This document shows, piece by piece, positions 1 through 64,000 of a stretch of DNA of 64,000 nucleotides. The first letter of the stretch is position 1, and the number at the start of each line of letters is the position of its first letter. The position numbers and the translations under genes are program-made. Location: the NCBI GenBank assembly GCA_036630325.1, contig CP142732.1:744001-808000 (forward strand). Reading direction: 5' to 3'. The notes below the pieces were generated by a model that was not told where the DNA came from, searched no databases, and worked only from the letters and a program-made list of their open reading frames with translations. The DNA is from Vairimorpha necatrix. Its lineage: Eukaryota.

Positions 1-1
1 T

Positions 2-1666
2 GGTTGGTTTAGAGACTTTATTCCCAACTATGCGTATAGAACAGTAAGGCTTACTGAGGCTTTAAAGAAAGATGTTAAGTGGAATTGGACGGAGGATATG
101 GAAAGAGCTTTTGAGGATATGAAGCAAGGCTTGAGAGATATGAAAAAGTTGAAGATTCCGGACGGAAAAAAGCTATTTAGAGTAAGAACTGATGCGTGTG
201 ATACGGGGATCGGAGCAATTCTATTACAAGAAAATAAAGAGGGTGAGTGGATTCCGATACAATGGGCATCGAAAATGTTGACTCCTACCGAGCGAAGATA
301 TACGATAAGTGAGAAGGAGATGTTGGCGGTGTTTTTTGGAATAAAGAAGTTTGAAAGTGATTTGAGAGGAAGGAAATTTCATTTGATGACGGATCATAAA
401 GCATTAGCAGAGATCAGAAATAAGCCATACTTCAATAATAACAGAATAAACAGATGGGTAGAACAGATACAAGAGTTTGACTTTACAATAGAGTATGTGA
501 AAGGGGAGTTGATGACAGATGCAGATGCGTTAAGTAGGCAGTATGATCAGGTAGAAGTTTCGGATGAACAAAAAGAAAAGGACAACAAGAGAAAAGAAGT
601 GATCGAAAAACAAATTTTGGGAAAAAAGCAGAAACATATTAAAGAAAAGGACGGTAAACAGTATTGGGAATTTTCCACAGGTGAGGTGAAATAGATATTG
701 AGCCTAGATAGTAGAGAACATGAAATAACAAGAGTACATGAGGAGTTAAACCATAGAGGTGTCAAAGGCACTTATTATAACATTAAACAAAGATGGTATT
801 GGCCTGGTATGAAAGATCATATTAATAAGGTAATTAAGAATTGTGAAATATGTGGGATTAACAATAGGAAAAACACAGGAGGATGTGATTTCGTAGTAAC
901 TAGAAAGAAATTGGAGAAAGTGGCGTTGGATTTAATGGACATAGGTGGAGAGAATAGGTATGTGTTACTGGGTATTGATTACTTTACTAGAAGGTTGTGG
1001 GGTTCGAATTTGAGATGTAAAGAGAGTAGTGAAGTTATAGAGGTATTACAAAAGTGGATAAGGGAAGATGGATTTCCAGAGGAATATGTGACAGACAACG
1101 GAAAAGAGTTTGTAAGTAATAGATTTAAAGAATGGTGTAGTATTAATGATATTAAACATAGGAAAGTGGGCTTAGAAGCTCATAGGAGTAATGGTAGAAT
1201 CGAGAGATGCATCAGAACTATAAGAGAGACATTGATAAAGCAAAATGATGGGAATATTTCTGAAAAGATAGAAAGAGCAATCAAAGGATATAATAATACA
1301 CTACATACAGCAATAAAATGTACGCCGATGGAAGCGTGGAGAGATCAAACTGCTGAAGTTATAATTGAAAATGATGAAAATGGAAAATATGCTGGTCGGT
1401 TCAAGAGAAGACACAGAGAGACATTTACAGTAGGCCAAGAGGTAAGAATCGCTAGGAGAGAAAATTTAGGTACACGTGCGAAAACAGACAAGGGAAGATT
1501 CACGGGACGCGGAAGGATCGTAGCTATAAGTGAAAATGATTCATATATTGTGAGACTACTGGATGGTAAAATTGTTAAAAAGAGGCATTATGATTTGAAA
1601 GAGATAAGGAAGAGTTGTTTAGAAGATGGAGAGACTACCCGTCTGGAGGGGGGATGTAGGGTTTAG
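2..1666 (+). pseudogene. pol (RT end, RNase H, integrase) with an in-frame TAG at 692-694
   Basis: ORFs 98..694 and 698..1666 are in the same frame; the stop aligns to E of GRKVEIPP in element B. Confidence 0.85.
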
Positions 1667-1692
1667 AATCCTTAATAAATAAATGGTTAACA
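1655..1692 (+). repeat. putative 38-bp 3' LTR of element A
   Basis: TGTAGGGTTTAGAATCCTTAATAAATAAATGGTTAACA directly after the PPT; TG..CA ends; contains AATAAA and ATG; the partner LTR is outside the window, so the right boundary is inferred. Confidence 0.6.
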
Positions 1693-1766
1693 TAATATAC
1701 AAAAAACCTATATTCAGCTATAAGAGCTTTAAATTTCTGCTCCTGAATTTTTTTCATTTTTTATTA

Positions 1767-2125
1767 CCGGGGTTGGATTATAAGATCCATATATAAAAAA
1801 GATTATGGATCTTATTTATAAGTGGATCTTTTCTTTTGACATAAACTATTTGAAATTTCTTCTTAAATTTTTTGAATCTTTACCCCCATGAAAAAAAAAA
1901 ACCTTACACGCTTAAAGAAAAATTAGAAGGATTACAAAAATTGCGTGAAATCAATGGCAAAATAAGTATGCCTACTTTCAAGTTGCAGATTACTAGAAAA
2001 ATTGAGGGTTTCTTTTTTATAATAAACTTTTTACCATTTGGGTATGGGGTGGATCTCTTCTACTAGTATAAAAATTCCCATTTTTAAAGTCGTAATTTTT
2101 TTCTTTTGGTGGATCTTAAACCCGG
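1767..2125 (+). mobile_element. internally deleted pogo/Tc1-mariner-like element (MITE)
   Basis: TA-CCGG...CCGG-TA ends with imperfect TIRs (CCGGG..TAAGATCCA / TGGATCTTAAACCCGG); internal GGATCT/AGATCC repeats; CCCC-ATG followed by KKPYTLKEKLEGLQKLRE, resembling a pogo/CENP-B N-terminal HTH. Confidence 0.6.
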
Positions 2126-2703
2126 TACCTAACATAATAGTTTTAAATTTTTTTAATTTGTTTTGATGTTAGTACAACAAATATATATAGATCTTAAATG
2201 ACTTTAAAATCGTATCTGTAGCGAAAAATTTAAATATTGAAAAAATTAATTGTATGTTTATATTTCGATATTAGATATATAAAACAGTTACACTTAAATA
2301 TAAGGTATATAAATTCCAAAGATTATAAAGTAAACTAGATGTTATTTTTTTACTATTTAATACATGTTTGATATGTTTTTGGTCTACTTTTATCCTTGTA
2401 ATGTTGCGAATATACCATAAAATGTATATTGTGGATCTTAAAGTATATTGATATAATTTTTAAATAATGAAAAAATAAAAACAGAATTGAATAGTAAACA
2501 CCATTTTAACTATATTTAACAAAGACTTATGTAAGAAAATTTAATTTTTACCTTATAAATTTTATTTAAAAATTTTCTAGTTTTTTATAAAGAATTAATA
2601 AATATTATTTTTTCTTTTATAATATATTGCAACAATAAATGTATGAAAAAAGTAAGTAGTGCAAATATCAAATCTTGGTATAGCCATTCTGATGTATATA
2701 TGA

Positions 2704-2751
2704 TGTTATATATTTTGATAATTTTTACCCCCATTATGATAAATAAATACA
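2704..2751 (+). repeat. 5' LTR of element B (48 bp)
   Basis: TGTTATATATTTTGATAATTTTTACCCCCATTATGATAAATAAATACA, identical to 5832-5879. Confidence 0.97.
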
Positions 2752-5700
2752 TGGGGGCGATACCAAATCGAGAGTCAACAAGTGATGGCTGTGGTCAAGA
2801 GGCCAGAATAATGTTACAAGAAATTAAAAGAATAGTTTATAAGCTAGAGTTGGATGGAGTAGATGAGTCTCTATGGAAGGCAAGAATTTATGAAATGGGT
2901 TCGGAAGAAGTAAAGAACTTTATGGTAGAAAGAATTAAAAAAGAAGATAGTTGGTCCTTAATTATTGAAGAAATGGAAAAGGAGGTTAGAAAAGACGAAT
3001 TAAAAAAGAAGGAAGAAGAAGACAAAAGTAAGATGATGGAAATAATTGCAGAGTCGGTTAGAGGAACAGTTCGAGAGGAGCTGGCAAATAGAGGAGCATT
3101 AGGAAAAATAAGGGAAGAAACTTCGGGAGTAAGAAGTAGAGATTGTTTTTACTGTGGTAGATTTAGGCACATGGCAAGAGATTGCTTCGTAAGGAAGAGG
3201 AAAGAAGAAGATAATAAAAATAAACATTTTAACAAGTATTTAATTGTTCATGAAGAGAGTGGATCTACAAGCACAGAACTTAGCGCACAAGAATATAGGA
3301 AATGCGGAGAAGCAAAACGTAAACAAAATTCAAAAAGGAGAGGAATGAGAGAGGATAGAATAGAAGAGGGCCTTGTCATTGAAGATATAAAAGCGAAGTT
3401 TAGAGAAATTTTTGACTTGCAGCAGGAAGAGATCGTACACTGTAAGATAGAGAAATGTAAAATTGAGACGCCACCAGGGAAAAAAGTAGTTAAAAGAGGA
3501 CAAACTATCCCACAGGCGTTGATGGAAAAAACTGAAAAATATATAAAAAGTTTGGAAGAAAGAAAGATTATAAGAAGATCAACATCCGAGTGGAGGAACC
3601 CAATTAGAGCTATAGTAAAACCTAACGGAGGAGTAAGGCTTGTAAGTAATCTAATGAGTTTAAATGACTTAGTTGAAAAAGATCCGTATGAGTTGTCAAA
3701 TATTAGGGACATCGTTAGAGCCACACAGGGGTCTAAATGGTTTACCGTTATAGATCTGAAGGAAGGCTTTTACCACGTAGAGATTGAAGAAGAGGATAAG
3801 CACAAAACGGCCTTTGAATTTAACAGAAAGGTATATGAATGGAACAGTATGGTAATGGGATATAAAAATTCCCCGCAGATTTTACAACGAATAATGAACC
3901 AAATATTTGAAGATTTACAAGGAGAAGGAGTGGAGGTATATATGGACGACATCGTTATACACGCTAGAACTAAAAGAAGGCATGACAAGCTAGTTATAGA
4001 AGCATTGGAAAGATTAAAAAGACATAAAATGAGATTGAATATTGAGAAGATACAGTTTAGCCAACAGTTAGTTAAGCTCTTAGGAGTCACATTGAATGGT
4101 ACAGATATTGAAGCGAATGAAATAAAGAAGAACGAGGCGTTGGAATTCCCGCAGCCGACAAGTGTAAGTGAAACACGAAGATTCCTAGGAATGACAGGAT
4201 GGTTTAGGAACTTTATAAAGAATTACGCGGGATTAACTATTCATCTGACAGATAGCTTGAGAGGTAAAGATAAGAAGTGGGAATGGACGGTTGAAATGAA
4301 TAGAGAGTTTTTAGAGCTGAAAGAAGTTTTGAGAGCGATGGGGAAACTTAGATTGCCTGATTATAGGAAGGAATTTATATTGAGAACGGACGCGAGCAAT
4401 GTAGGGATAGGAGCCGTGTTACTTCAGAAGAACGATAAAGATGAATGGGTAGCAATCCAATGGAGTTCAAAAAAGTTAACACCTACAGAGACCAGATATA
4501 CTATATCGGAGAAAGAAATGTACGCGGTATTTTGGGGGATAAAAAGATTTGAATACGAGTTGCGCGGTAGGAAGTTTAAAATCGAGACGGACCATAAAGC
4601 CTTGGTTGAGATTAGAAATAAACCGTGTTTTAATAACAATAGAATAAATAGATGGATTGAAAAGATCCAGGAATTTGACTTCACCATAGAATATAAGAAA
4701 CCAGAAGAAATGGTGGTGGCTGACGCGTTAAGCAGGATACATATGGAAGACGATGAAAAGAAAAAGAAAATCAGAGAAAGGACCGCCAAGCAGATAGAGG
4801 GTAAATGGAAAGCGCACGTCGATGACGCAGAAGGAAAAAAATATTGGAGATTTGATTCAGGACGGAAAGTCGAGATACCACCAGAAGAGTCGAGGGAAAG
4901 TTTGATGCAGGAATACCACGAAAAAGTTGGACATAGATGTATGACAAGTGTATATTACGCGATGCGGGAAAGATTTTATTGGCCCGGAATAAAGAAAGAC
5001 ATAAATGAGACAATACGAAAGTGTGTACAATGTCAAATATATAATAGAAAAAGACTCGGTGGATGTGAGTTTGTAGATACTACACGTTATTTAGAAAAGG
5101 TTGCTTTGGATCTCATTGATTTTAGAGACGCAGGTAAATACGTATTGGTTGCGATAGATTATTACACTCGAAGAGTATGGGGCACGGTAATGGAGAACAA
5201 GACTGGAAAGAATGTGACAGAATTTTTAAGTAAGTTGTGTGAACAAGGAAAAAAAGCCCGAAGAGATTATAACGGATAATGGGCGAGAATTTATCAATGA
5301 GGGGTTTAGAGAGTTGTGTAACAGACTAGAAATTAAACATAGGAAAGTAAGTGTCGAATCACACAGGAGTAATGGCAGAGTCGAGAGGGTTATAGGTACG
5401 CTGCGAGAGAGCATTCTGAAGACTAAAGAAGGTACATTTGCAGAGAAGGTCATGGGAAGCATTGAAAAATATAATATGAGTTACCACACGGCACTAAAAT
5501 GTACACCAATAGAAGCGACAGAGGATAAAACTGGACATGTAATGATTGAAAATAGCCCACAGGGGAAATATGGAAAACTGTTTAACAGGGGGAAACGGGA
5601 AAAATTTAAAGTAGGTGAGTACGTGAGAGTAGCTAAGAAGGAAAACTTGAAAGGTGCGGATAAATATTCGAAAGGTAGGTTTTTAGAGAGTGGGAAAATT

Positions 5701-5808
5701 ATAGAGAGATGTGGCAATGATTCTTATATAGTTAAGTTAGTAAATGGAAGATATGTAAAGAAAAGGCACTATGATCTAAAAAGTCTGCTTGGGTTAAGGA
5801 TAAAGTGA
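2736..5808 (+). CDS. Gag-Pol polyprotein (CCHC knuckle, RT, RNase H, integrase), +1 frameshift in the A7 run at 5249-5255
   Basis: CFYCGRFRHMARDC; YMDD; TDASNVGIGA; ADALSR; H..H..C..C; ITDNG/NGRVER. Start placed at the ATG after CCCCC inside the LTR. No D(T/S)G protease motif between the knuckle and RT. Confidence 0.9.
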
Positions 5809-5831
5809 GACTAACCGTCTTGGAGGGGGGA

Positions 5832-5879
5832 TGTTATATATTTTGATAATTTTTACCCCCATTATGATAAATAAATACA
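5832..5879 (+). repeat. 3' LTR of element B (48 bp)
   Basis: Identical to 2704-2751, preceded by the PPT and followed by TSD TATGA. Confidence 0.97.
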
Positions 5880-6589
5880 TATGATGCAAAATTTAGGAAT
5901 GTATTGCATTTATGATAACTTATAAAAAACAGCATTTATCTCAAATTATGATTACGTAAAGTGCGAAAGATGACGCATTTTTTTAATAAAGAAGTGTTCT
6001 GTAGAAACCCCTACTAATTTTATAAAAATTTATACTGTAGCAAACCTTTATTTTTTTCTTAGAAGCTTCGAAATAAACTATATTAGGATTTTATTTCTTC
6101 TTCTCTTATAATCATATAAAACTGTATTATACTTAGCAAATATTAATGTTCATATAATTTCTTAGTCTACAAAGATTTTCGTAAACAATAGAAGAAATTC
6201 TCAAATTAAATAAGCGATATTCAGAAACTATCAGTTCTTATAAAGTATGACTTTAACTTAAATTGGTAATTGTGCCACCTAATTTTTTTATATTTTTCAA
6301 AAATTTTTTAAAGGCTTTATATGTGTAGTAATTACACAATAATAATAATTTTTCATATTTACAAATATTTGACATTTAGAAAAAATATCTTATAACCCTT
6401 TTAAACGTTATTTATAGAGCTAGCTAGACAATAAATAAATTATATTAACTTCGATATTTTTCTCATATAAAAAAGTTTTTTGATTGTTTTTTTCTACACT
6501 GATCAATATGAGATCACCTCTAAATACTTTTAAAAAACACGAAGCTGTGTTTATTTGATACAACAAATCAAATCATTATTATAATTAGT

Positions 6590-7120
6590 TTATTTTAACT
6601 GTAATATCCCTTTTAAAATTATTATTGTTTCTCCTAATATTTTTCTAATCTTCTTTATTTCTATTTTATATCCTTTGTTTTCTAACTCTTTTATAATTTC
6701 ATTTGGTTTATTGGCTTCTATAACTAGTAAGTAAAATGTTTTACATTCTACTTGTTTTATAAATCTATCAATTACATTTCTTCCGTTAACCCCTCCTCCT
6801 ATTATAGGACAGGAAGAGTCTAAGACATAAGGAGGATTAAAAATTATTATTTCAACTAGATCTTGTCTTATAGAATCTAGTAGATCCATATGTATAAGAT
6901 TTCCAATTTTCTGCCTGTGTAAAGCTTTAATATTGAGATCTGTACTAATTATAATATTAGACTTATCTAGCGATTTAGTAATAAATCCAGTACTGGTCCC
7001 CAGATCAACGATCAATGAATTTTTAATATTTTCTTGTTTTAGGACATCTACCAGGGTGTAACTATCTTCATCGGGAGAATACCATTCCAAAGGATACTCC
7101 ATATTAATTGAAGAATCCAT
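6590..7120 (-). CDS. MTQ2: HemK-family eRF1 glutamine methyltransferase (Mtq2/N6AMT1)
   Basis: WYSPDEDSYTL, SAM-binding VDLGTSTG, IFNPPYV, GGVNGRNVIDRF; CCCC just upstream of the ATG. Confidence 0.88.
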   Translation of the reverse strand: MDSSINMEYPLEWYSPDEDSYTLVDVLKQENIKNSLIVDLGTSTGFITKSLDKSNIIISTDLNIKALHRQKIGNLIHMDLLDSIRQDLVEIIIFNPPYVLDSSCPIIGGGVNGRNVIDRFIKQVECKTFYLLVIEANKPNEIIKELENKGYKIEIKKIRKILGETIIILKGILQLK

Positions 7121-7410
7121 AAAGGGGAAAAAATAAAAAATATAACAAGAATTTCAAGCATGTGTTATAAAAGATCTTATTGTCGTACATTAAAACTATA
7201 AAGCAAATACGTCTTTCAGAAATATATTTATTATCAAAATAAAATGCAAAAATATTTTACCATTTGTTTTACACCATATTTCCCCAACACGCTTTCATAG
7301 GATTTTAAAATTATATGTTTTGTTTATTGTAAAACATTAAAAATAAGAAAAAAATATTAGCAAATAACATTTAGGTCTATTTATTATCGTTAGTCAATAG
7401 ACTTAATAAA

Positions 7411-9133
7411 TGTCAAAGTTCGGAGCGAACGCCCGTTCGGAGCGGACGCCAGGGGTAAAAAATTAAAAAAAAACTCTTCAGTGAGGATCGAACCAAAAAA
7501 TAAGAACAAACAAATGTTCGTCTTAAATGATAACCAAAGTTTTGTCTTGATTTTTTGAGGGGTAAATTTTTGCTATTTTTTTATAATAATGGGAGGGAAT
7601 ATTGAAAAAAAGGAGAAAAATAAAATAAACAAAATTTTTAGTACTTTATTCAATACCAAGCAACCTTAGATCTCTAGTACTTATTTCTTCTATTATAATA
7701 TCATTATCATCTTCTTTGCATAATTTTACTTTATTAAATTGTATTATGTCTGTTACAATATAGACCTCAGCATCTAAATGTTCATAAAGAGAATGTCTTC
7801 TGGTATTGACGTTGTTGTCCAAGTAAGGTCTTATAAGGACTCTATCTCCTATTTTAAATTCTAAAAAATTATTTTTCCACATACTTCTTTGTACCATTCT
7901 ATCTGCAGCAGTTTGTGTATGAATTCTTGTTGCATCATGATAAATTTCATTTAAAAAAGGGTTTGTGTTATTAAGAGCATATAGTTGTCGGAATCTCATT
8001 AGTATTGCAATCTAGAACATCTACTAAACTTTCTCCAGTGCGTTCTTCGTCCTCACGCTCTTGTTCGTGATTTTCGCTATTAATCGATTCTAGACTCGTC
8101 CATTATGTCCCTAATGGGTCTACCAAACATTAAAGAGAATGGTGTTTGTCTCGTAGTAGAGTGTCTTAAATTATTATATGACCAGGTAACTTCTTCACGT
8201 ACTTTGGTCCATTGACCCAAAATATTTTTTGTCCTGAGAGTAGATGCAATCATCCACTTTATTGTTTGATTGCATCGTTCTATCTGTCCTTGTATCCATG
8301 GACATCTAGCTCTCCCCCTTACATGTCTTATTTCATATTTCTGACATAAATCGACGAGTGTTTGATTTACAAATTCTCTGCCGTTATCAGTATGAAGTAT
8401 ATAACAAGAACCAAACGTCCTAAACAATGTTTCAAAAGCATTCCCTAGACTAATACTTGATTTGTCATATAGTGGTACCGTCCAACAAAATTTGGTAAAA
8501 GAATCTACAATATTCAAAAACCATTTATATCCATCATTGAGTTCGTGATATAGCCGGAGATCAATCAAGTCTGCAACATATCTTTCCCTTGGATACTTTG
8601 CTACAATTGGTCTGATAACTGGTCTAGTTGCTAGATTTCTCTTTGATTGACATATATCACAGCTATTCAAGACCCTCTGTATATCTTTTTGTGTTGCGTC
8701 GTAGACTTTTGTTGTAATAATGGAAACAATCTGTCCCGTCCCGCATGCCCATTTGAGACATGAATCAATTTTATATAATCGATTTTGAATCGTTGCTCGT
8801 TGGTGGTAAAGAATCTTAATGATCTATATAGACCTACTTTAAATCTCACCGTGAGCTCTGTGATACCGTCAATTATATCCTCAAAAAGGAAAAAATTTTT
8901 GTGCCTTTTTCCTGAAAGCATCTCGTTCTTGTTTTTCTATCAACCTTGTTGGAACAATACCAGTCTGTAAAAAGACAAAAACTTCTTGTCTTTCATTGTT
9001 ATTCAATTTTATTTTCATGCCCTTAAAATTAAAGAAATTTTAAATACAAATTACAAATAAACACCAATTTTTTTTTAATTTTTTACCCTTCTCAAGTAAG
9101 CATTTTCCCTGGCGTCCGCTCCGAACGGTGACA
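7411..9133 (-). mobile_element. Ginger2/TDD-like integrase DNA transposon, copy 1
   Basis: TGTCA...TGACA ends with TIR GTTCGGAGCGGACGCCAGGG / CCCTGGCGTCCGCTCCGAAC; rve integrase on the minus strand with no RT; closely similar copy at 60415-63442. Confidence 0.82.
7646..9018 (-). pseudogene. Ginger-like DDE integrase/transposase, frameshifted into at least three pieces
   Basis: HVSNGHAGRD..CDIC zinc motif, ADLIDLR, VDSFTKF, LHTDNGREF, QGQIERCNQTIK, HSTTRQTPF, C-terminal FKIGDRVLI; GGGC-ATG at 9018. Confidence 0.8.
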
Positions 9134-9812
9134 ATTACTGTTAGGCAATGTAATGGAAAACAAGACTGGCGTATTTACCGGGAAGCTTGCCTGTAGCAAG
9201 GAAGCATTCAATGATGCTACGGTTTGGGGTGCCGTGAAGACCGGAGTTAAAAGAGTTAAAGGGAAAGGATTGTTTATTGTTATGAAAAGAGTTTGGTTTA
9301 TCTGTTTTGTAGAAGGAAGAGTGTTTGTTATTGTTCTGATGTTGTACCATGTTGTTCATGGAATTTCTCTATTTATATTACATAGTAACCAATAGAAAAG
9401 AAATAAGATTTGGCTGACCAATAATAGTCGAACATAACTGATCGTTCCGAAGAAGCATCAGCGTTTAAGTATTTATTGGTTTTATAAATTATGTGGTATG
9501 ATCCATTATACCACAAAGACTGTAAAGTATTTTATGTCATATTAAAGAATTTTTAAAAAAAATTAAATCATAAGGTTCGACTGGCAGGAATAGATGCATT
9601 TAAAATTTGATTGTGGGAATATAATATACAGAAAAATGTATTCGAATAAATTTATGCTAAATCAATCTCATACACAAGCCATCGTGGAACCGTAAACACT
9701 TTGTTTTTATGGTCCTTTTGTTACAATATTTAGTTCTCTCTTTTATTAATTCCCGTTTTCTACTTCTAGCAACTTACCATGTTCCGTTTTAGAGTCATTT
9801 TGGTTCTAGGAA

Positions 9813-9941
9813 AATTCACCGACCATCAATTCACCGACAACAATTCACCGACAGCAATTCACCGAAAATCAATTCACCGACCAACAAATTCACCGACAAC
9901 AAATTCACCGACAACAAATTCACCGACAACAAATTCACCGA
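9813..9941 (+). repeat. subterminal tandem AATTCACCGA repeat, 9 copies (5 inverted copies at about 12020-12090)
   Basis: 14-16-bp units AATTCACCGA(CAAC/A) read directly. Confidence 0.92.
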
Positions 9942-10404
9942 AAAATCGAAATATGTATTTTTTATGGGTATATTTATGATATACATATTTAATTTAAATT
10001 TTTTTTTGTATGGATCATAAATATTGTGCAATATAGCATTTGAATATTACTATATTTATATCACTAAATAAATTAAAAAATAGAAAATGTATTAAAATGT
10101 TCATTAAAAATTAATCTGAAAAGAAAGATTATGAAACAACGCGAAAACAATTCCTCAAAATTATGACATATAATTTACTAGTATACTTGTAACATTAATG
10201 TTTTTACATTGCATTGGGGTGTAATGTTCTATCTAGACATATTTTAATAAAGTCTCATCCAATTCGATACCAAAGTGCAATGAAGGTATCCTAGGCACAA
10301 TTGGTAAGGCGCAGGTTTGCGAAGAAAGATCTATACTTTACTTAAAATGGCACAACTCTTTTTAAATATTTTAACATTTTAATTCTGAACCCCTAATTTC
10401 AATA

Positions 10405-11800
10405 ATGCAGATCGAATATTTACTCTCAGAAAAGGGGAAGAAAAAATTAATTTTAGAAGGTCATCTTTTCTTTAAAGAAAAAGATGTTTGGGAACTATCC
10501 AAAATATATTGGAAATGTGAATACTATCAAAAGTACAAGTGCAAGTGTAGAGTGATTACAATGTCTAATGGGGAAATTAAAGTGTTTGGCGAACACAACA
10601 ATTCGGGAGATGCTGCTAAAGTCGAAGCCGATAAAATATATGCTAATGTTCGAGCCTTGGCAAAAAGCTCTAGAGAAGCGCCACAATCTATTATATCAGA
10701 TTGTTTATCTCTTTGCAGCCATGCTGCAGCTCCAAAATTGCCATCGATTGACAATATGAAGCGTAGCGTTCGGTATATTCGACAAATTGCAGAAACTAGC
10801 CCCGCACTCCTAAATTCGCGGCAAGAAATTACATTCACAGACGAATTCAAATAAACGACAAGAGGGGAACCCTTTTTGCTATATGATTCTGGACCAGATG
10901 AAAACAGAATTTTAATTTTTTCGACGACTCACAATTTACGGCTTTTGGCAGATCGTCAACACTGGTACGCAGATGGCACCTTTAAAACCGTACCATTATT
11001 ATTTCATCAACTGTACACAATTCACGGGCTAAAACAAAGTGCTTCTATTCCCTTGGTCTTCGCTTTATTGCCAAATAAATTAGAGCAAACGTATTCTAAA
11101 TTTCTTTGCACTTTAAAAGAGTTGGAACCATCATACAATCCGCAATCCATAACTGTAGATTTTGAAAAAGCCATGATGAATGCTATTTCAGTACAGTTTC
11201 CTGGTGCAAGTGTAAAAGGATGCTTTTTTCATTTCTCACAGTGCATTTTCGAGCCGTTCAAAATCATGGACTCAAACTACTGTACAATACAGATCCAGAA
11301 TTTGCACTGCAAATAAGATCGCTGGCCGCCATAGCATTTGTACCTTCCAATTTTGTTGTTGAAGTTTTTGAAGAATTGTCTGACAGAATACTGCCCATCG
11401 AAGCTCTGCCCGTCTTAGATTATTTTAAAGATACTTGGATTGGCCGCCCAAACCGAAGACAGCGTCGAGCCCCGAAATTTGCATCAGAGATATGGAATAT
11501 GTACTCCAGAACAATAGATGGTCTACCGAGGACTAACAACTCGGTCGAAGGTTGGCATCGTGGGTTCGAGTTGCAAGCTGGTGGCACTCACCTGAATATT
11601 TGGAAGTTTATCAATTGCTTAAAAAAGGAACAATCTCTAAATGAAGTTCGAATAGAACAATTTTTGTCTGGTTTTAATGCTCCTACATCTAAAAAAAATA
11701 TCGCGATTGTAGAACGAGACTTCTAAATATAGTGTCCAATTTTAATCGATAAAATATTAAAAAATATATTCGTGCCATTGCCCATAATCTGACATTTTAA
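10405..11800 (+). pseudogene. FLYWCH-MULE transposase with an in-frame stop (10852-10854) and frameshifts (about 11245 and 11695)
   Basis: IYWKC..CKCRV..GEHN FLYWCH; WYADGTFK, FHQLYTIH, ITVDFEKAM, GCFFHF, RTNNSVEGWH. Confidence 0.9.
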
Positions 11801-14800
11801 TAATAAATTATTAGATTTTTATGTTTTCTATTATTTTTAATTAGTTTTTTATGTTTATGATCATTTTGATACTTTTTCTATTTTTTAATTTATTTAGTGA
11901 TATAAATATAGTAATATTCAAATGCTATATTGCACAATATTTATGATCCATACAAAAAAAAATTTAAATTAAATATGTATATCATAAATATACCCATAAA
12001 AAATACATATTTCAATTTTTCGGTGAATTTGTTGTCGGTGAATTTGTTGTCGGTGAATTTGTTGGTCGGTGAATTGATTTTCGGTGAATTCTCCGGACAC
12101 CAGTCATTTTAGTGTTCTAAATGTTACCTTTTTCAGAAAGACTTCAAAATCAGCTCATCTTTATAATGTTGGCGACAATTAGTAACTACAATGCCCACTT
12201 ATCCACATACGTAAAAAAACCATACTTTAATTCATATACAGAAGCTGCTTATTCTCTACTAAATATTATACTATTGCTTTTTTTGTTTGCATTATTCTTA
12301 GCTATTAAAATCAATACTTTTAATATCTAAAATGCATTATTTATTTTGTTGACTAAGTGTACAGGGTCTTATTGTATTATACTTTGAGTGCACTCCAAAC
12401 CTCTTTTCTACTCTAAGCTGTACGTCTTTTTAACATACATGTTTTAACTTTAAGTTTTCCTTTCTTGTTTGCTTGCAATTGCATCGTTTTTGTATAAATA
12501 CATTATAAAAGTTCGTCATGCCACACATATAAACATGTTATTTGTTTCCATCGATCTGTATTGCCATGTTGTTGATTGTCATTGATCTTTTATACATTTG
12601 GAACATTTCCTATTTTTTTCTATAAAGATGTTACTATATCGCAGAGTACGCAGGCCGGTATTTTCTGTAGGTTGGATATTAACATTTATAAGTATATTAA
12701 CTAACCAATAACAAAAATTAAACATTTTAAAGTTATAATGAGTCTCATATACTTATGTTTGTTCAATTTATAATATATTGTAATATTTTTGGCGTTTACA
12801 AGATTTACTGTGATTCATTTTATTGCTTATATGTACAATTCAAGGGATTATTGATCTTAAAAAGGTGTGCATTACGATAAAAAACTGGCTATACTATACT
12901 CCTTCTCCTTAATTTGGATTTTTTTTGCTGTCTAAATATGTAAACAGTTGTAATAACCCATTTTACCTTCTAAACTTTTTATTGTTATCTTATTTTTGGT
13001 GTATACGTAATCTTTGCAGACACATTACTGGTGTGTGGTAGTTGTATGGATATTTAATCTTTTAGTTTTACCTTTTTTATTCCATGACATAATTCTTATG
13101 ATCCCTACTAATAGTTATGCCGTGATATGCTTTATACATGTACCCTCATTATATTGTCTATATAATTACGTATTGTATTGTACTGCCGCTTAATTGAGGT
13201 ATAATTTATAAACATTTAAAATTAAATCCAATTAAGTTTAGACTTAATACAATTTTTTTAATAGCAAGATTTATAAGGATTCCACAAAAGTGTTATTAAA
13301 TCATAACAACGATAATTATTTGTCTTTAAAACTTCACAGACGTAAAACAAATAAACCTTCTAATTGACATTTTAATAAGTTGTATGAATCAAATATTATT
13401 TAACAACGTTTTTACTAGAAAATAGTGCATTGCATGGGTTAACAGAAGGTACATAATGCAAGTTACAATTATCGCCTTATATTCCTTTATCATCAAAATA
13501 TCTTCAACATTTGAGTTTTTCTTTATCCCGAGATATGTTAATATTATCTTTTTATATATTGCAACTATAAAATGCAATAAATAAGTTTAATAAATTTAAT
13601 TTTGTGCCAAAAATTTAAGGTATTGAAATTATATTATATATTTTTAGTACTTTATAAGATGTGGAACAAGATACTGTAGTAATTAATTATATAAAATTAA
13701 ATCTAGAAAAATATTTCAATCAAAAAAATCTCGAGCACGAATGGTACACGTTAATGATGCATCTAGTACAAACCTTTATAAGTATTTTAATTTATATTGA
13801 AAATTTTGCAGTTGATAATACGAAAGGCATAAAAATCTTATATTGATCTATGTATTATAGTACGAGCTAAATATTATGTATGCTTTGAAGTCTTAAATGC
13901 ATTTATTTCATATAAACTGATAAATAAAAAAATAAAATGTTCAGTATTAAAAAGAGAGGTAGATATAATATTCAAAAAAAATCTTTTTTATGTAGAAATA
14001 ATCTCTAATACAGTTAATGTCGCTATATATCAGATCTAATAATTTTTATGTGATCAGACAAAGATGTTGTGTAATTTTAAAATATTTTGATTGTAATTCA
14101 GGATGTACGGTATTATTTAAAATTTCATTTTTTTAAACCGAACAGACACAAAGACACAAGACCCAAAAATTACTTTAAGGATTGATGTCATACACGTGGT
14201 TTAATAGAATTTATTTTGCATGAATAGATTAGCAAACTTCCATCACTATATATCTTTATATTTAATATTGCGTCATATTGGGCCGATATTCTCCAAAAAT
14301 TCATCAATAAAGACTTAGATTCCTGTTTTTAACTTTATCATAACAGAAATAAAGGATGTCATAGGACTGGTTTTCATGTTTACATTTACAACACAAAACC
14401 AATGTTGAATTTAAATTTTATACGAATGCCTTCTGTATGAAAAACTAATAAATTATAAAAATATGAAAATTTTGTTACATTAACATAAATATATATATTT
14501 GTCAGACTTCCAAATAATTTATTTATTATATTCTTTAAAAATAAATTATATACAAAAATTGTGATCATACTATTCAAATCTAAATTTATAAAAATATGAA
14601 ATTTTTTTACTGTATGTTTAATCCATTTAATTATTTTAAAAATTTTGCAAAAAATTATGGTTTCAATTAATGATTATAAATACTCTATACAACAGCAAAT
14701 AGACTATTTTAAATTTTTTTTTTACAGAAAAAATTTATTGTATATTTTTAATATCATTAGTAAAACGTAAATTTTCCCAAATTAACTTTTATAGCAACAA

Positions 14801-17747
14801 GAAAAGTTCCCAAGATAATAAATTATTTCGTTTTTTTAATTTAAAATTAAATATTATAATTAAACAATTTCTGACCCCAAGATATACAATTAATATAAAT
14901 TAGTAATGAAATTTGAACGAATGATACATAACGTCTTAATTTTTTTTATAGATTATGTATTGGGAATCTTCTAAACTTTGCATATGAATCGTCTGTACCA
15001 TGATAAAAAAAATAACAAAACAAATTTATTACAGTATTCTTGATAGTGTAAATTTTTAATAAAAGTAACCCCAATTGGCCAAAAGAAAAGAACAAAAAGA
15101 AAAAAAGAAACTACTAGGAAAGATATTAAACCTGATTTTTCATGTGATGCTCAAAAAAAGTTCCGACTACAGAATGCGTAGTGGTAAAAAGAAGGCCATC
15201 CACAAATTTTTATATTCTCTTGATACTCAAACGCGAACTTTATATGCTACATTGATTTGTTTAAATTTTATATTTCATAAAAATGATCTCATTAAACTGA
15301 ATAATGTCTATCAAAGCACTCAAGTATTTTATGGAAGAAGCCGAAAGCTAGAAGTTTAGAAAAAAAATTTAAATTAAGATTACATAGTTATAATCGAGGA
15401 TAAAATATATTTTTGGGATAACTTATAATCCCTTTTGATTATACCTTACAGTATAACGATATGATTCGAGTTCTAACATTTTCCCATTCGGGTTTTTTGA
15501 TTTTGCACATTCCTTTACTTCGGTCTCTTCTTATATCATTCAGCAATAAAATTTTCATCTTTTTTAAATATTTAGTACTATGATAAATTGTAAAACCATA
15601 TTCTAGATAATAATAATTTTTTCGATATAATTTCTAATAATTTTTTTAGGTATATTAACATGTATTATATTAATGTTGGGTTGTAAACTCTTAACCCTTA
15701 TAAATTACATAAAAAATCGCCAATTTTCTTACATTTAAAAAGCGATAAAAAAATACTATTTTACATGTCTAATAATATTTTTGCTATCTCTTTCTAGATA
15801 TCAAATAAATTATATAAAAATATAATTCATAATCACAATAAAATTTTCATACTTTAAATCTTAGGAGGACCAAAAACTTTAAACTTTCAATGATATAGAT
15901 AATACAACTCAGATTATATATATAATTAAGTTAAGATAAAATTAGTTTAATGAATCTTGTTTTGTCCAACCAAAAGAAACTAGCTCCAATTGTAGGAACT
16001 CACCTTAAGGTAAAAAACAACATCTCTTTTGTAGTGACTTAATGCTACATAATAGAATGGGGGGGGGGTTCAGTCTAGAGCGAGTCCTTTGTTGGTGCAG
16101 TCTGAGTGGGATCTTGAGCTAACTAAGATCAAACGAAGTAGAGGAGTATTAAAGAACTCGTGTTCTATCAATCATGGTTTTTGACATAGCGGGCCAAACT
16201 GTTGGAAGAAAGTTAAACGCAGTCCAATAAAACCCCGGGATAATGTTGTGGCGCGGTAAGAAGCCGAATGTGCAATGCAGATTATTGTAATGTCTTTGTT
16301 CTGATACGACGATGTATTTCCCCGAAACGCCTCATGGCCGTTAAGTGTATCCTTTGGAAGGATCTTCTAGACGCCATTAGAGGTATAAATAAAAAAAATC
16401 TTCTGCAGTCAAGGTCTAGTGTATGGCAGAGAATGCTGCACCCGCAAGTTACATTTGTAAGTTTTGGTAAATAAGAATCTTACTGTATCGTTGAAAAAGT
16501 ATTACATTTATCCCTATGATTCCACGTAGGTTCTCTTTACATCTTACTTTAAAAAAGCACTTTTAAATTTAAATCACTATAATGCTTTTAAAATCTACAC
16601 ATTTAAACTACAACAAAATATGAAAAAAATGTAGTGGTGTGATTTATCCAAAGATGTATAGACGATGGTGTTATTATTTACATTTCATTTTGACATAGTG
16701 TAAAAATCAATAGATATACATTGTACTAACATTTTGTTGGTAATTCTATATTGTGACCGGAGCATCACAAAAAAACAAGTAAAATTATTTGAAGAAAGAT
16801 GTTTCATTACATAACTGGTAAAGCTTTGAACATAGTTAACTTGATTAAAATTAAAGAATTTAAAAGCGGAAATTAGTTTATGCTGTAAAATTTTTATAAA
16901 AAAACTGGAATCATAAAACAACAAAATTCCTCAAATGAGACGAACATAGTCTGTCATTAAATATGATTTATTTTATTTGTTTGTATGCCATTCATTGGTG
17001 ATTTTATTATTTTTATCATTGTATCGATCTCAAATGTGACAAATATTACCGCAAGTTGATTAAATTTGTAATTTTGCTCTGTAGTTTTTGTGCTTCAAAA
17101 TGCATTCGCTTTTGATTTTTTAAAGTGTTACAAAATGAAAAGTGCTTCTTTTTAAAGGACCAATTAGAATTCAGAAAGAACATTTTATTTGTTGCACGGC
17201 AATTTACAAAATTTTAGAAAATATAAATCATCTTGTAATCCGAAATTCCACAAATTAAATCTACTATAAAACGTTGAAATTAAAATTTAAGTAATGACAT
17301 TTTACATTTCTTATAATATAGAAGAACAAAAATATTTTGTGATGGAATATTTCATGTCGCAAGCCACATTTGCGTAAAAGAGGATAAGACAAACTAATTT
17401 AATTGTTTTTTATCAGTGTTCATGATAGTCGTTTTTATCAGACGTATTTCCTTTTTAATATTTAAGTTAAAAATTGTTAAAAAATCAAATTTTATCAGCT
17501 GAGCAATAAACAAAGCCCTATGAATAGTAAGAATTTTAAAATTGGTGTATTTTTGAACAGATTGTAAATATGTCAACTTTGATAATTTGTATATATATAT
17601 CGATAAATATGAAATTTAAATAATTTACTAGTTTGGGGAAACACGGATATTCACTATAATTCTGCGACTTGAAGCGGAATAGTTCCGATATAGCCATACA
17701 AAAGAAATTAGTTATTAGGGGTATAATAAAAAAATAAAAATAGCCCC

Positions 17748-18251
17748 ATGAATTTTATATATCTACTGCTTCAAAATATATCAACAACAAAAAACGGAGA
17801 AAACAAAAACGGTATTAATAAACTTTTTCTAAATGGCACACTCGATTTAGTAACTTCTGAAAATTCGGAAAAGCATTTTAATGAGTTTTGTCGGGGAAAA
17901 AATTTGAAAAATGGATGGCTATTAAATGAATTTGATTATAGTGAAAAGACGAAAATTAGCTTACAGAAAAAAAAGAAATATGCCACGAATACTACTGCAA
18001 AAAATTCTCAGGATGTAACTATAAATGTACCATGTACTAATGAGAATAATACAGACGAGGATACTTTTTTAGAAACAGTTTCCAATTCAACAAAAATATC
18101 GACAAATAAAGAACACAACAAATGTATTTGTTTAGTTGGTTTTTGTTTAGAAAATAGTTTACTGGGTACTTTTTTGGGTATTATAATAGTTTTTCTGATT
18201 CTTGTTCTTCTTATTTATAATTTTCCTCAATTGTTTACTAAAGAGAAATAA
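17748..18251 (+). CDS. orphan signal-peptide plus C-terminal TM protein, family member 1
   Basis: CCCC-ATG; short hydrophobic N-terminus MNFIYLLLQNISTT; C-terminal TM LLGTFLGIIIVFLILVLLIY; similarity to members 2 and 3. Confidence 0.8.
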   Translation: MNFIYLLLQNISTTKNGENKNGINKLFLNGTLDLVTSENSEKHFNEFCRGKNLKNGWLLNEFDYSEKTKISLQKKKKYATNTTAKNSQDVTINVPCTNENNTDEDTFLETVSNSTKISTNKEHNKCICLVGFCLENSLLGTFLGIIIVFLILVLLIYNFPQLFTKEK

Positions 18252-19025
18252 AAATTTAAATAATTATTTTTTTTAGTACGTACAAAACACATCACATGTC
18301 TTCAGTAAATGATCGCAAAAACAATTTAACACCATTTTATAATATAAAAACCAAATACAATCATTTTTATAATTAAAATTCTTACGTAATATAGATTCGC
18401 CGATAAATATTATTATTAATTAATGAAACTACTTGTTTATAAACTTTGAAATTAAATCTAACCCCTAGATATAATACGAAATCCGCCCATTTTATTGTGT
18501 ATTCTAATGTGGGGTGGCTATTAGCATAGACTTCACTATATTATATATAAATTAAAGGTGCTATTAATTTATAGATTTTTAGTATTATACAGCCATAGCT
18601 GTCAAGATTCCTCACAGAGGATCTTTTTTTTTGTTGTAGATTTTAACAAAAAAATGTCGATCAATTCATATGTCATGAATAATGTGAACTTTATTTATTC
18701 TTCGGGCCAAAGACTCGGAATATGGAATCAATTTATCTTTTTTTTTGAGTCAAAAATTCGTATTTTTTCATTTACATTATTCTTAGAAGAGTTATTATAA
18801 TGTGCGATAATCTATGATTCGATAAATCAACACGAGTTTTACAAAATTACATGCTAAAACAATAGATTTTAGAAGCAGGCTAAAATTATTACAATTGTCT
18901 GCTGTACATAAAAAAATAAAATACGACTTCAGGAAAAGAAATAAAATATTTAAATATCATTCTAAAAAACTATATAATGAATTAAATATAACTAAATATG
19001 TTTGATTTTTTTATAGCGAAATTCG

Positions 19026-20005
19026 GGCTAAAAGGCCCACAATGAGCGTTTTTTGGATATAAATATTTTTTTTAAAAAAACACCCTTTTTTTGGAAAGTC
19101 AAAACGGGAAAAAAGGAAGAAAAAATAAATTTAATAATATTTGTAAATACATCTCCTTTAAAATTTCTTCTTAACATAAATCTTATTAGTGAACCAGAAA
19201 TCAGTGTTCTTGTTCTGTGTCTTACTGAAGTTTCATTTTTTATACCAAACCAATTTCCTTCAATAGTGTTAGTATGACAGCTATTGATATTGTTCACAAA
19301 TTCAATGGAATGATTAACAGTTTTATGCTCTGCAAATATGTCTTTTAATTTGCTGTAAGACTTAAAGCAGTCACTGTGTATTATTGATTCTCTGTGAACA
19401 TAATTTTTAATTATTTCTTCTAAAGTGTCAGCTCTTCTATTGTCTACTGGAATCATTACAATCTTCCTTTGGGTGGTTCTTTCAACCATCCCAAAAACCC
19501 AGACACCATCGACACGATGGCCTTTGTGATATTTCACTTTACCAAATTTGGATTCATCTATTTCTACTATTATTCCTGGTCCACCTATTTTACCAGTTAA
19601 ATTATAAACAGTATTTTCCACAATAGATAATGTTTTATTAATTATATGTCTTATGCATTTTTGACTAATGCCCAGAAATTCACATATGGCAGTCTGTTTA
19701 ACTTTACAAGACCATAGTTTTATTACTAACAAAATATCTAATATACTTGTCTTTTTGCAATAAAATGGAGTGTCTTTTAATAATGACACCTTGACTTTAC
19801 AAGCTTTCCATTTACATATAGCTACATATTTGTTTTTTTAGTCGTTTTACAATCAGCATCACATTTTGTACACTTTACTGTCTTGTTTTCGATTGCTGTT
19901 GAAAAAATGTTCATGAGCTCCTCCTCTCGACTTTTCATTTTTGGGGCAAAAAAATTACAAATTCACTTAAATACCCTTTTTCTGACCATAGTGGGGCAAA
20001 GCTCC
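19026..20005 (-). mobile_element. Merlin/ISXO2 (IS1016-like) DNA transposon, frameshifted near the N-terminus
   Basis: IGGPGIIVEIDESKFG, GVWVFGMVER, IIHSDC, VNHS, HTNTIEG; CCCC-AAAA-ATG at 19938 leading to CTKC zinc ribbon; weak GG..CC TIR-like ends; no TSD seen. Confidence 0.88.
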
Positions 20006-20763
20006 AGATCATATGGACCATTTTATAAAAAATATACAAAAGGCACTAAGTTCGAGGATGTATAGCCGCGACAGTTAAGATTCGATACGAACGAAGGCTA
20101 TTAAAAATATCGCAAAAAGAGTTAAGACGAATTATATAATTAAAAAAAATTAATTAAAAAAATCACTATATAGAGATTTTTAATCACAAGTTCAAACAAT
20201 CTAAGTTTAGAAAAACGTAAATCAAACATAATTACAACTATTAGTATTCTTTCTATGTTTACAAACTACCTCTTTTCATTATATGATGCTAAGACGGAAT
20301 TTGAACTAATTTTGGACGCTAATTCATAATTTCTGACTAAAATCTCTAAACAAAGCATATATACAGACAATAGTCTTCTAAATTACTATGTCAAATAGAC
20401 ATAAGCTTGATACTTTATGGGCGGCTAAATAAGATACCAATGATGAAAGCACAAGGGCCCCACTGCGGGATGCCTTAAAATTAGTGTGTTATGGGAAGTA
20501 AATGAAAATCTAACTTATTGTGATCAAAAAAACTAGAATGGATTTCTTCATTTGTTGATTAGAAACAAAATTATAGAATAAATCATCTTAAATAACAGCT
20601 ATGAGTAAATCACATTAATTTTATTTCATTAATTTTTGTTTCATATATTATCTACGATAATTTTTAATTAAACATAAGATATATAAATTAAAAGATAGAA
20701 TTATTTACCACGTTTTTTATGCTTGTTTAACCTTCTGTAGAAAAAAGAATCGAGTATAATTTA

Positions 20764-20812
20764 TGTGATATATTTGTATTATTTCTATCCCCCATTATGA
20801 TAAATAAAGACA
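20764..20812 (+). repeat. isolated (solo-like) 49-bp LTR related to element B
   Basis: TGTGATATATTTGTATTATTTCTATCCCCCATTATGATAAATAAAGACA; shares CCCCCATTATGATAAATAAA exactly with LTR B; TG..CA ends; no clean TSD. Confidence 0.75.
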
Positions 20813-22984
20813 TATTTTTTTTTCAAAGTTTAAAAGAGTAAATTAATTTTTTTTGGTTCTTAAGAAAATATTTTTAAATAAATTTACTTCTTGTAAAATC
20901 TAACAAGATATGTTCTATATAAGCATATCATTTTTTATAGCTAACAATGTTTTGATCCTTACATCACCATGTGTAAAAGATCACGCTCAAGGAAATTGAT
21001 GCGATTTTACAACAATCAAAACTTGGTAGAAAAGCTAAATTTATGTAGCAAAACATAAAATTCAATTTAAAAGATTGTCAGCCTTATTTTGTATATAGAA
21101 ACCTTATATTTTAAAAACACAATAACATCAAAAAAAAATTAGATATCGATCAAGTTAGAATTTTTATTTGCAAAATATCATCAATTAATAAAAAAGTAGT
21201 TAATTACAAAGATTTTGATTAATATAATATGATATCACTATTGATAAACATAGATAGATTTAAATAAAAATATTTGTACGTCATTTACTTAATATAATTT
21301 TTATAATTATTTCATGAAATGATTTTTTACAAATAACTAGAATACTTATTATATTTACGGACCAAAATTCTACTATTAAAACAGTAAGAAATCCAAAAAA
21401 TAAATTTAAATCATATTTCCAATAGATTACAGATAGAAATATTATAAGTTCATAAATCGATATTTAGACGTTAAAATGTCTTTATTTAGTGTGTATTATC
21501 ATAATTGTGCCTTATGTGTTAACTTTAGGTAGTGTAGTATCAAAGTATCCCGATGTACACCGAAGAAGGAGTAATATACAATGCAATATTAATGTTTTAA
21601 CAGCTATAATCTGAAAATACACATAATCGTTATTCTTTATATGTATAAAACATCGATAATGGTATAAATAGCAGGATAGTAGTACTTTAATACTGGAACG
21701 AAAGGTCAGAAAACAAGTGTCAAGTTAAAAAAAATAATGTTCAATAAATACTTTTTTTTCAAAAGTAATTTTTCTGCAATGTACTTTGTAAAAGTTTTAT
21801 GTGATCGAAGTAAATTTTTTTTTGGAAAGTCTTGCAAATGTAAAGTAAATAATCGTTGGTCATTCAACTTCAAAAACAATTCTTTAATGTTGTCATTTGT
21901 CAATTTTAACTCAAACCTACTAAATAAACAATATGTTAATATATCTCTGAATATTTTACTGTGCAGAAATCGTTTCTAATAGTAATAAAAGTGTTATTCT
22001 TTGACATGATTTGTTTAAAACATAATTAATTAAAAATTGTTACAATTTTATGTGCCGTGCGAATATATATAGTGTTATAAAATGTTTTATTGCGCAGTTT
22101 AATTGATTTAAATATAATATATTTTGAGTAAAAACGTGTTTGAAATTATTAAATAGTTCAGATAAAATTAATGATAAATTACTTAGATTGAAAATTATGG
22201 ACAAAAGTAAACAAAATTATAGTCCCAGAAATGCTCTATGATATAATATAAACTATTTAAATATACGCAATAACGTGGCATTATACCCATCTATCATGTA
22301 TAAGTACAATCTTTTGTTTCGAAAGTTAGGAACATTATCGAAAAATTAACTTGAATATAGAGTACCCAAAATTACTTTCATTATATACCGTATCAAAGAG
22401 TCGTCGTTATTTTAAGTTTTGTGATTATTTTTTTGATTAATTATTTTGTATAATATATTTAATAGCTATCATAAAGCTTTGTGTATTTATAATAAGGCAA
22501 TGTATTATGGAAAATTATGATATGCTATTAGAGAAATAATATTTAGCACAAATTTAATTTACTTTATTAGTTACAAGATACGATAGTTTTATAATTTGTA
22601 CTTAAGGTCTTAATTGTCATTTAAAATAATTAAAAGTTCATTAAAACATGTAAATTCTTAATCAAATACATTTCGACTGTTGCTTTTTAATTTTTATCAT
22701 TACGAGAAAAAATTATTTCTAATACTTGCATGGAATCTTGTACAAGAGAGCCTCAACCTCCTTTTTATAGATTTAGAAAAAGGGAAGTATTACAGTAAGC
22801 ATGCGTTATAACATATATCTGTAAAATTTTCATGAGTTATAATATTTGAAAAGATAAAATTTAATTTAATTTAATAATGATCAGTGAATATAAATTGCTC
22901 TGTTTGTACGATACTTCATACAATAAAAATAAATTACTACTAATATGTATTTTTTTTTGTAAACAACATTGTAATTATGCCCCT

Positions 22985-23482
22985 ATGATTTTTTTACATC
23001 TCTTATTATGTCTTATTTCAGCAACAAAACACGAAGAAGACAACGACAGTCAAATGATACAGAGCATTTATGGTCATTCTAATTTAGTTACTATCGATCC
23101 TTCAGAAATGCATTCCGACGAACATTATCAAGAAAAAAAAGCTGGACATTTAAAGTTTTTAAATAAAAAAAACCTAAAAGAAGAGGTGGAAATTTGTTCA
23201 AAGGAAAAAAATAACTCATCAGTGTTTACTGCCGACAATTCTTTTAAAGAGGTAAAAATTCCTTTTTCTTGTACTGATAAAAATAATATTATAAAGACTT
23301 CTATGTTCGAACCGATTTACAAGCCAACAACAATACCAAAAGATACAAACGAAAAGAAAAGTCTGTATTTACTAAGTTTTTACGAAGATAATAAGAAAAT
23401 GATTATTTTTTTAGTCCTTTTATTAGTATTTCTATTTATTACAGTATTAGGATTTGTTGTGGTCTTAATTAAATATCTCTAA
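22985..23482 (+). CDS. orphan signal-peptide plus C-terminal TM protein, family member 2
   Basis: CCCT-ATG at 22985 (preferred over the ORF-track start 22877); MIFLHLLLCLISAT; HSNLVTIDP..HYQEKKA; YKPTTI; C-terminal TM. Confidence 0.85.
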   Translation: MIFLHLLLCLISATKHEEDNDSQMIQSIYGHSNLVTIDPSEMHSDEHYQEKKAGHLKFLNKKNLKEEVEICSKEKNNSSVFTADNSFKEVKIPFSCTDKNNIIKTSMFEPIYKPTTIPKDTNEKKSLYLLSFYEDNKKMIIFLVLLLVFLFITVLGFVVVLIKYL

Positions 23483-24559
23483 TTTTATTGGCAAAAAACC
23501 ACTACAATATTTTTTAGTTTAAACAAGCTATATCTTACGTTTTTACCAATGTATAAATAGCCTGTGCATAATTTTATTTTATGTAACGATTATAATCATT
23601 TTCTATACTTCATGTTTTTCTTACATGATAAAAAAATTTTTAAAAAAGAGTCATTGGTTACTGAATCATTAGTTCCTAATTTGAAAGAAAATTTCTAGGC
23701 TTATTGTTAATCAAAAACGTCATTTAATTATCTGTATATATAATTATGGTGTGAATAGGATTTTCATATTTCTGGACGTGTATAAATTTATTCAATACAT
23801 TGTTTTTTAAGTTTACTAATACTTTGGGTATTATGGTTATTCGGTTGATTTCTTATTCATATGCTTTTTATTCATCTTACAGAGAAATTTTGATAGATTT
23901 TAGATAGTATGCATTTAATAAAGAAAACTAATTTTAAAGATTTTAATTTTTTAACCTTATAAGCTTTTTTTTTATTTTAGGTTTGTATTGTTTTACATTT
24001 GTGTTTATATGAACAATGGTAGGTGTATACTTCTAACGTTTGCATTCAATGTTTATAGTTCTTTCTTTGAATTTTCTTATTGCCATATATAATTTTAGGT
24101 GCTTCTTTGGTATTCGATCGATGTTTTTTTTAAAAAACCCTTCAAAAATGAAAAATTCTTCATTGGAATTCCTGGTCGAATATCAAAGAAAAGCACTAAA
24201 GTAAAATCAAGCCAATACAGAGGCCCTTTACGGTCTTGATGATTGATTAGATGCATCAATCGAGTTAGATATGTTGAATGAAAAAAAAAATCAGTCTAAA
24301 TGCAGGAAGTTATAACGTTAACATTTTAATGAGAGAGGTATTAAAAGAGCAGCATACAGATTAACAAACTATAGTGAGTGCAAAAGTGACAGATAATAAA
24401 GCAAGATTTCTTTGAATAACTTGCGAATTTATACTTTTAATTTTATATAGAAGTAGCTATTTTAATTTAAAGCATAATTCGCAGTTATATTATGAAAATT
24501 TCTGATGCAAAAAAACGACTTAGAGAAATTTTAATTAAAAGAAAATCTAATGTCATATT

Positions 24560-25142
24560 ATTAGTGTACCAGGTAAAATTGTACATGATAAATAGTCAGT
24601 TATTTTTATAAAATGTAAAATAAGATATCCAACAGGTTTTGACGATTAAATTACTGGCATTTTAAATATAAGGCATTGTACAAACTAATATTGCTATAAC
24701 TTTTACATTTTAAGTGTGGAGAATGGGTTGTCTAGTGTTCAAGTGCAGTTTTAAATTCAAAATAGGCATAGATACAATTTTACATAGTGATGGTCATTCG
24801 AGTTATCCAGCTGTGACATGAAACCTCTGTTGCGAACAACGTTTGCCAACCATCCTTTCGCTTTAAACTTTTAAATGTAACTCATACTATCAACATTGAA
24901 AACGTTTCGCAGAGAAAATCCGAAATGGCCAAAATACATGTAATTAAGCGTAAAGAAATAGATACTTGCATATTAATTTATGTTAGGAAAGGTTTTTGTA
25001 AATGTAACGATTAAAAAAAGTTAAAGTTTGAAATGTTAATTTACTAAAAATTTATTTAATATAATTATATTTCTAGTATTTTTCCAATTTTTCACATGTT
25101 TTTCAATATATTTTTCATTCCGAGGAAGGTGTCTTAGGGACC
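24560..25142 (+). pseudogene. decayed Merlin/ISXO2 transposase remnant
   Basis: PGKIV, GEWVV, ILHSDGHSSYPAV, NH, THTINIEN remnants; ends ...TTAGGGACC. Confidence 0.55.
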
Positions 25143-26289
25143 AATCGAATTCCACTAAGACCAAATGGAAACCATAAACTTCGTACTTTTTATGATTCAG
25201 TTTGAAAAACTAATATGATAAAAATGTGCAGGATAACTATTTGTTGATTCAATGAAATATACGGATTTATCATCAGAAGATTATCATCTAGCGTATAAAT
25301 ACATTTTAAGACAGAAATTAAGTATCAAGATATGGTGACTATTATACATAATAGTATCTTCTGTGTAAAGCCTATTTAGAGCCCATGGCTAGTTCATTCT
25401 GAAAGGGAATCCATATGTAAACTTAAAAAATGACGCATTGCAGCATTGAAAGTTTTGAACTCTATTCGTCATGGTATTGTATGCGGTTGTCAACTTGTTT
25501 AAGGCCAGTAATCAAAGGATTTCAATAAAATGCAGAAATGATGTGTCGGAAAAAGAAGCCGTGATTGAGAAGTAGATGATCAAAAGGACTTTATTTCTCC
25601 CATACAGATATTTTTTGGGTTACTTAACCTTGTCTATCATGTATATACGCTTTAAGGTCACTCTTTTCGATTTGAGGTACAAATAGAAATCTGTTACTTT
25701 GGCGCTGTAGGCCAATATATACAGCGGACCTTGCTGCTCCGGCAATTAAAATGAAGAAGTTTCAGAAATTTGATCTCGCAGTACCAGTTGGATAAGGACA
25801 TGCTTAAATTACTCTGATCCCTATGTATGGGTTGTCCCTGCTGCATACTTACGTAAATAAAAACTATCAAAGATGATTTTCTGGTAAAAAAAATTTATAT
25901 GAGGCAGGTAATAACAACTGGGCTCATAAAGACTCGAAAATGATTTGCGAAAGTAAAAAAAAAGAAAAAACTAGATAACTAATTTTAGGCCTATCAATTT
26001 TTTACAATATTCTTTTTTTTTAATTACCTGTGACGTAAAATTGTTAGGAAATAGTTCTGGGTATGTCAAGTGATTTATTTTTGTTTATCCAACAAAAAAA
26101 ATATAACTGTTTATAAATATGGCGAATGTTAGATAAAAATTTTAACATAACAATATATACATTAAGAACATGTCATGCTTGACGAGATGGCGTCATAATT
26201 GTTTTAAGGAGTTATACTATGTAAAGATTGTGTAAATAACGAAATTAATTACAAATTAGTAGAATCAAATCTGTATCTTCTATTATAAC

Positions 26290-26722
26290 CGAAAATTTTA
26301 ATTGGATGTACAAAAATTATATATATATATAGGAAAGAAGTGATCGTTGTAGAAGTTGGAATTACAAGTTTTAACAACATCCATGCAGTAGAAACAGAAA
26401 AGAAACATAATACGACTTGCTCGCAAATCATGTGGCTTTATTCTACAAATACAAGCCGAAAATTATTCCTTATGCGATGACGTGGGATGGAATAGTAACT
26501 AATTTTCACCGTACGCATATCAAAGTGCTCAGATTAGAACCCAGAACGGAAGCATATATACAGTCAAGAGTTTTTAAAATCGACTTAGAAAGCCTAACTA
26601 TGTCAGCCAGACATGGGCTTGATACAGATCAGGAAGGGGTCTTTGAGAGCCCAATGAGTGAATCTCATAAGGAAGTCCTGGAACTGCCAGATGAGACTAT
26701 AAGCGTATCTTGTGAAAAGTAA
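26290..26722 (+). pseudogene. 3' fragment of an RLE-type (R4/NeSL-like) non-LTR retrotransposon
   Basis: VIVVEVGITS..VETEKK, then LANHV..IIPYAMTWDGIVT..EAYIQSRV, the restriction-like endonuclease tail typical of microsporidian non-LTR elements; (TA)n just downstream. Confidence 0.7.
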
Positions 26723-27244
26723 TTAATAAGCCGAATATTATACCCAAATAAATTATATAATATATATATATATATAACGTAAAGAGTATTTAAAAAAAAA
26801 CATTTTAATAGACTTTATATCATTTAGACAAATTCATAGCTAAGTATAATACTAAAATAGAAGTTAAAACGTCTGATAAAACTCTTTAACTATAAAAAAT
26901 AATAAATACAATAAACTTGAAAAATGAAACAAAAAATTAAAAACTCAAGGCTGTAGTATGATTTTCGTCTAGATATTACACAAAATTGTCCCAATCTTTT
27001 TTTATTTATTCACCTGTTAAATCAAAAAGACTACAGATATCATAATCTAAGTTTATTAAACATCTTTAAGTGGTTTTTAAATTCAAATAATATTATATGA
27101 TACAACACTGTAAATCTTGTAGATATGGACAAGTTTATATATAAAAATTTATTAATACAAATATTAAAGACAATTTGAAAGTGTTAACAAGACAAGTAAA
27201 ATCAAAAATTCATTTAGACCCATGACCTAAAGTAATCAAAAGGA

Positions 27245-28077
27245 GGAGGTGGGGTACTTTAGACCCCCCCTTTGAAGCGCTTCAATTTTTTTTTCGAACC
27301 CCAAAATTGAAGTGCAAAAAAAAAAGAGGAGCAAGAAAGGGACAAAATTTCTTATCACTTTAAACATTAAAAATACAAAATAAATATATATTTATGTACA
27401 CAATTATATTTTAATACAAGTTTTTACAATAATATAAACCAATAATCTAATTTTGCCCTTCTGATTTTTTAGAATTGGGGACAAAAACGCTCCCCTCTGA
27501 GAGTGTTCACTTTATAATTTTGAACCCCAAAAACGAAGTGCAAAATAAAGGAGAAGCAATCATTAGTACTCAAATTACTTGCATCTTCAAACAGTAAAAA
27601 TACCAAATAAATATATATTTGTATACGAAATTTAATTTAAAAAAAGATTATAACCATAAAACTATATAATTCTTTATAACTTAACATATTTAAATTAAAT
27701 TTTTTGATTTAACAATATGTGTAGATCGTTGAACATTTATTTAAATTTTCTTTTATAAATAATATTTATAATTTTAATTGTTGGTTTATTATTAAAGTAG
27801 ATTTTCTTCAAAAATCTACTTTAATAATAAACCAACAATTAAAAAAAATTGAAAAAATAAGAAGGGCGAAAAAGACACAATACTTCAAATGATTATTATA
27901 ACTAAATCTAAAATTAATTTTTGTATAAAAACATATATTTATTTGTTATTTTTAATGTTTAAAGTGATAAGAAATTTTTGTCCCTTTCTTGCTCCTCTTT
28001 TTTTTTGCACTTCAATTTTGGGGTTCGAAAAAAAAATTGAAGCGCTTCAAAGGGGGGGTCTAAAGTATCCTTCACCC
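27245..28077. mobile_element. Merlin-derived MITE, 833 bp
   Basis: About 140-bp TIRs with GG..CC termini; 9-bp TSD TCAAAAGGA (27236-27244, 28078-28086); TIR core shared with the Merlin at 32146-35490; no transposase. Confidence 0.9.
27772..27844. repeat. perfect 34-bp inverted repeat with a 5-nt loop
   Basis: TTTTAATTGTTGGTTTATTATTAAAGTAGATTTT-CTTCA-AAAATCTACTTTAATAATAAACCAACAATTAAAA. Confidence 0.95.
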
Positions 28078-28396
28078 TCAAAAGGATTATTATTTTTGAG
28101 TTCTATATTTTGTTGTTATTTATGTGTTATAACTACAATATAAAATCAATACTTTTACTAGCGAAGTATAGTGTAAAATAAAATGTCATTATTCTCAAAT
28201 ATAAATTTAAAAAAGCGTTTAAAAATATGAATTCTGATAAAATAAATTAAGTTCTATCAATCAAAACATAAAACGGATGAGTTAAATGATTGAATTTTTA
28301 TATTTATTAGTAAATTGATAATCAACTTTATTTAACTAATAAACAAATTAAATTAAGTTATATTGAATCTTTATGTAAAAAAAAAATATTGCCCCT

Positions 28397-28882
28397 ATGA
28401 TTTTTTTACCTCTTATTTTAGATTCTATTTCTACAACAGAATCCGAAAAAGACAACAAAAATGTAAATAAAATTACTCTTGATAGTCATTCTAATATAGT
28501 TACTATCAATCCATTGGAAGTTCATTTTACAGAGCATTTTCAAGAAAAAAAAGCAAAACAATTGAGGTTTAAAGTTGAAAAGGTCTCCGAAGAAATATTA
28601 AATAATTCTTCTCAGGAAAAATTAATGTCTCCTGTTTTTAATATTACAAATAATTCTGTTGACTCAAAGATTAATTTTTCACACACCGATGAAAATATTA
28701 TGGAAGAGATTGATATGTATGAAGCAGTATACAGACCAACAACAATATTAAAAACTAAAAACAAAAAAAAATGCATTGAAATACTAAGTTTTTTCAGAAA
28801 AAATAGGAGAATTGTTATTTTTTTGAGTCTTTTGTTGGTTATAATTTTAGGTATTGTTATAATATCAATAAAATTTCTTTAA
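28397..28882 (+). CDS. orphan signal-peptide plus C-terminal TM protein, family member 3
   Basis: CCCCT-ATG; MIFLPLILDSISTT; HSNIVTINP..HFQEKKA; YRPTTI; RKNRR followed by TM; clear paralogue of member 2. Confidence 0.85.
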   Translation: MIFLPLILDSISTTESEKDNKNVNKITLDSHSNIVTINPLEVHFTEHFQEKKAKQLRFKVEKVSEEILNNSSQEKLMSPVFNITNNSVDSKINFSHTDENIMEEIDMYEAVYRPTTILKTKNKKKCIEILSFFRKNRRIVIFLSLLLVIILGIVIISIKFL

Positions 28883-29501
28883 TTTTGATTATGTGTAAAA
28901 AACAAATACTTATTATTTTAGTTTTAACAATCCACGATTAAGACTTAAAAAAAATAAAACTGACTATGACATATATGCTAAGATTCTTTTATTGTACAGG
29001 ACTAAAATGCTCTTAATCTTATTTAATATCTACAAAGTCGTAAAATAACAATAAAAAATGTCATATGTTATTTATATTTTATTTTTCTCAAATATTCTTA
29101 ATAATACTCTATCTATCTTAAGACAAAAATAAATATATTAATAATCCAAAAACATTAAAATTACAATTATTATGGGCTTGTCATTTTCATATCCCAATGC
29201 AATAATTTTTTTTTAATTATTTAGTAAGCTTGGTTTTAAGGATTTTATTTCTATTGTTGTATCTGCATGCATATATCATTTTTTTTCTACTTTTTGTTAT
29301 AAGAAAATTAAAAGTGTTACAAGTCGAAGTTAGGTGGTTAGATCGAGAATTTTTATTTAAATTTTGGACTAAGATATTTTCTACACAAATTAATTACGTT
29401 TTTGCTATAAGAGTCAATGTTTAAAGATTATGTTTCAGATTAGGCTTTTAAGAAAAGCTTTAGTTCCGTAGCTTATGTTTCTTTACAATAATCAATATTT
29501 A

Positions 29502-32130
29502 TGTCATTTTGGGTTTGGTTCCTTTATGAATAAAATTACTATCATGACGAAAAAAAGATAATGTGGTTTAAGTAAGACACGCGATCAAGAGACCAGAAAT
29601 CTATATAAAGAGATCAAAAGAATAGAGAGCAATGACGAGAGCGAAGAAATAAGCTGAAGAGTAATCTCTAAAGCGGACATTACGACAAGCAAATGTCGAA
29701 CTGTAGGATCTTATTATTGAAAAAATATTAGTAAACTTAAAAAACGGAATGAAATTATCTAGGAAATCGAAAAGTAAGCTCAAGAAGAAGAAGAGAAAAA
29801 AAAATATTATAAAAATATTAGAAGAGTCAGTTGAAGGATTCAAAGAAAACTTAAGCAATGTTATTAGAGGTGAACTGGTAAGAAGAGTAGCAATACCAGG
29901 AAAAAAATTTTTTATTATAAAAGAAAAAAGAAAGCTAGTACGTATATCTAAAAATAAAACATATAACTACATGCTGTTTGAATCATAAAAAAGGTAAGGA
30001 AAAGGAGAATAAAATTTTAAGGACTACGGTATATGAGATAATAATGTGGCAACCAAAAAGAAATTTCGGGAAGCATGTATATAAATTTAGAATAATAACA
30101 GTAGATGGATGTAAAAATATAAAGCGCACAAACGAAGTACATAAGTAGCAGTTTCAATGACAGCAATAGTAATAAAGAGTGTAATTATTTAGAAGGGTAT
30201 GATGAGTATGAGGCTACGGAGTGTAGAAAGATTGGTTATAATTTTAAAAGAGAAAAAATGCGTCGCGTTGAAGGAAGCTATTGATTAGTTTGCAAATGTT
30301 TTAAAACCATCGGTAGAAATAACAACGCTTGGTACAAAAGTAAAATAGTTTATAGGGACAACTAAAGGTACAAAAGTTGTGAGAAGATGTCAAAAAAATT
30401 TACAGTGTACTAAAAATGAAGCCACGAGATAGTTGTAATTATTATAAAATGAAGGTTTGATAAGGAGAAATGGTTCTAATTAGAAAAGTTCTATAAGAGC
30501 GATGTAGGTGCAAAATGCCGGCGGATGCGAATTGTGAGTAATCTTTGGGATTAAATGATTGAAGAACCGCCCCCCCCATGTGTTACCTACTGCAAGAGTC
30601 ATTATCTAAGCGTCTCAAAATCGAAAATATTTAGTGTGATTAAATTAAAGATGTATCGCGCCACATATAAATAGAAAAGAAGCAAAAATTTAAAACAGCA
30701 TTTAAATTTGATGGAATGTGTACGAGTGGAACAGCATGGTTATGGGATTTAAGAATGCTTCGAAAATAATGCTTAAGACAATAAATGAGATTTCGAAAAA
30801 TATTAGAGGAAAAGAAGCGGAACTATACCTAGATAATATTGTGATAGCTAAAGATGATGGGCAGCAAGACAAATCATTTTTAAGTGTACTGAAAAAGTTT
30901 TCAAAGTCATGTCTTAGGGTCAATTGTCAAAAAGTACAATATGGATAAGTAGGGTTAATTTATTGGGCATGTCCATGAATGGAAGCCATGAAATCCTCAG
31001 AGATAACGAAGAATAGGCGCTATAATATATTCGAAGGAGTGTGAGAAGGAATTGTAAATATTTTTTTGCCTAAACAGGTTGGTTTAGAGAATTTATTAAA
31101 TATTGCTACGATAACGTTAATTTTGTATTGGCACAAAAAACGAAAGTAAATGGAAGTGGACTGACGTAATGGAAAAATGAATTTTTTTAGTAAAACAATA
31201 GTAAGCAATTTACAGCTTTTTATGATTCCAGAATACAGTAAAGTATTAAAATTAAGTAAAGATGCATATAAACGGCCTGGGATCAGTCATTTACAGAAAA
31301 AAAAAAATGGGATGTATTTTTTACAATAGGCCTCGAAAAAATTAACGCCAACGGAGAAAAGATATGCAATAACAGAAAAATGATGTTAGAGGTCTTATGA
31401 GAAATAGTAAAGTTTTCAAATGAATTGAGAGGAAGGACTATAATGCCTGATGGAAATCAGGAAACCCCCTTTTTTAATAATAACAGAGTAACACGGTGGA
31501 TTAAAAGTATACAGGAGTATGAGTTTAGTCTGCAATGAGTAAAAGGAAAATTTATGGCATATTTGGATGCTTTTTTTAACAGAATAAAGATGATGCAGAG
31601 AAAAATGTACCTTAGATAAGAAAAAGTTACAACACAAATTTAAGTGGAGATTGATAAACACACAATGATCAGAAATAATAAGGAGTATTTGGAATTTCAT
31701 TATGAAGTACAATCGGAAGACCCCAGGTTATAGAGAGAAAAATAAAAGCCCCACCGAGGAGGTAAACATTAAAGCAGTAAAAGGAACTTATTATAAGCTA
31801 AAAAACAATATTATCTGACGGGAATGAAAGAATAGGTTTCATGTAAAATTAGAGCGCGCGATATTCATCGAATAGGCAATAGAAAGAACAAAGGCGATGT
31901 TAAATTTGTTACACCGAGTTATTAAGGCGAGAAATGCTCATTTTTTCCTTGAAGATTGCGATGTCAAAAATTGGGTTTGATAGAATTAACTACTTTAATC
32001 GGCATTAAACGCCTGTTATATAAAATATAAAATTACAAAGATGATTATTGGTGTTTAAATGATTAGTTTTAAAAAGGGGACTTCCCTGAAATAATTATAA
32101 CCGACAATGCAAAGAGTTTGTAGTAGATAC
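29502..32130 (+). pseudogene. decayed Ty3/gypsy element C (same lineage as A and B), truncated in the integrase
   Basis: DQETRNLYKEIKRI matches Gag B GQEARIMLQEIKRI; YEWNSMVMGFKN, LYLDNIVI, ASKKLTPTEKRYAITEK, FPEIIITDN; candidate 43-bp 5' LTR 29502-29544. Confidence 0.85.
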
Positions 32131-32238
32131 TTAGGATATAGTGTTGGGGTGGGCTACAGCAGACCCCCGCCCCTTAAGGATGTTCACTTTAATTTCGAAC
32201 CTCAAAATTGAAGTGCAAAAAAAGGAGGAGGAGCTTGC

Positions 32239-34330
32239 TGTGATGTACATTGCTACATCACATGAACAGATGTCAAATATGTCATCTGTCACTGATGTCC
32301 AAAGACATGTCAAGCATTTCAGTTACATGTCAAGATGAGTCACACAAACAAACAAACAAACGAAAGTTGCATGGTCGTTACTACATTCGTAAGTACGCCA
32401 ATGTTTGTAGTTTAGTGTTGACAAGAATCTTTAAATTAAAAATAAACTATAAAAGAAAGTCTGTCTGTGAAGGGCATGGAATATATAGAATCCAAGAGAG
32501 AGACTAAAACCATCAATGAACATATTTACATTAAAAACTATTTAGAGAGATATTATAAAAATGGCCATGTACCCCGGATACATGACATAATTGAATTCAA
32601 TTCCCACAAAGTATCAAAAGGGGACAACAACGCAGTAATTAAAGAAGCGTTAGAATTTAAGTATACGATCGAAGAGATCGATTTAGAAGTTAAAAAGAAC
32701 TTAAGCATAATAAAAAACATAAAAGAATTTAATGAAATGGAGCTAGATACATGGTTTGAGGATTTCAACCAAATCAGCAGAAATAAAAAATGGGATTTTA
32801 AAAAAGAAAAAATCGCCTTAGGAGAATTAGTGCGAGATCCCACATTGCAACAAATATTTGGATTACCAGATTTAAAAAAAATAAGAAGATATATTGAAAA
32901 AAATGTAAGTCAAAGATCAAGTCCTGAGATGCTACATTTAAAGCTACAGGCATGTAAACAAATTAATTTCAGATACATTAAAGAATATTTGTTTGAAATA
33001 AAGAATCTAGTAGATCAGTATGCTAGACTAGAAAACTTAACGAGAAAAGAATACGAAAGAAAGTTAAGAGAGAGTTTTTTCTTGGGATTAGGTTTTTCCA
33101 CTCGTCTTAAGATATTAGAGCTTGGAAAAAATAACGTCGAAGAAACTATGACGTATTTAGAAACAGTGGAAGAGTGTTTGATTTTTGAAGGAAAAAGGCG
33201 TGAAAAAACATATGAATCAGTTCATAATGATAGATTCAAGTTTGAGACCGAAAAGGACGGTTACAAGAACAATAAATGGTGCCGCCTCCATAAAAACAGT
33301 ACGCACAATACAGAGGATTGCTTTAGACTAAACAATACCTCAGAGCAGCTTAAGAAAAATTTAGAAAACATAAAAATGCCGAATATTGTTCCAGAAAAAT
33401 TATTTACAATTAGAGAAATAAAGAAAAATAACATACCAGAAGAGGTAGTATTTAATAGAGAAAATAAAGTCGAGAACATTAAAATAAAAAATCAAGAAGT
33501 AACTAATAAAGAAAATTCAAAAGAAGTGAAAACAAAACATGAAACATCGAAAAATGATGAAATAATAGCGAAAACGCTTAGTCATGAGAAACTACAGAAT
33601 GTAGTTGGAACAAATATATTAAAAGAGAAGGATTTAATTGTCAAAAGAAATACAGATATTGACAAGAAGCTTAACAATCCGATGAAAAATATAGAAAAAG
33701 AAAATAAAAAAGATGATAATAAAAGAAATCGAGGTAATAAATTAATAAAAATAAAATACCGTGATAAATATAAACAAAAGAAGACATATAAAATAAGAAA
33801 GAAAAAAAATGAAATATTAGAAAGTATAAACACGAAGAATAAGCAAAAAATGTTAAGTAGTGTTATAGATAAAGCAATAGTAGACCCGCCGAATATAATA
33901 TCTAAACATGAAGGGTGGTCAGCAACATGCAACAATGAATGGAGAACTTTAAAAAATTTAAAGCTTTAGGAGAGGGCAGAATGTGATGTACATTGCTACA
34001 TCACATGAACAGATGTCAAATATATCATCTGTCACTGATGTCCAAAGACATGTCAAGCATTTCAGTTACATGTCAAGATGAGTCACACAAACAAACAAAC
34101 AAACGAAAGTTGCATGGTCGTTACTACATTCGTAAGTACGCCAATGTTTGTAGTTTAGTGTTGACAAGAATCTTTAAATTAAAAATAAACTATAAAAGAA
34201 AGTCTGTCTGTGAAGGGCATGGAATATATAGAATCCAAGAGAGAGACTAAAACCATCAATAAACATATTTACATTAAAAACTATTTAGAGAGATATTATA
34301 AAAATGGCCATGTACCCCGGATACATGACA
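32239..34330 (+). mobile_element. non-autonomous gag-only LTR element, 2092 bp, 349-bp LTRs
   Basis: LTRs 32239-32587 and 33982-34330 (TG..CA, 2 mismatches); 5-bp TSD CTTGC; PPT AGGAGAGGGCAGAA; single ORF with no RT or integrase core. Confidence 0.93.
32476..33969 (+). CDS. Gag-like protein with a CHHC zinc-knuckle variant
   Basis: Open 497-codon ORF starting at GGGC-ATG inside the 5' LTR; capsid-like helical region (ELDTWFEDF, KLRESFFLGL); KWCRLHKNSTHNTEDC. Confidence 0.8.
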   Translation: MEYIESKRETKTINEHIYIKNYLERYYKNGHVPRIHDIIEFNSHKVSKGDNNAVIKEALEFKYTIEEIDLEVKKNLSIIKNIKEFNEMELDTWFEDFNQISRNKKWDFKKEKIALGELVRDPTLQQIFGLPDLKKIRRYIEKNVSQRSSPEMLHLKLQACKQINFRYIKEYLFEIKNLVDQYARLENLTRKEYERKLRESFFLGLGFSTRLKILELGKNNVEETMTYLETVEECLIFEGKRREKTYESVHNDRFKFETEKDGYKNNKWCRLHKNSTHNTEDCFRLNNTSEQLKKNLENIKMPNIVPEKLFTIREIKKNNIPEEVVFNRENKVENIKIKNQEVTNKENSKEVKTKHETSKNDEIIAKTLSHEKLQNVVGTNILKEKDLIVKRNTDIDKKLNNPMKNIEKENKKDDNKRNRGNKLIKIKYRDKYKQKKTYKIRKKKNEILESINTKNKQKMLSSVIDKAIVDPPNIISKHEGWSATCNNEWRTLKNLKL

Positions 34331-37143
34331 CTTGCACTAGCACTCAATTTACTTATTCCTTTTTATATTAAAATTACAAAATAAAATCTTTACATGGCCT
34401 AACAATAAATTTTAAACCAAGATTAAGAAATAAAAACGTTCTACTTATAATTTTAACCATATAAAAATTAGTAATTAAATACGGATTTTTATATATAACC
34501 CTTTAAAAACGACAGAATTCTACGAGAAAGTTAAGAAATAATAAAGAAAATGATTTTATATACTTTAAAATCAAAGTTTTGTCAAATATGCTACGGGAAC
34601 TTAAAACGACGTTTTTAAATACAAAATCAAATGAGATGTACAACAAAAAGTTTCAGAAAAATAGTAATGATAACAAAAAATAATTTAAATGGCTAAATTG
34701 CCTTAACTGATAATTTGCAGGTCATGTTTCTTTTTGTTAAAAATACAGCAATAAAAACAATTAAAAAATATATAGTCTCATAAAAAAACAATTTATAGAC
34801 TTATCAGAAAATTTGGCAATCACATAATTGGTAATAAAACTATTGGAGGACCAGGTAAAATTGTAGAAATCGACAAACTAAATTCGGAAAGAGAAAAAAC
34901 AACAAAGGCCACAAGAAGGTGGCGTATGGGTACTTAGGATGATGGAAAGGACGACGGAACGAGGCTTAGTCTTACTCAAAAATTAAAATAGAAAGGCCGT
35001 GACTCTCGAAAGATATATAAATATTATGTACATACCGGAAGTATCATACATACTGATTATTGGAGAGGGTGTATAAATTTAAATTAATATGTTATATAAA
35101 CATAATACTGTTAACCATTCCCTTGGTTTTATAAATCCAGGGAATGGTGTTCATACCAACACGATCGAAGGAACATGGGCTGGTGTAAAAAGAGTGATTC
35201 ATGCCAGATGTAAGACTGAAAAAGGTGTAAATCTATTTTAATTTGTTTACATTTAAAAGAAATAATTTTAAGAAAAACCTTCGAAAATATAAAAAAAGTA
35301 CATTTTCTTGTATATTTCTTGAGTTATTTTAAATTTATAGGAATTTCGTTTTATTTTGTATTTTTAATGTTAAAAGTTCTAAGATATTTTTGTTTGTTTC
35401 TTGCTCCTCCTTTTTTTGCACTTCAATTTTAGTGTTCGAAAAAATAATGTGAACATCCCCAAAGAGATAGGGTCTGTGGAATCCTCATCCTCGATGATAT
35501 TAACTCGTAAAATGACACTAAGAATTCAAAAAAAAACTAAAAGCGAGAAATACGAATTTTTTTTTGCGTCTCTGTAAAAAAAATTAACAACGATGTTTGT
35601 TGTTTTTTGATGATTATCAGATTTATCGTGTGTTTCTATCGTCATTATGATAATGTTAATGAGGAATCCAATAATCTTAATTAAAGAGGATTTATCATTT
35701 TTAATTTTTAATAGACATATATTATATAATTAATTTCTATTGTATAAAACTAAAGATATGTTGTTTAGTTCAAACATTTTTATAAACAATGAACAATTAT
35801 GTATGTGGACACATGGATGTGTTGAATGCTATTTATCGCTAGAACTATAATAATAATCAATGACAATGAAATGTTTACGTCTATATTAAATTAAGAACAC
35901 ATAAAATTACACTCGGGAATTGTTAAACGCTGAACATGGAAGTTGATGCAAAAAGACAATATTCCGAAACGCTGCTAAAATAAAAAAAAACATATAATCT
36001 TATGCTTACAATTTAAATATAAAAAAATTAGATATTACGTTCAATATATCACTTAAAGAAATTTATAAAATTTTATCGATATGTTCTAAAAGAAAATTAA
36101 ATTAAATGTTTTTAGCGACGAAATTAATTAGAACCGCGAGCAGAAATTGTTATTATATAATGCATTTGATAGCCTCTACGTAAAAATAACATAAACTGGA
36201 TATTCATTGTAAATTATATTTTTAATTATATTATTAAATCATAAACAAACAGTTAAAGATTATAAATTATGTTTATTGTTTGACAACATTATTAAAAGTT
36301 TTAAAAGGCTTATATATTCAAAATTTGCTCTTAAATACATTTATTTATTTTTTAAGGTTTCATTTAGAATTATATATACATATATATATAGTATAAATTT
36401 TTATCGCAAGTAACAAAGCTTAAATACAAATGAGAATTATAGAGAAAACATCAGAATGCACTTTCTTAGAACACCGGCAGGGACAGGCCGAGAGAAAATC
36501 TGAAACCAAGAACATAGTATAGGTGATTAAAAGGTAATGGGACCAAATAGAGTGCGCGTTAGTGGGGGGTTCTTATAAAAAAACCTAATTATGGTTTCTT
36601 AAATAAATAATTTTTTTGCAAATTCTTATAACATGAAAATTATTTATGACAAGAAAAAAATATAATCAATAAATTTATTATTGTAATTTTAGGTATTTAT
36701 ATCAATAAATGTATATTGTGACGTTATTAGTTTGGCATATTGATTCATAAATAATATTTTTAAGTCTAATACGAAACATTTAAAAGAAAATTTATAGAAT
36801 TCTTAATCCATTCTATCTTACTGAAGAAGATAGCAAAGTATAAACTTTTGATCGAAGACGAGTATACGACCAAAACAATACTGGAGTAAAAATGGATAGA
36901 GCTGTCAGTACATCGGCTTGTAAAGTAGGTGCTGAAAATGGCTTGTTAGTAAAAGAATCTAAAGATCAATTGAATAAAATGAATATATAAAATTAGGTTT
37001 CTGATTGTATAGAGCAAAATTGCTTGCAAACACCTAGAATTTATGTGCTAGCAAAAACTGATTTGAAAATTAACAAATATTTATATCTTCTGTAGTCTTT
37101 GTATTTTTTAATCATTTTCGCAATTTTTATGATAAATTAAGAT

Positions 37144-40100
37144 TGTTGATTATAAATAATAAAATAAATAAACCCCTATTCAATGATAAATCCTTATATA
37201 AACAACATGGTGAAGAATAATGATCAACCCAGTATAAACAGGAAAAATTTATCCCAAGAATTGATGAGATATGAAATACTTTTATGGTTTAAAAAAATGG
37301 AATCATTGGATAAAATTGAGTATGTTTTGAGTAAAGCCAGTTACGAAATAATTGAATGGCACTCAGCATTTATGGAACATACAAGAAGTTCCTCTATAAC
37401 ATATGACAAGTGGAAAGAAGCACTGTATAAAGAATTTAAAGAAGATGAAATTGAACTAGTGGATGTTTACCGCTTTTTTCAGAAAAAGGACCAGAATGCA
37501 AAAGATTTCATTGACGAAGTTAAAAAGAAATCAAAAGTAGTAAAAATGGACTCAAAAGAATCTATGAAAATTGTAATGCTCGGGATAAGAAGAGAATTTC
37601 CAAATTTAAGAGCATACATAACGAGCTGTTGTTCTTTAAATGATATCGACCTTAAGCGAGTTCTAATGATGGAAAAAATTGATAAAGAATTGAACGATAA
37701 GATAAGGACTATTTTGGGAAGAGAAGAAAAAGGAAATAAGAAATCTGGTCGTAATGGTTCTAAGGAAGTTAGAAATGATATAATTAAGCAGAAATACGAT
37801 AACAAAAAGCAGCTTCAAATAAATGAAGTCTTAGAAGACTCAGAAGAGATTATCAATAAAGAGAATTTAGTTTATATCGAAGACAAAAAATTTTTAGTAG
37901 TCTTTGATACAGGATCTAACTACAATTTTATTTCTGACACAGTTAGATTAAAAGCTGGTTTAAAAAGAAGAAAAAACCATGTCAAATTGAAATTCAGAAC
38001 CTGTCTTGAGGAAACCTTTGAAGTTAAGTATCATGTTTTATGTGACGTTACTTATAAAAATACGAAATATCAGTTAAAATTTTTTATTTTACCAAAAGTA
38101 TCCAAAGAAAAAATTTTGATTGGAAAAGATGGAATTAAAGTAATGATAAACTCTAAGGATCAGTATGAATGTGAAATAAATACAAAAAAAGACGCTATAG
38201 TTGTAGAGAAAGTATTTAGCTTCCCCAAGAAATTTGAATCTGGAATGGAAGATACGATAAAAAATTTGATAAAAATGAATTATATAGGCCCATCGAAGTC
38301 TACATGGCTAAATAACATTCGCCCAGTAGTAAAACCAGATAACAGTATAAGAATAACACTTAATTTAGTTGCACTAAACAAATTGGTAGAATTAGACAAA
38401 TATAGCCTACCTAATATAGAACACTTGGTATTTAATCTGAGAGAAAAAAAATTTTTTACAAAATTGGATTTGAAAGATGGTTTCTTTAACATTCCTCTAG
38501 CGAAAAAGGATCAACATAAAACTGCTTTTCGATTTAAGCATTTCTTGTATGAATGGAAAGTAATGCCAATGGGATTTAAGAATGCCCCGGCCATATTTCA
38601 GAGATATATGGATCATGTTCTAAAAGATGAAATAGGGAAGGCGTGTATCGTTTACGTAGATGACATCTTAATTTTCGGAGAAACAAGTGAGGAACACGAT
38701 AGAAACTTATGCAGAGTAATAAAAATATTAAAGGACAACAATCTCAATATTAACGAAAAGAAAACAGTTTCAAAAGTTAATAAAATAAAATTTTTAGGAT
38801 ACAATATCGAAAGAAATAAAATATCGGCCGAAAAATCGAGAATAGAAGTTATAAACGAATTTCAAAAACCAGAGAATAAGAAAAAACTTCAAGAATTTTT
38901 AGGAATGATAAATTACAATAGAAAATTCATTCGCAATTGCGCAACGTTATGTGAGCCACTATACAATCTATTAAAGCAAGGAGTAGAATTCATATGGACA
39001 GAAAAACACCAAAACAGCTTCGAAAAATTAAAGGAGGTATTAAGTAAACAAATAGAGCTACATCAGCCGAATTACAATCTTGAATTTATCCTGGAAACAG
39101 ATGCGTCAAACACAGGTCTAGGTGCTATATTGGCCCAGATCGACAAGGGAGTCAAGGTCCCAATCGCATTTGCTTCAAGAAGTCTAAATCCTCCCGAAAG
39201 AAATTATTCAATAAGTGAAAAAGAATGTCTAGCTATGCTATGGGGAATGGAACATTTTAAATACTATCTATATGGAAAGGAATTTACTGCTATTACAGAT
39301 CACAAGGCCCTGGAAGCACTTAACAAAGGAGAAATTAAATCTCTGAGAATCCACAGATGGCTAGATCGACTTAGCAACTTTATATTTAAAGTGATTTATA
39401 GAAAAGGTGAAGAAATGTCACACGTGGACGCTCTTAGTAGGAGCTTTGAAGGAAAAGAAAATATTGTTAACGAAGTGAAGGAAAGTGAACCTATATCAGA
39501 ACAAGAAAAAATTAAATTAATATTCGAAAAGCATAAAGAAATGCTACATAGAGGTGCAAAAACAATTATTTATAATTTAGAAAACGAATATAAATGGCCT
39601 AATATCAAATCGCTAACCAACAAGGCAATAGCTGACTGTACCATATGTAAGATGTATAATCCGAAGAAAAACAAAAAATTTATATTCGTAACAGCGTATT
39701 GTCCAGGCGAAAAGGTGGGAGTAGACATATTAGGTCCTATAGACAAAAATTATATAATAACAGGATTAGATTACTACACCAGAAAGGGATTTGCTAGGTG
39801 TATTAACGATAGGTCTGGACAAAAACAGCCCAATTTATAATGGAAATTAATAAAGAGTTACCAATAAAAACTCTTGTTTTTGATTGCTCAAAAGAAAATT
39901 TAAGCAACTGTGTTAAAAATGTTGCAAATACAAATGATATCAAGTTACACTACACGACACCATTCCATCATCAATCGAACGGAAGAGTGGAAAGGTTTAA
40001 TAGAACTCTACAAGAGATGGTACATAAAAACGAAAGTGACAAGTTTTTAAAAACAAAAGTAAAGAAAGCTATTCTAATTTATAATAATTCTTATCACGTA

Positions 40101-40485
40101 GGGTTGGGATGTACACCAAACGAAGCCTTAGATAAAGAATATGCAGAAACGGTTAAAAAAACACAATTTAACAATATATTAAATTATTCAAAAGCAACAG
40201 AGAAATTGCCGAAGGAAGAGGTCTTTACTGTTGGGAATACGGTTTTAATAAAGAACGAAAACGTGACAAAGGGAAAACCGAGATATTGGAAAAAGGGTTG
40301 CATCTTAAGTGAATTGGAAGGAAATTCATATTGCATAAAAATTGGCACCAAGTCTTACAAAAGACAGACTTCGCAACTAAAAAGACTTGTGGACGAGGAG
40401 CTAATTCTATAAGGGGAGGGATGTTGATTATAAATAATAAAATAAATAAACCCCTATTCAATGATAAATCCTTATATAAACAACA
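37144..40485 (+). mobile_element. complete Ty3/gypsy retrotransposon D, 3342 bp, 64-bp LTRs
   Basis: Identical 64-bp LTRs 37144-37207 and 40422-40485; 5-bp TSD AAGAT; PBS TGGTGAAG at 37208; PPT AAGGGGAGGGA 40411-40421. Confidence 0.97.
37183..40412 (+). CDS. Gag-PR-RT-RNase H-IN polyprotein, -1 frameshift at the A5 run about 39821-39825
   Basis: FDTGSNYNFIS protease; YVDD; ETDASNTGLGA; HVDALSR; H..H..C..C; SNGRVERFN; ATG inside the LTR after CCCC. Confidence 0.92.
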
Positions 40486-41294
40486 AAGATAATAACAAAA
40501 ACAGGCGAGAAAGATCGATAGAAGTGTTTTTCACTCGCATATAATTAGCGTTTGAAAACATAATAAAAAAATAATATCCATTTGATTAAATAAAAAGGAT
40601 ATATACATTTCTTTTTTATCAAGTGATGATAAAATTTTTGCTTGCGAATTTGCGAAAAAATAATATTATTATACCAGTTTATTATTGTGCAATTTTACAA
40701 CTCTATAAAACTTTTTTTAAAATTAGTTTTATACTGAATTGGTGTTTGCTCCGTGATTACATATAACGTGTATATCTAAAGTTTTAAATCAATACATGAG
40801 AAATTGAAGTTGCTTTTTGACAGCACTGGAAATTGATTACAGGGACATTTATTCGTTCTTATAATTTCAGCATTGCATACAAACACACTTCTATCCAGCG
40901 CTGAAATTTGGTCACGGTTATCTATAGTTCGAATTAGTCAATGTTTAAATATCGTGGATTTTAAATTATCTATAATAAATTCATTGGGTTTATAAAAAAT
41001 AACTCTTTAATTATGTAGTCACGAGAGAAAATACTTATAATATTTTCGACAAAATATTTTAATCTATATACGTAATATTATTATGATTAATTGAAAATAA
41101 ATATCAAAAATCATACGTCAGTTAAAAGGGTATAAGTGTGCATTATATATATTCTATCAATTTTGTAAATCTTTATATGTTTTTAATAAAATAAAATATC
41201 CAAAGAAAATATTATAATGGTAGGTTTTTCCCATTAAAATTCTCAAATGTAAACATATATAAAAAGTATTAATAAAAATTAAAAAATTACCCTT

Positions 41295-41756
41295 ATGAGT
41301 TTTTTATGTCTATTAATACAAAGTATCCTAACAACAGAAGTCGAAGAATGTAACAATAACAAAAATACGCATCTTCTAGATGATAAGTTTGATGTTTCAA
41401 CTGCTGAAAAAACGAATATAGATCCTGATGATAGTAGACAAGAAAAAGAAATAGGACAATCTAGGGTTGTAAACGGAGCTGCACAAATTTCAATTGAGGA
41501 AACGATTTTGCAGAAAAGAAATAATATCGACGAAAACAATTGTAAAGGCGTATTGGTTAATTTCTACAATAAAAAGAATTATATTGAGACCAGTCCTTTA
41601 TTGAAAACCGAATACAAGAAAAAAAAGATAAACAAACAACGTCGTCGCTTCACAAAATTTTTATACGGGAATTATGGGCTTACAGTCATTGTTCTAATAA
41701 TTTTTGGTACGTTTGTAGCTGGTATGTTTTCTGGAATATATATTATGCAAATTTAA
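41295..41756 (+). CDS. orphan signal-peptide plus C-terminal TM protein, divergent family member 4
   Basis: CCCTT-ATG; MSFLCLLIQSILTT; basic patch followed by TM; same size, strand and layout as members 1-3, with weak sequence similarity. Confidence 0.72.
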   Translation: MSFLCLLIQSILTTEVEECNNNKNTHLLDDKFDVSTAEKTNIDPDDSRQEKEIGQSRVVNGAAQISIEETILQKRNNIDENNCKGVLVNFYNKKNYIETSPLLKTEYKKKKINKQRRRFTKFLYGNYGLTVIVLIIFGTFVAGMFSGIYIMQI

Positions 41757-43777
41757 CATATTAAATTTGTGTTTCGGAAACTCAATTTATAAATCAAATA
41801 TATCTCTCATTTTAAAATAATGGATTGACCGAATTTCGATTTGAAGTTATTAAATAAATTTTTTTTTTCAATAATGACTTTTTCTATTTCTAATAGACAT
41901 AGGTTTTATTGCTACATAAAATCTAATGGCATTACTTTGTAAATAAGTTTTTTTAAATATTAAATTTAAAATACGCATTAGGTGTATTTAGAAAACAATT
42001 TTTTGGCCATTAATTTTAATTAAATATAACACTTGTATTCTTTTTTTCAATAAAATTTTTAAGCAATTTAATTAATATCATAGCTACATCTAAGTCCCAA
42101 TTTGCGACCTGTAAAGAGATCAGGTCTAAAAATCGCATTTTTATTCTCTGATATCATAAATTATATAGAAAGGTTCTTTGATTTTCATTCAATACTTTTA
42201 TTTAGATATAGACATCAAATTTGGTGACTACTTCAGTCTTTTTCTATATATTACGTGAGGTTTGATTTTTATAACTACTTTTTTATAAAATTTGACATTA
42301 AAGTCTTTTAAACTACTTTTATAATAATTAATATTCATTCGGTGCACTGGATTACAAAACCAATAAAACAAATGATTGAAATTACTATTATTAATCGAAT
42401 ATATCGAAGAGTCTTTGCTGTTTATGGATCACTTTTTTATACATATATGAGTTTGATGCACCAATAGCTAAAATGTTTTCTAACACTAAGATATGTTGAA
42501 TCTTCAAGTGATGAAACATGTACCTTGTAATTTTTAATTTATATAAATAAATACATGTGCATACGGCTGCCGAAATTTAAGTCTGGTCTAGAAAAACTCA
42601 TCAGATTTGCAAAAATGAACATTCGGTGCTTCTTTGACGTGTTTAACAATATGATATGTGGTTTAAAAAGACTTAAGGGGTACATTTAGTAGGATATTTA
42701 AAACTAATACTAGGCGTGAAGTTCAGAACCAAGATGTCTTATATACTAAAACATACCTTGCTTTGATGTACGCTCAACGAAACTTTAATGATAAGATCCC
42801 AAGACAATCTAGGATTTTGGGCTAGTGGTGGATTTCTTGTGATGATTACTTTACAAACGCAGTTAAATAAGCGATTAAAAAAAATATAAATTGTCTCGTC
42901 ATAGTCAGTTAATTCGTACAATAAATATATAATGCATGGTTAATTTAGACGTGATATTAATATCAACACTAATCAATTTAATTAATATAAATGCAAATGT
43001 CAACACTATCGATCTATTAAGTTTGATAGAGTGGTCTAAATGAGTATGAATCATACAGTGTAATTTGGAAATTACTATAGTCCCTAATTCTTTTGATTTC
43101 TATGTAAAGTCTATATCTTTTACTCGCCAAAAAATTATTTAAAATTTGGATTTAATACATTATATAATATAAACTTGTAAATTTGCCCAAAAAATATTAC
43201 AACAATATTCTAGTGTTATTCCGAAATGGTTTTCTTTATTGTTTTTCAGATGATCGATAGCAAAAGATTTTTTATAAATTTTTTTCGTTCAATGTTATTT
43301 TTATTTTGTAACTTATATCGTGCGAGAAAATTAGCGATTAAAGTCATACAAAGATTAGACAAAGGCCTTTATATGTGGAAGACGATTATAAGTACTGAGC
43401 TTGGTTGAGTGTTACTTTATCACAAGTCGAATCCACGTATAACACACTAAAAACAAATTTAGACATCTACATAAAATAAAAGATTTTTTGTGAGTTTTTT
43501 ATATTTTACCTATTAATTAAGTTTAAAAAAAAATAAAAATTTTTTCAAATTTTTTTTTTACATACAGAGTCATAAAAATGATAAAAAGAGTTTTAACTGA
43601 TCCGTAAAATGTTGATAAACATTATAAAGCTCGTTTTATCATTATAAAGAGTCTCTTTCAAATGTAATTTGCAACTTTTTCATAAATAAAACATTTTTTA
43701 TAATTTTTTACCAAATACAATTAATCAAATTTTTTTTATAAAATACTTAAAATTTTCTATATTTTTGTATTTTATTT

Positions 43778-45277
43778 TTATTGTTGATTTATAAATTGTA
43801 GTTTATTTATCATTTGTATCTTGTAATTATTGATTTCTCTGTCGTTCAATAATAAATCTCTCTGTCTGTATAGAATAAGATCAAGAAATTTGATAATTAT
43901 TATTTCAGGTATGACTGTCAATTCTAAAATATTATCCAGTATTAGATTTATAAAATGCGCAGTATAGTGATGATTTATAAAAAATAGTATTTCATCTATC
44001 GTCAATTTCTCTGTTTCTAAGGTTAATTTGTCAAATACCATTAAATATTCACCCAATGGCGAATTTAGAAATTCTTCAGTGAAATGTTTTTTCGCCTTTG
44101 AAAGATTTAACAGTAAAAATTTTACGAATTCTGACGATATTTCGTAATTTTTTATTTTCCTCGTATTTATAAAATTCAAGTAATTTAAAAAATCTCCCGT
44201 TTTTAAAAGACTGCTAGCGTAAGTTTTGAATAATCCATCAAGACTAAGATCATTTCTATTGGCGTATCTAAATAAAAAATCAAATATAACAGGATTCATT
44301 TCTAATTTAGAAATTATAGAATTAAAATAATGATCGGAATACATTGTAAATGAAAAATAATCTAGAGAAACTTGCCAATCTACATCAAATAAATTTAAAC
44401 CAATAGAAATTATTGATTCATATATATCCGATCTATCGTCTAATTTATATATTAAACAATATATTAATTTTGTCCACCCAGATGCATTTTTAATTAGCGA
44501 ATTGTAATCATTTATCAAAATAAAATATAATTCATCGTTTTCTGGTATTAAATTTCTGATATTTTTGATAGTGTCTTCTAAATTGTCATTTGTATTTCCA
44601 TAGGCTAATTTGTAACATAAAATTTCTGTCCAGTGAAATTCCGCACTAAAATCTTTCATAAAAATTTTACGAATTTTTGGCGGAATAATATTTTTATATT
44701 TCTGTTCCCATTCGTCTTTAAACAATTTATATTTCGTATCAGAAATTTTTTTATTTCTAAAATGTGACTCAATTTTAGAAATTTCTTCAAAAGCTTCTCT
44801 ACATTCGGGATATAATTTGACTAAATTGCCAATATTTCCCCTCATAGCATGTAAAATTTCATTTTCATCTTTAAGTAATGAATTAGAATTTAGCCAAGTA
44901 TTTAAAATGTAAAATGGACTTAATCTCTCATTTTTTACTAGTGCAATCAAATGCAACAAAGAATGAAGATTTTCTAATATTTTTTTATTTTCTTTTGGTG
45001 AGTCATCAAGATTTGATATTATCAGAAATCTCAAATCATCCAGTAAATTCATTCTAGAAGATTGTAATCTTAGATTTTCGGACGAATTTGATAATTTTAG
45101 AAATTCTTGTAGAATTTTTAAAGATTGTTTTTCTTGACAACCAACTTCTTTAAAAAATTTCGAAATTAGTTCCAATGTTTGGGAATAAAAATAAATCATT
45201 GATGTATCAGTTTTGACGTTGGTAAATGTTTTGGTTTTTTTGTTCCAAGATGGTGTTACATTCAAAATTGAGAACAT
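43778..45277 (-). CDS. alpha-helical protein, probable nucleoporin Nup85-like
   Basis: 499-aa ORF with CCC before the ATG; HWTEIL and DWQVSLDYF resemble the Nup85 LWQVGVDY motif (product assignment tentative). Confidence 0.6.
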   Translation of the reverse strand: MFSILNVTPSWNKKTKTFTNVKTDTSMIYFYSQTLELISKFFKEVGCQEKQSLKILQEFLKLSNSSENLRLQSSRMNLLDDLRFLIISNLDDSPKENKKILENLHSLLHLIALVKNERLSPFYILNTWLNSNSLLKDENEILHAMRGNIGNLVKLYPECREAFEEISKIESHFRNKKISDTKYKLFKDEWEQKYKNIIPPKIRKIFMKDFSAEFHWTEILCYKLAYGNTNDNLEDTIKNIRNLIPENDELYFILINDYNSLIKNASGWTKLIYCLIYKLDDRSDIYESIISIGLNLFDVDWQVSLDYFSFTMYSDHYFNSIISKLEMNPVIFDFLFRYANRNDLSLDGLFKTYASSLLKTGDFLNYLNFINTRKIKNYEISSEFVKFLLLNLSKAKKHFTEEFLNSPLGEYLMVFDKLTLETEKLTIDEILFFINHHYTAHFINLILDNILELTVIPEIIIIKFLDLILYRQRDLLLNDREINNYKIQMINKLQFINQQ

Positions 45278-46745
45278 TTTAGGGCGTCAATAATTTCATT
45301 TTTATTTTTTGATGTGTCAAATATATCACTTAAATTAAAAAAAAAACAAAAACAAAAACAAAAACATTTATTTTGGCGGGGGCTACTAAATAAAAAAATT
45401 ATTTTTCAAATATTTATCATTAAATTCATTCACGATGAAATTTCAATTTTAAATAACATTATTATTTCACTGGCTTCCTTTGTGTAAGTGCTTATTTTTG
45501 TATTAACCCCACCCCTTTCCTTGTTTGCAAGTATATATTATAGACTAACACAATAAGATTTGAACGTAATAAATTAAAATTCCATAAGCTTTATATGTTT
45601 TACTTGGGCATATAAAGAAGCAAATGTTTTTAGCTCTTAAGTACTATAAGTTTGTTATTTAGTTAATGATTGGGATTCCATATAAGTTAGTGCCGAAACT
45701 TAGTCCATTTACTATTGGCAAATGGCGTTGTTTTGAAACATGTAACAAAATTATTTAAATAGCTTATCAATAGGTAAAACGAATTGATTTTGAACCAATA
45801 TAAACCAACCCTAAAACATAATTAAGTTTTATGCTCTGTTATGCTTAGAAACCGGTATACACTTTTTTAACGAATTTTTTTTCCGTACCCATTTCCTTTT
45901 GCTACTTTATGTCCAACGTTGTATTTATGCTTTCTATATTTACTTTTTTTTATTTATGGTTTTTGTTTTTTCCCACGTGGTTTTTTTATTGTCTTATGTT
46001 TTTCAAATTCGATTTAGATCTCTCAATATGTGCCAGCTTAGTGTATTGCTCAAATTTCATATTGTTTTACAATTGCAATATTGAATATCTTTGTCTTCTC
46101 TATAGAGCCATCTTAAGCATCTAGTTTGCACATGTGTTTATGTTTAATTTATACTATCAAGGCTTTGTCGTTATTATTATTAGTTTAATAATATAAGGAC
46201 AACTTTATAAATCCAAAATTAAAGTTTTTCGTAGTAAATCTTTCGATTTCTTTTTGTAAAATTTATTTATCTAGATTTTGTTGTATCTTTGTTTGCTTTG
46301 TCAAGACAAGAAGCTTATTTGCTTTATTTAATCTTACTCTTACATTCACATCACGTTTTGCATTTTATTTGATTATTTCGTCGGAATAAATTCCATTTTG
46401 TTTTACTTTTCACAGGATACTCCCACTTTCTTTGGTATCAGCCAATAAAATTCCTGCATAAGCATCTCAATAGCTTCACCTAGTTAGTATCAAGCTTACT
46501 TACATTTGATACAACTAGGCTTCCTAATTAACAGCTATGTATGTGCTTCCATTCGGGCCTAATTACTGCTCTGTTGTTTTGTACATTTTTATTTTAATTA
46601 TGCTTGGATTTGTTAATTTCATATTTATTTAAAATAACTTGTCTATTTAAAAAATATTTCTACATTTTTTATCATTGTAAATTATATATAAAATAATGCA
46701 CTAACAATAGGAGAAGTCAAATAACTTTAAAAAAAAATCAAATAT

Positions 46746-48836
46746 TTATTTTAAACTTATCGTCTTGTTCAATACAATATTATCACTCGTAGAATCAGGA
46801 TCAACACAAAAATAGCCTATTCTTTGGAATTGGAATTTATCTTCAATTTGACATCCTTCAATTCTACTGTCACAATACCCATGAATAACTTTCTTACTGT
46901 CAAGATTAAGATTTTCTAGATAATTTTCTTCCTCGGGATTATAAGACTTGAAAAGTTGATCATAAATTCGCAATTCGACTTTTTTACTATCACAGGGAAC
47001 CCAGTGAATATATTTTTGACATTTTTCTTCTGTCATCTCAGCGATGATCATTTCATTTTCAAATTTGACAAATTTGATATTTCCGACTAAATGAAGGCCA
47101 ACAGGCTGGCTGGGCGTAAATCTTAAGAAATCTGAATCTGCCTCCATTTTAAAGTCAGATTTCTCTATGTAAATAAAAGGCTTAAATATTATTTCGCTAT
47201 TTTTTTCGTCATTTGTTTTTATCTTTTTTTCTGTTATATTTCTTATATTTACTTTTATTGGGTCAGTTACACACATGACTCGTCTACTTGTTCTATTTAA
47301 TTCGTCTCTAATAAAACTCTCAAACATTTTATTGTCAATTATAGTCTCAGAATATGTCAAGCCGAGACTCCTTACGAAGTTATTTATAGCCTGCGCAGGG
47401 ATGCCTCGTCTTCTCATTCCTTTGATCGTATAAAGTCGCGGGTCGTCGAGTTTTATTCCATATTTCTCAAGTGGCACTATTTTCCTTTTACTTAAAACTG
47501 TATTACTAATATTTAATCTACTAAATTCCCATTGTACTGGTTTATACAATTCTAATTCATCAAGAAGCCAATTATAACTTTCTTGTCTTGTAAAAAACTC
47601 TCTAGTGCAGAAAGAATGTGTAACATCTTCTAATGAGTCAGAAACACATAAAGCGAATTCATACGACGGGTATAAATTATATTTATCTTTTGTGACTACA
47701 TGATCACTGTCAATAATACGCATACCCACTAAATCAAACATTAAAGGATTTTTACTACTAAGATTCATTTTAAATCTTAGCGTGTAATCTCCTTCTTTAT
47801 ATTTTTTATCAATCATCTCTTTAAAAATTTTTAAATTTTCAGAAATGGGTCTATTTCTATGGGGACTGAGAATCAAAGAAAGTTCTTCAATATTTTTTTT
47901 AGAATCATTTTCAAAAGATTCTGAAAGTAATCGTCTTCTTCTTTTTACTTCTTCATTTGATAAGTCGCAAATATACGCTTTATTTTTTAATATTAATTTT
48001 TCAGCAAATTCTATCATTTTTTCAAAATATTTACTAGATGACGTAATTTGATAAGGCGTAAAACCAAGCCACTTGACATCTTCTAAAATCGAATCAAAAT
48101 AGAAATCTTCTTCGTTTCTTGGATTTGTATCATCAAATCTTAAGTAACAAATTCCATTATATTTTTCAGCGTATCCAAAATCCAAATTAATAGCCTTTGC
48201 ATGGCCAATGTGCAATATGCCATTTGGTTCTGGTGGAAATCGTGTAACAACTTTACCAAAAGTTCTTTCTAGGTGTTCTTTCATAATTTTTTCATTTATT
48301 TGTGGATTTTCTCCTGGCTTGTGTAAAAGAGAAATTTCACCTTCTTCAAGCCAGTCTTTACTTTTTTTCTGTTTTGTTGATTCATCAAATGCAAATTTGT
48401 TTACTTCATCCATGACTTCTTTAGAATCTTCAAAAGGTAAATCATTTTTTAGTTTTATAAGGACTTCTTTTCTTGTTAATCCTGATTTACAAGTGTTTTT
48501 TATGAGATTTTTTACTTCTTCTTTTGATTTTGTATTTTTTTTGATAAAATTTTTTATTTCTAAAAAATTCATTTTTTCATTTTTACTGACCAGTTTTAGA
48601 ATCGCGCGGAGTGTCGATTCGTTTGTTATTGTGTTTTCAAATATTAATTTTCCTATAAGTAATAAATCTATTTTTTTTGGAGCAGTACAAGCCAGAGTAT
48701 AGAGAAGTTTATTATCAATATCATAATTTGTATATAAAAGTTCTAGATTTCTTTTTAATTGTTCTTTTTTTAGAATATTTTCTTGTTTATTTTTGTCAAT
48801 ATTAAGTTTTGCCAGTAATTCTTCGACGTTGAACAT
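46746..48836 (-). CDS. GLN4: glutaminyl-tRNA synthetase
   Basis: TRFPPEPNGILHIGHAKA, RFDDTNP, THSFCTREF, VLSKRK, FQFQRIGYF; start moved to CCCTTTT-ATG at 48836. Confidence 0.95.
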   Translation of the reverse strand: MFNVEELLAKLNIDKNKQENILKKEQLKRNLELLYTNYDIDNKLLYTLACTAPKKIDLLLIGKLIFENTITNESTLRAILKLVSKNEKMNFLEIKNFIKKNTKSKEEVKNLIKNTCKSGLTRKEVLIKLKNDLPFEDSKEVMDEVNKFAFDESTKQKKSKDWLEEGEISLLHKPGENPQINEKIMKEHLERTFGKVVTRFPPEPNGILHIGHAKAINLDFGYAEKYNGICYLRFDDTNPRNEEDFYFDSILEDVKWLGFTPYQITSSSKYFEKMIEFAEKLILKNKAYICDLSNEEVKRRRRLLSESFENDSKKNIEELSLILSPHRNRPISENLKIFKEMIDKKYKEGDYTLRFKMNLSSKNPLMFDLVGMRIIDSDHVVTKDKYNLYPSYEFALCVSDSLEDVTHSFCTREFFTRQESYNWLLDELELYKPVQWEFSRLNISNTVLSKRKIVPLEKYGIKLDDPRLYTIKGMRRRGIPAQAINNFVRSLGLTYSETIIDNKMFESFIRDELNRTSRRVMCVTDPIKVNIRNITEKKIKTNDEKNSEIIFKPFIYIEKSDFKMEADSDFLRFTPSQPVGLHLVGNIKFVKFENEMIIAEMTEEKCQKYIHWVPCDSKKVELRIYDQLFKSYNPEEENYLENLNLDSKKVIHGYCDSRIEGCQIEDKFQFQRIGYFCVDPDSTSDNIVLNKTISLK

Positions 48837-48945
48837 AAAAGGGCAGTATAAAAAGATGATTTTTAATATTTTAATTATGAAGCAGAACATTTTTATACAT
48901 AGTAATATATAAATTATATTTTTTTAAATACATAGAAATATTTAT

Positions 48946-49596
48946 TTATGTACTGTTTAATATTTTATCTCCAGAATAAAAAAATCTTTGTACTCCTTCT
49001 CTCGTAATAGAAGCCATTCTTATGCACCCACCAGAAGCATTGTCTCTTTTTATAGCACAAGTTACTGCCAATTTTACAAATTCTATAGCTTCTTCTAAAT
49101 TCATATTTGGTTTAAATGTTGTGTCACAGAGCCCGTAAATGTAGGCGGAGCCTGAGCCTCCAATTTGCCACTCTGCTTCGGTCATCGTCCCGCCCAAGGA
49201 AATATTGAAGATACTCGGCTCAGTGTCGTATCCCGCTATTATTAGACCGGCCAGCATGTTAGGGTATCTATAAATGATATCTTTGGCAGCCATGGCTGCC
49301 TTCTTTACAGAAGGAATCTCTTTGTCAATAAATGAGCTTCTTTGTACTAATTCAGTAATGTATTGAGTAATGGCCTGGGTATCTGCGGCACTACCCGATC
49401 TACAACAATAAATGTTGTCTGATATTTTAGTCAACTTGTCAGTGAATCTACTGGACACATAAGTGCCCATGGAAGTTCTACAGTCGGCTCCTATAAGAAT
49501 GCCATCTGCATATTTTACAGCCATAATTGTAGTACCAGTCATTTCAGGCAGATTAGGCGAGAAGCCCTCGTTGTTTTTATTGTCATAGGCGACCAT
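48946..49596 (-). CDS. PRE3: 20S proteasome subunit beta-1
   Basis: Propeptide then G/TTIMAV, GADCRTS, CRSGSAADTQ, IGGSGSAYIYG, RDNASGG. Confidence 0.95.
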   Translation of the reverse strand: MVAYDNKNNEGFSPNLPEMTGTTIMAVKYADGILIGADCRTSMGTYVSSRFTDKLTKISDNIYCCRSGSAADTQAITQYITELVQRSSFIDKEIPSVKKAAMAAKDIIYRYPNMLAGLIIAGYDTEPSIFNISLGGTMTEAEWQIGGSGSAYIYGLCDTTFKPNMNLEEAIEFVKLAVTCAIKRDNASGGCIRMASITREGVQRFFYSGDKILNST

Positions 49597-50540
49597 AGGG
49601 GGGAGATTTTAAGAAAAAACAAAAAGATTCTAAGAAAAATATGAAATTAAACAAAGTTAAATGTCACTTTGCATTTTTCATATATTGTTTTAAAATTACA
49701 TTTTCAGAGAAAAATGTTTGTAGCTAGAAGGAAACAGAACAGCACAAAATACGCTAAAATTTCAAAAAAACTTTAAGCTTATTATCGAAAATATCTACTT
49801 ATAAATAATTAAAAAATAATTATGTTTTCTATTGATGATTGAAATGGTGCACTTGAATCTAACTAATAGTTTTAACAGTACGTCTTAGACTCAATTATTG
49901 AACAAAAAATCAAATTTAGTTTTCCAAGCCAATAAAAATAGCATCTAGGTAAAATGAAATTTAAAAAAAAAAATTTAGCTGACAAAATAAAAGAGGTAGA
50001 AAGAAGAGAAACACAGCGCAAAGATCAATTTGGGGAAAGTACAATGTTGAAAATAAATTTGTCCTACAAATCATGTTAAAAAAATTGTCAATATAAAAAA
50101 ATTGTCAATATATAAAAAATTCCTATATAAATAAGTTCTATTTCATTTGGGTGAATTTTGTTTACCCCTCAATTTGTTTAAATTGACTTCTCTTCATTTT
50201 AAACAGGGAAAGGTTTAAATTGAAATATGTAATTTAATGCACTTTTCATAATCGTCTTTTTATTATTTAAAGACTAAACCAAGACTCAGGCTTCTTCCTA
50301 AAAAAAAGTATAAATGTTATTTTTTTTCTTAAATTTTTTGATATAAGCTTAAACATTATATGTCTTAAGTAGAAATCATATTTTGTTCTCTGTTTATTAA
50401 TATTATTAATTTACATATTTCTTAAATTTAATTTAATTCATTAAAATATAAATTACTTAGATTAAACCATTATTGAATTTATAAACCTTTTAACTTTTTT
50501 TTTTTTCTGTTATTGTTTTTTAAACTACCCTTTTTTAAAT

Positions 50541-51233
50541 ATGAAAATAGACAAAATGATGTTGTCTATTGGTATTATATCTTTTTTTCTGATAATTTTA
50601 TCTTTAAATGTAAATCCTCGCTATAGAAAACATTCTCTTAAAGATAAAGGTATTTCAAAAAAACATAAAAATGAAAATACCATAGACATAGTGCCATTAT
50701 CTTTTATATCTGTGACAATCCCTCTAACACTTTTTTTCAGAATATTTCGTAGTCTAGAATTAGAATTAGATCAAGAAATATTATCTTATGTAAGTTTTCT
50801 ATCTTGTCAACTTTTTATCACTGCTATTGTAGAAAATTTAAAAAATTTGTGCGGCCGCCTACGGCCTGATTTCCTTGCTAGATGTCGACCCGTGGAAAAT
50901 ATTTGCACTGGATTTGGAAAAACAATTAAAGATGGACGGAAAAGCTTTCCTTCTGGGCATTCTGCTACGTCGGCCGGCGGATTTTTTTACGCTGTTTTTT
51001 TTATTAATTCACATACAACAAATCATAGCAATACATTGATTTCTCAAAATAAAATTGTAAAAAAGTTTGTTACTTTCATTTTCATCTTAATTCCATTTAT
51101 TGTCGGATTTACAAGATATTTTGATAATAGACACCATATAACAGATATTTTAGCCGGTCTTACTATTGGTTTAATATCTAGCCGAATATTTTACAAATAT
51201 TCTGAAATAAGTCTAATAGATTTAGAAAAATAA
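50541..51233 (+). CDS. PAP2-family lipid phosphate phosphatase (Dpp1/Lpp1-like)
   Basis: KNLCGRLRP, SFPSGHS, TRYFDNRHHITDI; several TM helices. Confidence 0.92.
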   Translation: MKIDKMMLSIGIISFFLIILSLNVNPRYRKHSLKDKGISKKHKNENTIDIVPLSFISVTIPLTLFFRIFRSLELELDQEILSYVSFLSCQLFITAIVENLKNLCGRLRPDFLARCRPVENICTGFGKTIKDGRKSFPSGHSATSAGGFFYAVFFINSHTTNHSNTLISQNKIVKKFVTFIFILIPFIVGFTRYFDNRHHITDILAGLTIGLISSRIFYKYSEISLIDLEK

Positions 51234-51362
51234 AAAGTTTTCCTATAAAAAATATTTTTTTTTATTTTTTTTATTGCCGTTAAATATTGTTATTTTTTTA
51301 TTACTACCGTTAATTTTTGTTATTTTTTTTTTCTTAAAAGTTTTAAAAGTTTTTCAATCCTT

Positions 51363-52544
51363 ATGGATTTTTTCCAAGACACTGAAATTGAAAATAAAAA
51401 ACGAATCAAAGAACTTTTACTTCATGAAAATTTTAATAATGGAAATATGAAATTAATGTTTCTTTCAAATTCAGATAATTTTGTACACACAGATTTATTG
51501 ATAAAACTAAAATCATTATTTCAAAGACAACTTTCTAAAATGCCAAGAGAATACATTCTTAGACAAATTTTTGATTATAAACATATTAATCTTTTAATAT
51601 TAAATAATTCAAATGTTGTTATTGCAGGTATTTGTTACAGGCCTTTTTATTCTAGAAATTTTTTTGAGATAGTTTTTTGTGCAGTAGATTTAAACTATCA
51701 AGTAAAAGGAATAGGAAGTTTTATGATGGATATTTTAAAAGAACATGTAAAAAATGAAATGTACAATTTTAAGAATACAGAACAATACAAATTTAAAAAT
51801 CAAATTTTGACCAGTCTGGATTTTTTTAATAAAAAATATGAAAATATTTCTGGAAATATTTATTTTATAACTTACGCTGATAATTTCGCAATCGGGTATT
51901 TCAAAAAGCAAGGTTTTAGACAGAACTTGACCTTTGATAATTGGATTGGTTTTATTAAAGATTATGAAGGCGGGACAATTATGGAATGTAATATTTTTTG
52001 GGAAATTAATTACACACAAAAATTTGACATATTAGAAAATTTAAGAAAAAATTTTATTTCTAAAATAAAAAGTACAACAGACATTTTTACTGTTCATAAA
52101 AATGATAAACCTATAAAAGAACTTACAGATATACCAGGTATTAAACCAGAAATGATAAATAATAAAGATATTAGAAACAAACAAAATTGTCTAGATGGAT
52201 TTATTCAATTATTAATGAATATTTTAAAAAATGATCCAAATTCGTGGCCCTTTTTAGAACCAGTGAGTGCAAAAGATGTTCCAGAATATTATGAGGTTAT
52301 AAAATCACCAATGGATTTGTCTCGTATAAAAGACAAATTTTATAAAAAATTTTATTCAAGTCTTGATATTTTTATTTCTGATGTTCATCTTATGTTAAAC
52401 AATTGTTTTAAGTTTAACGGTAGAGATACTCAATATTACAAATGCGCACAAGCCTTATTCGAGAAATTTGAAGATAAATTAAAATTTTATGATGAATTAA
52501 TAAACTTCTGGAATCTAAAAAACAATAAAGGCTTACAAATGTAA
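51363..52544 (+). CDS. GCN5: histone acetyltransferase with C-terminal bromodomain
   Basis: QLSKMPREYI, FEIVFCAV, QVKGIG, TYADNFAIGYFKKQGF, IKDYEGGT; bromodomain WPFLEPV..YYEVIKSPMDL. Confidence 0.96.
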   Translation: MDFFQDTEIENKKRIKELLLHENFNNGNMKLMFLSNSDNFVHTDLLIKLKSLFQRQLSKMPREYILRQIFDYKHINLLILNNSNVVIAGICYRPFYSRNFFEIVFCAVDLNYQVKGIGSFMMDILKEHVKNEMYNFKNTEQYKFKNQILTSLDFFNKKYENISGNIYFITYADNFAIGYFKKQGFRQNLTFDNWIGFIKDYEGGTIMECNIFWEINYTQKFDILENLRKNFISKIKSTTDIFTVHKNDKPIKELTDIPGIKPEMINNKDIRNKQNCLDGFIQLLMNILKNDPNSWPFLEPVSAKDVPEYYEVIKSPMDLSRIKDKFYKKFYSSLDIFISDVHLMLNNCFKFNGRDTQYYKCAQALFEKFEDKLKFYDELINFWNLKNNKGLQM

Positions 52545-52655
52545 TAAATGTTTTTTATATTTTCTCCTTTAAAATCCAAAAAAACAAGGATCATCTTCCT
52601 ATTGGTCCGTTTCAAAAGGAGTTCAAATATTTTTCAATGTTTATTTTCCCCAAGA

Positions 52656-54386
52656 ATGGATATTGAAACAATGACCGTTTTAATTAGAAACTTTATTTTA
52701 TTGGGATATGGAGATATGTTTAATGAAAGGAAATATGATATGATAGGGACAACAAATGACCAAAAAACTCTTGTTATTCATTCTTATAGTTTTGACTATA
52801 ATAAATATGAAGAAGTATTTAAACGAAAATTTGATCTTCCAATTTATTCGTGTACACCAGGAAATTTTACTGGAAATGGGAGAACAAGCCTTTTTGTAAC
52901 ATTTGTTGACAATGATGTTTTTATAAATAAATTGATAGAATTTACTATTGAAAAGCACACAATTCTAAAAAGTCAAATTATTGGTGAAGAGGAATCGGCT
53001 TATCCACCAATGTCCATTACAGACTACGAAACCACCATGCCGGCCATTGTAATAGCTGATAAAGAGGGGAATGTCAAAATAGTAAAGTATGATATAAATA
53101 AGAAAACAATGGTAAGTTATGTCATCATCGACTCTGATGGAATTTTATATGAAAATCATCCGTATTCTTTTGTAGATCTAGACGGAGATTTGAAGGCCGA
53201 GTTGGTTACCGTCACAGTTGAAAACGATAAAAAATTTCTCAATGTCTACAAATACGAATCTAATGGATACAGAAAAAACTTCACATTTGATTTGCCAGAA
53301 GGCGAACTCGGACCAATAGTATTTGGCGATTTTACCAATAAAGGAGTAAACAGCATGTTGTTCATCAACGTATCTAAAAATAATGAATATTTCATTAATT
53401 TATACATCAATAATCTTGACAGATACCCGATAGAACACTACAAAAAAAATATTTATTCTGTAGACTGCGTCACATCCACTACAAATCCCTTTAGAATATT
53501 CACAGATTCATCAAGCACGCACATAAAAACGTCATTTAACGACTTGAGCCCTGGACTTTTCCCTGTACTTAAACTCCATTTGTCTGGATTTGATGAATCT
53601 AAAAAAATCCCAGGTGGGATTTTTACAACTGACATTGATAATGACGGAAATATCGAATTCTTTGTGACTGTACAAAATGAAAATGCGCGCACTTCAGTTC
53701 TTCCGTTGAGACTGAACAAAAATATGGACAAATTTTTGATTTTAGGCGGCACAAATTTAAAAGAGATCGAGAATGTTAAATCTTTTTCTACGATTGATTA
53801 CGACAACAGAGGCAAGGAAAATATAATAATTAACAGAGAAAGAGATGGCAGTAATATTGTAGAAGGTTATAATAACAAGTTTAATGATGACAATATGAAA
53901 CTGAGTCTCACGGCTACGCTAAAAAACAATACTAATATTCCCTATGGGATGGGTCTCCCTGGTACAACCTATTTGTTACTTGCAAATCATGGCCAGTATT
54001 TGTTTTATTCGTCAAATAGTGGCTCGGGACCTCACCTAAATTTAGTGTCTCAGACAGCTCTAATTGGACTAGGAGATTCGATTTATATGATAGACAGTCT
54101 AAGATTCGGTATAGCAAGTATTAGTAATGATTATAAAGGAATTTATGTAATCTCTACAAATATCATACAAAATTTAGATTTAATTATTTCGGCCGGTGCA
54201 GAAGGAAATTACAAAGTTGAAGCCTTTTTTAAAATCGTCAAATATTTTATGAAAATTGTTTATGTCGTCCTAATTGCAGGTATGGCCAACGTTGCAGTTT
54301 GGGCAATAATTTCATATAATCAAAACAAGAGAATTAAATTAGCTAGGACTAAAGACAGTATGCATCCATTATTTAGATCGTTATAA
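52656..54386 (+). CDS. FG-GAP repeat membrane protein, ITFG1/TIP/LINKIN-like
   Basis: FVDLDGDLKAEL, FGDFTNKG, TDIDNDG repeats; IGLG..IDSL and IIQNLDLII; single C-terminal TM with a short tail; start at CCCC-AAGA-ATG (frame open to 52548). Confidence 0.75.
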   Translation: MDIETMTVLIRNFILLGYGDMFNERKYDMIGTTNDQKTLVIHSYSFDYNKYEEVFKRKFDLPIYSCTPGNFTGNGRTSLFVTFVDNDVFINKLIEFTIEKHTILKSQIIGEEESAYPPMSITDYETTMPAIVIADKEGNVKIVKYDINKKTMVSYVIIDSDGILYENHPYSFVDLDGDLKAELVTVTVENDKKFLNVYKYESNGYRKNFTFDLPEGELGPIVFGDFTNKGVNSMLFINVSKNNEYFINLYINNLDRYPIEHYKKNIYSVDCVTSTTNPFRIFTDSSSTHIKTSFNDLSPGLFPVLKLHLSGFDESKKIPGGIFTTDIDNDGNIEFFVTVQNENARTSVLPLRLNKNMDKFLILGGTNLKEIENVKSFSTIDYDNRGKENIIINRERDGSNIVEGYNNKFNDDNMKLSLTATLKNNTNIPYGMGLPGTTYLLLANHGQYLFYSSNSGSGPHLNLVSQTALIGLGDSIYMIDSLRFGIASISNDYKGIYVISTNIIQNLDLIISAGAEGNYKVEAFFKIVKYFMKIVYVVLIAGMANVAVWAIISYNQNKRIKLARTKDSMHPLFRSL

Positions 54387-54528
54387 ATAAATTAATTTTT
54401 AAAAATTAAACGTATTTTTGTCGACTTGGTTTTCCATATAATTAGATTTATAAAATATTATATGATAAAAAATGCAATACACATATACATAAATATATTT
54501 GTTAGTTCTAAATTTGTTTGTAATAAAT

Positions 54529-56025
54529 TTATTTTTTATTTTTACGATTAAGTCCTAATTTAAATCTAATATTTAAATGAATTAATAAACCAGTTATGGC
54601 CATCGCACCAATAGAATTGGCTATAATAAACAATTCTACATACTCATAATTTTTAGTCTTTGACATTATTAATCCCATTATAAAAGGAGAGATAGTAAAA
54701 GCCAAATTTAACAGACTGAAAATGACTGCAAATCCGTTAGTCAAACTTTTTTCTGATACTAAAACAGGGATACAAGGCCAGTAGCAGCCGACCAGTGGCC
54801 CTGCGATGCCCAAAACCCCCACTATAAAATATGGCGAAAAAAATTGTAAAGTAAATGAAACATGGGCCATTAGTAGCATCAAACAACCTAAAAAAACAAT
54901 ATAAATATTTTTTCCGTATTTGTCAACCATAAAGCCAACAAATGGCGTCAGAAATATTCCGCAGACTTCGATAATTGACAATAAGTGGCCTGATTCGATA
55001 GAGTTAATATTATATTTTGAGTTAAAAAATATGGGAGCTAAAGAGTAAAAAGGAGCCCAGATCAAGGCTATTATAAAAGATAGAGCAGCTAGTAAATAAA
55101 ATGTAGAATGAAATCCTTCTGATTTTGCCAAAGACGGTTCATAAAAAATCGTCTCTTCGTCCGTTGTAAGTTTCTTAGGCTCAAATTTTGAAAGCTCTTC
55201 TGATAATTCGACGATATAATCGCGATTTACAGATTCCCATGGAGTAAACGGTGACTGATTAAAGTCTACTTTATAGAATATTTCTGAATTATTGGAGTTG
55301 GGTTTCTGATTAATCAATAAATTTTCTTTCTTCTCGATTTCATTTACTTCATCTTTGTGTGGATTAAATTCATTTTCAAAATTGACTGTTTTTAGTGGCT
55401 TTGTAGCTTGGCCTTTGCTTTCAACTAGCAAAGAAAATGGTAAATTTTGCGAATTTAAGATCTTATTAAGTATAAAGCATGATGCTAGACTACCTGTTGT
55501 CATAAATACTCCGATAATACAAGGGAAAGTTCTATGTGTTCTTTCCGCGAGAAGAGGAGAAGTCAAAAAATTCAAAATTGACCCGAATCTTGTAATACTT
55601 GAAACTAGGCCCAAAGTGAAAGCCAAGCCCTTTTCTTTAAATTCTTTAGATAAAAGTCGATTTATCAAAATAGAGAAGCTTTCACTTCCCAATCCGTAGA
55701 CGAATCTGCCTATTAGCATAGTTTTGTAATTCAATTTATAGACACCCACAGAATAAATAATTTGTCCTACTAGTACCAGAAAACATAATATTCTGGAAAA
55801 TATAGATAGTTCTAATGCACAAACATATCTAAACAGTAAGGGTATGATTATATTAGGCAAGGCATACACAGAATACAACATGGCAAGTTTCTCCGCTTTG
55901 TTCCCACTGCCGTATTCTACGAACTCATTTAATGTGGCAGGCATGTCGTAAACATACGAAAAACTCAATAAAATAAAACTACAAAGGAAAAGGATTTTAA
56001 ATTTATCTTCCATAAAGTAAAACAC
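54529..56025 (-). CDS. major facilitator superfamily transporter (MFSD1-like)
   Basis: About 12 hydrophobic segments with a long central loop; YSVYALPN, GRFVYGLGSE, GFMVDKYGK. Confidence 0.88.
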   Translation of the reverse strand: MFYFMEDKFKILFLCSFILLSFSYVYDMPATLNEFVEYGSGNKAEKLAMLYSVYALPNIIIPLLFRYVCALELSIFSRILCFLVLVGQIIYSVGVYKLNYKTMLIGRFVYGLGSESFSILINRLLSKEFKEKGLAFTLGLVSSITRFGSILNFLTSPLLAERTHRTFPCIIGVFMTTGSLASCFILNKILNSQNLPFSLLVESKGQATKPLKTVNFENEFNPHKDEVNEIEKKENLLINQKPNSNNSEIFYKVDFNQSPFTPWESVNRDYIVELSEELSKFEPKKLTTDEETIFYEPSLAKSEGFHSTFYLLAALSFIIALIWAPFYSLAPIFFNSKYNINSIESGHLLSIIEVCGIFLTPFVGFMVDKYGKNIYIVFLGCLMLLMAHVSFTLQFFSPYFIVGVLGIAGPLVGCYWPCIPVLVSEKSLTNGFAVIFSLLNLAFTISPFIMGLIMSKTKNYEYVELFIIANSIGAMAITGLLIHLNIRFKLGLNRKNKK

Positions 56026-56087
56026 TTTGTTTTTCTTTTTTATTTCTATGTTTCATCTGTGTTTTATTTCTCTAAAAAAGTCGCCCT

Positions 56088-56993
56088 ATGAATTATCAGA
56101 ATATTTTCGATAATTTAAAAAATGGCAAACTGCCAGATGCAGACGAATTACACTTAATTCTAGACACAGTTTCGAAAATATTGATCAAAGAATCAAATGT
56201 ACTAGAAATAGATTGTCCTTTGACAGTTGTAGGAGATTTACATGGTCAATATTATGATTATTTGAAAATATTAGATTTATTTGACTTACCTTCAGATGAA
56301 AATAAATACATTTTTTTAGGCGATTATGTGGATAGAGGATTAAATTCTGTAGAGTTATTTTTGTCAGTTTTACTTTTAAAAATAATTTATAAAGATTTAG
56401 TTATTTTATTAAGAGGAAATCATGAGACAAAAGGAATGGCGATAAATTATACATTTAGACAAGAGTGTAGACTGAAATATGACGAGACTATATTTTTAAG
56501 ATTTTGCGAAATTTTCACTTTTTTGCCTGTTTGTGCGATTGTAAATGCGAAGTATTTTTGTATTCATGGCGGAATTATCCCCGATTTGAATGTTGAATCT
56601 TTAAAGAAACAAGATAGATTTGAAGAACTGCCTAATTTTCATGATGTTTATTGGAGTGACCCTGACGATTATACGAAGAAATATGAAGAAAGTCCAAGGG
56701 GCGCAGGGTTTCTTTTTGGAGAATCTGTTACGAGGAAATTTCTAGAAGAAAATAATTTTGAGTGCATTATCAGATCTCATCAACTTGTCGAGACAGGATT
56801 TGATTCCAAGTTCGGGGGTAAAGTCTTGACAGTTTGGTCTGCTCCAAATTATGTTTATTCTCATGGAAATGGCGCTTCTGTTTTGTGTATCAAAGATGAT
56901 AAAATTATTCCCAAATATTTTGAGAAGGCAGATCCTCAATTTTTAGAGGACGAGACTTATAAATATTTTAATGAGATTTTACCCGATCAATAA
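56088..56993 (+). CDS. PPP-family Ser/Thr phosphatase catalytic subunit (PP2A/PP4/PP6-like)
   Basis: GDLHG, GDYVDRG, RGNHE, HGG, WSDP, SPRGAG, RSHQ, WSAPNY. Confidence 0.93.
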   Translation: MNYQNIFDNLKNGKLPDADELHLILDTVSKILIKESNVLEIDCPLTVVGDLHGQYYDYLKILDLFDLPSDENKYIFLGDYVDRGLNSVELFLSVLLLKIIYKDLVILLRGNHETKGMAINYTFRQECRLKYDETIFLRFCEIFTFLPVCAIVNAKYFCIHGGIIPDLNVESLKKQDRFEELPNFHDVYWSDPDDYTKKYEESPRGAGFLFGESVTRKFLEENNFECIIRSHQLVETGFDSKFGGKVLTVWSAPNYVYSHGNGASVLCIKDDKIIPKYFEKADPQFLEDETYKYFNEILPDQ

Positions 56994-57514
56994 ATTAATT
57001 ACTCGTAAATAAAATGATTAGGTATTTATCAAAGTACTACTTGTTTTTTTACAGAGCAAGCTTTGTCCAGCACAATAAAATTGTCATTAATATATTTTTC
57101 CTTCCTTTTCTCCTTGCAAGAGATTATTTAAAAATAATTGAATATATTCAAGCATTTAAATGCTCTGTTTAAGCGTAAGTAATTACAACAATAATGTTTT
57201 GTACGGGCTTTTAACCTGTTTTTTTTGGCTCAGTTTATAGATATTTTGCCTTCTGTTAAAGTTTTAAAAGTTATGACCTTTGGCTTAGATCTCGTGCATA
57301 AACTTTTCATTGTGTCTTGCATTTTATTCTTCTCTGCTTCCTTTTTGATTTCATGCTAATCTTTTTCAGGATGTGTTTATATAGTTTTTTAAAGTTTATC
57401 TTAATTAATTTAGATTAACTTTATTTTATATCTTCATATAAATGTTAGTTTTCATGTTTGTCTTTCTTGTCTGCATATTTTTTACAAATCTTTTTTTATT
57501 TCTTAACCCATAAA

Positions 57515-57826
57515 ATGGTAAATCTCCCTAAAGTAAGAAGAACACACTGTGCTCATTGCAATGCGCACACTGTTCATAAAGTATCTCTTTACAAAAAATC
57601 AAAGGATTCAGAAATAGTTTCTGGTGCTAGAAGATACAGACTAAAACAAAAGACCATTGGTCAAACCAAGCCCATTCTCAAGAGAAAAGCCAAGTTGACG
57701 AAGAAAATCATGTTAAAATTAGAGTGTCCTAAATGCAAGAAAATCCAGCAGAAAGTTTGTAAAAGAGCCAAGCATGTTGTGATGGGAGGAGAGAAGAAGC
57801 GTAAGAACGAAGCTTTAGAATATTAA
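57515..57826 (+). CDS. RPL42: 60S ribosomal protein eL42 (L44/L36a)
   Basis: [44 protein letters not shown] at 57515. Confidence 0.95.
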
Positions 57827-57858
57827 AATTTTATTTAATTTTTTATTTTACCCTTTTA

Positions 57859-58371
57859 ATGAACATTTCACCAAAAGTCCAACTTGAAGAATTTCAAGAT
57901 AGAAATGATGTCATTCTCGAAGATGGCATCATTCAAAATGTCAATGAAGACACAATTTTCGAATTAATACGGGACATCAAAGATCCTGAGCACTCTTATT
58001 CTTTAGAGCAGTTGTGCGTCGTAAGAAAAGATTTGATAAAATTTTATCAATTGGGCGATGACAAGGACATCAGTGGGCCCATAGAATGCATTTTGATAGA
58101 ATTCGAGCCCACCATACCACATTGCTCTATGGCTGCTATAATAGGCCTGACTATAAAAGTCTTATTAGATAGATTTATAAATGGATATTATATTACAGTA
58201 TCAATATTAGAAGGATCTCATGTCAATGAAAAGCTCTTAAATAAACAACTTAAAGATAAAGACCGAATACAAGCAGCATCTGAAAACATTTCATTAATGG
58301 AAATTATAGAAGAATGTATAGACAAAATAAGAAATAGACTTGAGAACATCGATAAGCGAAAAGTAAAATAG
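57859..58371 (+). CDS. CIA2: cytosolic Fe-S assembly component CIA2/MIP18/FAM96
   Basis: IRDIKDPEHSYSLEQL, PTIPHCSMAAIIGL, GSH, NKQLKDKDRI. Confidence 0.93.
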   Translation: MNISPKVQLEEFQDRNDVILEDGIIQNVNEDTIFELIRDIKDPEHSYSLEQLCVVRKDLIKFYQLGDDKDISGPIECILIEFEPTIPHCSMAAIIGLTIKVLLDRFINGYYITVSILEGSHVNEKLLNKQLKDKDRIQAASENISLMEIIEECIDKIRNRLENIDKRKVK

Positions 58372-58549
58372 AAGATTGTAAGCTGTAAAAACATGAATAA
58401 CAAGCTAAACGAGGAACAGTTAAATTCTAAAATGTAAAAAAAATAACGAAGTTAAATTTTATTGTAAAAAATGCTGAATAATATTGTTTTTTACAACGTG
58501 GTGTAAACATTAGAAAACGAATTAATTTTAAAATATTTCTTACCCCTTT

Positions 58550-59020
58550 ATGAATTCGTCGGCACAAAAAAGATTGCTAAAAGATTACAGTGCTATAAAA
58601 AACAACATAGACAAAACTATCTTTGCCAGTCCTCTCGATAATAATATTTTCTTATGGGTGGCTATCATTCTGGGCCCAGAAAATACTCCATTTGAAGATG
58701 GGACATTTAATCTTGTACTAATTTTTGACAACACTTATCCACAAAATCCACCTAAAGTAAAATTCTTATCTAAAATGTTTCATCCAAATGTCTACCAAAA
58801 TGGAGAATTGTGTCTCGATATGTTGAAAAATAGATGGTCCCCAAGTTACGACATATTGGGAATATTAATTTCTATACAGTCTCTCTTAAACGATCCAAAT
58901 ATTAAATCGCCGGCAAATCTTGAAGCTGCAGATTTATACGAAAATGATAAACTTGAATATTCCAAGAAAGTAAAAGAAACAGTAATACGAAGTTGGGTCG
59001 ATACAGAAAACATAAATTAA
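58550..59020 (+). CDS. RAD6: ubiquitin-conjugating enzyme E2 Rad6/Ubc2
   Basis: AQKRLLKD, GPENTPFEDGTF, MFHPNVY..GELCLD..NRWSPSYD, SPANLEAA. Confidence 0.93.
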   Translation: MNSSAQKRLLKDYSAIKNNIDKTIFASPLDNNIFLWVAIILGPENTPFEDGTFNLVLIFDNTYPQNPPKVKFLSKMFHPNVYQNGELCLDMLKNRWSPSYDILGILISIQSLLNDPNIKSPANLEAADLYENDKLEYSKKVKETVIRSWVDTENIN

Positions 59021-60414
59021 GTAGATAAATGCTCTATAACTTTTAATAATTAAGACACGAAAAAAAAATAAAAATTTTTTAAAGTATGCACTTTGTATGT
59101 ATTATTAAACAAATTTACATTTTATTATAAGTCTTGTATGTGTCTAAAATATTAAATAGCGTATTATAAACTTTTAATCGACTATCAGTAAATTTAAACA
59201 TTTTAAACTATAAAAATATTAGAAGTATATAAAACAATACCGTAGCATATTCAATAAAAAATTATATTCGATATTTTAATCAATTCTCAGTCTATCACAT
59301 AAAAGAACTCTAATAAATTATATTATATTAGATATCTTTTGCTTTTTAAGTATAACAGAAGAATTTCCACTGCGCAAAATGTCAGAACTATTGACTTTGA
59401 TTACATTCCATTTATACTCTCAATAGATGCAAATATGCTATAAAGATGGTTTCACTTAGATGTAAGTTGTAATACAGTATGAGTCATAGCTTTACTTTTT
59501 TTTGTTGCCAGACGAGAATATTTTAGGTAATCAGCTTGATAAAATATTTTCTCGATTAAGTTAAAAGAACATAACTTTGCAAAGAATTTTTTTACACTCT
59601 ACCTAGCAATTAGCGGATATATCAACTGTCTTACGTCATGGTTGCTAGTCGATCTTGCCTATTAAAACATTTTACATGCATTAGTCAATGCATAATATAT
59701 TCCTAATGAGACTTTATGGCAAATATAGATGTCAATTGAAGATATATTGATGATAATTTTTTCCTAAAAATTTATATTCTAGATAACTAGCCCGGAATTG
59801 ACGACATAGCATAATTTAAAAAAAAGTCTAGTTCCTTATTTACCAGTTAAGTTTTTAATTTATCTATAAATTACTCATACTATTGTAAATACTTCGCTTA
59901 TCTGTGCATTAAATAGGTATATATTTATATAAGCATAATTTTATATGTGATTTTATTTTGTTATAAATGAGTTTTGTTCTAGTCAAAATGTAAGAAATGA
60001 TTAAAAGCAAGAAAACATTTATTCCATGTGGTAATAAAGAATTTAGCTTAAATTATGTTCACATTAAGAATTTATTTCCGTTTATATATAAGTAAATTTA
60101 TTTATAGCAGTCTTCATTAATAGCGCATGTATGTAGATCATAAAAAACAGCTATATGTCTTGTTATACAGGGACAATTATGTCCGATTAGGCAATCTCAA
60201 TTAATATTTTTTAAACGATACGTCTTATTATAATGTAGTATCTTAAGATTTATTGTCCTTTTATTGCATGTTAAAAAAACATTGTTGGGCTATTTTCCCG
60301 ATGATTAATTCGATCATATCTCTTTTCCTGTATTCCTTCGTGTGAATGTTATAAATATTAGATATTATTTTTGTAATGAAATTAGAAAATTATAATCAAG
60401 TTTGCATAATTTAT

Positions 60415-63400
60415 TGTCACAGTTCGGAGTGGACGCCAAGGGTAAAAAATTAAAAAATTTCTTCAGTGATGGGCGAACCAGAAAATAAGAACAAATAAAT
60501 GTTCGTCAAAAATGATTGCTCAAATTTTGTCTCGATTTTTTGAGGGGTAAATTTTTGCTATTTTTACAGGGTTTTGCATTTTTTTAGTCCAACTTTTGCA
60601 TTTTTTAGTCCAACTTTTGCATTTCTATAGTCCAACTTTTGCATTTCTATAGTCCAACTTTTGAATTTTTATAGTTCAACTTTTGAAAAAAAATAACAAA
60701 AAACCCCGAATTTGATACAATGAACAATCAATAGAATTATGTGTAAATAATATACAACCTCATTTAATTAGATAAACTCGTTTTTCTGCCTTGCCATTTC
60801 TAGCCATCTTGCCATATTAGTGTAGAATCCATTACACGAAAGGCTAAAATCATTGTTCAGCACTTGCTCCAAATCTGTTTATACTGTATTATTTGAGTTT
60901 CGTATAGCAAAAAACCTCGATTTTATCATAGAAAAAAAATTCTTCAATAGGATTAAGTTGTGGGGAATATGGAGGCAAAAAAACATAAGATATGCCTAAT
61001 TCTCTTAGCTTATCCAAAACTTCTCTTGAATGATGAAATTTAGCATTACCATTATTAAAATTTTTTGAGGATTTGTTTGGAAAAAATCTACAAGATGCCT
61101 TTCAATAAATTCGACGAATAGAGCAGAACTATATGCGCCCCTTTTCATTTAGTATGCTATAATATTCGATTTTGAAATCACGCAAAGACAACTTAAATTT
61201 TTGCCTCGATTTGCGGGGACTGTTTTAAATGCTTTTTTCTTTTTATAAGAAAACCCATAATGCCTTGTGGTATGGACATTAAATCCAGTTTCGTCTAAAA
61301 AAAATCAAATTTTCTAGTGAATATCCTGATATTTCCATGGCATATTCAGCTCTTTTATCAATTTTGTCTTGAGAATTACGCTCTGCAGGAATTAGAGACA
61401 ACCTTTATCTTGTAATATTGAGATATTTCAACTTTCGAGAAATAGTAGACAAAGACATTAAACATTTGCTAAAGTATTTAGTTCTTCTTTGATTTCACTA
61501 AGAGTCTTGTCATTACTACGTGCAATTATGTTTTTTAGCACAAGGTCGGATGGCTTTAATACTCTAGGAGATGATACTTTGATACGATTTATTGTACTTG
61601 TAGAACAAATGGATTCTCCCTTACACTTTTCCTATGTATCCTCCAAACTGTTTTATAACTTAAATCTAATGTAGTAGCTATATCTTTTAATGTCAAGTTT
61701 TGTTTTTTATATGTTTTCAAATAAGTTTTAAGACATCTAGAGTGACTGTAGATCTTGGTTTTCTGGGCATTAGGGGATTTTTTTTCAAAAAAAAGGCCTT
61801 TGGAAATAAAAAAAAATGGACTATAAAAATGCAAAAGTTGGAGTATAAAAATGCAAAAGTTGGACTATAGAAATGCAAAAGCCGACTAAAAATGCAAACC
61901 CCTGTAAAATAATGGGAGGGAATAATGAAAAAACAGAAAAATAAAATAAACAGAATTTTCAGTACTTTATTCATTACCAAACAACCTTAAATCTCAAGTA
62001 CGTATTTCTTCTAATAAAATTCCATACATCTTCTCTGCATAATTTTACTTTATTAAATTGTATTATGTCTGTTACAAGATATACATCTGCATCTAAATGT
62101 TCATAAAGAGAATGTCTTCGGGTATTAACGTTATAACCAAAAAGTGTCTTGTAATATGTTTATCTCCTATTTTAAATTTTAAGAAATAAGTTATCCACAT
62201 ACTTCTTTGTACCATTCTATCTGTAGCAATTTGTGTATGAATTCTAGCTGCATCATGATGAATTTCATTTAAAAAAAGGTTTGTGTTATTAAGAACATAT
62301 ACTTGTTGTATTTCTTTATTGGTATTGCAATCTAGAACATCTGATAAACTTTCTTCAGAGCGTTCTTCGTCCTCACACTCTTGTCGTGATTTTTGCTATT
62401 AATCGATTCTAGACTCGTCCATTATGTCCCTAATGGGCCTACCAAACATCAGAGAGAATGGTGTTTTTCTCGTAGTAGAGTGTCTTAAATTATAATAAGA
62501 CTAGGTAACTTCTTCTCATACTTTGGTCCATTGACCCAAAATATTTTTTGTCCCGAGAGTAGATGCAATCATCCACTTTATTGTTTGATTGCATCGTTCT
62601 ATTGGTCCTTGTATCCATGGACATCTAGCTCTCCCCTTATATGTCATATTTCATATTTCTGACATAAATCGACAAGTGTTTGATTTGCAATTTCTCTGCC
62701 GTTATCAGTATGAAAAATATAACAAGAACCAAATGTTCTAAACAATGTTTCAAAGGCATTCCCTACACTAATACCTGTTTTGTCAAGCAAGTAATGTCCA
62801 ACAAAATTTGGTAAAAGAATCTACAATATTCAAAAACCATTTATATACTTCATTGAGTTCGTGATATAGCCGGAAATCAATCAAGTCTGGAACATATCTT
62901 TCCCCTTGGATACTTTGCTACGATTGGTTTAATAACTGGTCTAGTTACTAGATCTCTCTTTATATGACATATATCACAGCTATTCAAGACCCTCTGGATA
63001 TCTTTTTGTGTTGCGTCGTAGATTTTTGTTTGCAATAATGGAAACAATCTGTACCGTCCCGCATGCTCATACGAGACGTGGATTAATTTTATATAATCGA
63101 TTTTGAATCGTTGTTGTACATGGTAAAGAATCTTAATGATCTATATAGGCCTACTTTAAATCTCACCGTGAGCTCTGTGGTACCGTCAATTACATCCTCA
63201 AAAAGGATAAATTTTTGTGCTTTTTTTCTGAAAGCATCTTTTTCTTGTTTTTCTACAAACCTTGTTGGAACAATACCAGCCTGTAAAAAGACAAAAACTT
63301 CTTGTCTTTCATTGTTATTTAATTTTATATGCCCTTGAAATTAAAGAAATTTTAAATACAAATTACAAATAAACAACAATTTTTTTTTAATTTTTTACCC

Positions 63401-63442
63401 TTTTCAATCAAGAATTTTCTCTGGCGCGACCGAACGGTGACA
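60415..63442 (-). mobile_element. Ginger2/TDD-like element, copy 2 (pseudogenised) with a nested insertion
   Basis: TGTCAC..GTGACA ends; 5-bp TSD TTTAT (60410-60414, 63443-63447); colinear with 7411-9133. Confidence 0.87.
60567..61904 (-). mobile_element. IS630/Tc1-mariner-type element, 1338 bp, inserted at TA
   Basis: TA-CAGGG...CCCTG-TA; subterminal about 21-bp tandem repeats TAGTCCAACTTTTGCATT; frameshifted transposase from CCCCTA-ATG at 61770 with LDETGF and FLPPYSPQLNPIEEFF; empty site visible in copy 1. Confidence 0.9.
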
Positions 63443-64000
63443 TTTATTATTTATTGATAAAATTATGAGTTGTAAATGCGTTGTTTTTTGTATAAATAAC
63501 AAATTTTTTTTGTGAGTAACCCCAATTTTTTTTATTATTTATACATTCAAATTGTAAGCGTTACAAAATAAAACTATGTTTTTTTTTATGTGAGTGATTA
63601 TAAATTGTTTTTTCTTTGTCTATTACTTTGATTTGTTAAGAAACATAATAGTTTTTGGAAGTATATAATATGTTATATTGTAATAAGATGTACATTTTAT
63701 TCTACAAATAAACAGTTCGATTTTAATTTTTACTCATATGTTATTGACTACATAATAATTTTTTATTTAAGGTAGATATTAGATAAATTCGAAATTTAAT
63801 GACCAAAAAAATCTTTTGATTACAGTAATAGGTTTTTACTTTGTATTTTACTCATTTATGGTCAAATTCTATAAATATAATAATAAATTATAAATTATAT
63901 TTCTTTAGATAATATGCAAATTCGGTATCTCAAAACAAACCGGAAGGGCAATTTTTTGACAAGATCTTCATCCTGTAGGATTTTCCGCGGATTTAGAAAT

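Follow-up and report, generated by a model that had tools for sequence, protein, structure and literature searches.

Ty3/gypsy elements with very short long terminal repeats in Vairimorpha necatrix

Short-LTR elements in the window

We analysed a stretch of 64,000 nucleotides from Vairimorpha necatrix (contig CP142732.1, positions 744,001 to 808,000 of the forward strand), referred to below as the window and numbered from its first base. Its GC content is 28.5%, compared with a published value of 28.3%, and the nearest named protein to the host GlnRS encoded in it comes from Nosema granulosis (65%). The window carries five elements with very short long terminal repeats (LTRs): the complete Ty3/gypsy elements B and D, the 3' part of a B-like element (A), a decayed element (C) and a solo LTR. 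The features of B are the following:

2699..2703, strand not applicable: left target-site duplication (TSD), TATGA, from sequence reading and the empty-site contig described below
2704-5879, plus strand: element B, whole Ty3/gypsy element, 3176 bp, complete
2704..2751, plus strand: 5' LTR, 48 bp, TGT..ACA, from the repeat search; internal motifs are a T-run (2722-2726), C5 (2728-2732), ATG (2736-2738) and AATAAA (2742-2747)
2736..5279, plus strand: polyprotein part 1, with Gag-like helical domain, CCHC knuckle, RT, RNase H, integrase zinc domain and start of the integrase core
2751, plus strand: junction ATG, in the same frame as polyprotein part 1
2752..2769, plus strand: putative primer-binding site (PBS, TGG...), within the reading frame, from the sequence
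5239..5808, plus strand: polyprotein part 2, the remaining integrase, with stop codon at 5806-5808
5249..5255, plus strand: A7 run, site of the integrase frame break
5822..5831, plus strand: purine tract (PPT) GGAGGGGGGA, abutting the 3' LTR, from the sequence
5832..5879, plus strand: 3' LTR, 48 bp, same sequence as the 5' LTR, from the repeat search
5880..5884, strand not applicable: right TSD, TATGA, from sequence reading and the empty-site contig

Element D is laid out in the same way:

37139..37143, strand not applicable: left TSD, AAGAT, from the sequence
37144-40485, plus strand: element D, whole Ty3/gypsy element, 3342 bp, complete
37144..37207, plus strand: 5' LTR, 64 bp, TGTTG..CAACA, holding AATAAA repeats, C4 and an ATG at 37183
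37183..39840, plus strand: polyprotein part 1, with Gag-like region, DTG protease, RT, RNase H and integrase zinc domain
37208..37225, plus strand: putative PBS beginning TGGTGAAG and given as TGGTGAAGAATAATG, within the reading frame, from the sequence
39821-39825, plus strand: A5 run where the polyprotein frames abut
39840..40412, plus strand: polyprotein part 2, the integrase core, with stop codon at 40410-40412
40413..40421, plus strand: PPT GGGGAGGGA
40422..40485, plus strand: 3' LTR, 64 bp, same sequence as the 5' LTR
40486..40490, strand not applicable: right TSD, AAGAT, from the sequence

The original prediction had described B and D as bounded by identical LTR pairs of 48 and 64 bp with TG..CA ends and 5-bp TSDs, and as possessing a PBS, a PPT and near-complete gag-pol; direct examination of the sequence, a repeat search and Pfam confirmed the observation, with TGG at the start of the putative PBS in both. 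Exact direct repeats of at least 20 bp spaced 2-9 kb apart number only five in the whole window, and the two longest (51 and 64 bp) coincide with the repeats enclosing the gag-pol frames of B and D, the other three measuring 20-21 bp. In B, the exact identical copies extend over 2702-2752 and 5830-5880, from which trimming to TG..CA gives LTRs of 48 bp, and the sequence directly after the 5' LTR is TGGGGGCGATACC. The TSDs of B and D (TATGA and AAGAT) agree with the 4-6 bp expected of Ty3/gypsy elements. Pfam identified RVT_1, RT_RNaseH, Integrase_H2C2 and rve in both elements, in the gypsy order RT - RNase H - integrase. The integrase of each is broken once, at an A-run (5249-5255 in B, 39821-39825 in D), and with these frame breaks both window copies may be dead. 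In run X2 the summed depth is very high over 2669-3335, a purine-rich stretch of low complexity.

Candidate LTRs of 38, 43 and 49 bp had also been proposed at positions 1655, 29502 and 20764; all three exist, as the end of A, the start of C and the solo LTR, respectively:

1..1692, plus strand: element A, the 3' portion of a B-like element that begins outside the window, with RNase H and integrase
2-694 and 698-1666, plus strand: frames of A (RNase H, integrase)
1645-1654, plus strand: PPT of A, GGAGGGGGGA, directly before the LTR
1655-1692, plus strand: 3' LTR of A, 38 bp, right after the PPT and the integrase end
20764..20812, plus strand: solo LTR, 49 bp, a relative of the B LTR, the resemblance stopping at the LTR ends
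29502..31943, plus strand: element C, decayed, with a 43-bp 5' LTR (29502-29544) and pol remnants (30352-31943)

The stop codon of A (1664-1666) lies inside its 3' LTR. A search for a 3' LTR of C found none; its last recognisable integrase remnant lies near 32100, and an unrelated repeat begins at 32165. The flanks of the solo LTR contain no clean TSD.

Contigs from four runs were matched to the window, and they document the mobility of B directly. A 533-bp contig of public run X1, whose left flank comprises just 36 letters, joins 2697 exactly to 5879 with a single copy of the TSD, thereby skipping 3181 bases that correspond to element B plus one TSD; the eight ambiguous letters at the join are the TSD and neighbouring bases common by chance. 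The contig represents an empty site and not a solo LTR. Another X1 contig (3101 bp) starts within the 5' LTR (2735), stops within the 3' LTR (5836), shows 12 differences from B and represents a 99.6%-identical copy or allele of B without the frame break; in contigs of runs X1 and X2 the A7 run 5249-5255 has one A fewer. The empty site establishes that B is a discrete, recently inserted and insertion-polymorphic unit, and together with the open-frame copy or allele it upholds the earlier suggestion of recent activity as far as B is concerned. For D, the identical LTRs and intact TSD are suggestive of recent activity, the dating of insertions from the identity of 48- or 64-bp LTRs being coarse.

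Short LTRs among related elements

B and D group with named microsporidian proteins and possess a single polyprotein ORF; the best transposable-element match is a V. necatrix protein (92% identical). The two are only 35% identical at the amino-acid level, in line with their initial assignment to distant lineages; nonetheless, their LTRs have CCC and AATAAA modules in common. In a tree of 29 rows, from which the reference sequences of Parisot et al. 2014 were left out, ten rows make up the B lineage and seven the D lineage; the two are sister clades and together form one clade with SH-aLRT 100, which includes all named microsporidian rows. LTR length is known for four rows of this clade, and in all four it is 38-64 bp.

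The design recurs outside the window, where at least three contigs add to the five window elements with LTRs of 38-75 bp. Contig L003 contains a 38-bp LTR (2724-2761) homologous to that of A, and its PPT, GGAGGAGGGGA, is homologous as well. L004 has a candidate 5' LTR of 47 bp, L018 is a complete element of 3364 bp with identical 58-bp LTRs, and L028 a complete element of 3590 bp with identical 75-bp LTRs. Like B and D, the last three have TGG directly after the LTR, and in L003 and L018, as in A, a stop codon lies within the LTR. No matching TSD was found for L018, and that of L028 matches in 5 of 6 positions only; this may be due to assembly across copies, integration at these two loci being putative. 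The eight short LTRs are drawn from at least four lineages and three sources, so the expectation of a class rather than an accident held in the window, in contigs from elsewhere and across the tree clade.

Longer LTRs also occur in related contigs (about 176 bp in L026, no less than 139 and 268 bp in others), and the tree places these elements outside the B+D clade. Since L028 (75 bp) pairs with L026 outside the clade of named microsporidia, short LTRs, as judged from this tree, also occur beyond that clade and are not shared by all relatives. Homologue contigs of about 3.0-3.5 kb would fit compact elements, a size not counted as evidence on LTRs because k-mer assemblies break inside LTRs of any length. 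Searches of viral contigs found no related locus. Metagenome contigs yielded only two (L001 and L002), with no LTR visible; both are rearranged, with a piece of RNase H fused before gag.

Protease, start module and priming

The protease of D contains a DTG motif and matches Asp_protease_2 (E = 7e-5), narrowly missing the Pfam cut-off. In B and five homologues Pfam found no protease family at E up to 1. Of 29 sequences having both landmarks, 2 contain D[ST]G in the linker, and a structure model of B residues 1-285 contains no strands. Judged from these motifs and the model, a retropepsin feature appears in the D lineage and is not recognisable in the B lineage. The Gag fold gave no Foldseek match in the PDB at E of 0.001 or better, the capsid CTDs of Ty1 and Arc appearing only at E of 3-5.

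Host genes in the window bear a characteristic start. CCC occurs at most 15 nt before the ATG in 10 of 18 non-element ORFs of at least 150 aa, compared with 128 of all 2242 ATGs (p = 1e-8), and the accessible text of a study of Nosema ceranae describes the same motif, a T-run plus CCC at -10 to -3 (PMC2685015). The LTR-internal ATGs at 2736, 37183 and 20797 sit in this host-type T-run/CCC context, and those at 2736 and 37183 are in frame with the junction ATG. Full-length homologues of the B lineage start with M-x(2-7)-M-[AG] (15/34) or M-[AG] (6/34), and the D lineage exhibits the same N-terminal Met pattern around 'NMVE'; this conservation could reflect constraint on the LTR end rather than translation. 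An AATAAA-like core is present in all seven aligned LTRs, located 5 nt before the LTR end in the B type and upstream of CCC in the D type.

A short LTR would be enough for such elements, since the host itself seems to require just a tiny start module; each LTR carries a T-run/CCC motif and an ATG of the type found ahead of host genes, along with AATAAA. Because the LTRs carry the host-type start module, we propose that transcription starts immediately after CCC, some 15-35 nt short of the LTR end, in which case R plus U5 would amount to a few tens of nucleotides at most and the minus-strand strong-stop DNA would be as short. Translation would begin at the LTR-internal ATG or at an ATG composed of the last LTR base and the TGG of the PBS; judging by where these codons lie, the 5' LTR probably contains the start of the polyprotein, and the PBS would therefore be translated. 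The RNA of the B type probably ends in flanking DNA, because AATAAA lies only 5 nt before the LTR end, while the AATAAA of the D type would lie in U3. The borders of U3, R and U5 and the length of the strong-stop DNA are predictions, and an adaptive link to genome reduction is likewise hypothetical.

No tRNA gene was found in the window, and pattern searches of G001 and G002 for one matching the PBS returned nothing beyond the PBSs themselves and chance matches; Rfam identified no family in the window.

Replication mode, alternatives and implications

Promoter, R and U5 are believed to take up hundreds of bases in an LTR. Among gypsy elements, Mag of Bombyx mori has one of the shortest LTRs known (77 bp, under 100 bp), and in some retroviruses R is about 15-20 nt with AAUAAA in U3, the arrangement we propose for the D type; yet the LTRs of Mag and of the short-R retroviruses are still longer than those described here, and these elements measure 5 kb or more. 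In yeast Ty1 the start codon of Gag lies in the 5' LTR and the PBS in coding sequence, as we propose for B and D, although Ty1 is of the copia type and its LTRs measure several hundred bp. We consider it probable that B and D belong to a microsporidian Ty3/gypsy clade that replicates in the ordinary manner (tRNA-type priming at TGG, purine-tract priming of the plus strand, 5-bp duplications) with LTRs cut to 38-75 bp.

Alternatively, the elements might have no promoter of their own, their RNAs beginning in flanking DNA by read-through from neighbours, with the whole repeat of 38-64 bp acting as R and minus-strand transfer occurring before the RNA 5' end is reached. Such LTRs are indeed very short to be promoters, read-through and overlapping transcripts are said to be common in microsporidia, and with AATAAA only 5 nt from the LTR end the B-type RNAs must enter the 3' flank anyway. 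However, each LTR lineage has kept the host-type T-run/CCC/ATG module, whose association with gene starts in the window is strong, random insertion sites would rarely supply a suitable upstream promoter, and strong-stop DNA ending in the flank could not be extended after transfer, as follows from the established retroviral mechanism. On the variation of initiation and termination patterns in microsporidia, the accessible text of PMC2685015 states that it exists and nothing further. Altogether, we regard a start in the flank as improbable.

It is very unlikely that the 48- and 64-bp repeats are deletion remnants of longer LTRs, either in these copies or in a dying family. Related contigs do have LTRs of such greater length, and the Anncaliia algerae consensus LTR, counted by eye, measures about 169 bp (PMC4202319, in the portion available); but the longer-LTR elements lie outside the B+D clade, the LTRs of each pair are identical with TG..CA ends and intact TSDs, short LTRs recur in several lineages and sources, and B is polymorphic with an open-frame twin. 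Self-priming as in Tf1, with the 5' end of the RNA pairing back onto the 'PBS' in place of a tRNA, has comparably little to recommend it: CCCCCA of B (2728-2733) is complementary to TGGGGG (2752-2757) and pairs with it in the predicted fold of LTR plus PBS, but this match is just 6 nt and was reached by 72 of 2000 shuffles, D reaches no more than 5 nt, a length that 1585 of 2000 shuffles also attain, in C and L004 no match is as long as 5 nt, and every PBS begins with TGG like those of tRNA-primed elements. A Tf1/sushi-type mechanism was therefore rejected, about 10 nt or more of complementarity being expected. An identity as non-autonomous TRIM or LARD elements was likewise rejected, as RT, RH and IN are present in B and D.

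The tRNA-primed Ty3/gypsy reading of B and D can be set against described systems. With canonical Metaviridae (Ty3, gypsy) they have in common the LTR-PBS-gag-pol-PPT-LTR layout, a tRNA-type PBS, a purine tract of about ten residues and the RT-RH-IN order, whereas the whole LTR here measures 38-64 bp and holds an in-frame ATG with the first codons, a departure from the norm in both size and content. In its accessible text the ICTV Metaviridae profile lists 200-1200 nt for U3, 75-250 nt for U5, an internal region from 3 kb upwards and LTRs that are non-coding (PMC7879559). Plant LTR retrotransposons (Neumann et al. 2019, PMC6317226, available portion) likewise have 5-bp TSDs, TG..CA ends and tRNA-type PBSs, but measure 4.4-24.1 kb, compared with 3176 and 3342 bp for B and D, and were sought with LTRs of 100-6000 bp. 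The premise that LTRs usually reach hundreds of bp and that finders use a minimum near 100 bp agrees with both sources as far as their available text goes, and 48 and 64 bp are far below any stated norm.

Closer at hand, the 'retro' consensuses of A. algerae and the Nbr elements resemble B and D in their single gag-pol polyprotein, gypsy domain order and microsporidia-specific diversification (Parisot et al. 2014, PMC4202319, available portion). The A. algerae PPT is of the same AGGAGGGGGA type (PMC4202319 supplement, available portion), whereas the LTRs of retroA lack TG..CA ends and, at the eye-counted length given above, exceed the 38-64 bp found here. Nbr elements of Nosema bombycis have five domains including a protease, according to the available text of PMC2474625, in contrast to the B lineage. 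A literature search, to which Xu et al. 2006 (Nbr) and the tables of Parisot et al. were out of reach and either of which may give LTR sizes, returned no description of microsporidian LTRs below 100 bp.

We see about an even chance that, across a whole microsporidian Ty3/gypsy clade, functional LTRs (38-64 bp) and autonomous LTR-retrotransposon genomes (3.2-3.4 kb) are smaller than any seen before, with all bases between the LTRs coding, the LTR holding the start codon and, in some members, also the stop codon, the PBS translated, R of at most about 20 nt and one sublineage without its own protease. This would lower the known minimum of promoter, strand-transfer homology and protein set with which retrotransposition can proceed. 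Elements that move with 38-64 bp provide a natural minimal system for studying the least length of R and strong-stop DNA, the needs of a microsporidian promoter and whether gypsy elements can manage without their own protease. B and D show how little sequence such an element needs, and a 48-bp unit with promoter motif and ATG could create gene starts at landing sites. LTR finders with a 100-bp minimum would miss elements with LTRs of 38-64 bp, which would then be systematically annotated as LTR-less pol genes, distorting repeat annotation and insertion dating in microsporidia. In the V. necatrix genome paper these elements go solely by the name 'retrotransposable elements' and the term LTR is absent, a wording that this blind spot of the finders may explain.

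Four gypsy-type elements and the polymorphism of B

Tblastn searches with the polyproteins of B and D identified four gypsy-type elements in the 64-kb window, which are listed here with their target-site duplications (TSDs), primer-binding sites (PBS), polypurine tracts (PPT) and a solo LTR:

1-1692: element A, truncated by the start of the window
2704-5879: element B, gypsy-type
2704-2751 and 5832-5879: LTRs of B, 48 bp each, identical, TG..CA, TSD TATGA on both sides
directly after the left LTR of B: TGGGGGCGATACC; directly before the right LTR: GGAGGGGGGA
20764-20812: solo LTR
29502 to about 32150: element C, decayed
37144-40485: element D, gypsy-type
37144-37207 and 40422-40485: LTRs of D, 64 bp each, identical, TSD AAGAT
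PBS of D: TGGTGAAGAATAATG; PPT of D: GGGGAGGGA

The original prediction that B and D are bounded by LTRs of only 48 and 64 bp is confirmed by the identical repeats, the TSDs, the PBS and PPT and the Pfam domains. Only five exact direct repeats of at least 20 bp, spaced 2-9 kb, exist in the whole 64 kb, the two long ones being the LTR pairs of B and D, and the domain order in A, B and D (RT, RNase H, integrase zinc domain, integrase core) is that of gypsy. The elements are canonical for gypsy but miniaturised to an extreme; the main points of the earlier interpretation are supported. An LTR under 100 bp is also found in the Bombyx Mag element. The ICTV profile of Metaviridae gives 200-1200 nt for U3 and 75-250 nt for U5 and describes the LTRs as non-coding (PMC7879559), and a survey of plant elements, with the LTR search setting at 100-6000 bp, reports element lengths of 4.4-24.1 kb (PMC6317226). 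In A. algerae, the one consensus with readable ends has LTRs of about 169 bp, counted by eye (PMC4202319 supplement). None of the microsporidian genome and transposable element papers covered by our searches reports LTRs under 100 bp; Xu et al. 2006 (N. bombycis) or the tables of Parisot et al. could hold such sizes.

The G+C content of the window is 28.5%; the V. necatrix genome has been described as tetraploid, with 28.3% GC and 50% repeats, and 109 "retrotransposable elements" were counted in it, the term LTR being absent from that paper (PMC10759460). The B polyprotein is most similar to a Vairimorpha necatrix protein (92% identity), with further named matches from Nosema granulosis, Vairimorpha apis, Enteropsectra, Nematocida and Pancytospora. 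A host glutaminyl-tRNA synthetase gene lies at 46746-48890 (minus strand), its nearest named protein coming from Nosema granulosis (65%); the gene itself is carried on a contig of 1.23 Mb. The window thus most probably derives from V. necatrix or a very near relative.

We aligned the contigs of four public sequencing runs to positions 1-20000 of the window. A 533-bp contig from run X1 follows the left flank of B to position 2697 and resumes at 5879, with eight letters assignable to either side (ATATGATG, comprising the TSD and neighbouring letters that match by chance). It omits 3181 bases, exactly B and one TSD copy, and thus represents the empty site of B; a solo LTR at this site would omit 3128 bases. 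The only frame break of B falls within the integrase, at an A7 run (5249-5255), and the only one of D, where the two frames meet at an A5 run (39821-39825), is at the homologous place, at which A is in frame; these breaks could be homopolymer assembly errors, real mutations or slippage. Another X1 contig (3101 bp) begins within one LTR and ends within the other (2735-5836), with 12 differences, and is one A shorter in the A7 run, a deletion shared by a contig from run X2; hence a near-identical copy or allele of B with an open integrase frame exists. Together, these contigs show that B is a discrete insertion, polymorphic between samples or haplotypes, although the left flank on the empty-site contig is only 36 letters long and X1 may be the very sample behind the window assembly. 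The X1 contig across element A stops at 1683, within its 38-bp LTR.

Signals in the LTRs and proposed transcription

All seven aligned LTRs have TGT..ACA ends and an AATAAA-like core. The order of signals is T-run, CCC(CC), ATG, AATAAA and CA in the B type, and AATAAA, CCC(C), about 25-30 nt and CA in the D type, with an ATG in D itself. Within the window, CCC at most 15 nt before the ATG characterizes 10 of 18 non-element ORFs of at least 150 aa, versus 128 of all 2242 ATGs (binomial p = 1e-8), and for Nosema ceranae and Encephalitozoon cuniculi the same motif has been reported, a T-run with a C triplet behind it at -10 to -3 (PMC2685015). The CCC, often preceded by a T-run, lies 1-13 nt before starts such as those at 6590-7120 (minus), 48946-49596 (minus) and 56088-56993 (plus), and AATAAA frequently overlaps or closely trails the stop codon of long non-element ORFs in the window.

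ATGs with this CCC context are present inside the LTRs of B (2736) and D (37183) and in the solo LTR (20797); those of B and D read in frame, with no intervening stop, into a junction ATG made of the last LTR base and the TGG of the PBS (2751 and 37207). Independent gene calls start 15 of 34 full-length B-lineage proteins with M-x(2-7)-M-[A/G] and six of the 34 with M-[A/G]; D-lineage proteins contain "..NMVE.." or begin with MVE. The sequence between the LTRs is essentially all coding: the stop codon is 13-23 nt ahead of the 3' LTR in B and immediately ahead of the PPT in D, and falls within the 3' LTR in A (1664-1666) and in two related contigs from outside the window (L003 and L018).

We propose that the 5' LTR would provide the first codons together with a minimal promoter of host type, and that the PBS would be translated. 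Ty1 offers a likeness in that its Gag also starts within the LTR. The RNA may begin just behind the CCC, which would leave roughly 15-35 nt for R and U5; in some retroviruses R is 15-20 nt. Alternatively, the RNA could be produced by read-through transcription and the entire LTR could serve as R, which we regard as unlikely. In our preferred reading, AATAAA would act as the poly(A) signal, placed within U3 in the D type; in the B type only 5 nt separate it from the end of the LTR, and the RNA would therefore terminate in flanking sequence, which should be no obstacle to first-strand transfer. Host-type signals in such elements have a precedent: Parisot et al. (PMC4202319) mention a regulatory signal of microsporidia in the putative promoter of one A. 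algerae element. Self-priming of the Tf1 type finds no support: a 6-nt complement is found only in B (reached by 72 of 2000 shuffles), and D, C and the related contig L004 have none that long.

Short LTRs elsewhere and their phylogenetic distribution

The additional candidate LTRs of 38, 43 and 49 bp also hold up: A ends with the PPT GGAGGGGGGA followed by a 38-bp TG..CA unit, C begins with a 43-bp unit, and the solo LTR resembles the B LTR along its full length, the similarity stopping there. Outside the window, L003, a contig in a bacterial metagenome (MAG) record, encodes a 51% identical polyprotein, and its closing PPT and 38-bp LTR are likewise homologous, the next 260 bp being unrelated flank; in L004, TGGCAACACCGATC comes after a candidate 5' LTR of 47 bp. 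The two MAG records behind these contigs (G001 and G002) account for 69 matches to the protein alignment (16 and 53, respectively). They are labelled bacterial, yet many of their contigs carry eukaryotic gypsy polyproteins, which are likely mis-binned eukaryotic DNA. Among their contigs large enough for whole elements, we found a 3364-bp element with identical 58-bp LTRs (L018) and a 3590-bp element with identical 75-bp LTRs (L028), as well as longer LTRs of about 176 bp (L026), at least 139 bp (L024) and at least 268 bp (L043). L018 has no matching TSD and L028 only a 5/6 match; in a metagenome assembly the flanks may stem from different copies, and we therefore do not count these two as proof of integration. 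A contig from run X4 with a B-like PPT and LTR start has loose ends that would give a unit of about 49 bp, a hint only.

The identical LTR pairs, the intact TSDs, the recurrence across lineages and the polymorphism of B make it very improbable that the short LTRs are deletion remnants of longer ones.

Longer LTRs coexist in the same genome: another LTR element at 32239-34330 has 349-bp LTRs (32239-32587 and 33982-34330, 99% alike), a TSD (CTTGC) and a single 500-aa ORF (32467-33969) that starts within the 5' LTR. This ORF matches no Pfam family and no TGG follows the LTR; the element looks gag-only and non-autonomous.

Our quick maximum-likelihood tree covers 29 polyproteins over 961 columns (LG+G4, SH-aLRT; midpoint root for drawing only) and omits the partial A, the decayed C and most of the database hits. 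B and D had been described as distant lineages, which is correct (35% identity), and the tree places the B lineage (10 rows) and the D lineage (7 rows) as sister clades within one clade (SH-aLRT 100) that includes every named microsporidian row of the tree. The four rows of this clade with known LTR length have 38, 48, 58 and 64 bp. Outside it, L028 (75 bp) and L026 (about 176 bp) form a pair, and the two elements with longer LTRs make up a separate group. The short LTR looks like a shared trait of one microsporidian clade rather than two independent inventions.

Protein content and other repeats

D encodes a DTG protease. No protease family was detected in B and five homologues even at E up to 1; D[ST]G occurs in the poorly conserved linker of 101-180 residues that joins the CCHC knuckle to the conserved start of RT in only two of the 29 sequences with both landmarks (out of 36 rows, B twice); and the AlphaFold model for residues 1-285 of B, which draws on 27 aligned sequences (mean pLDDT 72), has no strands. 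Thus, the B lineage appears to lack a protease of its own; it may rely on the D protease in trans, on a host protease or on none. For N. bombycis, nearly all elements are reported to have five domains, protease included (PMC2474625). Besides the knuckle and a disordered segment (165-213), the model contains a domain built only of helices (residues 19-129, pLDDT above 90), and a Foldseek search of the PDB found nothing at an E-value of 0.001 or lower. In the B lineage (2736-3590; homologous proteins P0002-P0045) the Gag-like part consists of this helical domain of about 110 residues. The summed X2 contig depth over 2669-3335, a purine-rich gag stretch, is orders of magnitude above the flanks; low complexity, RNA and small RNA are candidate causes.

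A repeat family of ~170 bp with a C-rich beginning has copies at 27264-27432, 27490-27659 and 32165-32238 plus 34346-34433, the last interrupted by the element with 349-bp LTRs. A dispersed duplication of ~1.6 kb (7467-9114 and 60452-63426, 86-95% identity, 54 kb apart) contains in one copy a weak integrase-core likeness (8134-8391, minus; 31% over 86 aa). Tandem arrays at 9808-9941 and 60558-60685 have units of 15 nt (CAACAAATTCACCGA) and about 22 nt.

Follow-up and report, generated by a model that had tools for sequence, protein, structure and literature searches.

Very short LTRs in compact microsporidian Ty3/gypsy elements appear to combine a host-style promoter signal with the first Gag codons

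Described systems and the elements of the window

LTR elements rebuild their LTRs only with an RNA that starts inside the 5' LTR. In retroviruses the LTR is organized as U3-R-U5; R is very short in some viruses, and AAUAAA is located in either U3 or R. In yeast Ty1, the GAG start lies within the 5' LTR; this LTR measures about 330 bp and the leader about 50 nt, the start codon is located away from the junction of LTR and primer-binding site (PBS), and two ORFs are joined by a frameshift. Among microsporidia, the Nbr elements of Nosema bombycis, said to have been described by Xu et al. in 2006, reportedly belong to Ty3/gypsy. According to passages of PMC4974528, the PBS of Ty1 is situated inside GAG. 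Hence, the translated PBS in the layout proposed below is not new in itself.

The Ty3/gypsy elements of Anncaliia, Nosema and other microsporidia covered in passages of Parisot et al. 2014 (PMC4202319) share both host group and superfamily with the elements studied here, and parts of PMC13174016 and PMC4202319 report a single-frame Gag-Pol fusion for such elements. The passages of PMC4202319 are silent on LTR length, PBS position, start codon and promoter motifs. Our literature search, whose scope ended short of Xu et al. 2006 and the consensus supplements of PMC4202319 (where LTR lengths may be given), yielded no paper stating how long the LTRs of microsporidian LTR elements are, where their PBS lies or which start codon they use. 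For microsporidian genes, passages of Peyretaillade et al. 2009 (PMC2803860) describe a CCC-like (rarely GGG-like) run just 5' of the ATG, an A/T-rich or AAATTT-like stretch and AAUAAA, as well as 5'UTRs of <7 nt in Encephalitozoon. Those signals belong to cellular genes, and terms for transposable elements have 0 occurrences in the paper; here the same signals are found in LTRs.

The window, i.e. the whole 64-kb stretch of DNA that was analyzed (28% GC, Vairimorpha necatrix-like), contains compact Ty3/gypsy elements of 3.2-3.3 kb each, about 97% coding, whose LTRs range from 38 to 64 nt. These LTRs appear to combine a host-style promoter signal, the first protein codons and a polyadenylation signal. 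Judged on sequence, their layout is real and unusually compressed. As in Ty1, the reading frame is already open ahead of the PBS, from 2736 in element B and from 37183 in element D. Unlike in Ty1/copia (Pseudoviridae), where integrase precedes reverse transcriptase (RT), integrase follows RNase H in the window elements, so that the likeness to Ty1 amounts to one layout feature. The order RT, RNase H, integrase, placed by Pfam positions in B, D and the relative P0004, is that of Ty3/gypsy.

Intact and decayed copies

Element B comprises the following features:

2704-5879, +, element B, Ty3/gypsy, with an intact LTR pair
2699..2703, +, left copy of the target-site duplication TATGA (sequence)
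2704..2751, +, 5' LTR of 48 nt, 100% identical to 5832-5879 (repeat search, blastn)
2717..2727, +, A/T-rich stretch GATAATTTTTA, a mere resemblance to the AAATTT-like signal in passages of PMC2803860
2728..2732, +, C-run CCCCC, separated by 3 nt from the LTR-internal ATG downstream, matching the host-type CCC-like motif
2733-2735, +, ATT between C-run and ATG (sequence)
2736..2738, +, LTR-internal ATG, the only ATG in the LTR and the proposed main Gag start
2742..2747, +, AATAAA, supplying in frame the Asn-Lys within the extension Met-Ile-Asn-Lys-Tyr of Gag (ATG ATA AAT AAA TAC)
2751..2753, +, junction ATG, made of the LTR terminal A2751 and the TG of the PBS, in one frame with 2736 and Gag
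2752..2764, +, PBS-like TGGGGGCGATACC, zero spacer from the LTR, encoding Gly-Ala-Ile-Pro
2736..5279, +, Gag-RT-RNase H-integrase frame, broken in an A-run near 5249-5256 (ORF list, translation, Pfam)
3144..3185, +, Gag CCHC zinc knuckle CFYCGRFRHMARDC (translation; weak zf-CCHC match in the relative P0004)
5260..5808, +, remainder of integrase, in the +1 frame, up to TGA 5806-5808 (sequence)
5822..5831, +, polypurine tract GGAGGGGGGA (sequence)
5832..5879, +, 3' LTR (repeat search, blastn)
5880..5884, +, right copy of the target-site duplication TATGA (sequence; empty-site contig)

The second intact copy, element D, is laid out in the same order:

37144-40485, +, element D, Ty3/gypsy, with an intact LTR pair
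37139..37143, +, left copy of the target-site duplication AAGAT (sequence)
37144..37207, +, 5' LTR of 64 nt, identical to 40422-40485 (blastn)
37158-37172, +, AATAAA copies, upstream of the C-run (sequence)
37173-37176, +, C-run (sequence)
37183, +, single ATG of the LTR (sequence)
37207..37209, +, junction ATG, in frame and open, 24 nt after 37183 (sequence, translation)
from 37208, +, PBS-like TGGTGAAGAAT (sequence)
37183..40412, +, Gag-protease-RT-RNase H-integrase, with a frame change at about 39840 (ORF list, translation, Pfam)
40411..40421, +, polypurine tract AAGGGGAGGGA, overlapping the pol stop codon (sequence)
40422..40485, +, 3' LTR, followed by AAGAT 40486-40490 (sequence, blastn)

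Both elements thus carry TG..CA ends, 100% identical LTR pairs (48 nt in B, 64 nt in D) and 5-bp target-site duplications (TATGA and AAGAT); a sequence starting with TGG adjoins the 5' LTR without spacer, and a purine tract directly precedes the 3' LTR. No tRNA gene was found in a scan of the 64-kb window. Residues 230-315 of D match Asp_protease_2 (E 6.7e-5, just below the curated cut-off), and a profile search of B and the relative P0004 gave no protease family match at E <= 0.01; B may possess a divergent protease. In the B clade, 140 residues separate the zinc knuckle from RT.

The insertion of B is polymorphic, and B has therefore been mobile recently: in a contig of the public run X1, the sole run compared (Logan contigs, DNA-like, with the flank at about 2137-2670 lacking cover), position 2697 is joined to 5879, and the 3181 nt skipped equal element B plus one target duplication. 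Because this site occurs empty, an LTR this short suffices for transposition. A programmed frameshift common to B and D was considered and rejected: the two breaks are opposite (+1 in B, -1 in D), and the X1 contig differs at 5249, where one letter is missing relative to the window.

Three further copies in the window are incomplete:

1..1692, +, element A, 3' part only, with RT, RNase H and integrase, 55% identical to B (tblastn, ORF list)
1645..1654, +, polypurine tract GGAGGGGGGA of A (sequence)
1655..1692, +, 3' LTR of A, 38 nt, TG..CA (sequence)
1664-1666, 1674-1679, 1678-1683 and 1683-1685, +, contents of this LTR: pol stop TAG, two AATAAA copies and the single ATG
20764..20812, +, solo B-family LTR-like copy of 49 nt with CCCCC, ATT, ATG 20797, AATAAA and terminal A 20812 (blastn)
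29502..29544, +, putative 5' LTR of element C (TG..CA, 43 nt; putative boundaries) with GGG, ATG 29526, AATAAA and a junction-position ATG 29544
30352..31943, +, degenerate RT/RNase H sequence of C, with about 28% identity to B (tblastn)

Element A is interrupted by in-frame stops, e.g. at 692-694, and the solo LTR is flanked by no clean target duplication. The LTRs of A, B and D contain exactly one ATG apiece, which rules out a choice among several.

A preliminary description of this DNA had claimed that the LTR-internal ATG and the terminal A of the LTR are in phase in five of five cases. All its coordinates for B hold in the sequence, where 2736 and 2751 are 15 nt (5 codons) apart with no stop between them. 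So do the two ATGs of D, 24 nt apart, in frame and open, and the distances to the terminal A in A (9 nt from 1683 to 1692) and in the solo LTR (15 nt). For C the phase stands, as 29526 and 29544 are 18 nt apart with an open frame between them, but a stop follows 4 codons further on, TGG is lacking at the PBS, and the window yielded no 3' LTR for it; its status as an LTR is thus only putative. The five phases are real, but they amount to at most about four cases: the solo LTR is of the same family as B and hence not independent, C is decayed, and A offers a 3' LTR only. The window by itself therefore provides about four semi-independent cases.

Host start signals and related elements

Of the 18 non-element ORFs in the window, a set that contains real genes (proteasome subunit, phosphatase, PAP2, methyltransferase), 10 have CCC no more than 15 nt ahead of their first ATG, versus 5.7% of all 2242 ATGs. 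The C-run followed by ATG in the LTRs matches this grammar of host genes. A CCC/GGG-like motif near the ATG and very short UTRs had been called typical of microsporidia beforehand, which agrees with the passages of PMC2803860. As for the further suggestion that the LTR mimics a host promoter, the resemblance to host genes speaks for it, but the LTR of A has no CCC/GGG run within 20 nt of its ATG, the nearest being GGG at -24.

Related proteins were scored at the N-terminus for an extension of the form M-x(n)-[Y/H/D/N]-M-[G/A/V]; database N-termini are products of automatic gene callers. For the B clade, 39 N-complete members were drawn from 111 protein matches: 23 show the extension, 11 begin at the junction Met and 5 otherwise. 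The codon before the second Met of the extended proteins is always NAC, which fits an LTR ending in ..ACA. Among the 25 D-clade matches listed (E <= 1e-114), the extension was found in 8 and a junction-Met start in 5; 12 are truncated or unclear. An internal ATG is thus not universal, since the extension is missing in those beginning at the junction Met in either clade. In the control set of other Ty3/gypsy proteins, 1 of 131 carried the pattern, and that one is spurious. Few usable N-termini came from a protein-representative search, whose best 150 matches are mostly long multi-copy proteins and were left uncounted. A scan of viral contigs retrieved no relative. One of metagenome contigs gave L001 and L002 alone, copies that are rearranged or truncated and in which the 5' end is not readable.

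Traced upstream, the Gag frame of two clades (B, D) stays open across the PBS and on into the LTR: the frame continues through the PBS in 34 of the 39 B-clade proteins and in 13 of the 25 listed D-clade matches, the other 12 being truncated or unclear. These data bear on a more conventional arrangement, in which a short untranslated leader contains the PBS, Gag begins at a downstream Met (2811 in B) and the upstream frame is not translated. A PBS outside gag is usual in retroviruses and in Ty3, for Ty3 according to passages of PMC4974528, and in-frame Mets do occur 20 codons downstream in B and D. However, any transcript started in the LTR contains in-frame AUGs ahead of this Met with no stop between, and the frame stays open in the relatives despite their A/T-rich, stop-prone composition. 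We consider this arrangement most improbable.

Five more LTRs seen as DNA fit the layout, and two loci are partial counter-examples. Across loci the fitting LTRs are of unrelated sequence and 38-176 nt long. In all five elements with a verified 5' LTR (B, D, L008, L018, L014), the first ATG that follows the C/G-run shares the frame of Gag, with no stop in between. The run lies at -8 in B, -10 in D, -14 in L003 and -3 in L018; L014 has GGG at -3. AATAAA precedes the C-run (U3-type) in D and L008 and follows the ATG (R-type) in B, A, L018 and L014. The counter-examples concern distal ATGs: L022 has a more distal C-run and ATG, out of frame and 40 nt before the LTR end, which would give an upstream ORF if transcribed, and L004 has an out-of-frame distal ATG in its putative LTR. 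At L016 the ATG seems to be placed after a PBS-like site, as in the ordinary arrangement; L012 and L016, with LTR ends or PBS unclear or conventional, were left out of the counts. Judged from these relatives, the layout extends well beyond the window.

Going up to 16 codons upstream, an in-frame ATG would be met ahead of any stop in 10-18% of cases by chance, as estimated by simulation and from all 1868 ATGs outside the elements. With the wider sets of relatives, chance becomes untenable, although nominal P values are inflated by shared ancestry: a region that has become coding passes its phase on by descent, so that related families are not independent trials and such values overstate the case. 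It could still be argued that the layout has no function at all, the phase agreement reflecting shared ancestry and ascertainment (ORF finders extend to an upstream ATG) and the C-run being incidental. The families are indeed related to one another, the solo LTR belongs to that of B, A and C are not fully checkable, and the N-termini come from gene callers. Against this, the pattern holds in the DNA of LTRs unrelated in sequence, is missing from 130 of 131 control proteins, and includes a C-run that agrees with the grammar determined for host genes of the window. This explanation is already disfavored, and we rate it as very unlikely.

A proposed transcript map

We find it reasonably probable that the window elements are ultra-compact, recently mobile Ty3/gypsy elements with a multi-job LTR, in which Gag starts at the LTR-internal ATG and is translated through the PBS. 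With an RNA start required inside the 5' LTR, the promoter of B lies within its 48 nt or downstream. In the proposed map, U3 would be the first ~30 nt of the LTR, forming a host-type minimal promoter of an A/T-rich stretch and then a CCC-like run; transcription would start a few bases past the C-run, and the last ~10-30 nt, an approximate extent, would serve as R for strand transfer. The bases of R would at once begin the mRNA and supply the initial 3-8 codons of Gag, together with AATAAA in B and A, where this signal, lying in R behind the cap, would need to be ignored at the 5' end. Initiation would take place at the LTR-internal ATG after an almost nil leader, and the frame would continue past the LTR end. 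The ATG at CA|TGG would be an in-frame second start, and the sole start where the LTR has no internal ATG. If translation continues through the PBS, the tRNA primer would dictate Gag residues 2-5 after the junction Met.

The preliminary description had emphasized the junction ATG. It is present and in frame, but with an LTR ending in CA and a PBS starting with TGG at zero spacer it is an automatic by-product, and the C-run fronts the internal ATG instead. That only the 5' LTR can form this codon is likewise true by construction but uninformative. In L003, the 3' flank happens to start with TG.

Gag could nevertheless really start at the junction ATG, which is 2751 in B and 37207 in D, the internal ATG being a tolerated in-frame passenger; transcription would then begin between the two ATGs, or a cap-proximal first AUG would be skipped. 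In nearly all families the junction ATG is in phase with Gag, it has G at +4 always, it is the first ATG after the C-run in L008 and L022, which lack a usable internal ATG, and it supplies the N-terminus of the relatives without extension (11/39 in the B clade, 5/25 of the listed D-clade relatives). However, it is the internal and not the junction ATG that directly follows the C/G-run in B, D, L018 and L014, which makes the internal ATG the likelier main start where present. A passenger ATG would be expected in 10-18% of families, versus 59-62% observed. Furthermore, P0020 and P0054 keep the upstream start and apparently cross CA|TGG out of phase, which hints that the LTR-internal start is a maintained feature. 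We therefore regard initiation at the junction alone as unlikely.

With retroviruses, the proposed map has the general logic in common, i.e. a promoter in U3, a poly(A) signal and a repeat R that is used in strand transfer. Unlike in retroviruses, most of whose R regions are longer than an entire LTR of these elements, there would be little or no U5, and R would be coding. More tentatively, and with a probability that we put a little short of even, these elements may rank among the most compressed autonomous LTR retrotransposons: 3.0-3.6 kb in length, with LTRs down to 38 nt, a ~30-nt U3 as a complete portable promoter, an R of ~10-30 nt, a nearly leaderless mRNA, a tRNA-dictated Gag N-terminus and, in the B clade, no recognizable protease.

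The transcript map, if correct, illustrates the extent to which the control region of a retroelement can shrink where host promoters and leaders are tiny. A minimal promoter of ~30 nt working at any landing site would, if true, be useful in parasites with few genetic tools. A translated PBS would also be under a dual constraint, with the same bases pairing with the tRNA and encoding the Gag N-terminus.

Structure-based LTR finders use a default minimum LTR length of about 100 nt. LTRs of 38-75 nt are below this usual minimum, and the elements end up as mere 'reverse transcriptase' or 'endonuclease' genes; the named database matches are annotated with just these terms. The elements also contaminate bacterial MAG bins.

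Short LTRs and a frame that runs through them

Every coordinate of the preliminary description proved correct when the sequence was re-read; a point absent from it is the shortness of the LTRs (B 48 nt, D 64 nt, A 38 nt).

LTR elements of the window
Element B, complete: 2704-5879; LTRs 48 nt, 100% identical, TG..CA ends
Target duplication of B: TATGA at either side of the element
Polypurine tract of B: GGAGGGGGGA
PBS of B: starts TGG, zero spacer after the LTR
Element D, complete: 37144-40485; identical 64-nt LTRs, AAGAT duplication
Element A, 3' part only in the window: 38-nt LTR at 1655-1692
Solo LTR, B-like: 20764-20812
Element C, decayed: LTR putative

Where an LTR ending in ..CA meets a PBS starting with TGG.. 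without a spacer, CATGG arises automatically; hence the ATG at this junction is in itself no finding. The actual finding is that the Gag frame passes through the junction ATG and onward into the LTR. The LTRs of A, B and D contain exactly one ATG each, located 9 (A), 15 (B) and 24 nt (D) from the terminal A, with no intervening stop. From this internal ATG to the pol stop, coding sequence accounts for 96.8% of B and 96.6% of D. In A, the pol stop codon lies within the 3' LTR (1664-1666), seven bases ahead of AATAAA, and the same location is found in two DNA relatives from elsewhere, L003 and L008 (L008:3535-3592). Because the pol frame of these three elements (A 1655-1692, L003, L008) crosses the polypurine tract and ends within the 3' LTR, their LTRs are coding at both ends. 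The C-termini of some protein relatives (P0025, P0037) spell out the conserved polypurine tract region.

A Pfam search of the B clade (window 2736-5808; protein relative P0004) found no aspartic protease family, and only about 140 unassigned residues separate the zinc knuckle from the RT. The B clade may thus be a Ty3/gypsy lineage that is protease-less or has a very divergent protease. In D, residues 230-315 match Asp_protease_2 weakly.

Conservation of the proposed start among relatives

With the B frame as query, 111 protein relatives were obtained, the top named match being a Vairimorpha necatrix 'reverse transcriptase' (94% identity); other named relatives belong to Nosema granulosis, Vairimorpha apis, Enteropsectra breve, Nematocida minor and Pancytospora. 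In many cases, a contig of merely 3.0-3.8 kb carries one uninterrupted frame of about 1000-1050 aa, for example 1017 aa on 3141 nt (P0004), 1014 aa on 3145 nt (P0007) or 1001 aa on 3035 nt (P0037). A script sorted the 111 into 49 that are less than 38% identical (set aside), 23 that are N-terminally truncated or do not start with M, and 39 N-complete clade members. Among the latter, 23 start with M-x(n)-[Y/H/D/N]-M-[G/A/V], with 3-6 additional codons in 22 of them and 29 in one, and 11 have the second Met as their first residue. Of the remaining five, P0020 and P0054 seemingly read CA/TGG in another phase, and three are ambiguous. The V. necatrix match P0003, which starts MINNYMGAIP, was sorted as truncated owing to an internal gap. 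In all 23, the second Met is preceded by Y, H, N or D, the residues of the NAC codons which the LTR end ..ACA demands. The residues that follow fall into few classes (MGA-I/T/Q-P, MANT-R/K, MA-S/T/P.., MV-E/K), as would be expected if the PBS is being read. The D frame retrieves a second clade: among its 25 listed matches with E <= 1e-114, eight carry the extension, five have the junction Met as first residue (MVE..), and the other 12 are truncated or ambiguous.

As a control, the same start pattern occurs in 1 out of 131 more distant M-starting Ty3/gypsy proteins, and there within an RT fragment. Within 16 codons, an in-frame ATG that no stop separates from the start is expected by chance in 10% of cases for LTR composition, in 15% for window composition and in 17.8% when taken from the 1868 ATGs that lie outside the elements. 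As the nominal binomial values (1e-12 to 1e-16) leave shared ancestry out of account, they mean no more than 'far above chance'.

LTRs of DNA relatives (the slash marks the LTR end)
L003: 3' LTR, 38 nt, A-like; CCCC, AATAAA, then ATG 9 nt from the end
L008 (D clade): 58 nt, identical pair; without internal ATG; AAATTTT, AATAAA, CCC
L018: 75 nt, identical pair; ..TTTTTAACCC ATG .. AATAAATAAA .. GACA/TGGCG
L014: 176 nt; GGG ATG 48 nt from the end, in frame, AATAAA between; 3' copy CCC ATG
L022: about 128 nt; ends ..CCCA/TGG

In each of B, D, L008, L018 and L014, the five elements whose 5' LTR is verified, the first ATG after the C- or G-run is in the Gag frame. In L018 this is the internal ATG, 30 nt from the LTR end and open; in L008 it is the junction ATG, 19 nt past CCC. 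The end of the L022 LTR places the junction ATG directly behind a C-run. Against the pattern, L022 has a second, more distant CCCTCC..ATG in another frame, from which a short upstream ORF would start. Further counter-evidence comes from L004, whose inferred LTR has a distal out-of-frame ATG, and from L016, which seems conventional, with its ATG downstream of a PBS-like site. The two LTRs of L014 differ directly 5' of the internal ATG, GGAGGG ATG in the 5' copy (L014:190-197) versus GGGCCC ATG in the 3' copy (L014:3970-3977), i.e. G-run and C-run variants of one motif position within one element.

Such DNA relatives lie on contigs that had been assigned to two bacterial MAG records, G001 and G002 (the records behind L003 and L004), labelled Clostridium and Turicibacter. 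On many short contigs, these records have 51 and 16 retroelement-profile matches, a sign that the bins are contaminated with eukaryotic (microsporidian-like) DNA.

Host-like start signals and a proposed transcript

CCC lies at most 15 nt upstream of the first ATG in 10 of the 18 non-element ORFs of at least 150 aa, and GGG in two more, against a background of 5.7% (CCC) for all 2242 window ATGs. Host genes read, for example, ttttttccccttt ATG or ttaccccttt ATG; the LTRs read tttttaccccc att ATG (B) and aataaacccc tattca ATG (D). This start context agrees with the gene signals described for Encephalitozoon and other microsporidia in the available text of PMC2803860, namely a CCC-like motif immediately 5' of the start and, ahead of this motif, an AAATTT-like signal, together with 5'UTRs of less than 7 nt and AAUAAA; transposable elements are not mentioned there.

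AATAAA follows the ATG in B, A, L018 and L014, where it is read in frame as Asn-Lys in a phase that avoids TAA, and lies ahead of the C-run in D and L008; hence, both R-type and U3-type placements of the poly(A) signal occur. In the established replication scheme, LTRs are regenerated only from an RNA whose start is within the 5' LTR and whose end is in the 3' LTR or past it, so that the promoter of B must fit in, or overlap, 48 nt. According to the model we propose, U3 would consist of the A/T-rich stretch and the C-run, transcription would start just past the C-run, and R would be the rest of the LTR, about 17-19 nt in B. Translation would begin at the internal ATG where present, and the junction ATG would provide a further start in the same frame, or the sole one where an internal ATG is absent. 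The observation of the preliminary description stands, and its interpretation (host-promoter mimicry, a translated PBS, no leader) is partly supported, the map of transcription and translation starts being one that we infer from sequence.

A PBS within the translated frame, as proposed here, has a precedent in yeast Ty1 according to the accessible part of PMC4974528, and single-polyprotein Ty3/gypsy elements of microsporidia are already recorded in the portions available of PMC4202319 and PMC13174016. For the latter elements, a literature search over accessible main texts and passages, without supplements and the 2006 Nosema bombycis paper, found no account of how long the LTRs are, where the start codon lies or which promoter motifs occur.

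Recent mobility and genomic surroundings

Run X1, a public sequencing run assembled as DNA-like Logan contigs, may or may not derive from the source sample of the assembly. One of its contigs (533 nt) joins 2697 to 5879; 8 letters are ambiguous, and the shorter arm has 36. The 3181 nt missing at the joint equal element B plus one TATGA, so that the contig represents the empty site. This contig and the identity of the two LTRs show a young insertion of B that is polymorphic between or within samples, and consequently that an element with a 48-nt LTR can transpose. A 3101-nt contig over 2735-5836 has one letter fewer at 5249, so the frame break of B in an A-run (5249-5256) is not common to that contig and reflects either a change in this copy or an assembly homopolymer error. 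The stop of A at 692-694, where a 1665-nt contig of X1 has a different letter, is likewise copy-specific or an assembly error.

The 64-kb window has a GC content of about 28%; the V. necatrix genome has 28.34% in a published table (PMC12449221, seen in part). Genes between the elements include a proteasome subunit, a PP1-type phosphatase, PAP2, a Glu/Gln-tRNA synthetase, a GNAT-bromodomain protein and an MFS transporter. Between A and B, 1864-1901 is 74% like the B LTR core (..TTTACCCCC ATG, then an A-run) and could be what is left of an old LTR, or could resemble a promoter by chance. Beside or within the decayed element C, a pair of 300-nt direct repeats (32239-34281, 99% identical) lies on either side of a 497-aa ORF (32476-33969) with no Pfam family and GGGC ATG at its start, possibly another mobile element. 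A duplicated segment of about 1.6 kb (86-95% identity) is located near both window ends (7467-9114 and 60452-63426), and 9808-9941 is a tandem array of about 7-9 copies of the 15-nt unit CAACAAATTCACCGA.

What the first reader, a model, noticed from the sequence alone, without database searches (positions are those of the whole stretch)
32234..34335. Gag-only LTR element (TR-GAG-like) with an intact ORF, CHHC knuckle and no tRNA PBS
Seen: 349-bp LTRs differing at 2 positions, TSD CTTGC, PPT, and one open ORF that starts inside the 5' LTR and ends at the PPT. It has a C-x2-H-x4-H-x4-C knuckle, a long Lys/Asn-rich tail and a final WRTLKNLK that resembles an integrase C-terminal end. No TGG follows the 5' LTR. 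Established: gag-only terminal-repeat elements are described mainly in plants. Inference: a mobile non-autonomous parasite that supplies its own capsid and borrows Pol, or a Gag acting as a restriction factor.
Basis: partly seen in the sequence, partly recalled or inferred. Interest (0 to 1): 0.7.

Follow-up and report, generated by a model that had tools for sequence, protein, structure and literature searches.

The report
Mobile Gag-only retrotransposon family in microsporidian
This 2.1-kb jumping gene in a microsporidian parasite encodes only a virus-like capsid protein with a junk-like tail, yet it has recently spread to many sites, so it must borrow its copying enzymes; this parasitic design was described in plants, and here it has arisen several times in one genome.

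Summary
The genome holds 11 complete two-LTR copies, each with its own 5-bp TSD and 0-3 LTR mismatches; 7 of 11 have an intact ORF. The protein is a true Gag: the predicted fold matches Arc/Copia/PNMA capsids. Protease, RT and RNase H are absent; the 3' end is an integrase remnant. Among the seven youngest copies the capsid is under purifying selection (11 synonymous, 8 replacement changes). The tail evolves neutrally yet stays open (about 6 stops expected, 0 seen). All four pol-bearing relatives with these ends are broken, so the helper is unidentified. The missing tRNA PBS is clade-wide: 68 of 69 elements without TGG carry a palindrome of 12 nt or more there; the scan noted this palindrome before on other DNA of this genome. 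Pol-less forms arose in seven lineages here, and Gag-only families exchange tails. Best reading: a TR-GAG-like parasite whose translation to the PPT favours its own RNA, as in mouse IAP 1-delta-1. Expression and helper identity are not shown.

The parts
32234..32238 (+). left target-site duplication CTTGC
32239..32587 (+). 5' LTR, 349 bp, TG..CA; its last 112 bp encode the first ~37 Gag codons
32476..33969 (+). single ORF, 497 aa from the first ATG (507 aa stop-to-stop from 32446); GGG lies just upstream of the ATG
   Evidence: start codon inferred
32589..32602 (+). perfect 14-nt palindrome in the position of the primer-binding site, read as Gag codons
32650..33210 (+). two-lobed Gag capsid domain (model residues 32-218)
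   Evidence: AlphaFold2 pLDDT 79; VIA-align top 33 rows all Gag-type capsids; ESM Atlas 0.94
33280..33321 (+). C-x2-H-x4-H-x4-C knuckle; C, H, H, C columns: first C, second H and last C invariant in 28 relatives
   Evidence: zinc binding inferred
33322..33966 (+). 215-aa basic Lys/Asn-rich tail; no protease; near-neutral amino-acid change but frame kept open
33699..33905 (+). tail segment shared (68% DNA, 41% protein) with a second Gag-only family built on a different LTR and Gag
33930..33966 (+). integrase 3' end retained from the parent family (weaker protein similarity extends ~75 aa upstream)
33967..33981 (+). polypurine tract; begins with the stop codon
33982..34330 (+). 3' LTR, 349 bp, 2 differences from the 5' LTR
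34331..34335 (+). right target-site duplication CTTGC

Best explanation
It is a recently mobile, non-autonomous Ty3/gypsy LTR retrotransposon of TR-GAG architecture. SHOWN: it descends from a compact single-ORF gag-pol family by internal deletion that removed protease, RT, RNase H and the integrase core and left Gag fused in frame to a decayed integrase end. SHOWN: it has multiplied in that state. INFERRED: the RNA starts inside the 5' LTR and is translated from the LTR ATG to the PPT. The Gag so made binds and packages its own RNA in cis, in particles that also take up Gag-Pol from an autonomous element of the same palindrome-bearing clade. The tail's sequence hardly matters; what is selected is translation through it, either because a long 3' UTR would trigger decay or because a basic tail helps hold the RNA. 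INFERRED, weaker: the palindrome pairs two RNAs and replaces the tRNA primer, and shared palindrome cores let parasite and helper RNAs co-package, which explains the mosaics.
For: 11 of 11 two-LTR copies found have distinct perfect TSDs, 1370-1394-bp internal regions and 0-3 LTR mismatches; 13 of 16 single-LTR loci examined are solo LTRs with perfect TSDs. Capsid fold: top 33 of the VIA-align rows are Gag-type capsids, best Z 9.8, rmsd 2.7 over 84 residues; 12 of 28 relatives hit Pfam Retrotrans_gag. Seven youngest copies: capsid 11 synonymous vs 8 replacement changes (P=2e-4), tail 3 vs 14 (ratio 1.0). Tail openness: window copy vs L009, 6.1 stops expected under a neutral model, 0 seen (P~0.002), all 3 indels multiples of three; a second Gag-only family shows the same (8-9 expected, 0 seen in 6 of 6 pairs) with compensated frameshifts. 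Mosaics: L009 has the L008 capsid and the L011 tail; window vs L010/L011 capsid dS above 2 but tail dS 0.3-0.5. Pol-less forms fall in seven separate lineages. Palindrome self-duplex -13.6 vs hairpin -0.9 kcal/mol; heteroduplex -10.6 to -12.9 with 6 relatives, -4.3 to -6.0 with 3 that have other cores. A UPF1 gene is present. Precedent for a cis-acting in-frame gag-pol deletion product: mouse IAP 1-delta-1 (PMC6466679, PMC7411935, passages).
Against: No intact helper with these ends is in the assembly: L061, L062, L080 and the truncated L013 are all broken. The 16 intact full-length clade members share only 6-13 of 20 PPT bases and at most 8 of 12 terminal bases with this element. Many capsid synonymous differences come in tracts shared with L008/L009, so they are recombination imports, and Gag has tracked helper lineages (L013 86% identical; L010/L011 group with L080); part of the purifying signal may be inherited from helpers. 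L003 integrated with a frameshift present in both LTRs, and 4 of 11 copies have broken ORFs. UPF1 alone does not show working nonsense-mediated decay; microsporidia lack the SMG1 complex (PMC5709506, passage). The window protein alone has no significant Pfam hit and no Foldseek match at E<=0.001.
Confidence: 0.72

Rival explanations
1. Passive passenger. The element is mobile, but its Gag does nothing for it. All proteins come from helpers; the capsid looks conserved only because it is repeatedly refreshed from helper genomes by template switching.
For: Gag swaps with helper lineages are evident. Synonymous differences cluster in imported tracts. 4 of 11 copies are broken.
Against: The tail exists only in Gag-only elements and cannot be refreshed from a helper, yet it stays open over 0.2-0.46 substitutions per site in two independent families. 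The imported tracts match other Gag-only copies.
Confidence: 0.12
2. Restriction or copy-number-control factor. The Gag-tail protein poisons helper capsids and is kept because it benefits the host.
For: The cognate pol-bearing copies are all broken and older (LTR identity 91-97.5%) while Gag-only copies are young. Gag-derived restriction factors exist (a Ty1 Gag CTD restriction factor is among the fold matches).
Against: The gene is not fixed at one locus. It spreads, recombines and is lost to solo LTRs like a selfish element. This copy lies in the terminal repeat of a dead Merlin-type transposon. A defective-interfering parasite would also deplete its helper.
Confidence: 0.06
3. Bipartite system. 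Gag-only elements supply bulk capsid to a clade whose single-ORF gag-pol elements make Gag and Pol 1:1, and Gag-protease and Gag-protease-integrase elements supply other parts. The relation is partly cooperative.
For: Intact autonomous members are single ORFs of 1237-1316 aa. Gag-only (3 lineages), Gag-protease (1) and Gag-protease-integrase (3) forms recur. Palindrome cores are shared across families.
Against: Single-ORF Ty3/gypsy elements reach a Gag excess by other means (own knowledge, e.g. Tf1). The tRNA-primed single-ORF elements here were not surveyed for such derivatives. Selfish cis benefit explains the same pattern more simply.
Confidence: 0.1

Closest known systems
TR-GAG elements of plants (Chaparro et al. 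2015, PMC4350172; abstract, Introduction, Discussion and passages read)
   Same: Under 4 kb, TG..CA LTRs, 5-bp TSD, PPT, several copies with different TSDs, one ORF with Gag and a knuckle, no protease/RT/RNase H/integrase domain; no intact cognate helper found (also true of coffee TR-GAG1).
   Different: Host is a microsporidian. A palindrome replaces the tRNA PBS. The ATG lies inside the LTR. The ORF reads to the PPT through a decayed integrase end kept open by selection. Knuckle is CHHC, not C2HC.
Mouse IAP 1-delta-1 (PMC6466679 and PMC7411935, passages read; the primary paper was not held)
   Same: In-frame internal deletion giving a gag-pol fusion ORF; non-autonomous; more active than full-length relatives; the fusion is reported to act in cis.
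   Different: An endogenous retrovirus that needs both Gag and Pol in trans and uses a tRNA primer (recalled); here the whole capsid and knuckle are intact.
Microsporidian Ty3/gypsy single-polyprotein elements (Parisot et al. 2014, PMC4202319, passages read)
   Same: Parent lineage: single gag-pol ORF, PR-RT-RH-IN order; Gag relatives named from Nosema granulosis, Vairimorpha apis and Dictyocoela muelleri.
   Different: The searched text has no mention of PBS, primer or non-autonomous forms (0 occurrences). Which of its three groups this clade is was not tested.
Conserved Hairpin Site of fungal GalEa Ty1/copia elements (Donnart et al. 2017, PMC5445492, passages read)
   Same: A palindrome directly after the 5' LTR in place of a tRNA PBS; mechanism unknown.
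   Different: Copia, 10-nt palindrome with a downstream complementary partner; here gypsy, 12-14 nt, protein-coding, 11 different cores.
Tf1-type self-priming (as defined in PMC6317226 and PMC5445492, passages)
   Same: No tRNA primer site.
   Different: Needs a 10-nt or longer complement of the PBS in the 5' LTR; the longest here is 5 nt (5-7 nt in 8 of 8 elements tested).

Membership tests
TR-GAG | LTRs TG..CA, 5-bp TSD, PPT, length under 4 kb | tested here: met
   2092 bp
TR-GAG | at least two copies with different TSDs and the same structure | tested here: met
   11 copies
TR-GAG | single ORF similar to Gag capsid | tested here: met
   the window protein alone has no Pfam hit
TR-GAG | no protease, RT, RNase H or integrase domain | tested here: met
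   only Gag matches in 12 of 12 family copies; a short integrase-end remnant remains
TR-GAG | tRNA-complementary PBS | tested here: not met
   no TGG; 14-nt palindrome instead. Internal (half-tRNA) complementarity was not tested against the genome's tRNAs. So it works like a TR-GAG but is filed as a variant
TR-GAG | transcribed | not testable with these tools
   no RNA holder listed
Ty3/gypsy (parent family) | pol order PR-RT-RH-IN in the pol-bearing relatives | tested here: met
   L061, L062, L080
Tf1-type self-priming elements | PBS complementary to 10 nt or more in the 5' LTR | tested here: not met
   longest complement 5 nt
GalEa Conserved Hairpin Site | palindrome after the LTR plus a complementary partner 12-41 nt downstream | tested here: inconclusive
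   palindrome present; one fold of the window RNA pairs half of it with a downstream stretch; no covariation test of a partner was run
Domesticated Gag restriction factor | fixed single locus, loss of mobility | tested here: not met
   multicopy, young, solo LTRs; inhibition itself not testable here

The most novel reading that the evidence does not exclude
A microsporidian gypsy clade primes reverse transcription by RNA dimerisation at a palindrome. Because the palindrome core is shared across families, RNAs of different families co-package. This sustains a guild of partial elements (Gag-only, Gag-protease, Gag-protease-integrase) that outlive their own parents by switching helpers and by swapping LTR-Gag cassettes around a portable, translation-through tail module.
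Probability: 0.25. Interest if true: 0.8.

Novelty: new variant of a known kind. Interest (0 to 1): 0.55.

Why it matters
Why non-autonomous LTR elements keep gag is left open in the TR-GAG paper (PMC4350172, Discussion). This genome offers a natural test: three independent Gag-only lineages, each with a conserved capsid and a tail whose frame, not sequence, is conserved. That points to a cis benefit of translating the whole RNA. It also extends the architecture to a reduced intracellular parasite and shows a young family whose cognate helpers are all dead in the assembly, which implies cross-family mobilisation or a helper on an unassembled haplotype. The searches run here found no report of Gag-only LTR elements in microsporidia; the library omits most subscription journals and Repbase.

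Tried and rejected
Single post-insertion deletion: rejected. Tf1-type self-priming: rejected. CHHC knuckle as a special trait: rejected; it is in 101 of 150 distant Gag relatives and also in three TGG-primed elements here (L132, L135, L137). My recalled lead that 'Selgy' names a self-priming gypsy clade was wrong: in PMC6317226 it is a Selaginella clade. Word-based homolog search found nothing. Profile search of solved-structure sequences gave only chance hits. IQ-TREE codon runs printed no omega, so counting methods were used. No RNA holder listed. The one DNA run covered the element but not its flanks, which says nothing on an empty site. Scans for genomic context of Gag-plus-tail proteins from other species found no locus. 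Three further copies of the second Gag-only family were not read. The tree omits 27 near-duplicate rows (36 of 63 kept) and elements with a break in the capsid, such as L107. No paper supplements were read.
Full report
Observation. The element spans 32239-34330 with TSD CTTGC. The LTRs are 349 bp and differ at two positions. One ORF runs from an ATG at 32476, 112 bases inside the 5' LTR, to a stop that forms the first three bases of the PPT. This copy interrupts the terminal repeat of a decayed Merlin/IS1595-type DNA transposon.

Host. The genome is 15.0 Mb in 12 contigs. A proteasome beta-1 gene in the window matches PDB chain 8adn_N over all 216 residues at E 2e-142, next best 2e-53; I recall 8ADN as a microsporidian proteasome. 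Named Gag relatives come from Nosema, Vairimorpha and Dictyocoela (5 of 10 proteins looked up; two others carry bacterial MAG labels).

It is a mobile family. A DNA search returned 49 matches from 40 of 137 candidates scored, so counts are lower bounds. Of 30 loci fetched, 11 are complete two-LTR copies with distinct perfect TSDs, internal regions of 1370-1394 bp and 0-3 LTR mismatches. Thirteen of 16 single-LTR loci are solo LTRs with perfect TSDs. Seven of the 11 have an ORF open from the LTR ATG to the PPT. L003, L004 and L010 carry frameshifts, and L011 stops 19 codons early. Older decayed copies also exist (L012, L014, L101).

The protein is Gag. AlphaFold2 on a 28-sequence alignment gave mean pLDDT 78.9, pTM 0.47. 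The top 33 VIA-align rows are all Gag-type capsids (dArc2 C-lobe Z 9.8, Copia Z 9.6, PEG10, MOAP1, PNMA2); the first unrelated row is at Z 5.2. Foldseek ranks the same families first, though none reaches E 0.001. ESM Atlas features point to Retrotrans_gag and Ty3_capsid at 0.93-0.94. Twelve of 28 relatives hit Pfam Retrotrans_gag; the window protein does not.

Origin. Three 4.36-kb gag-pol elements (L061, L062, L080) share the LTR ends and PPT. They match this element over Gag (67% DNA) and over the last ~52 nt before the 3' LTR (83-90%), which encode the integrase end. Protease, RT, RNase H and the integrase core are absent. A truncated fourth relative (L013) is 82-86% identical in LTR and gag and continues into pol. 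All four are broken; the three complete ones have LTR identities of 91-97.5%. A search with this family's integrase region scored 19 of 19 candidates and found no further full copy. Sixteen of 31 full-length members of the wider clade that I read have intact ORFs, but their ends match poorly. The helper is therefore either a different family or absent from this assembly.

Selection. Among the seven youngest copies the capsid (aa 70-250) has 11 synonymous and 8 replacement changes against 105:435 sites (P=2e-4); the tail has 3 and 14. Adding L008 gives 23 and 16 (P=7e-8). Caveat: many synonymous changes are tracts shared with L008/L009, that is recombination, and Gag has tracked helper lineages, so part of this signal may be inherited. 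The cleaner evidence is the tail, which exists only in Gag-only copies. Between the window copy and L008, L009 or L010, 4-7 stops are expected under a neutral model and none is seen (P 0.014-0.0006), with all indels in multiples of three. A second Gag-only family shows the same, with compensated frameshifts. These pairs share history and are not independent tests. The model is a simple site-independent one, and the copies compared were chosen as open ORFs among young insertions. L004 and L011, which have tail breaks, were left out of the stop test.

The missing PBS. Among 82 two-LTR elements read, 68 of 69 without TGG after the 5' LTR have a perfect palindrome of 12 nt or more there; 0 of 13 with TGG do; 0 of 82 flanks after the 3' LTR do; background is 59 of 18,118 windows. 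The 68 include many copies of the same families and fall into 11 distinct 12-mer cores whose letters change in matched pairs. I saw this and then found that the scan had reported it on other DNA of this genome. The closest published feature is the Conserved Hairpin Site of fungal GalEa elements. Priming by an RNA dimer is inference only.

Convergence and exchange. In a Gag tree (36 of 63 sequences kept), pol-less forms fall in seven lineages: Gag-only three times, Gag-protease once, Gag-protease-integrase three times. Six group with full-length families in the tree; the Gag-protease family is tied to L107 by DNA. In all three Gag-only lineages intact ORFs end at or near the PPT. The window's tail shares a ~200-bp segment (68-72% DNA, 41-49% protein) with the L068/L073 family, whose LTR and Gag come from a different parent that lacks the segment. 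L101 has this family's ends with an L068-like tail. L009 is a mosaic of L008 and L011. These patterns fit template switching between co-packaged RNAs; DNA-level gene conversion is not excluded.

Mechanism. Most likely the element is a parasite that makes its own capsid, borrows Pol, and gains from being translated to the end, either to escape decay (UPF1 is present) or through a basic RNA-binding tail. Mouse IAP 1-delta-1 is the precedent for a cis-acting deletion-fusion ORF. Passive hitch-hiking, restriction and cooperation remain as rivals. No expression data were available.

Verdict. It works like a TR-GAG and meets the structural criteria except the tRNA PBS, so it is a new variant of a known kind. 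My searches found no report of such elements in microsporidia, within a library that lacks most subscription papers. A Vairimorpha apis protein with Gag, no protease and a Lys-rich tail suggests wider occurrence, but its DNA context was not seen. Interest 0.55.

Noticed in passing
L070:1554-4423, L071:1367-4180, L072, L074, L075, L090, L092; also L089, L093, L097: Young multicopy LTR elements encoding Gag-protease-integrase in one ORF (791 aa in intact copies) with RT and RNase H cleanly removed; three separate lineages. L097 also lacks protease.
   Followed up: partly
L063:1587-3916, L064-L067, L069, L081, L086, L088: Young multicopy Gag-protease elements (651 aa, 2.3 kb). L067 is 96% identical to full-length L107 over its first 1.5 kb. 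Three copies have a CCHC knuckle instead of CHHC.
   Followed up: partly
L068, L073 (1.67 kb); L094, L099, L100, L146, L143, L085 (about 2.0 kb): Two more Gag-only families. L094 and L099 have the same capsid but tails at dS 0.7.
   Followed up: partly
L090:1359-3961 and L110: The palindrome extends to 26 and 24 nt and reaches back into the LTR end.
   Followed up: no
window 32148-35476: Decayed Merlin/IS1595-type transposon that the element inserted into; its ends resemble the inverted-repeat element at 27243-28079.
   Followed up: partly
window 17730-18251, 22865-23482, 28379-28882, 41283-41756: Four small ORFs of similar layout (N-terminal hydrophobic leader, C-terminal membrane anchor) lie among the transposons; possibly a lineage-specific surface-protein family.
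   Followed up: no
window 9856-12090: DNA transposon with long inverted repeats (237 nt, 94%) and a frame-broken transposase-like ORF.
   Followed up: no
window 60554-61898: Element with inverted arms made of 21-22-nt tandem repeats.
   Followed up: no
P0013 (Vairimorpha apis EQB61505), P0087, P0094: Gag relatives from other sources with no protease and long low-complexity tails; candidate Gag-only elements outside this genome. P0013 has one extra residue in the knuckle.
   Followed up: partly
P0016, P0018: Microsporidian-type gag-pol proteins are labelled as bacterial MAG proteins (Bacilli, Aeromonas), probably contamination of those bins.
   Followed up: no
L147 (G000:C9:803330): UPF1-like gene, 864-aa open frame, over the Pfam cut-off.
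   Followed up: no
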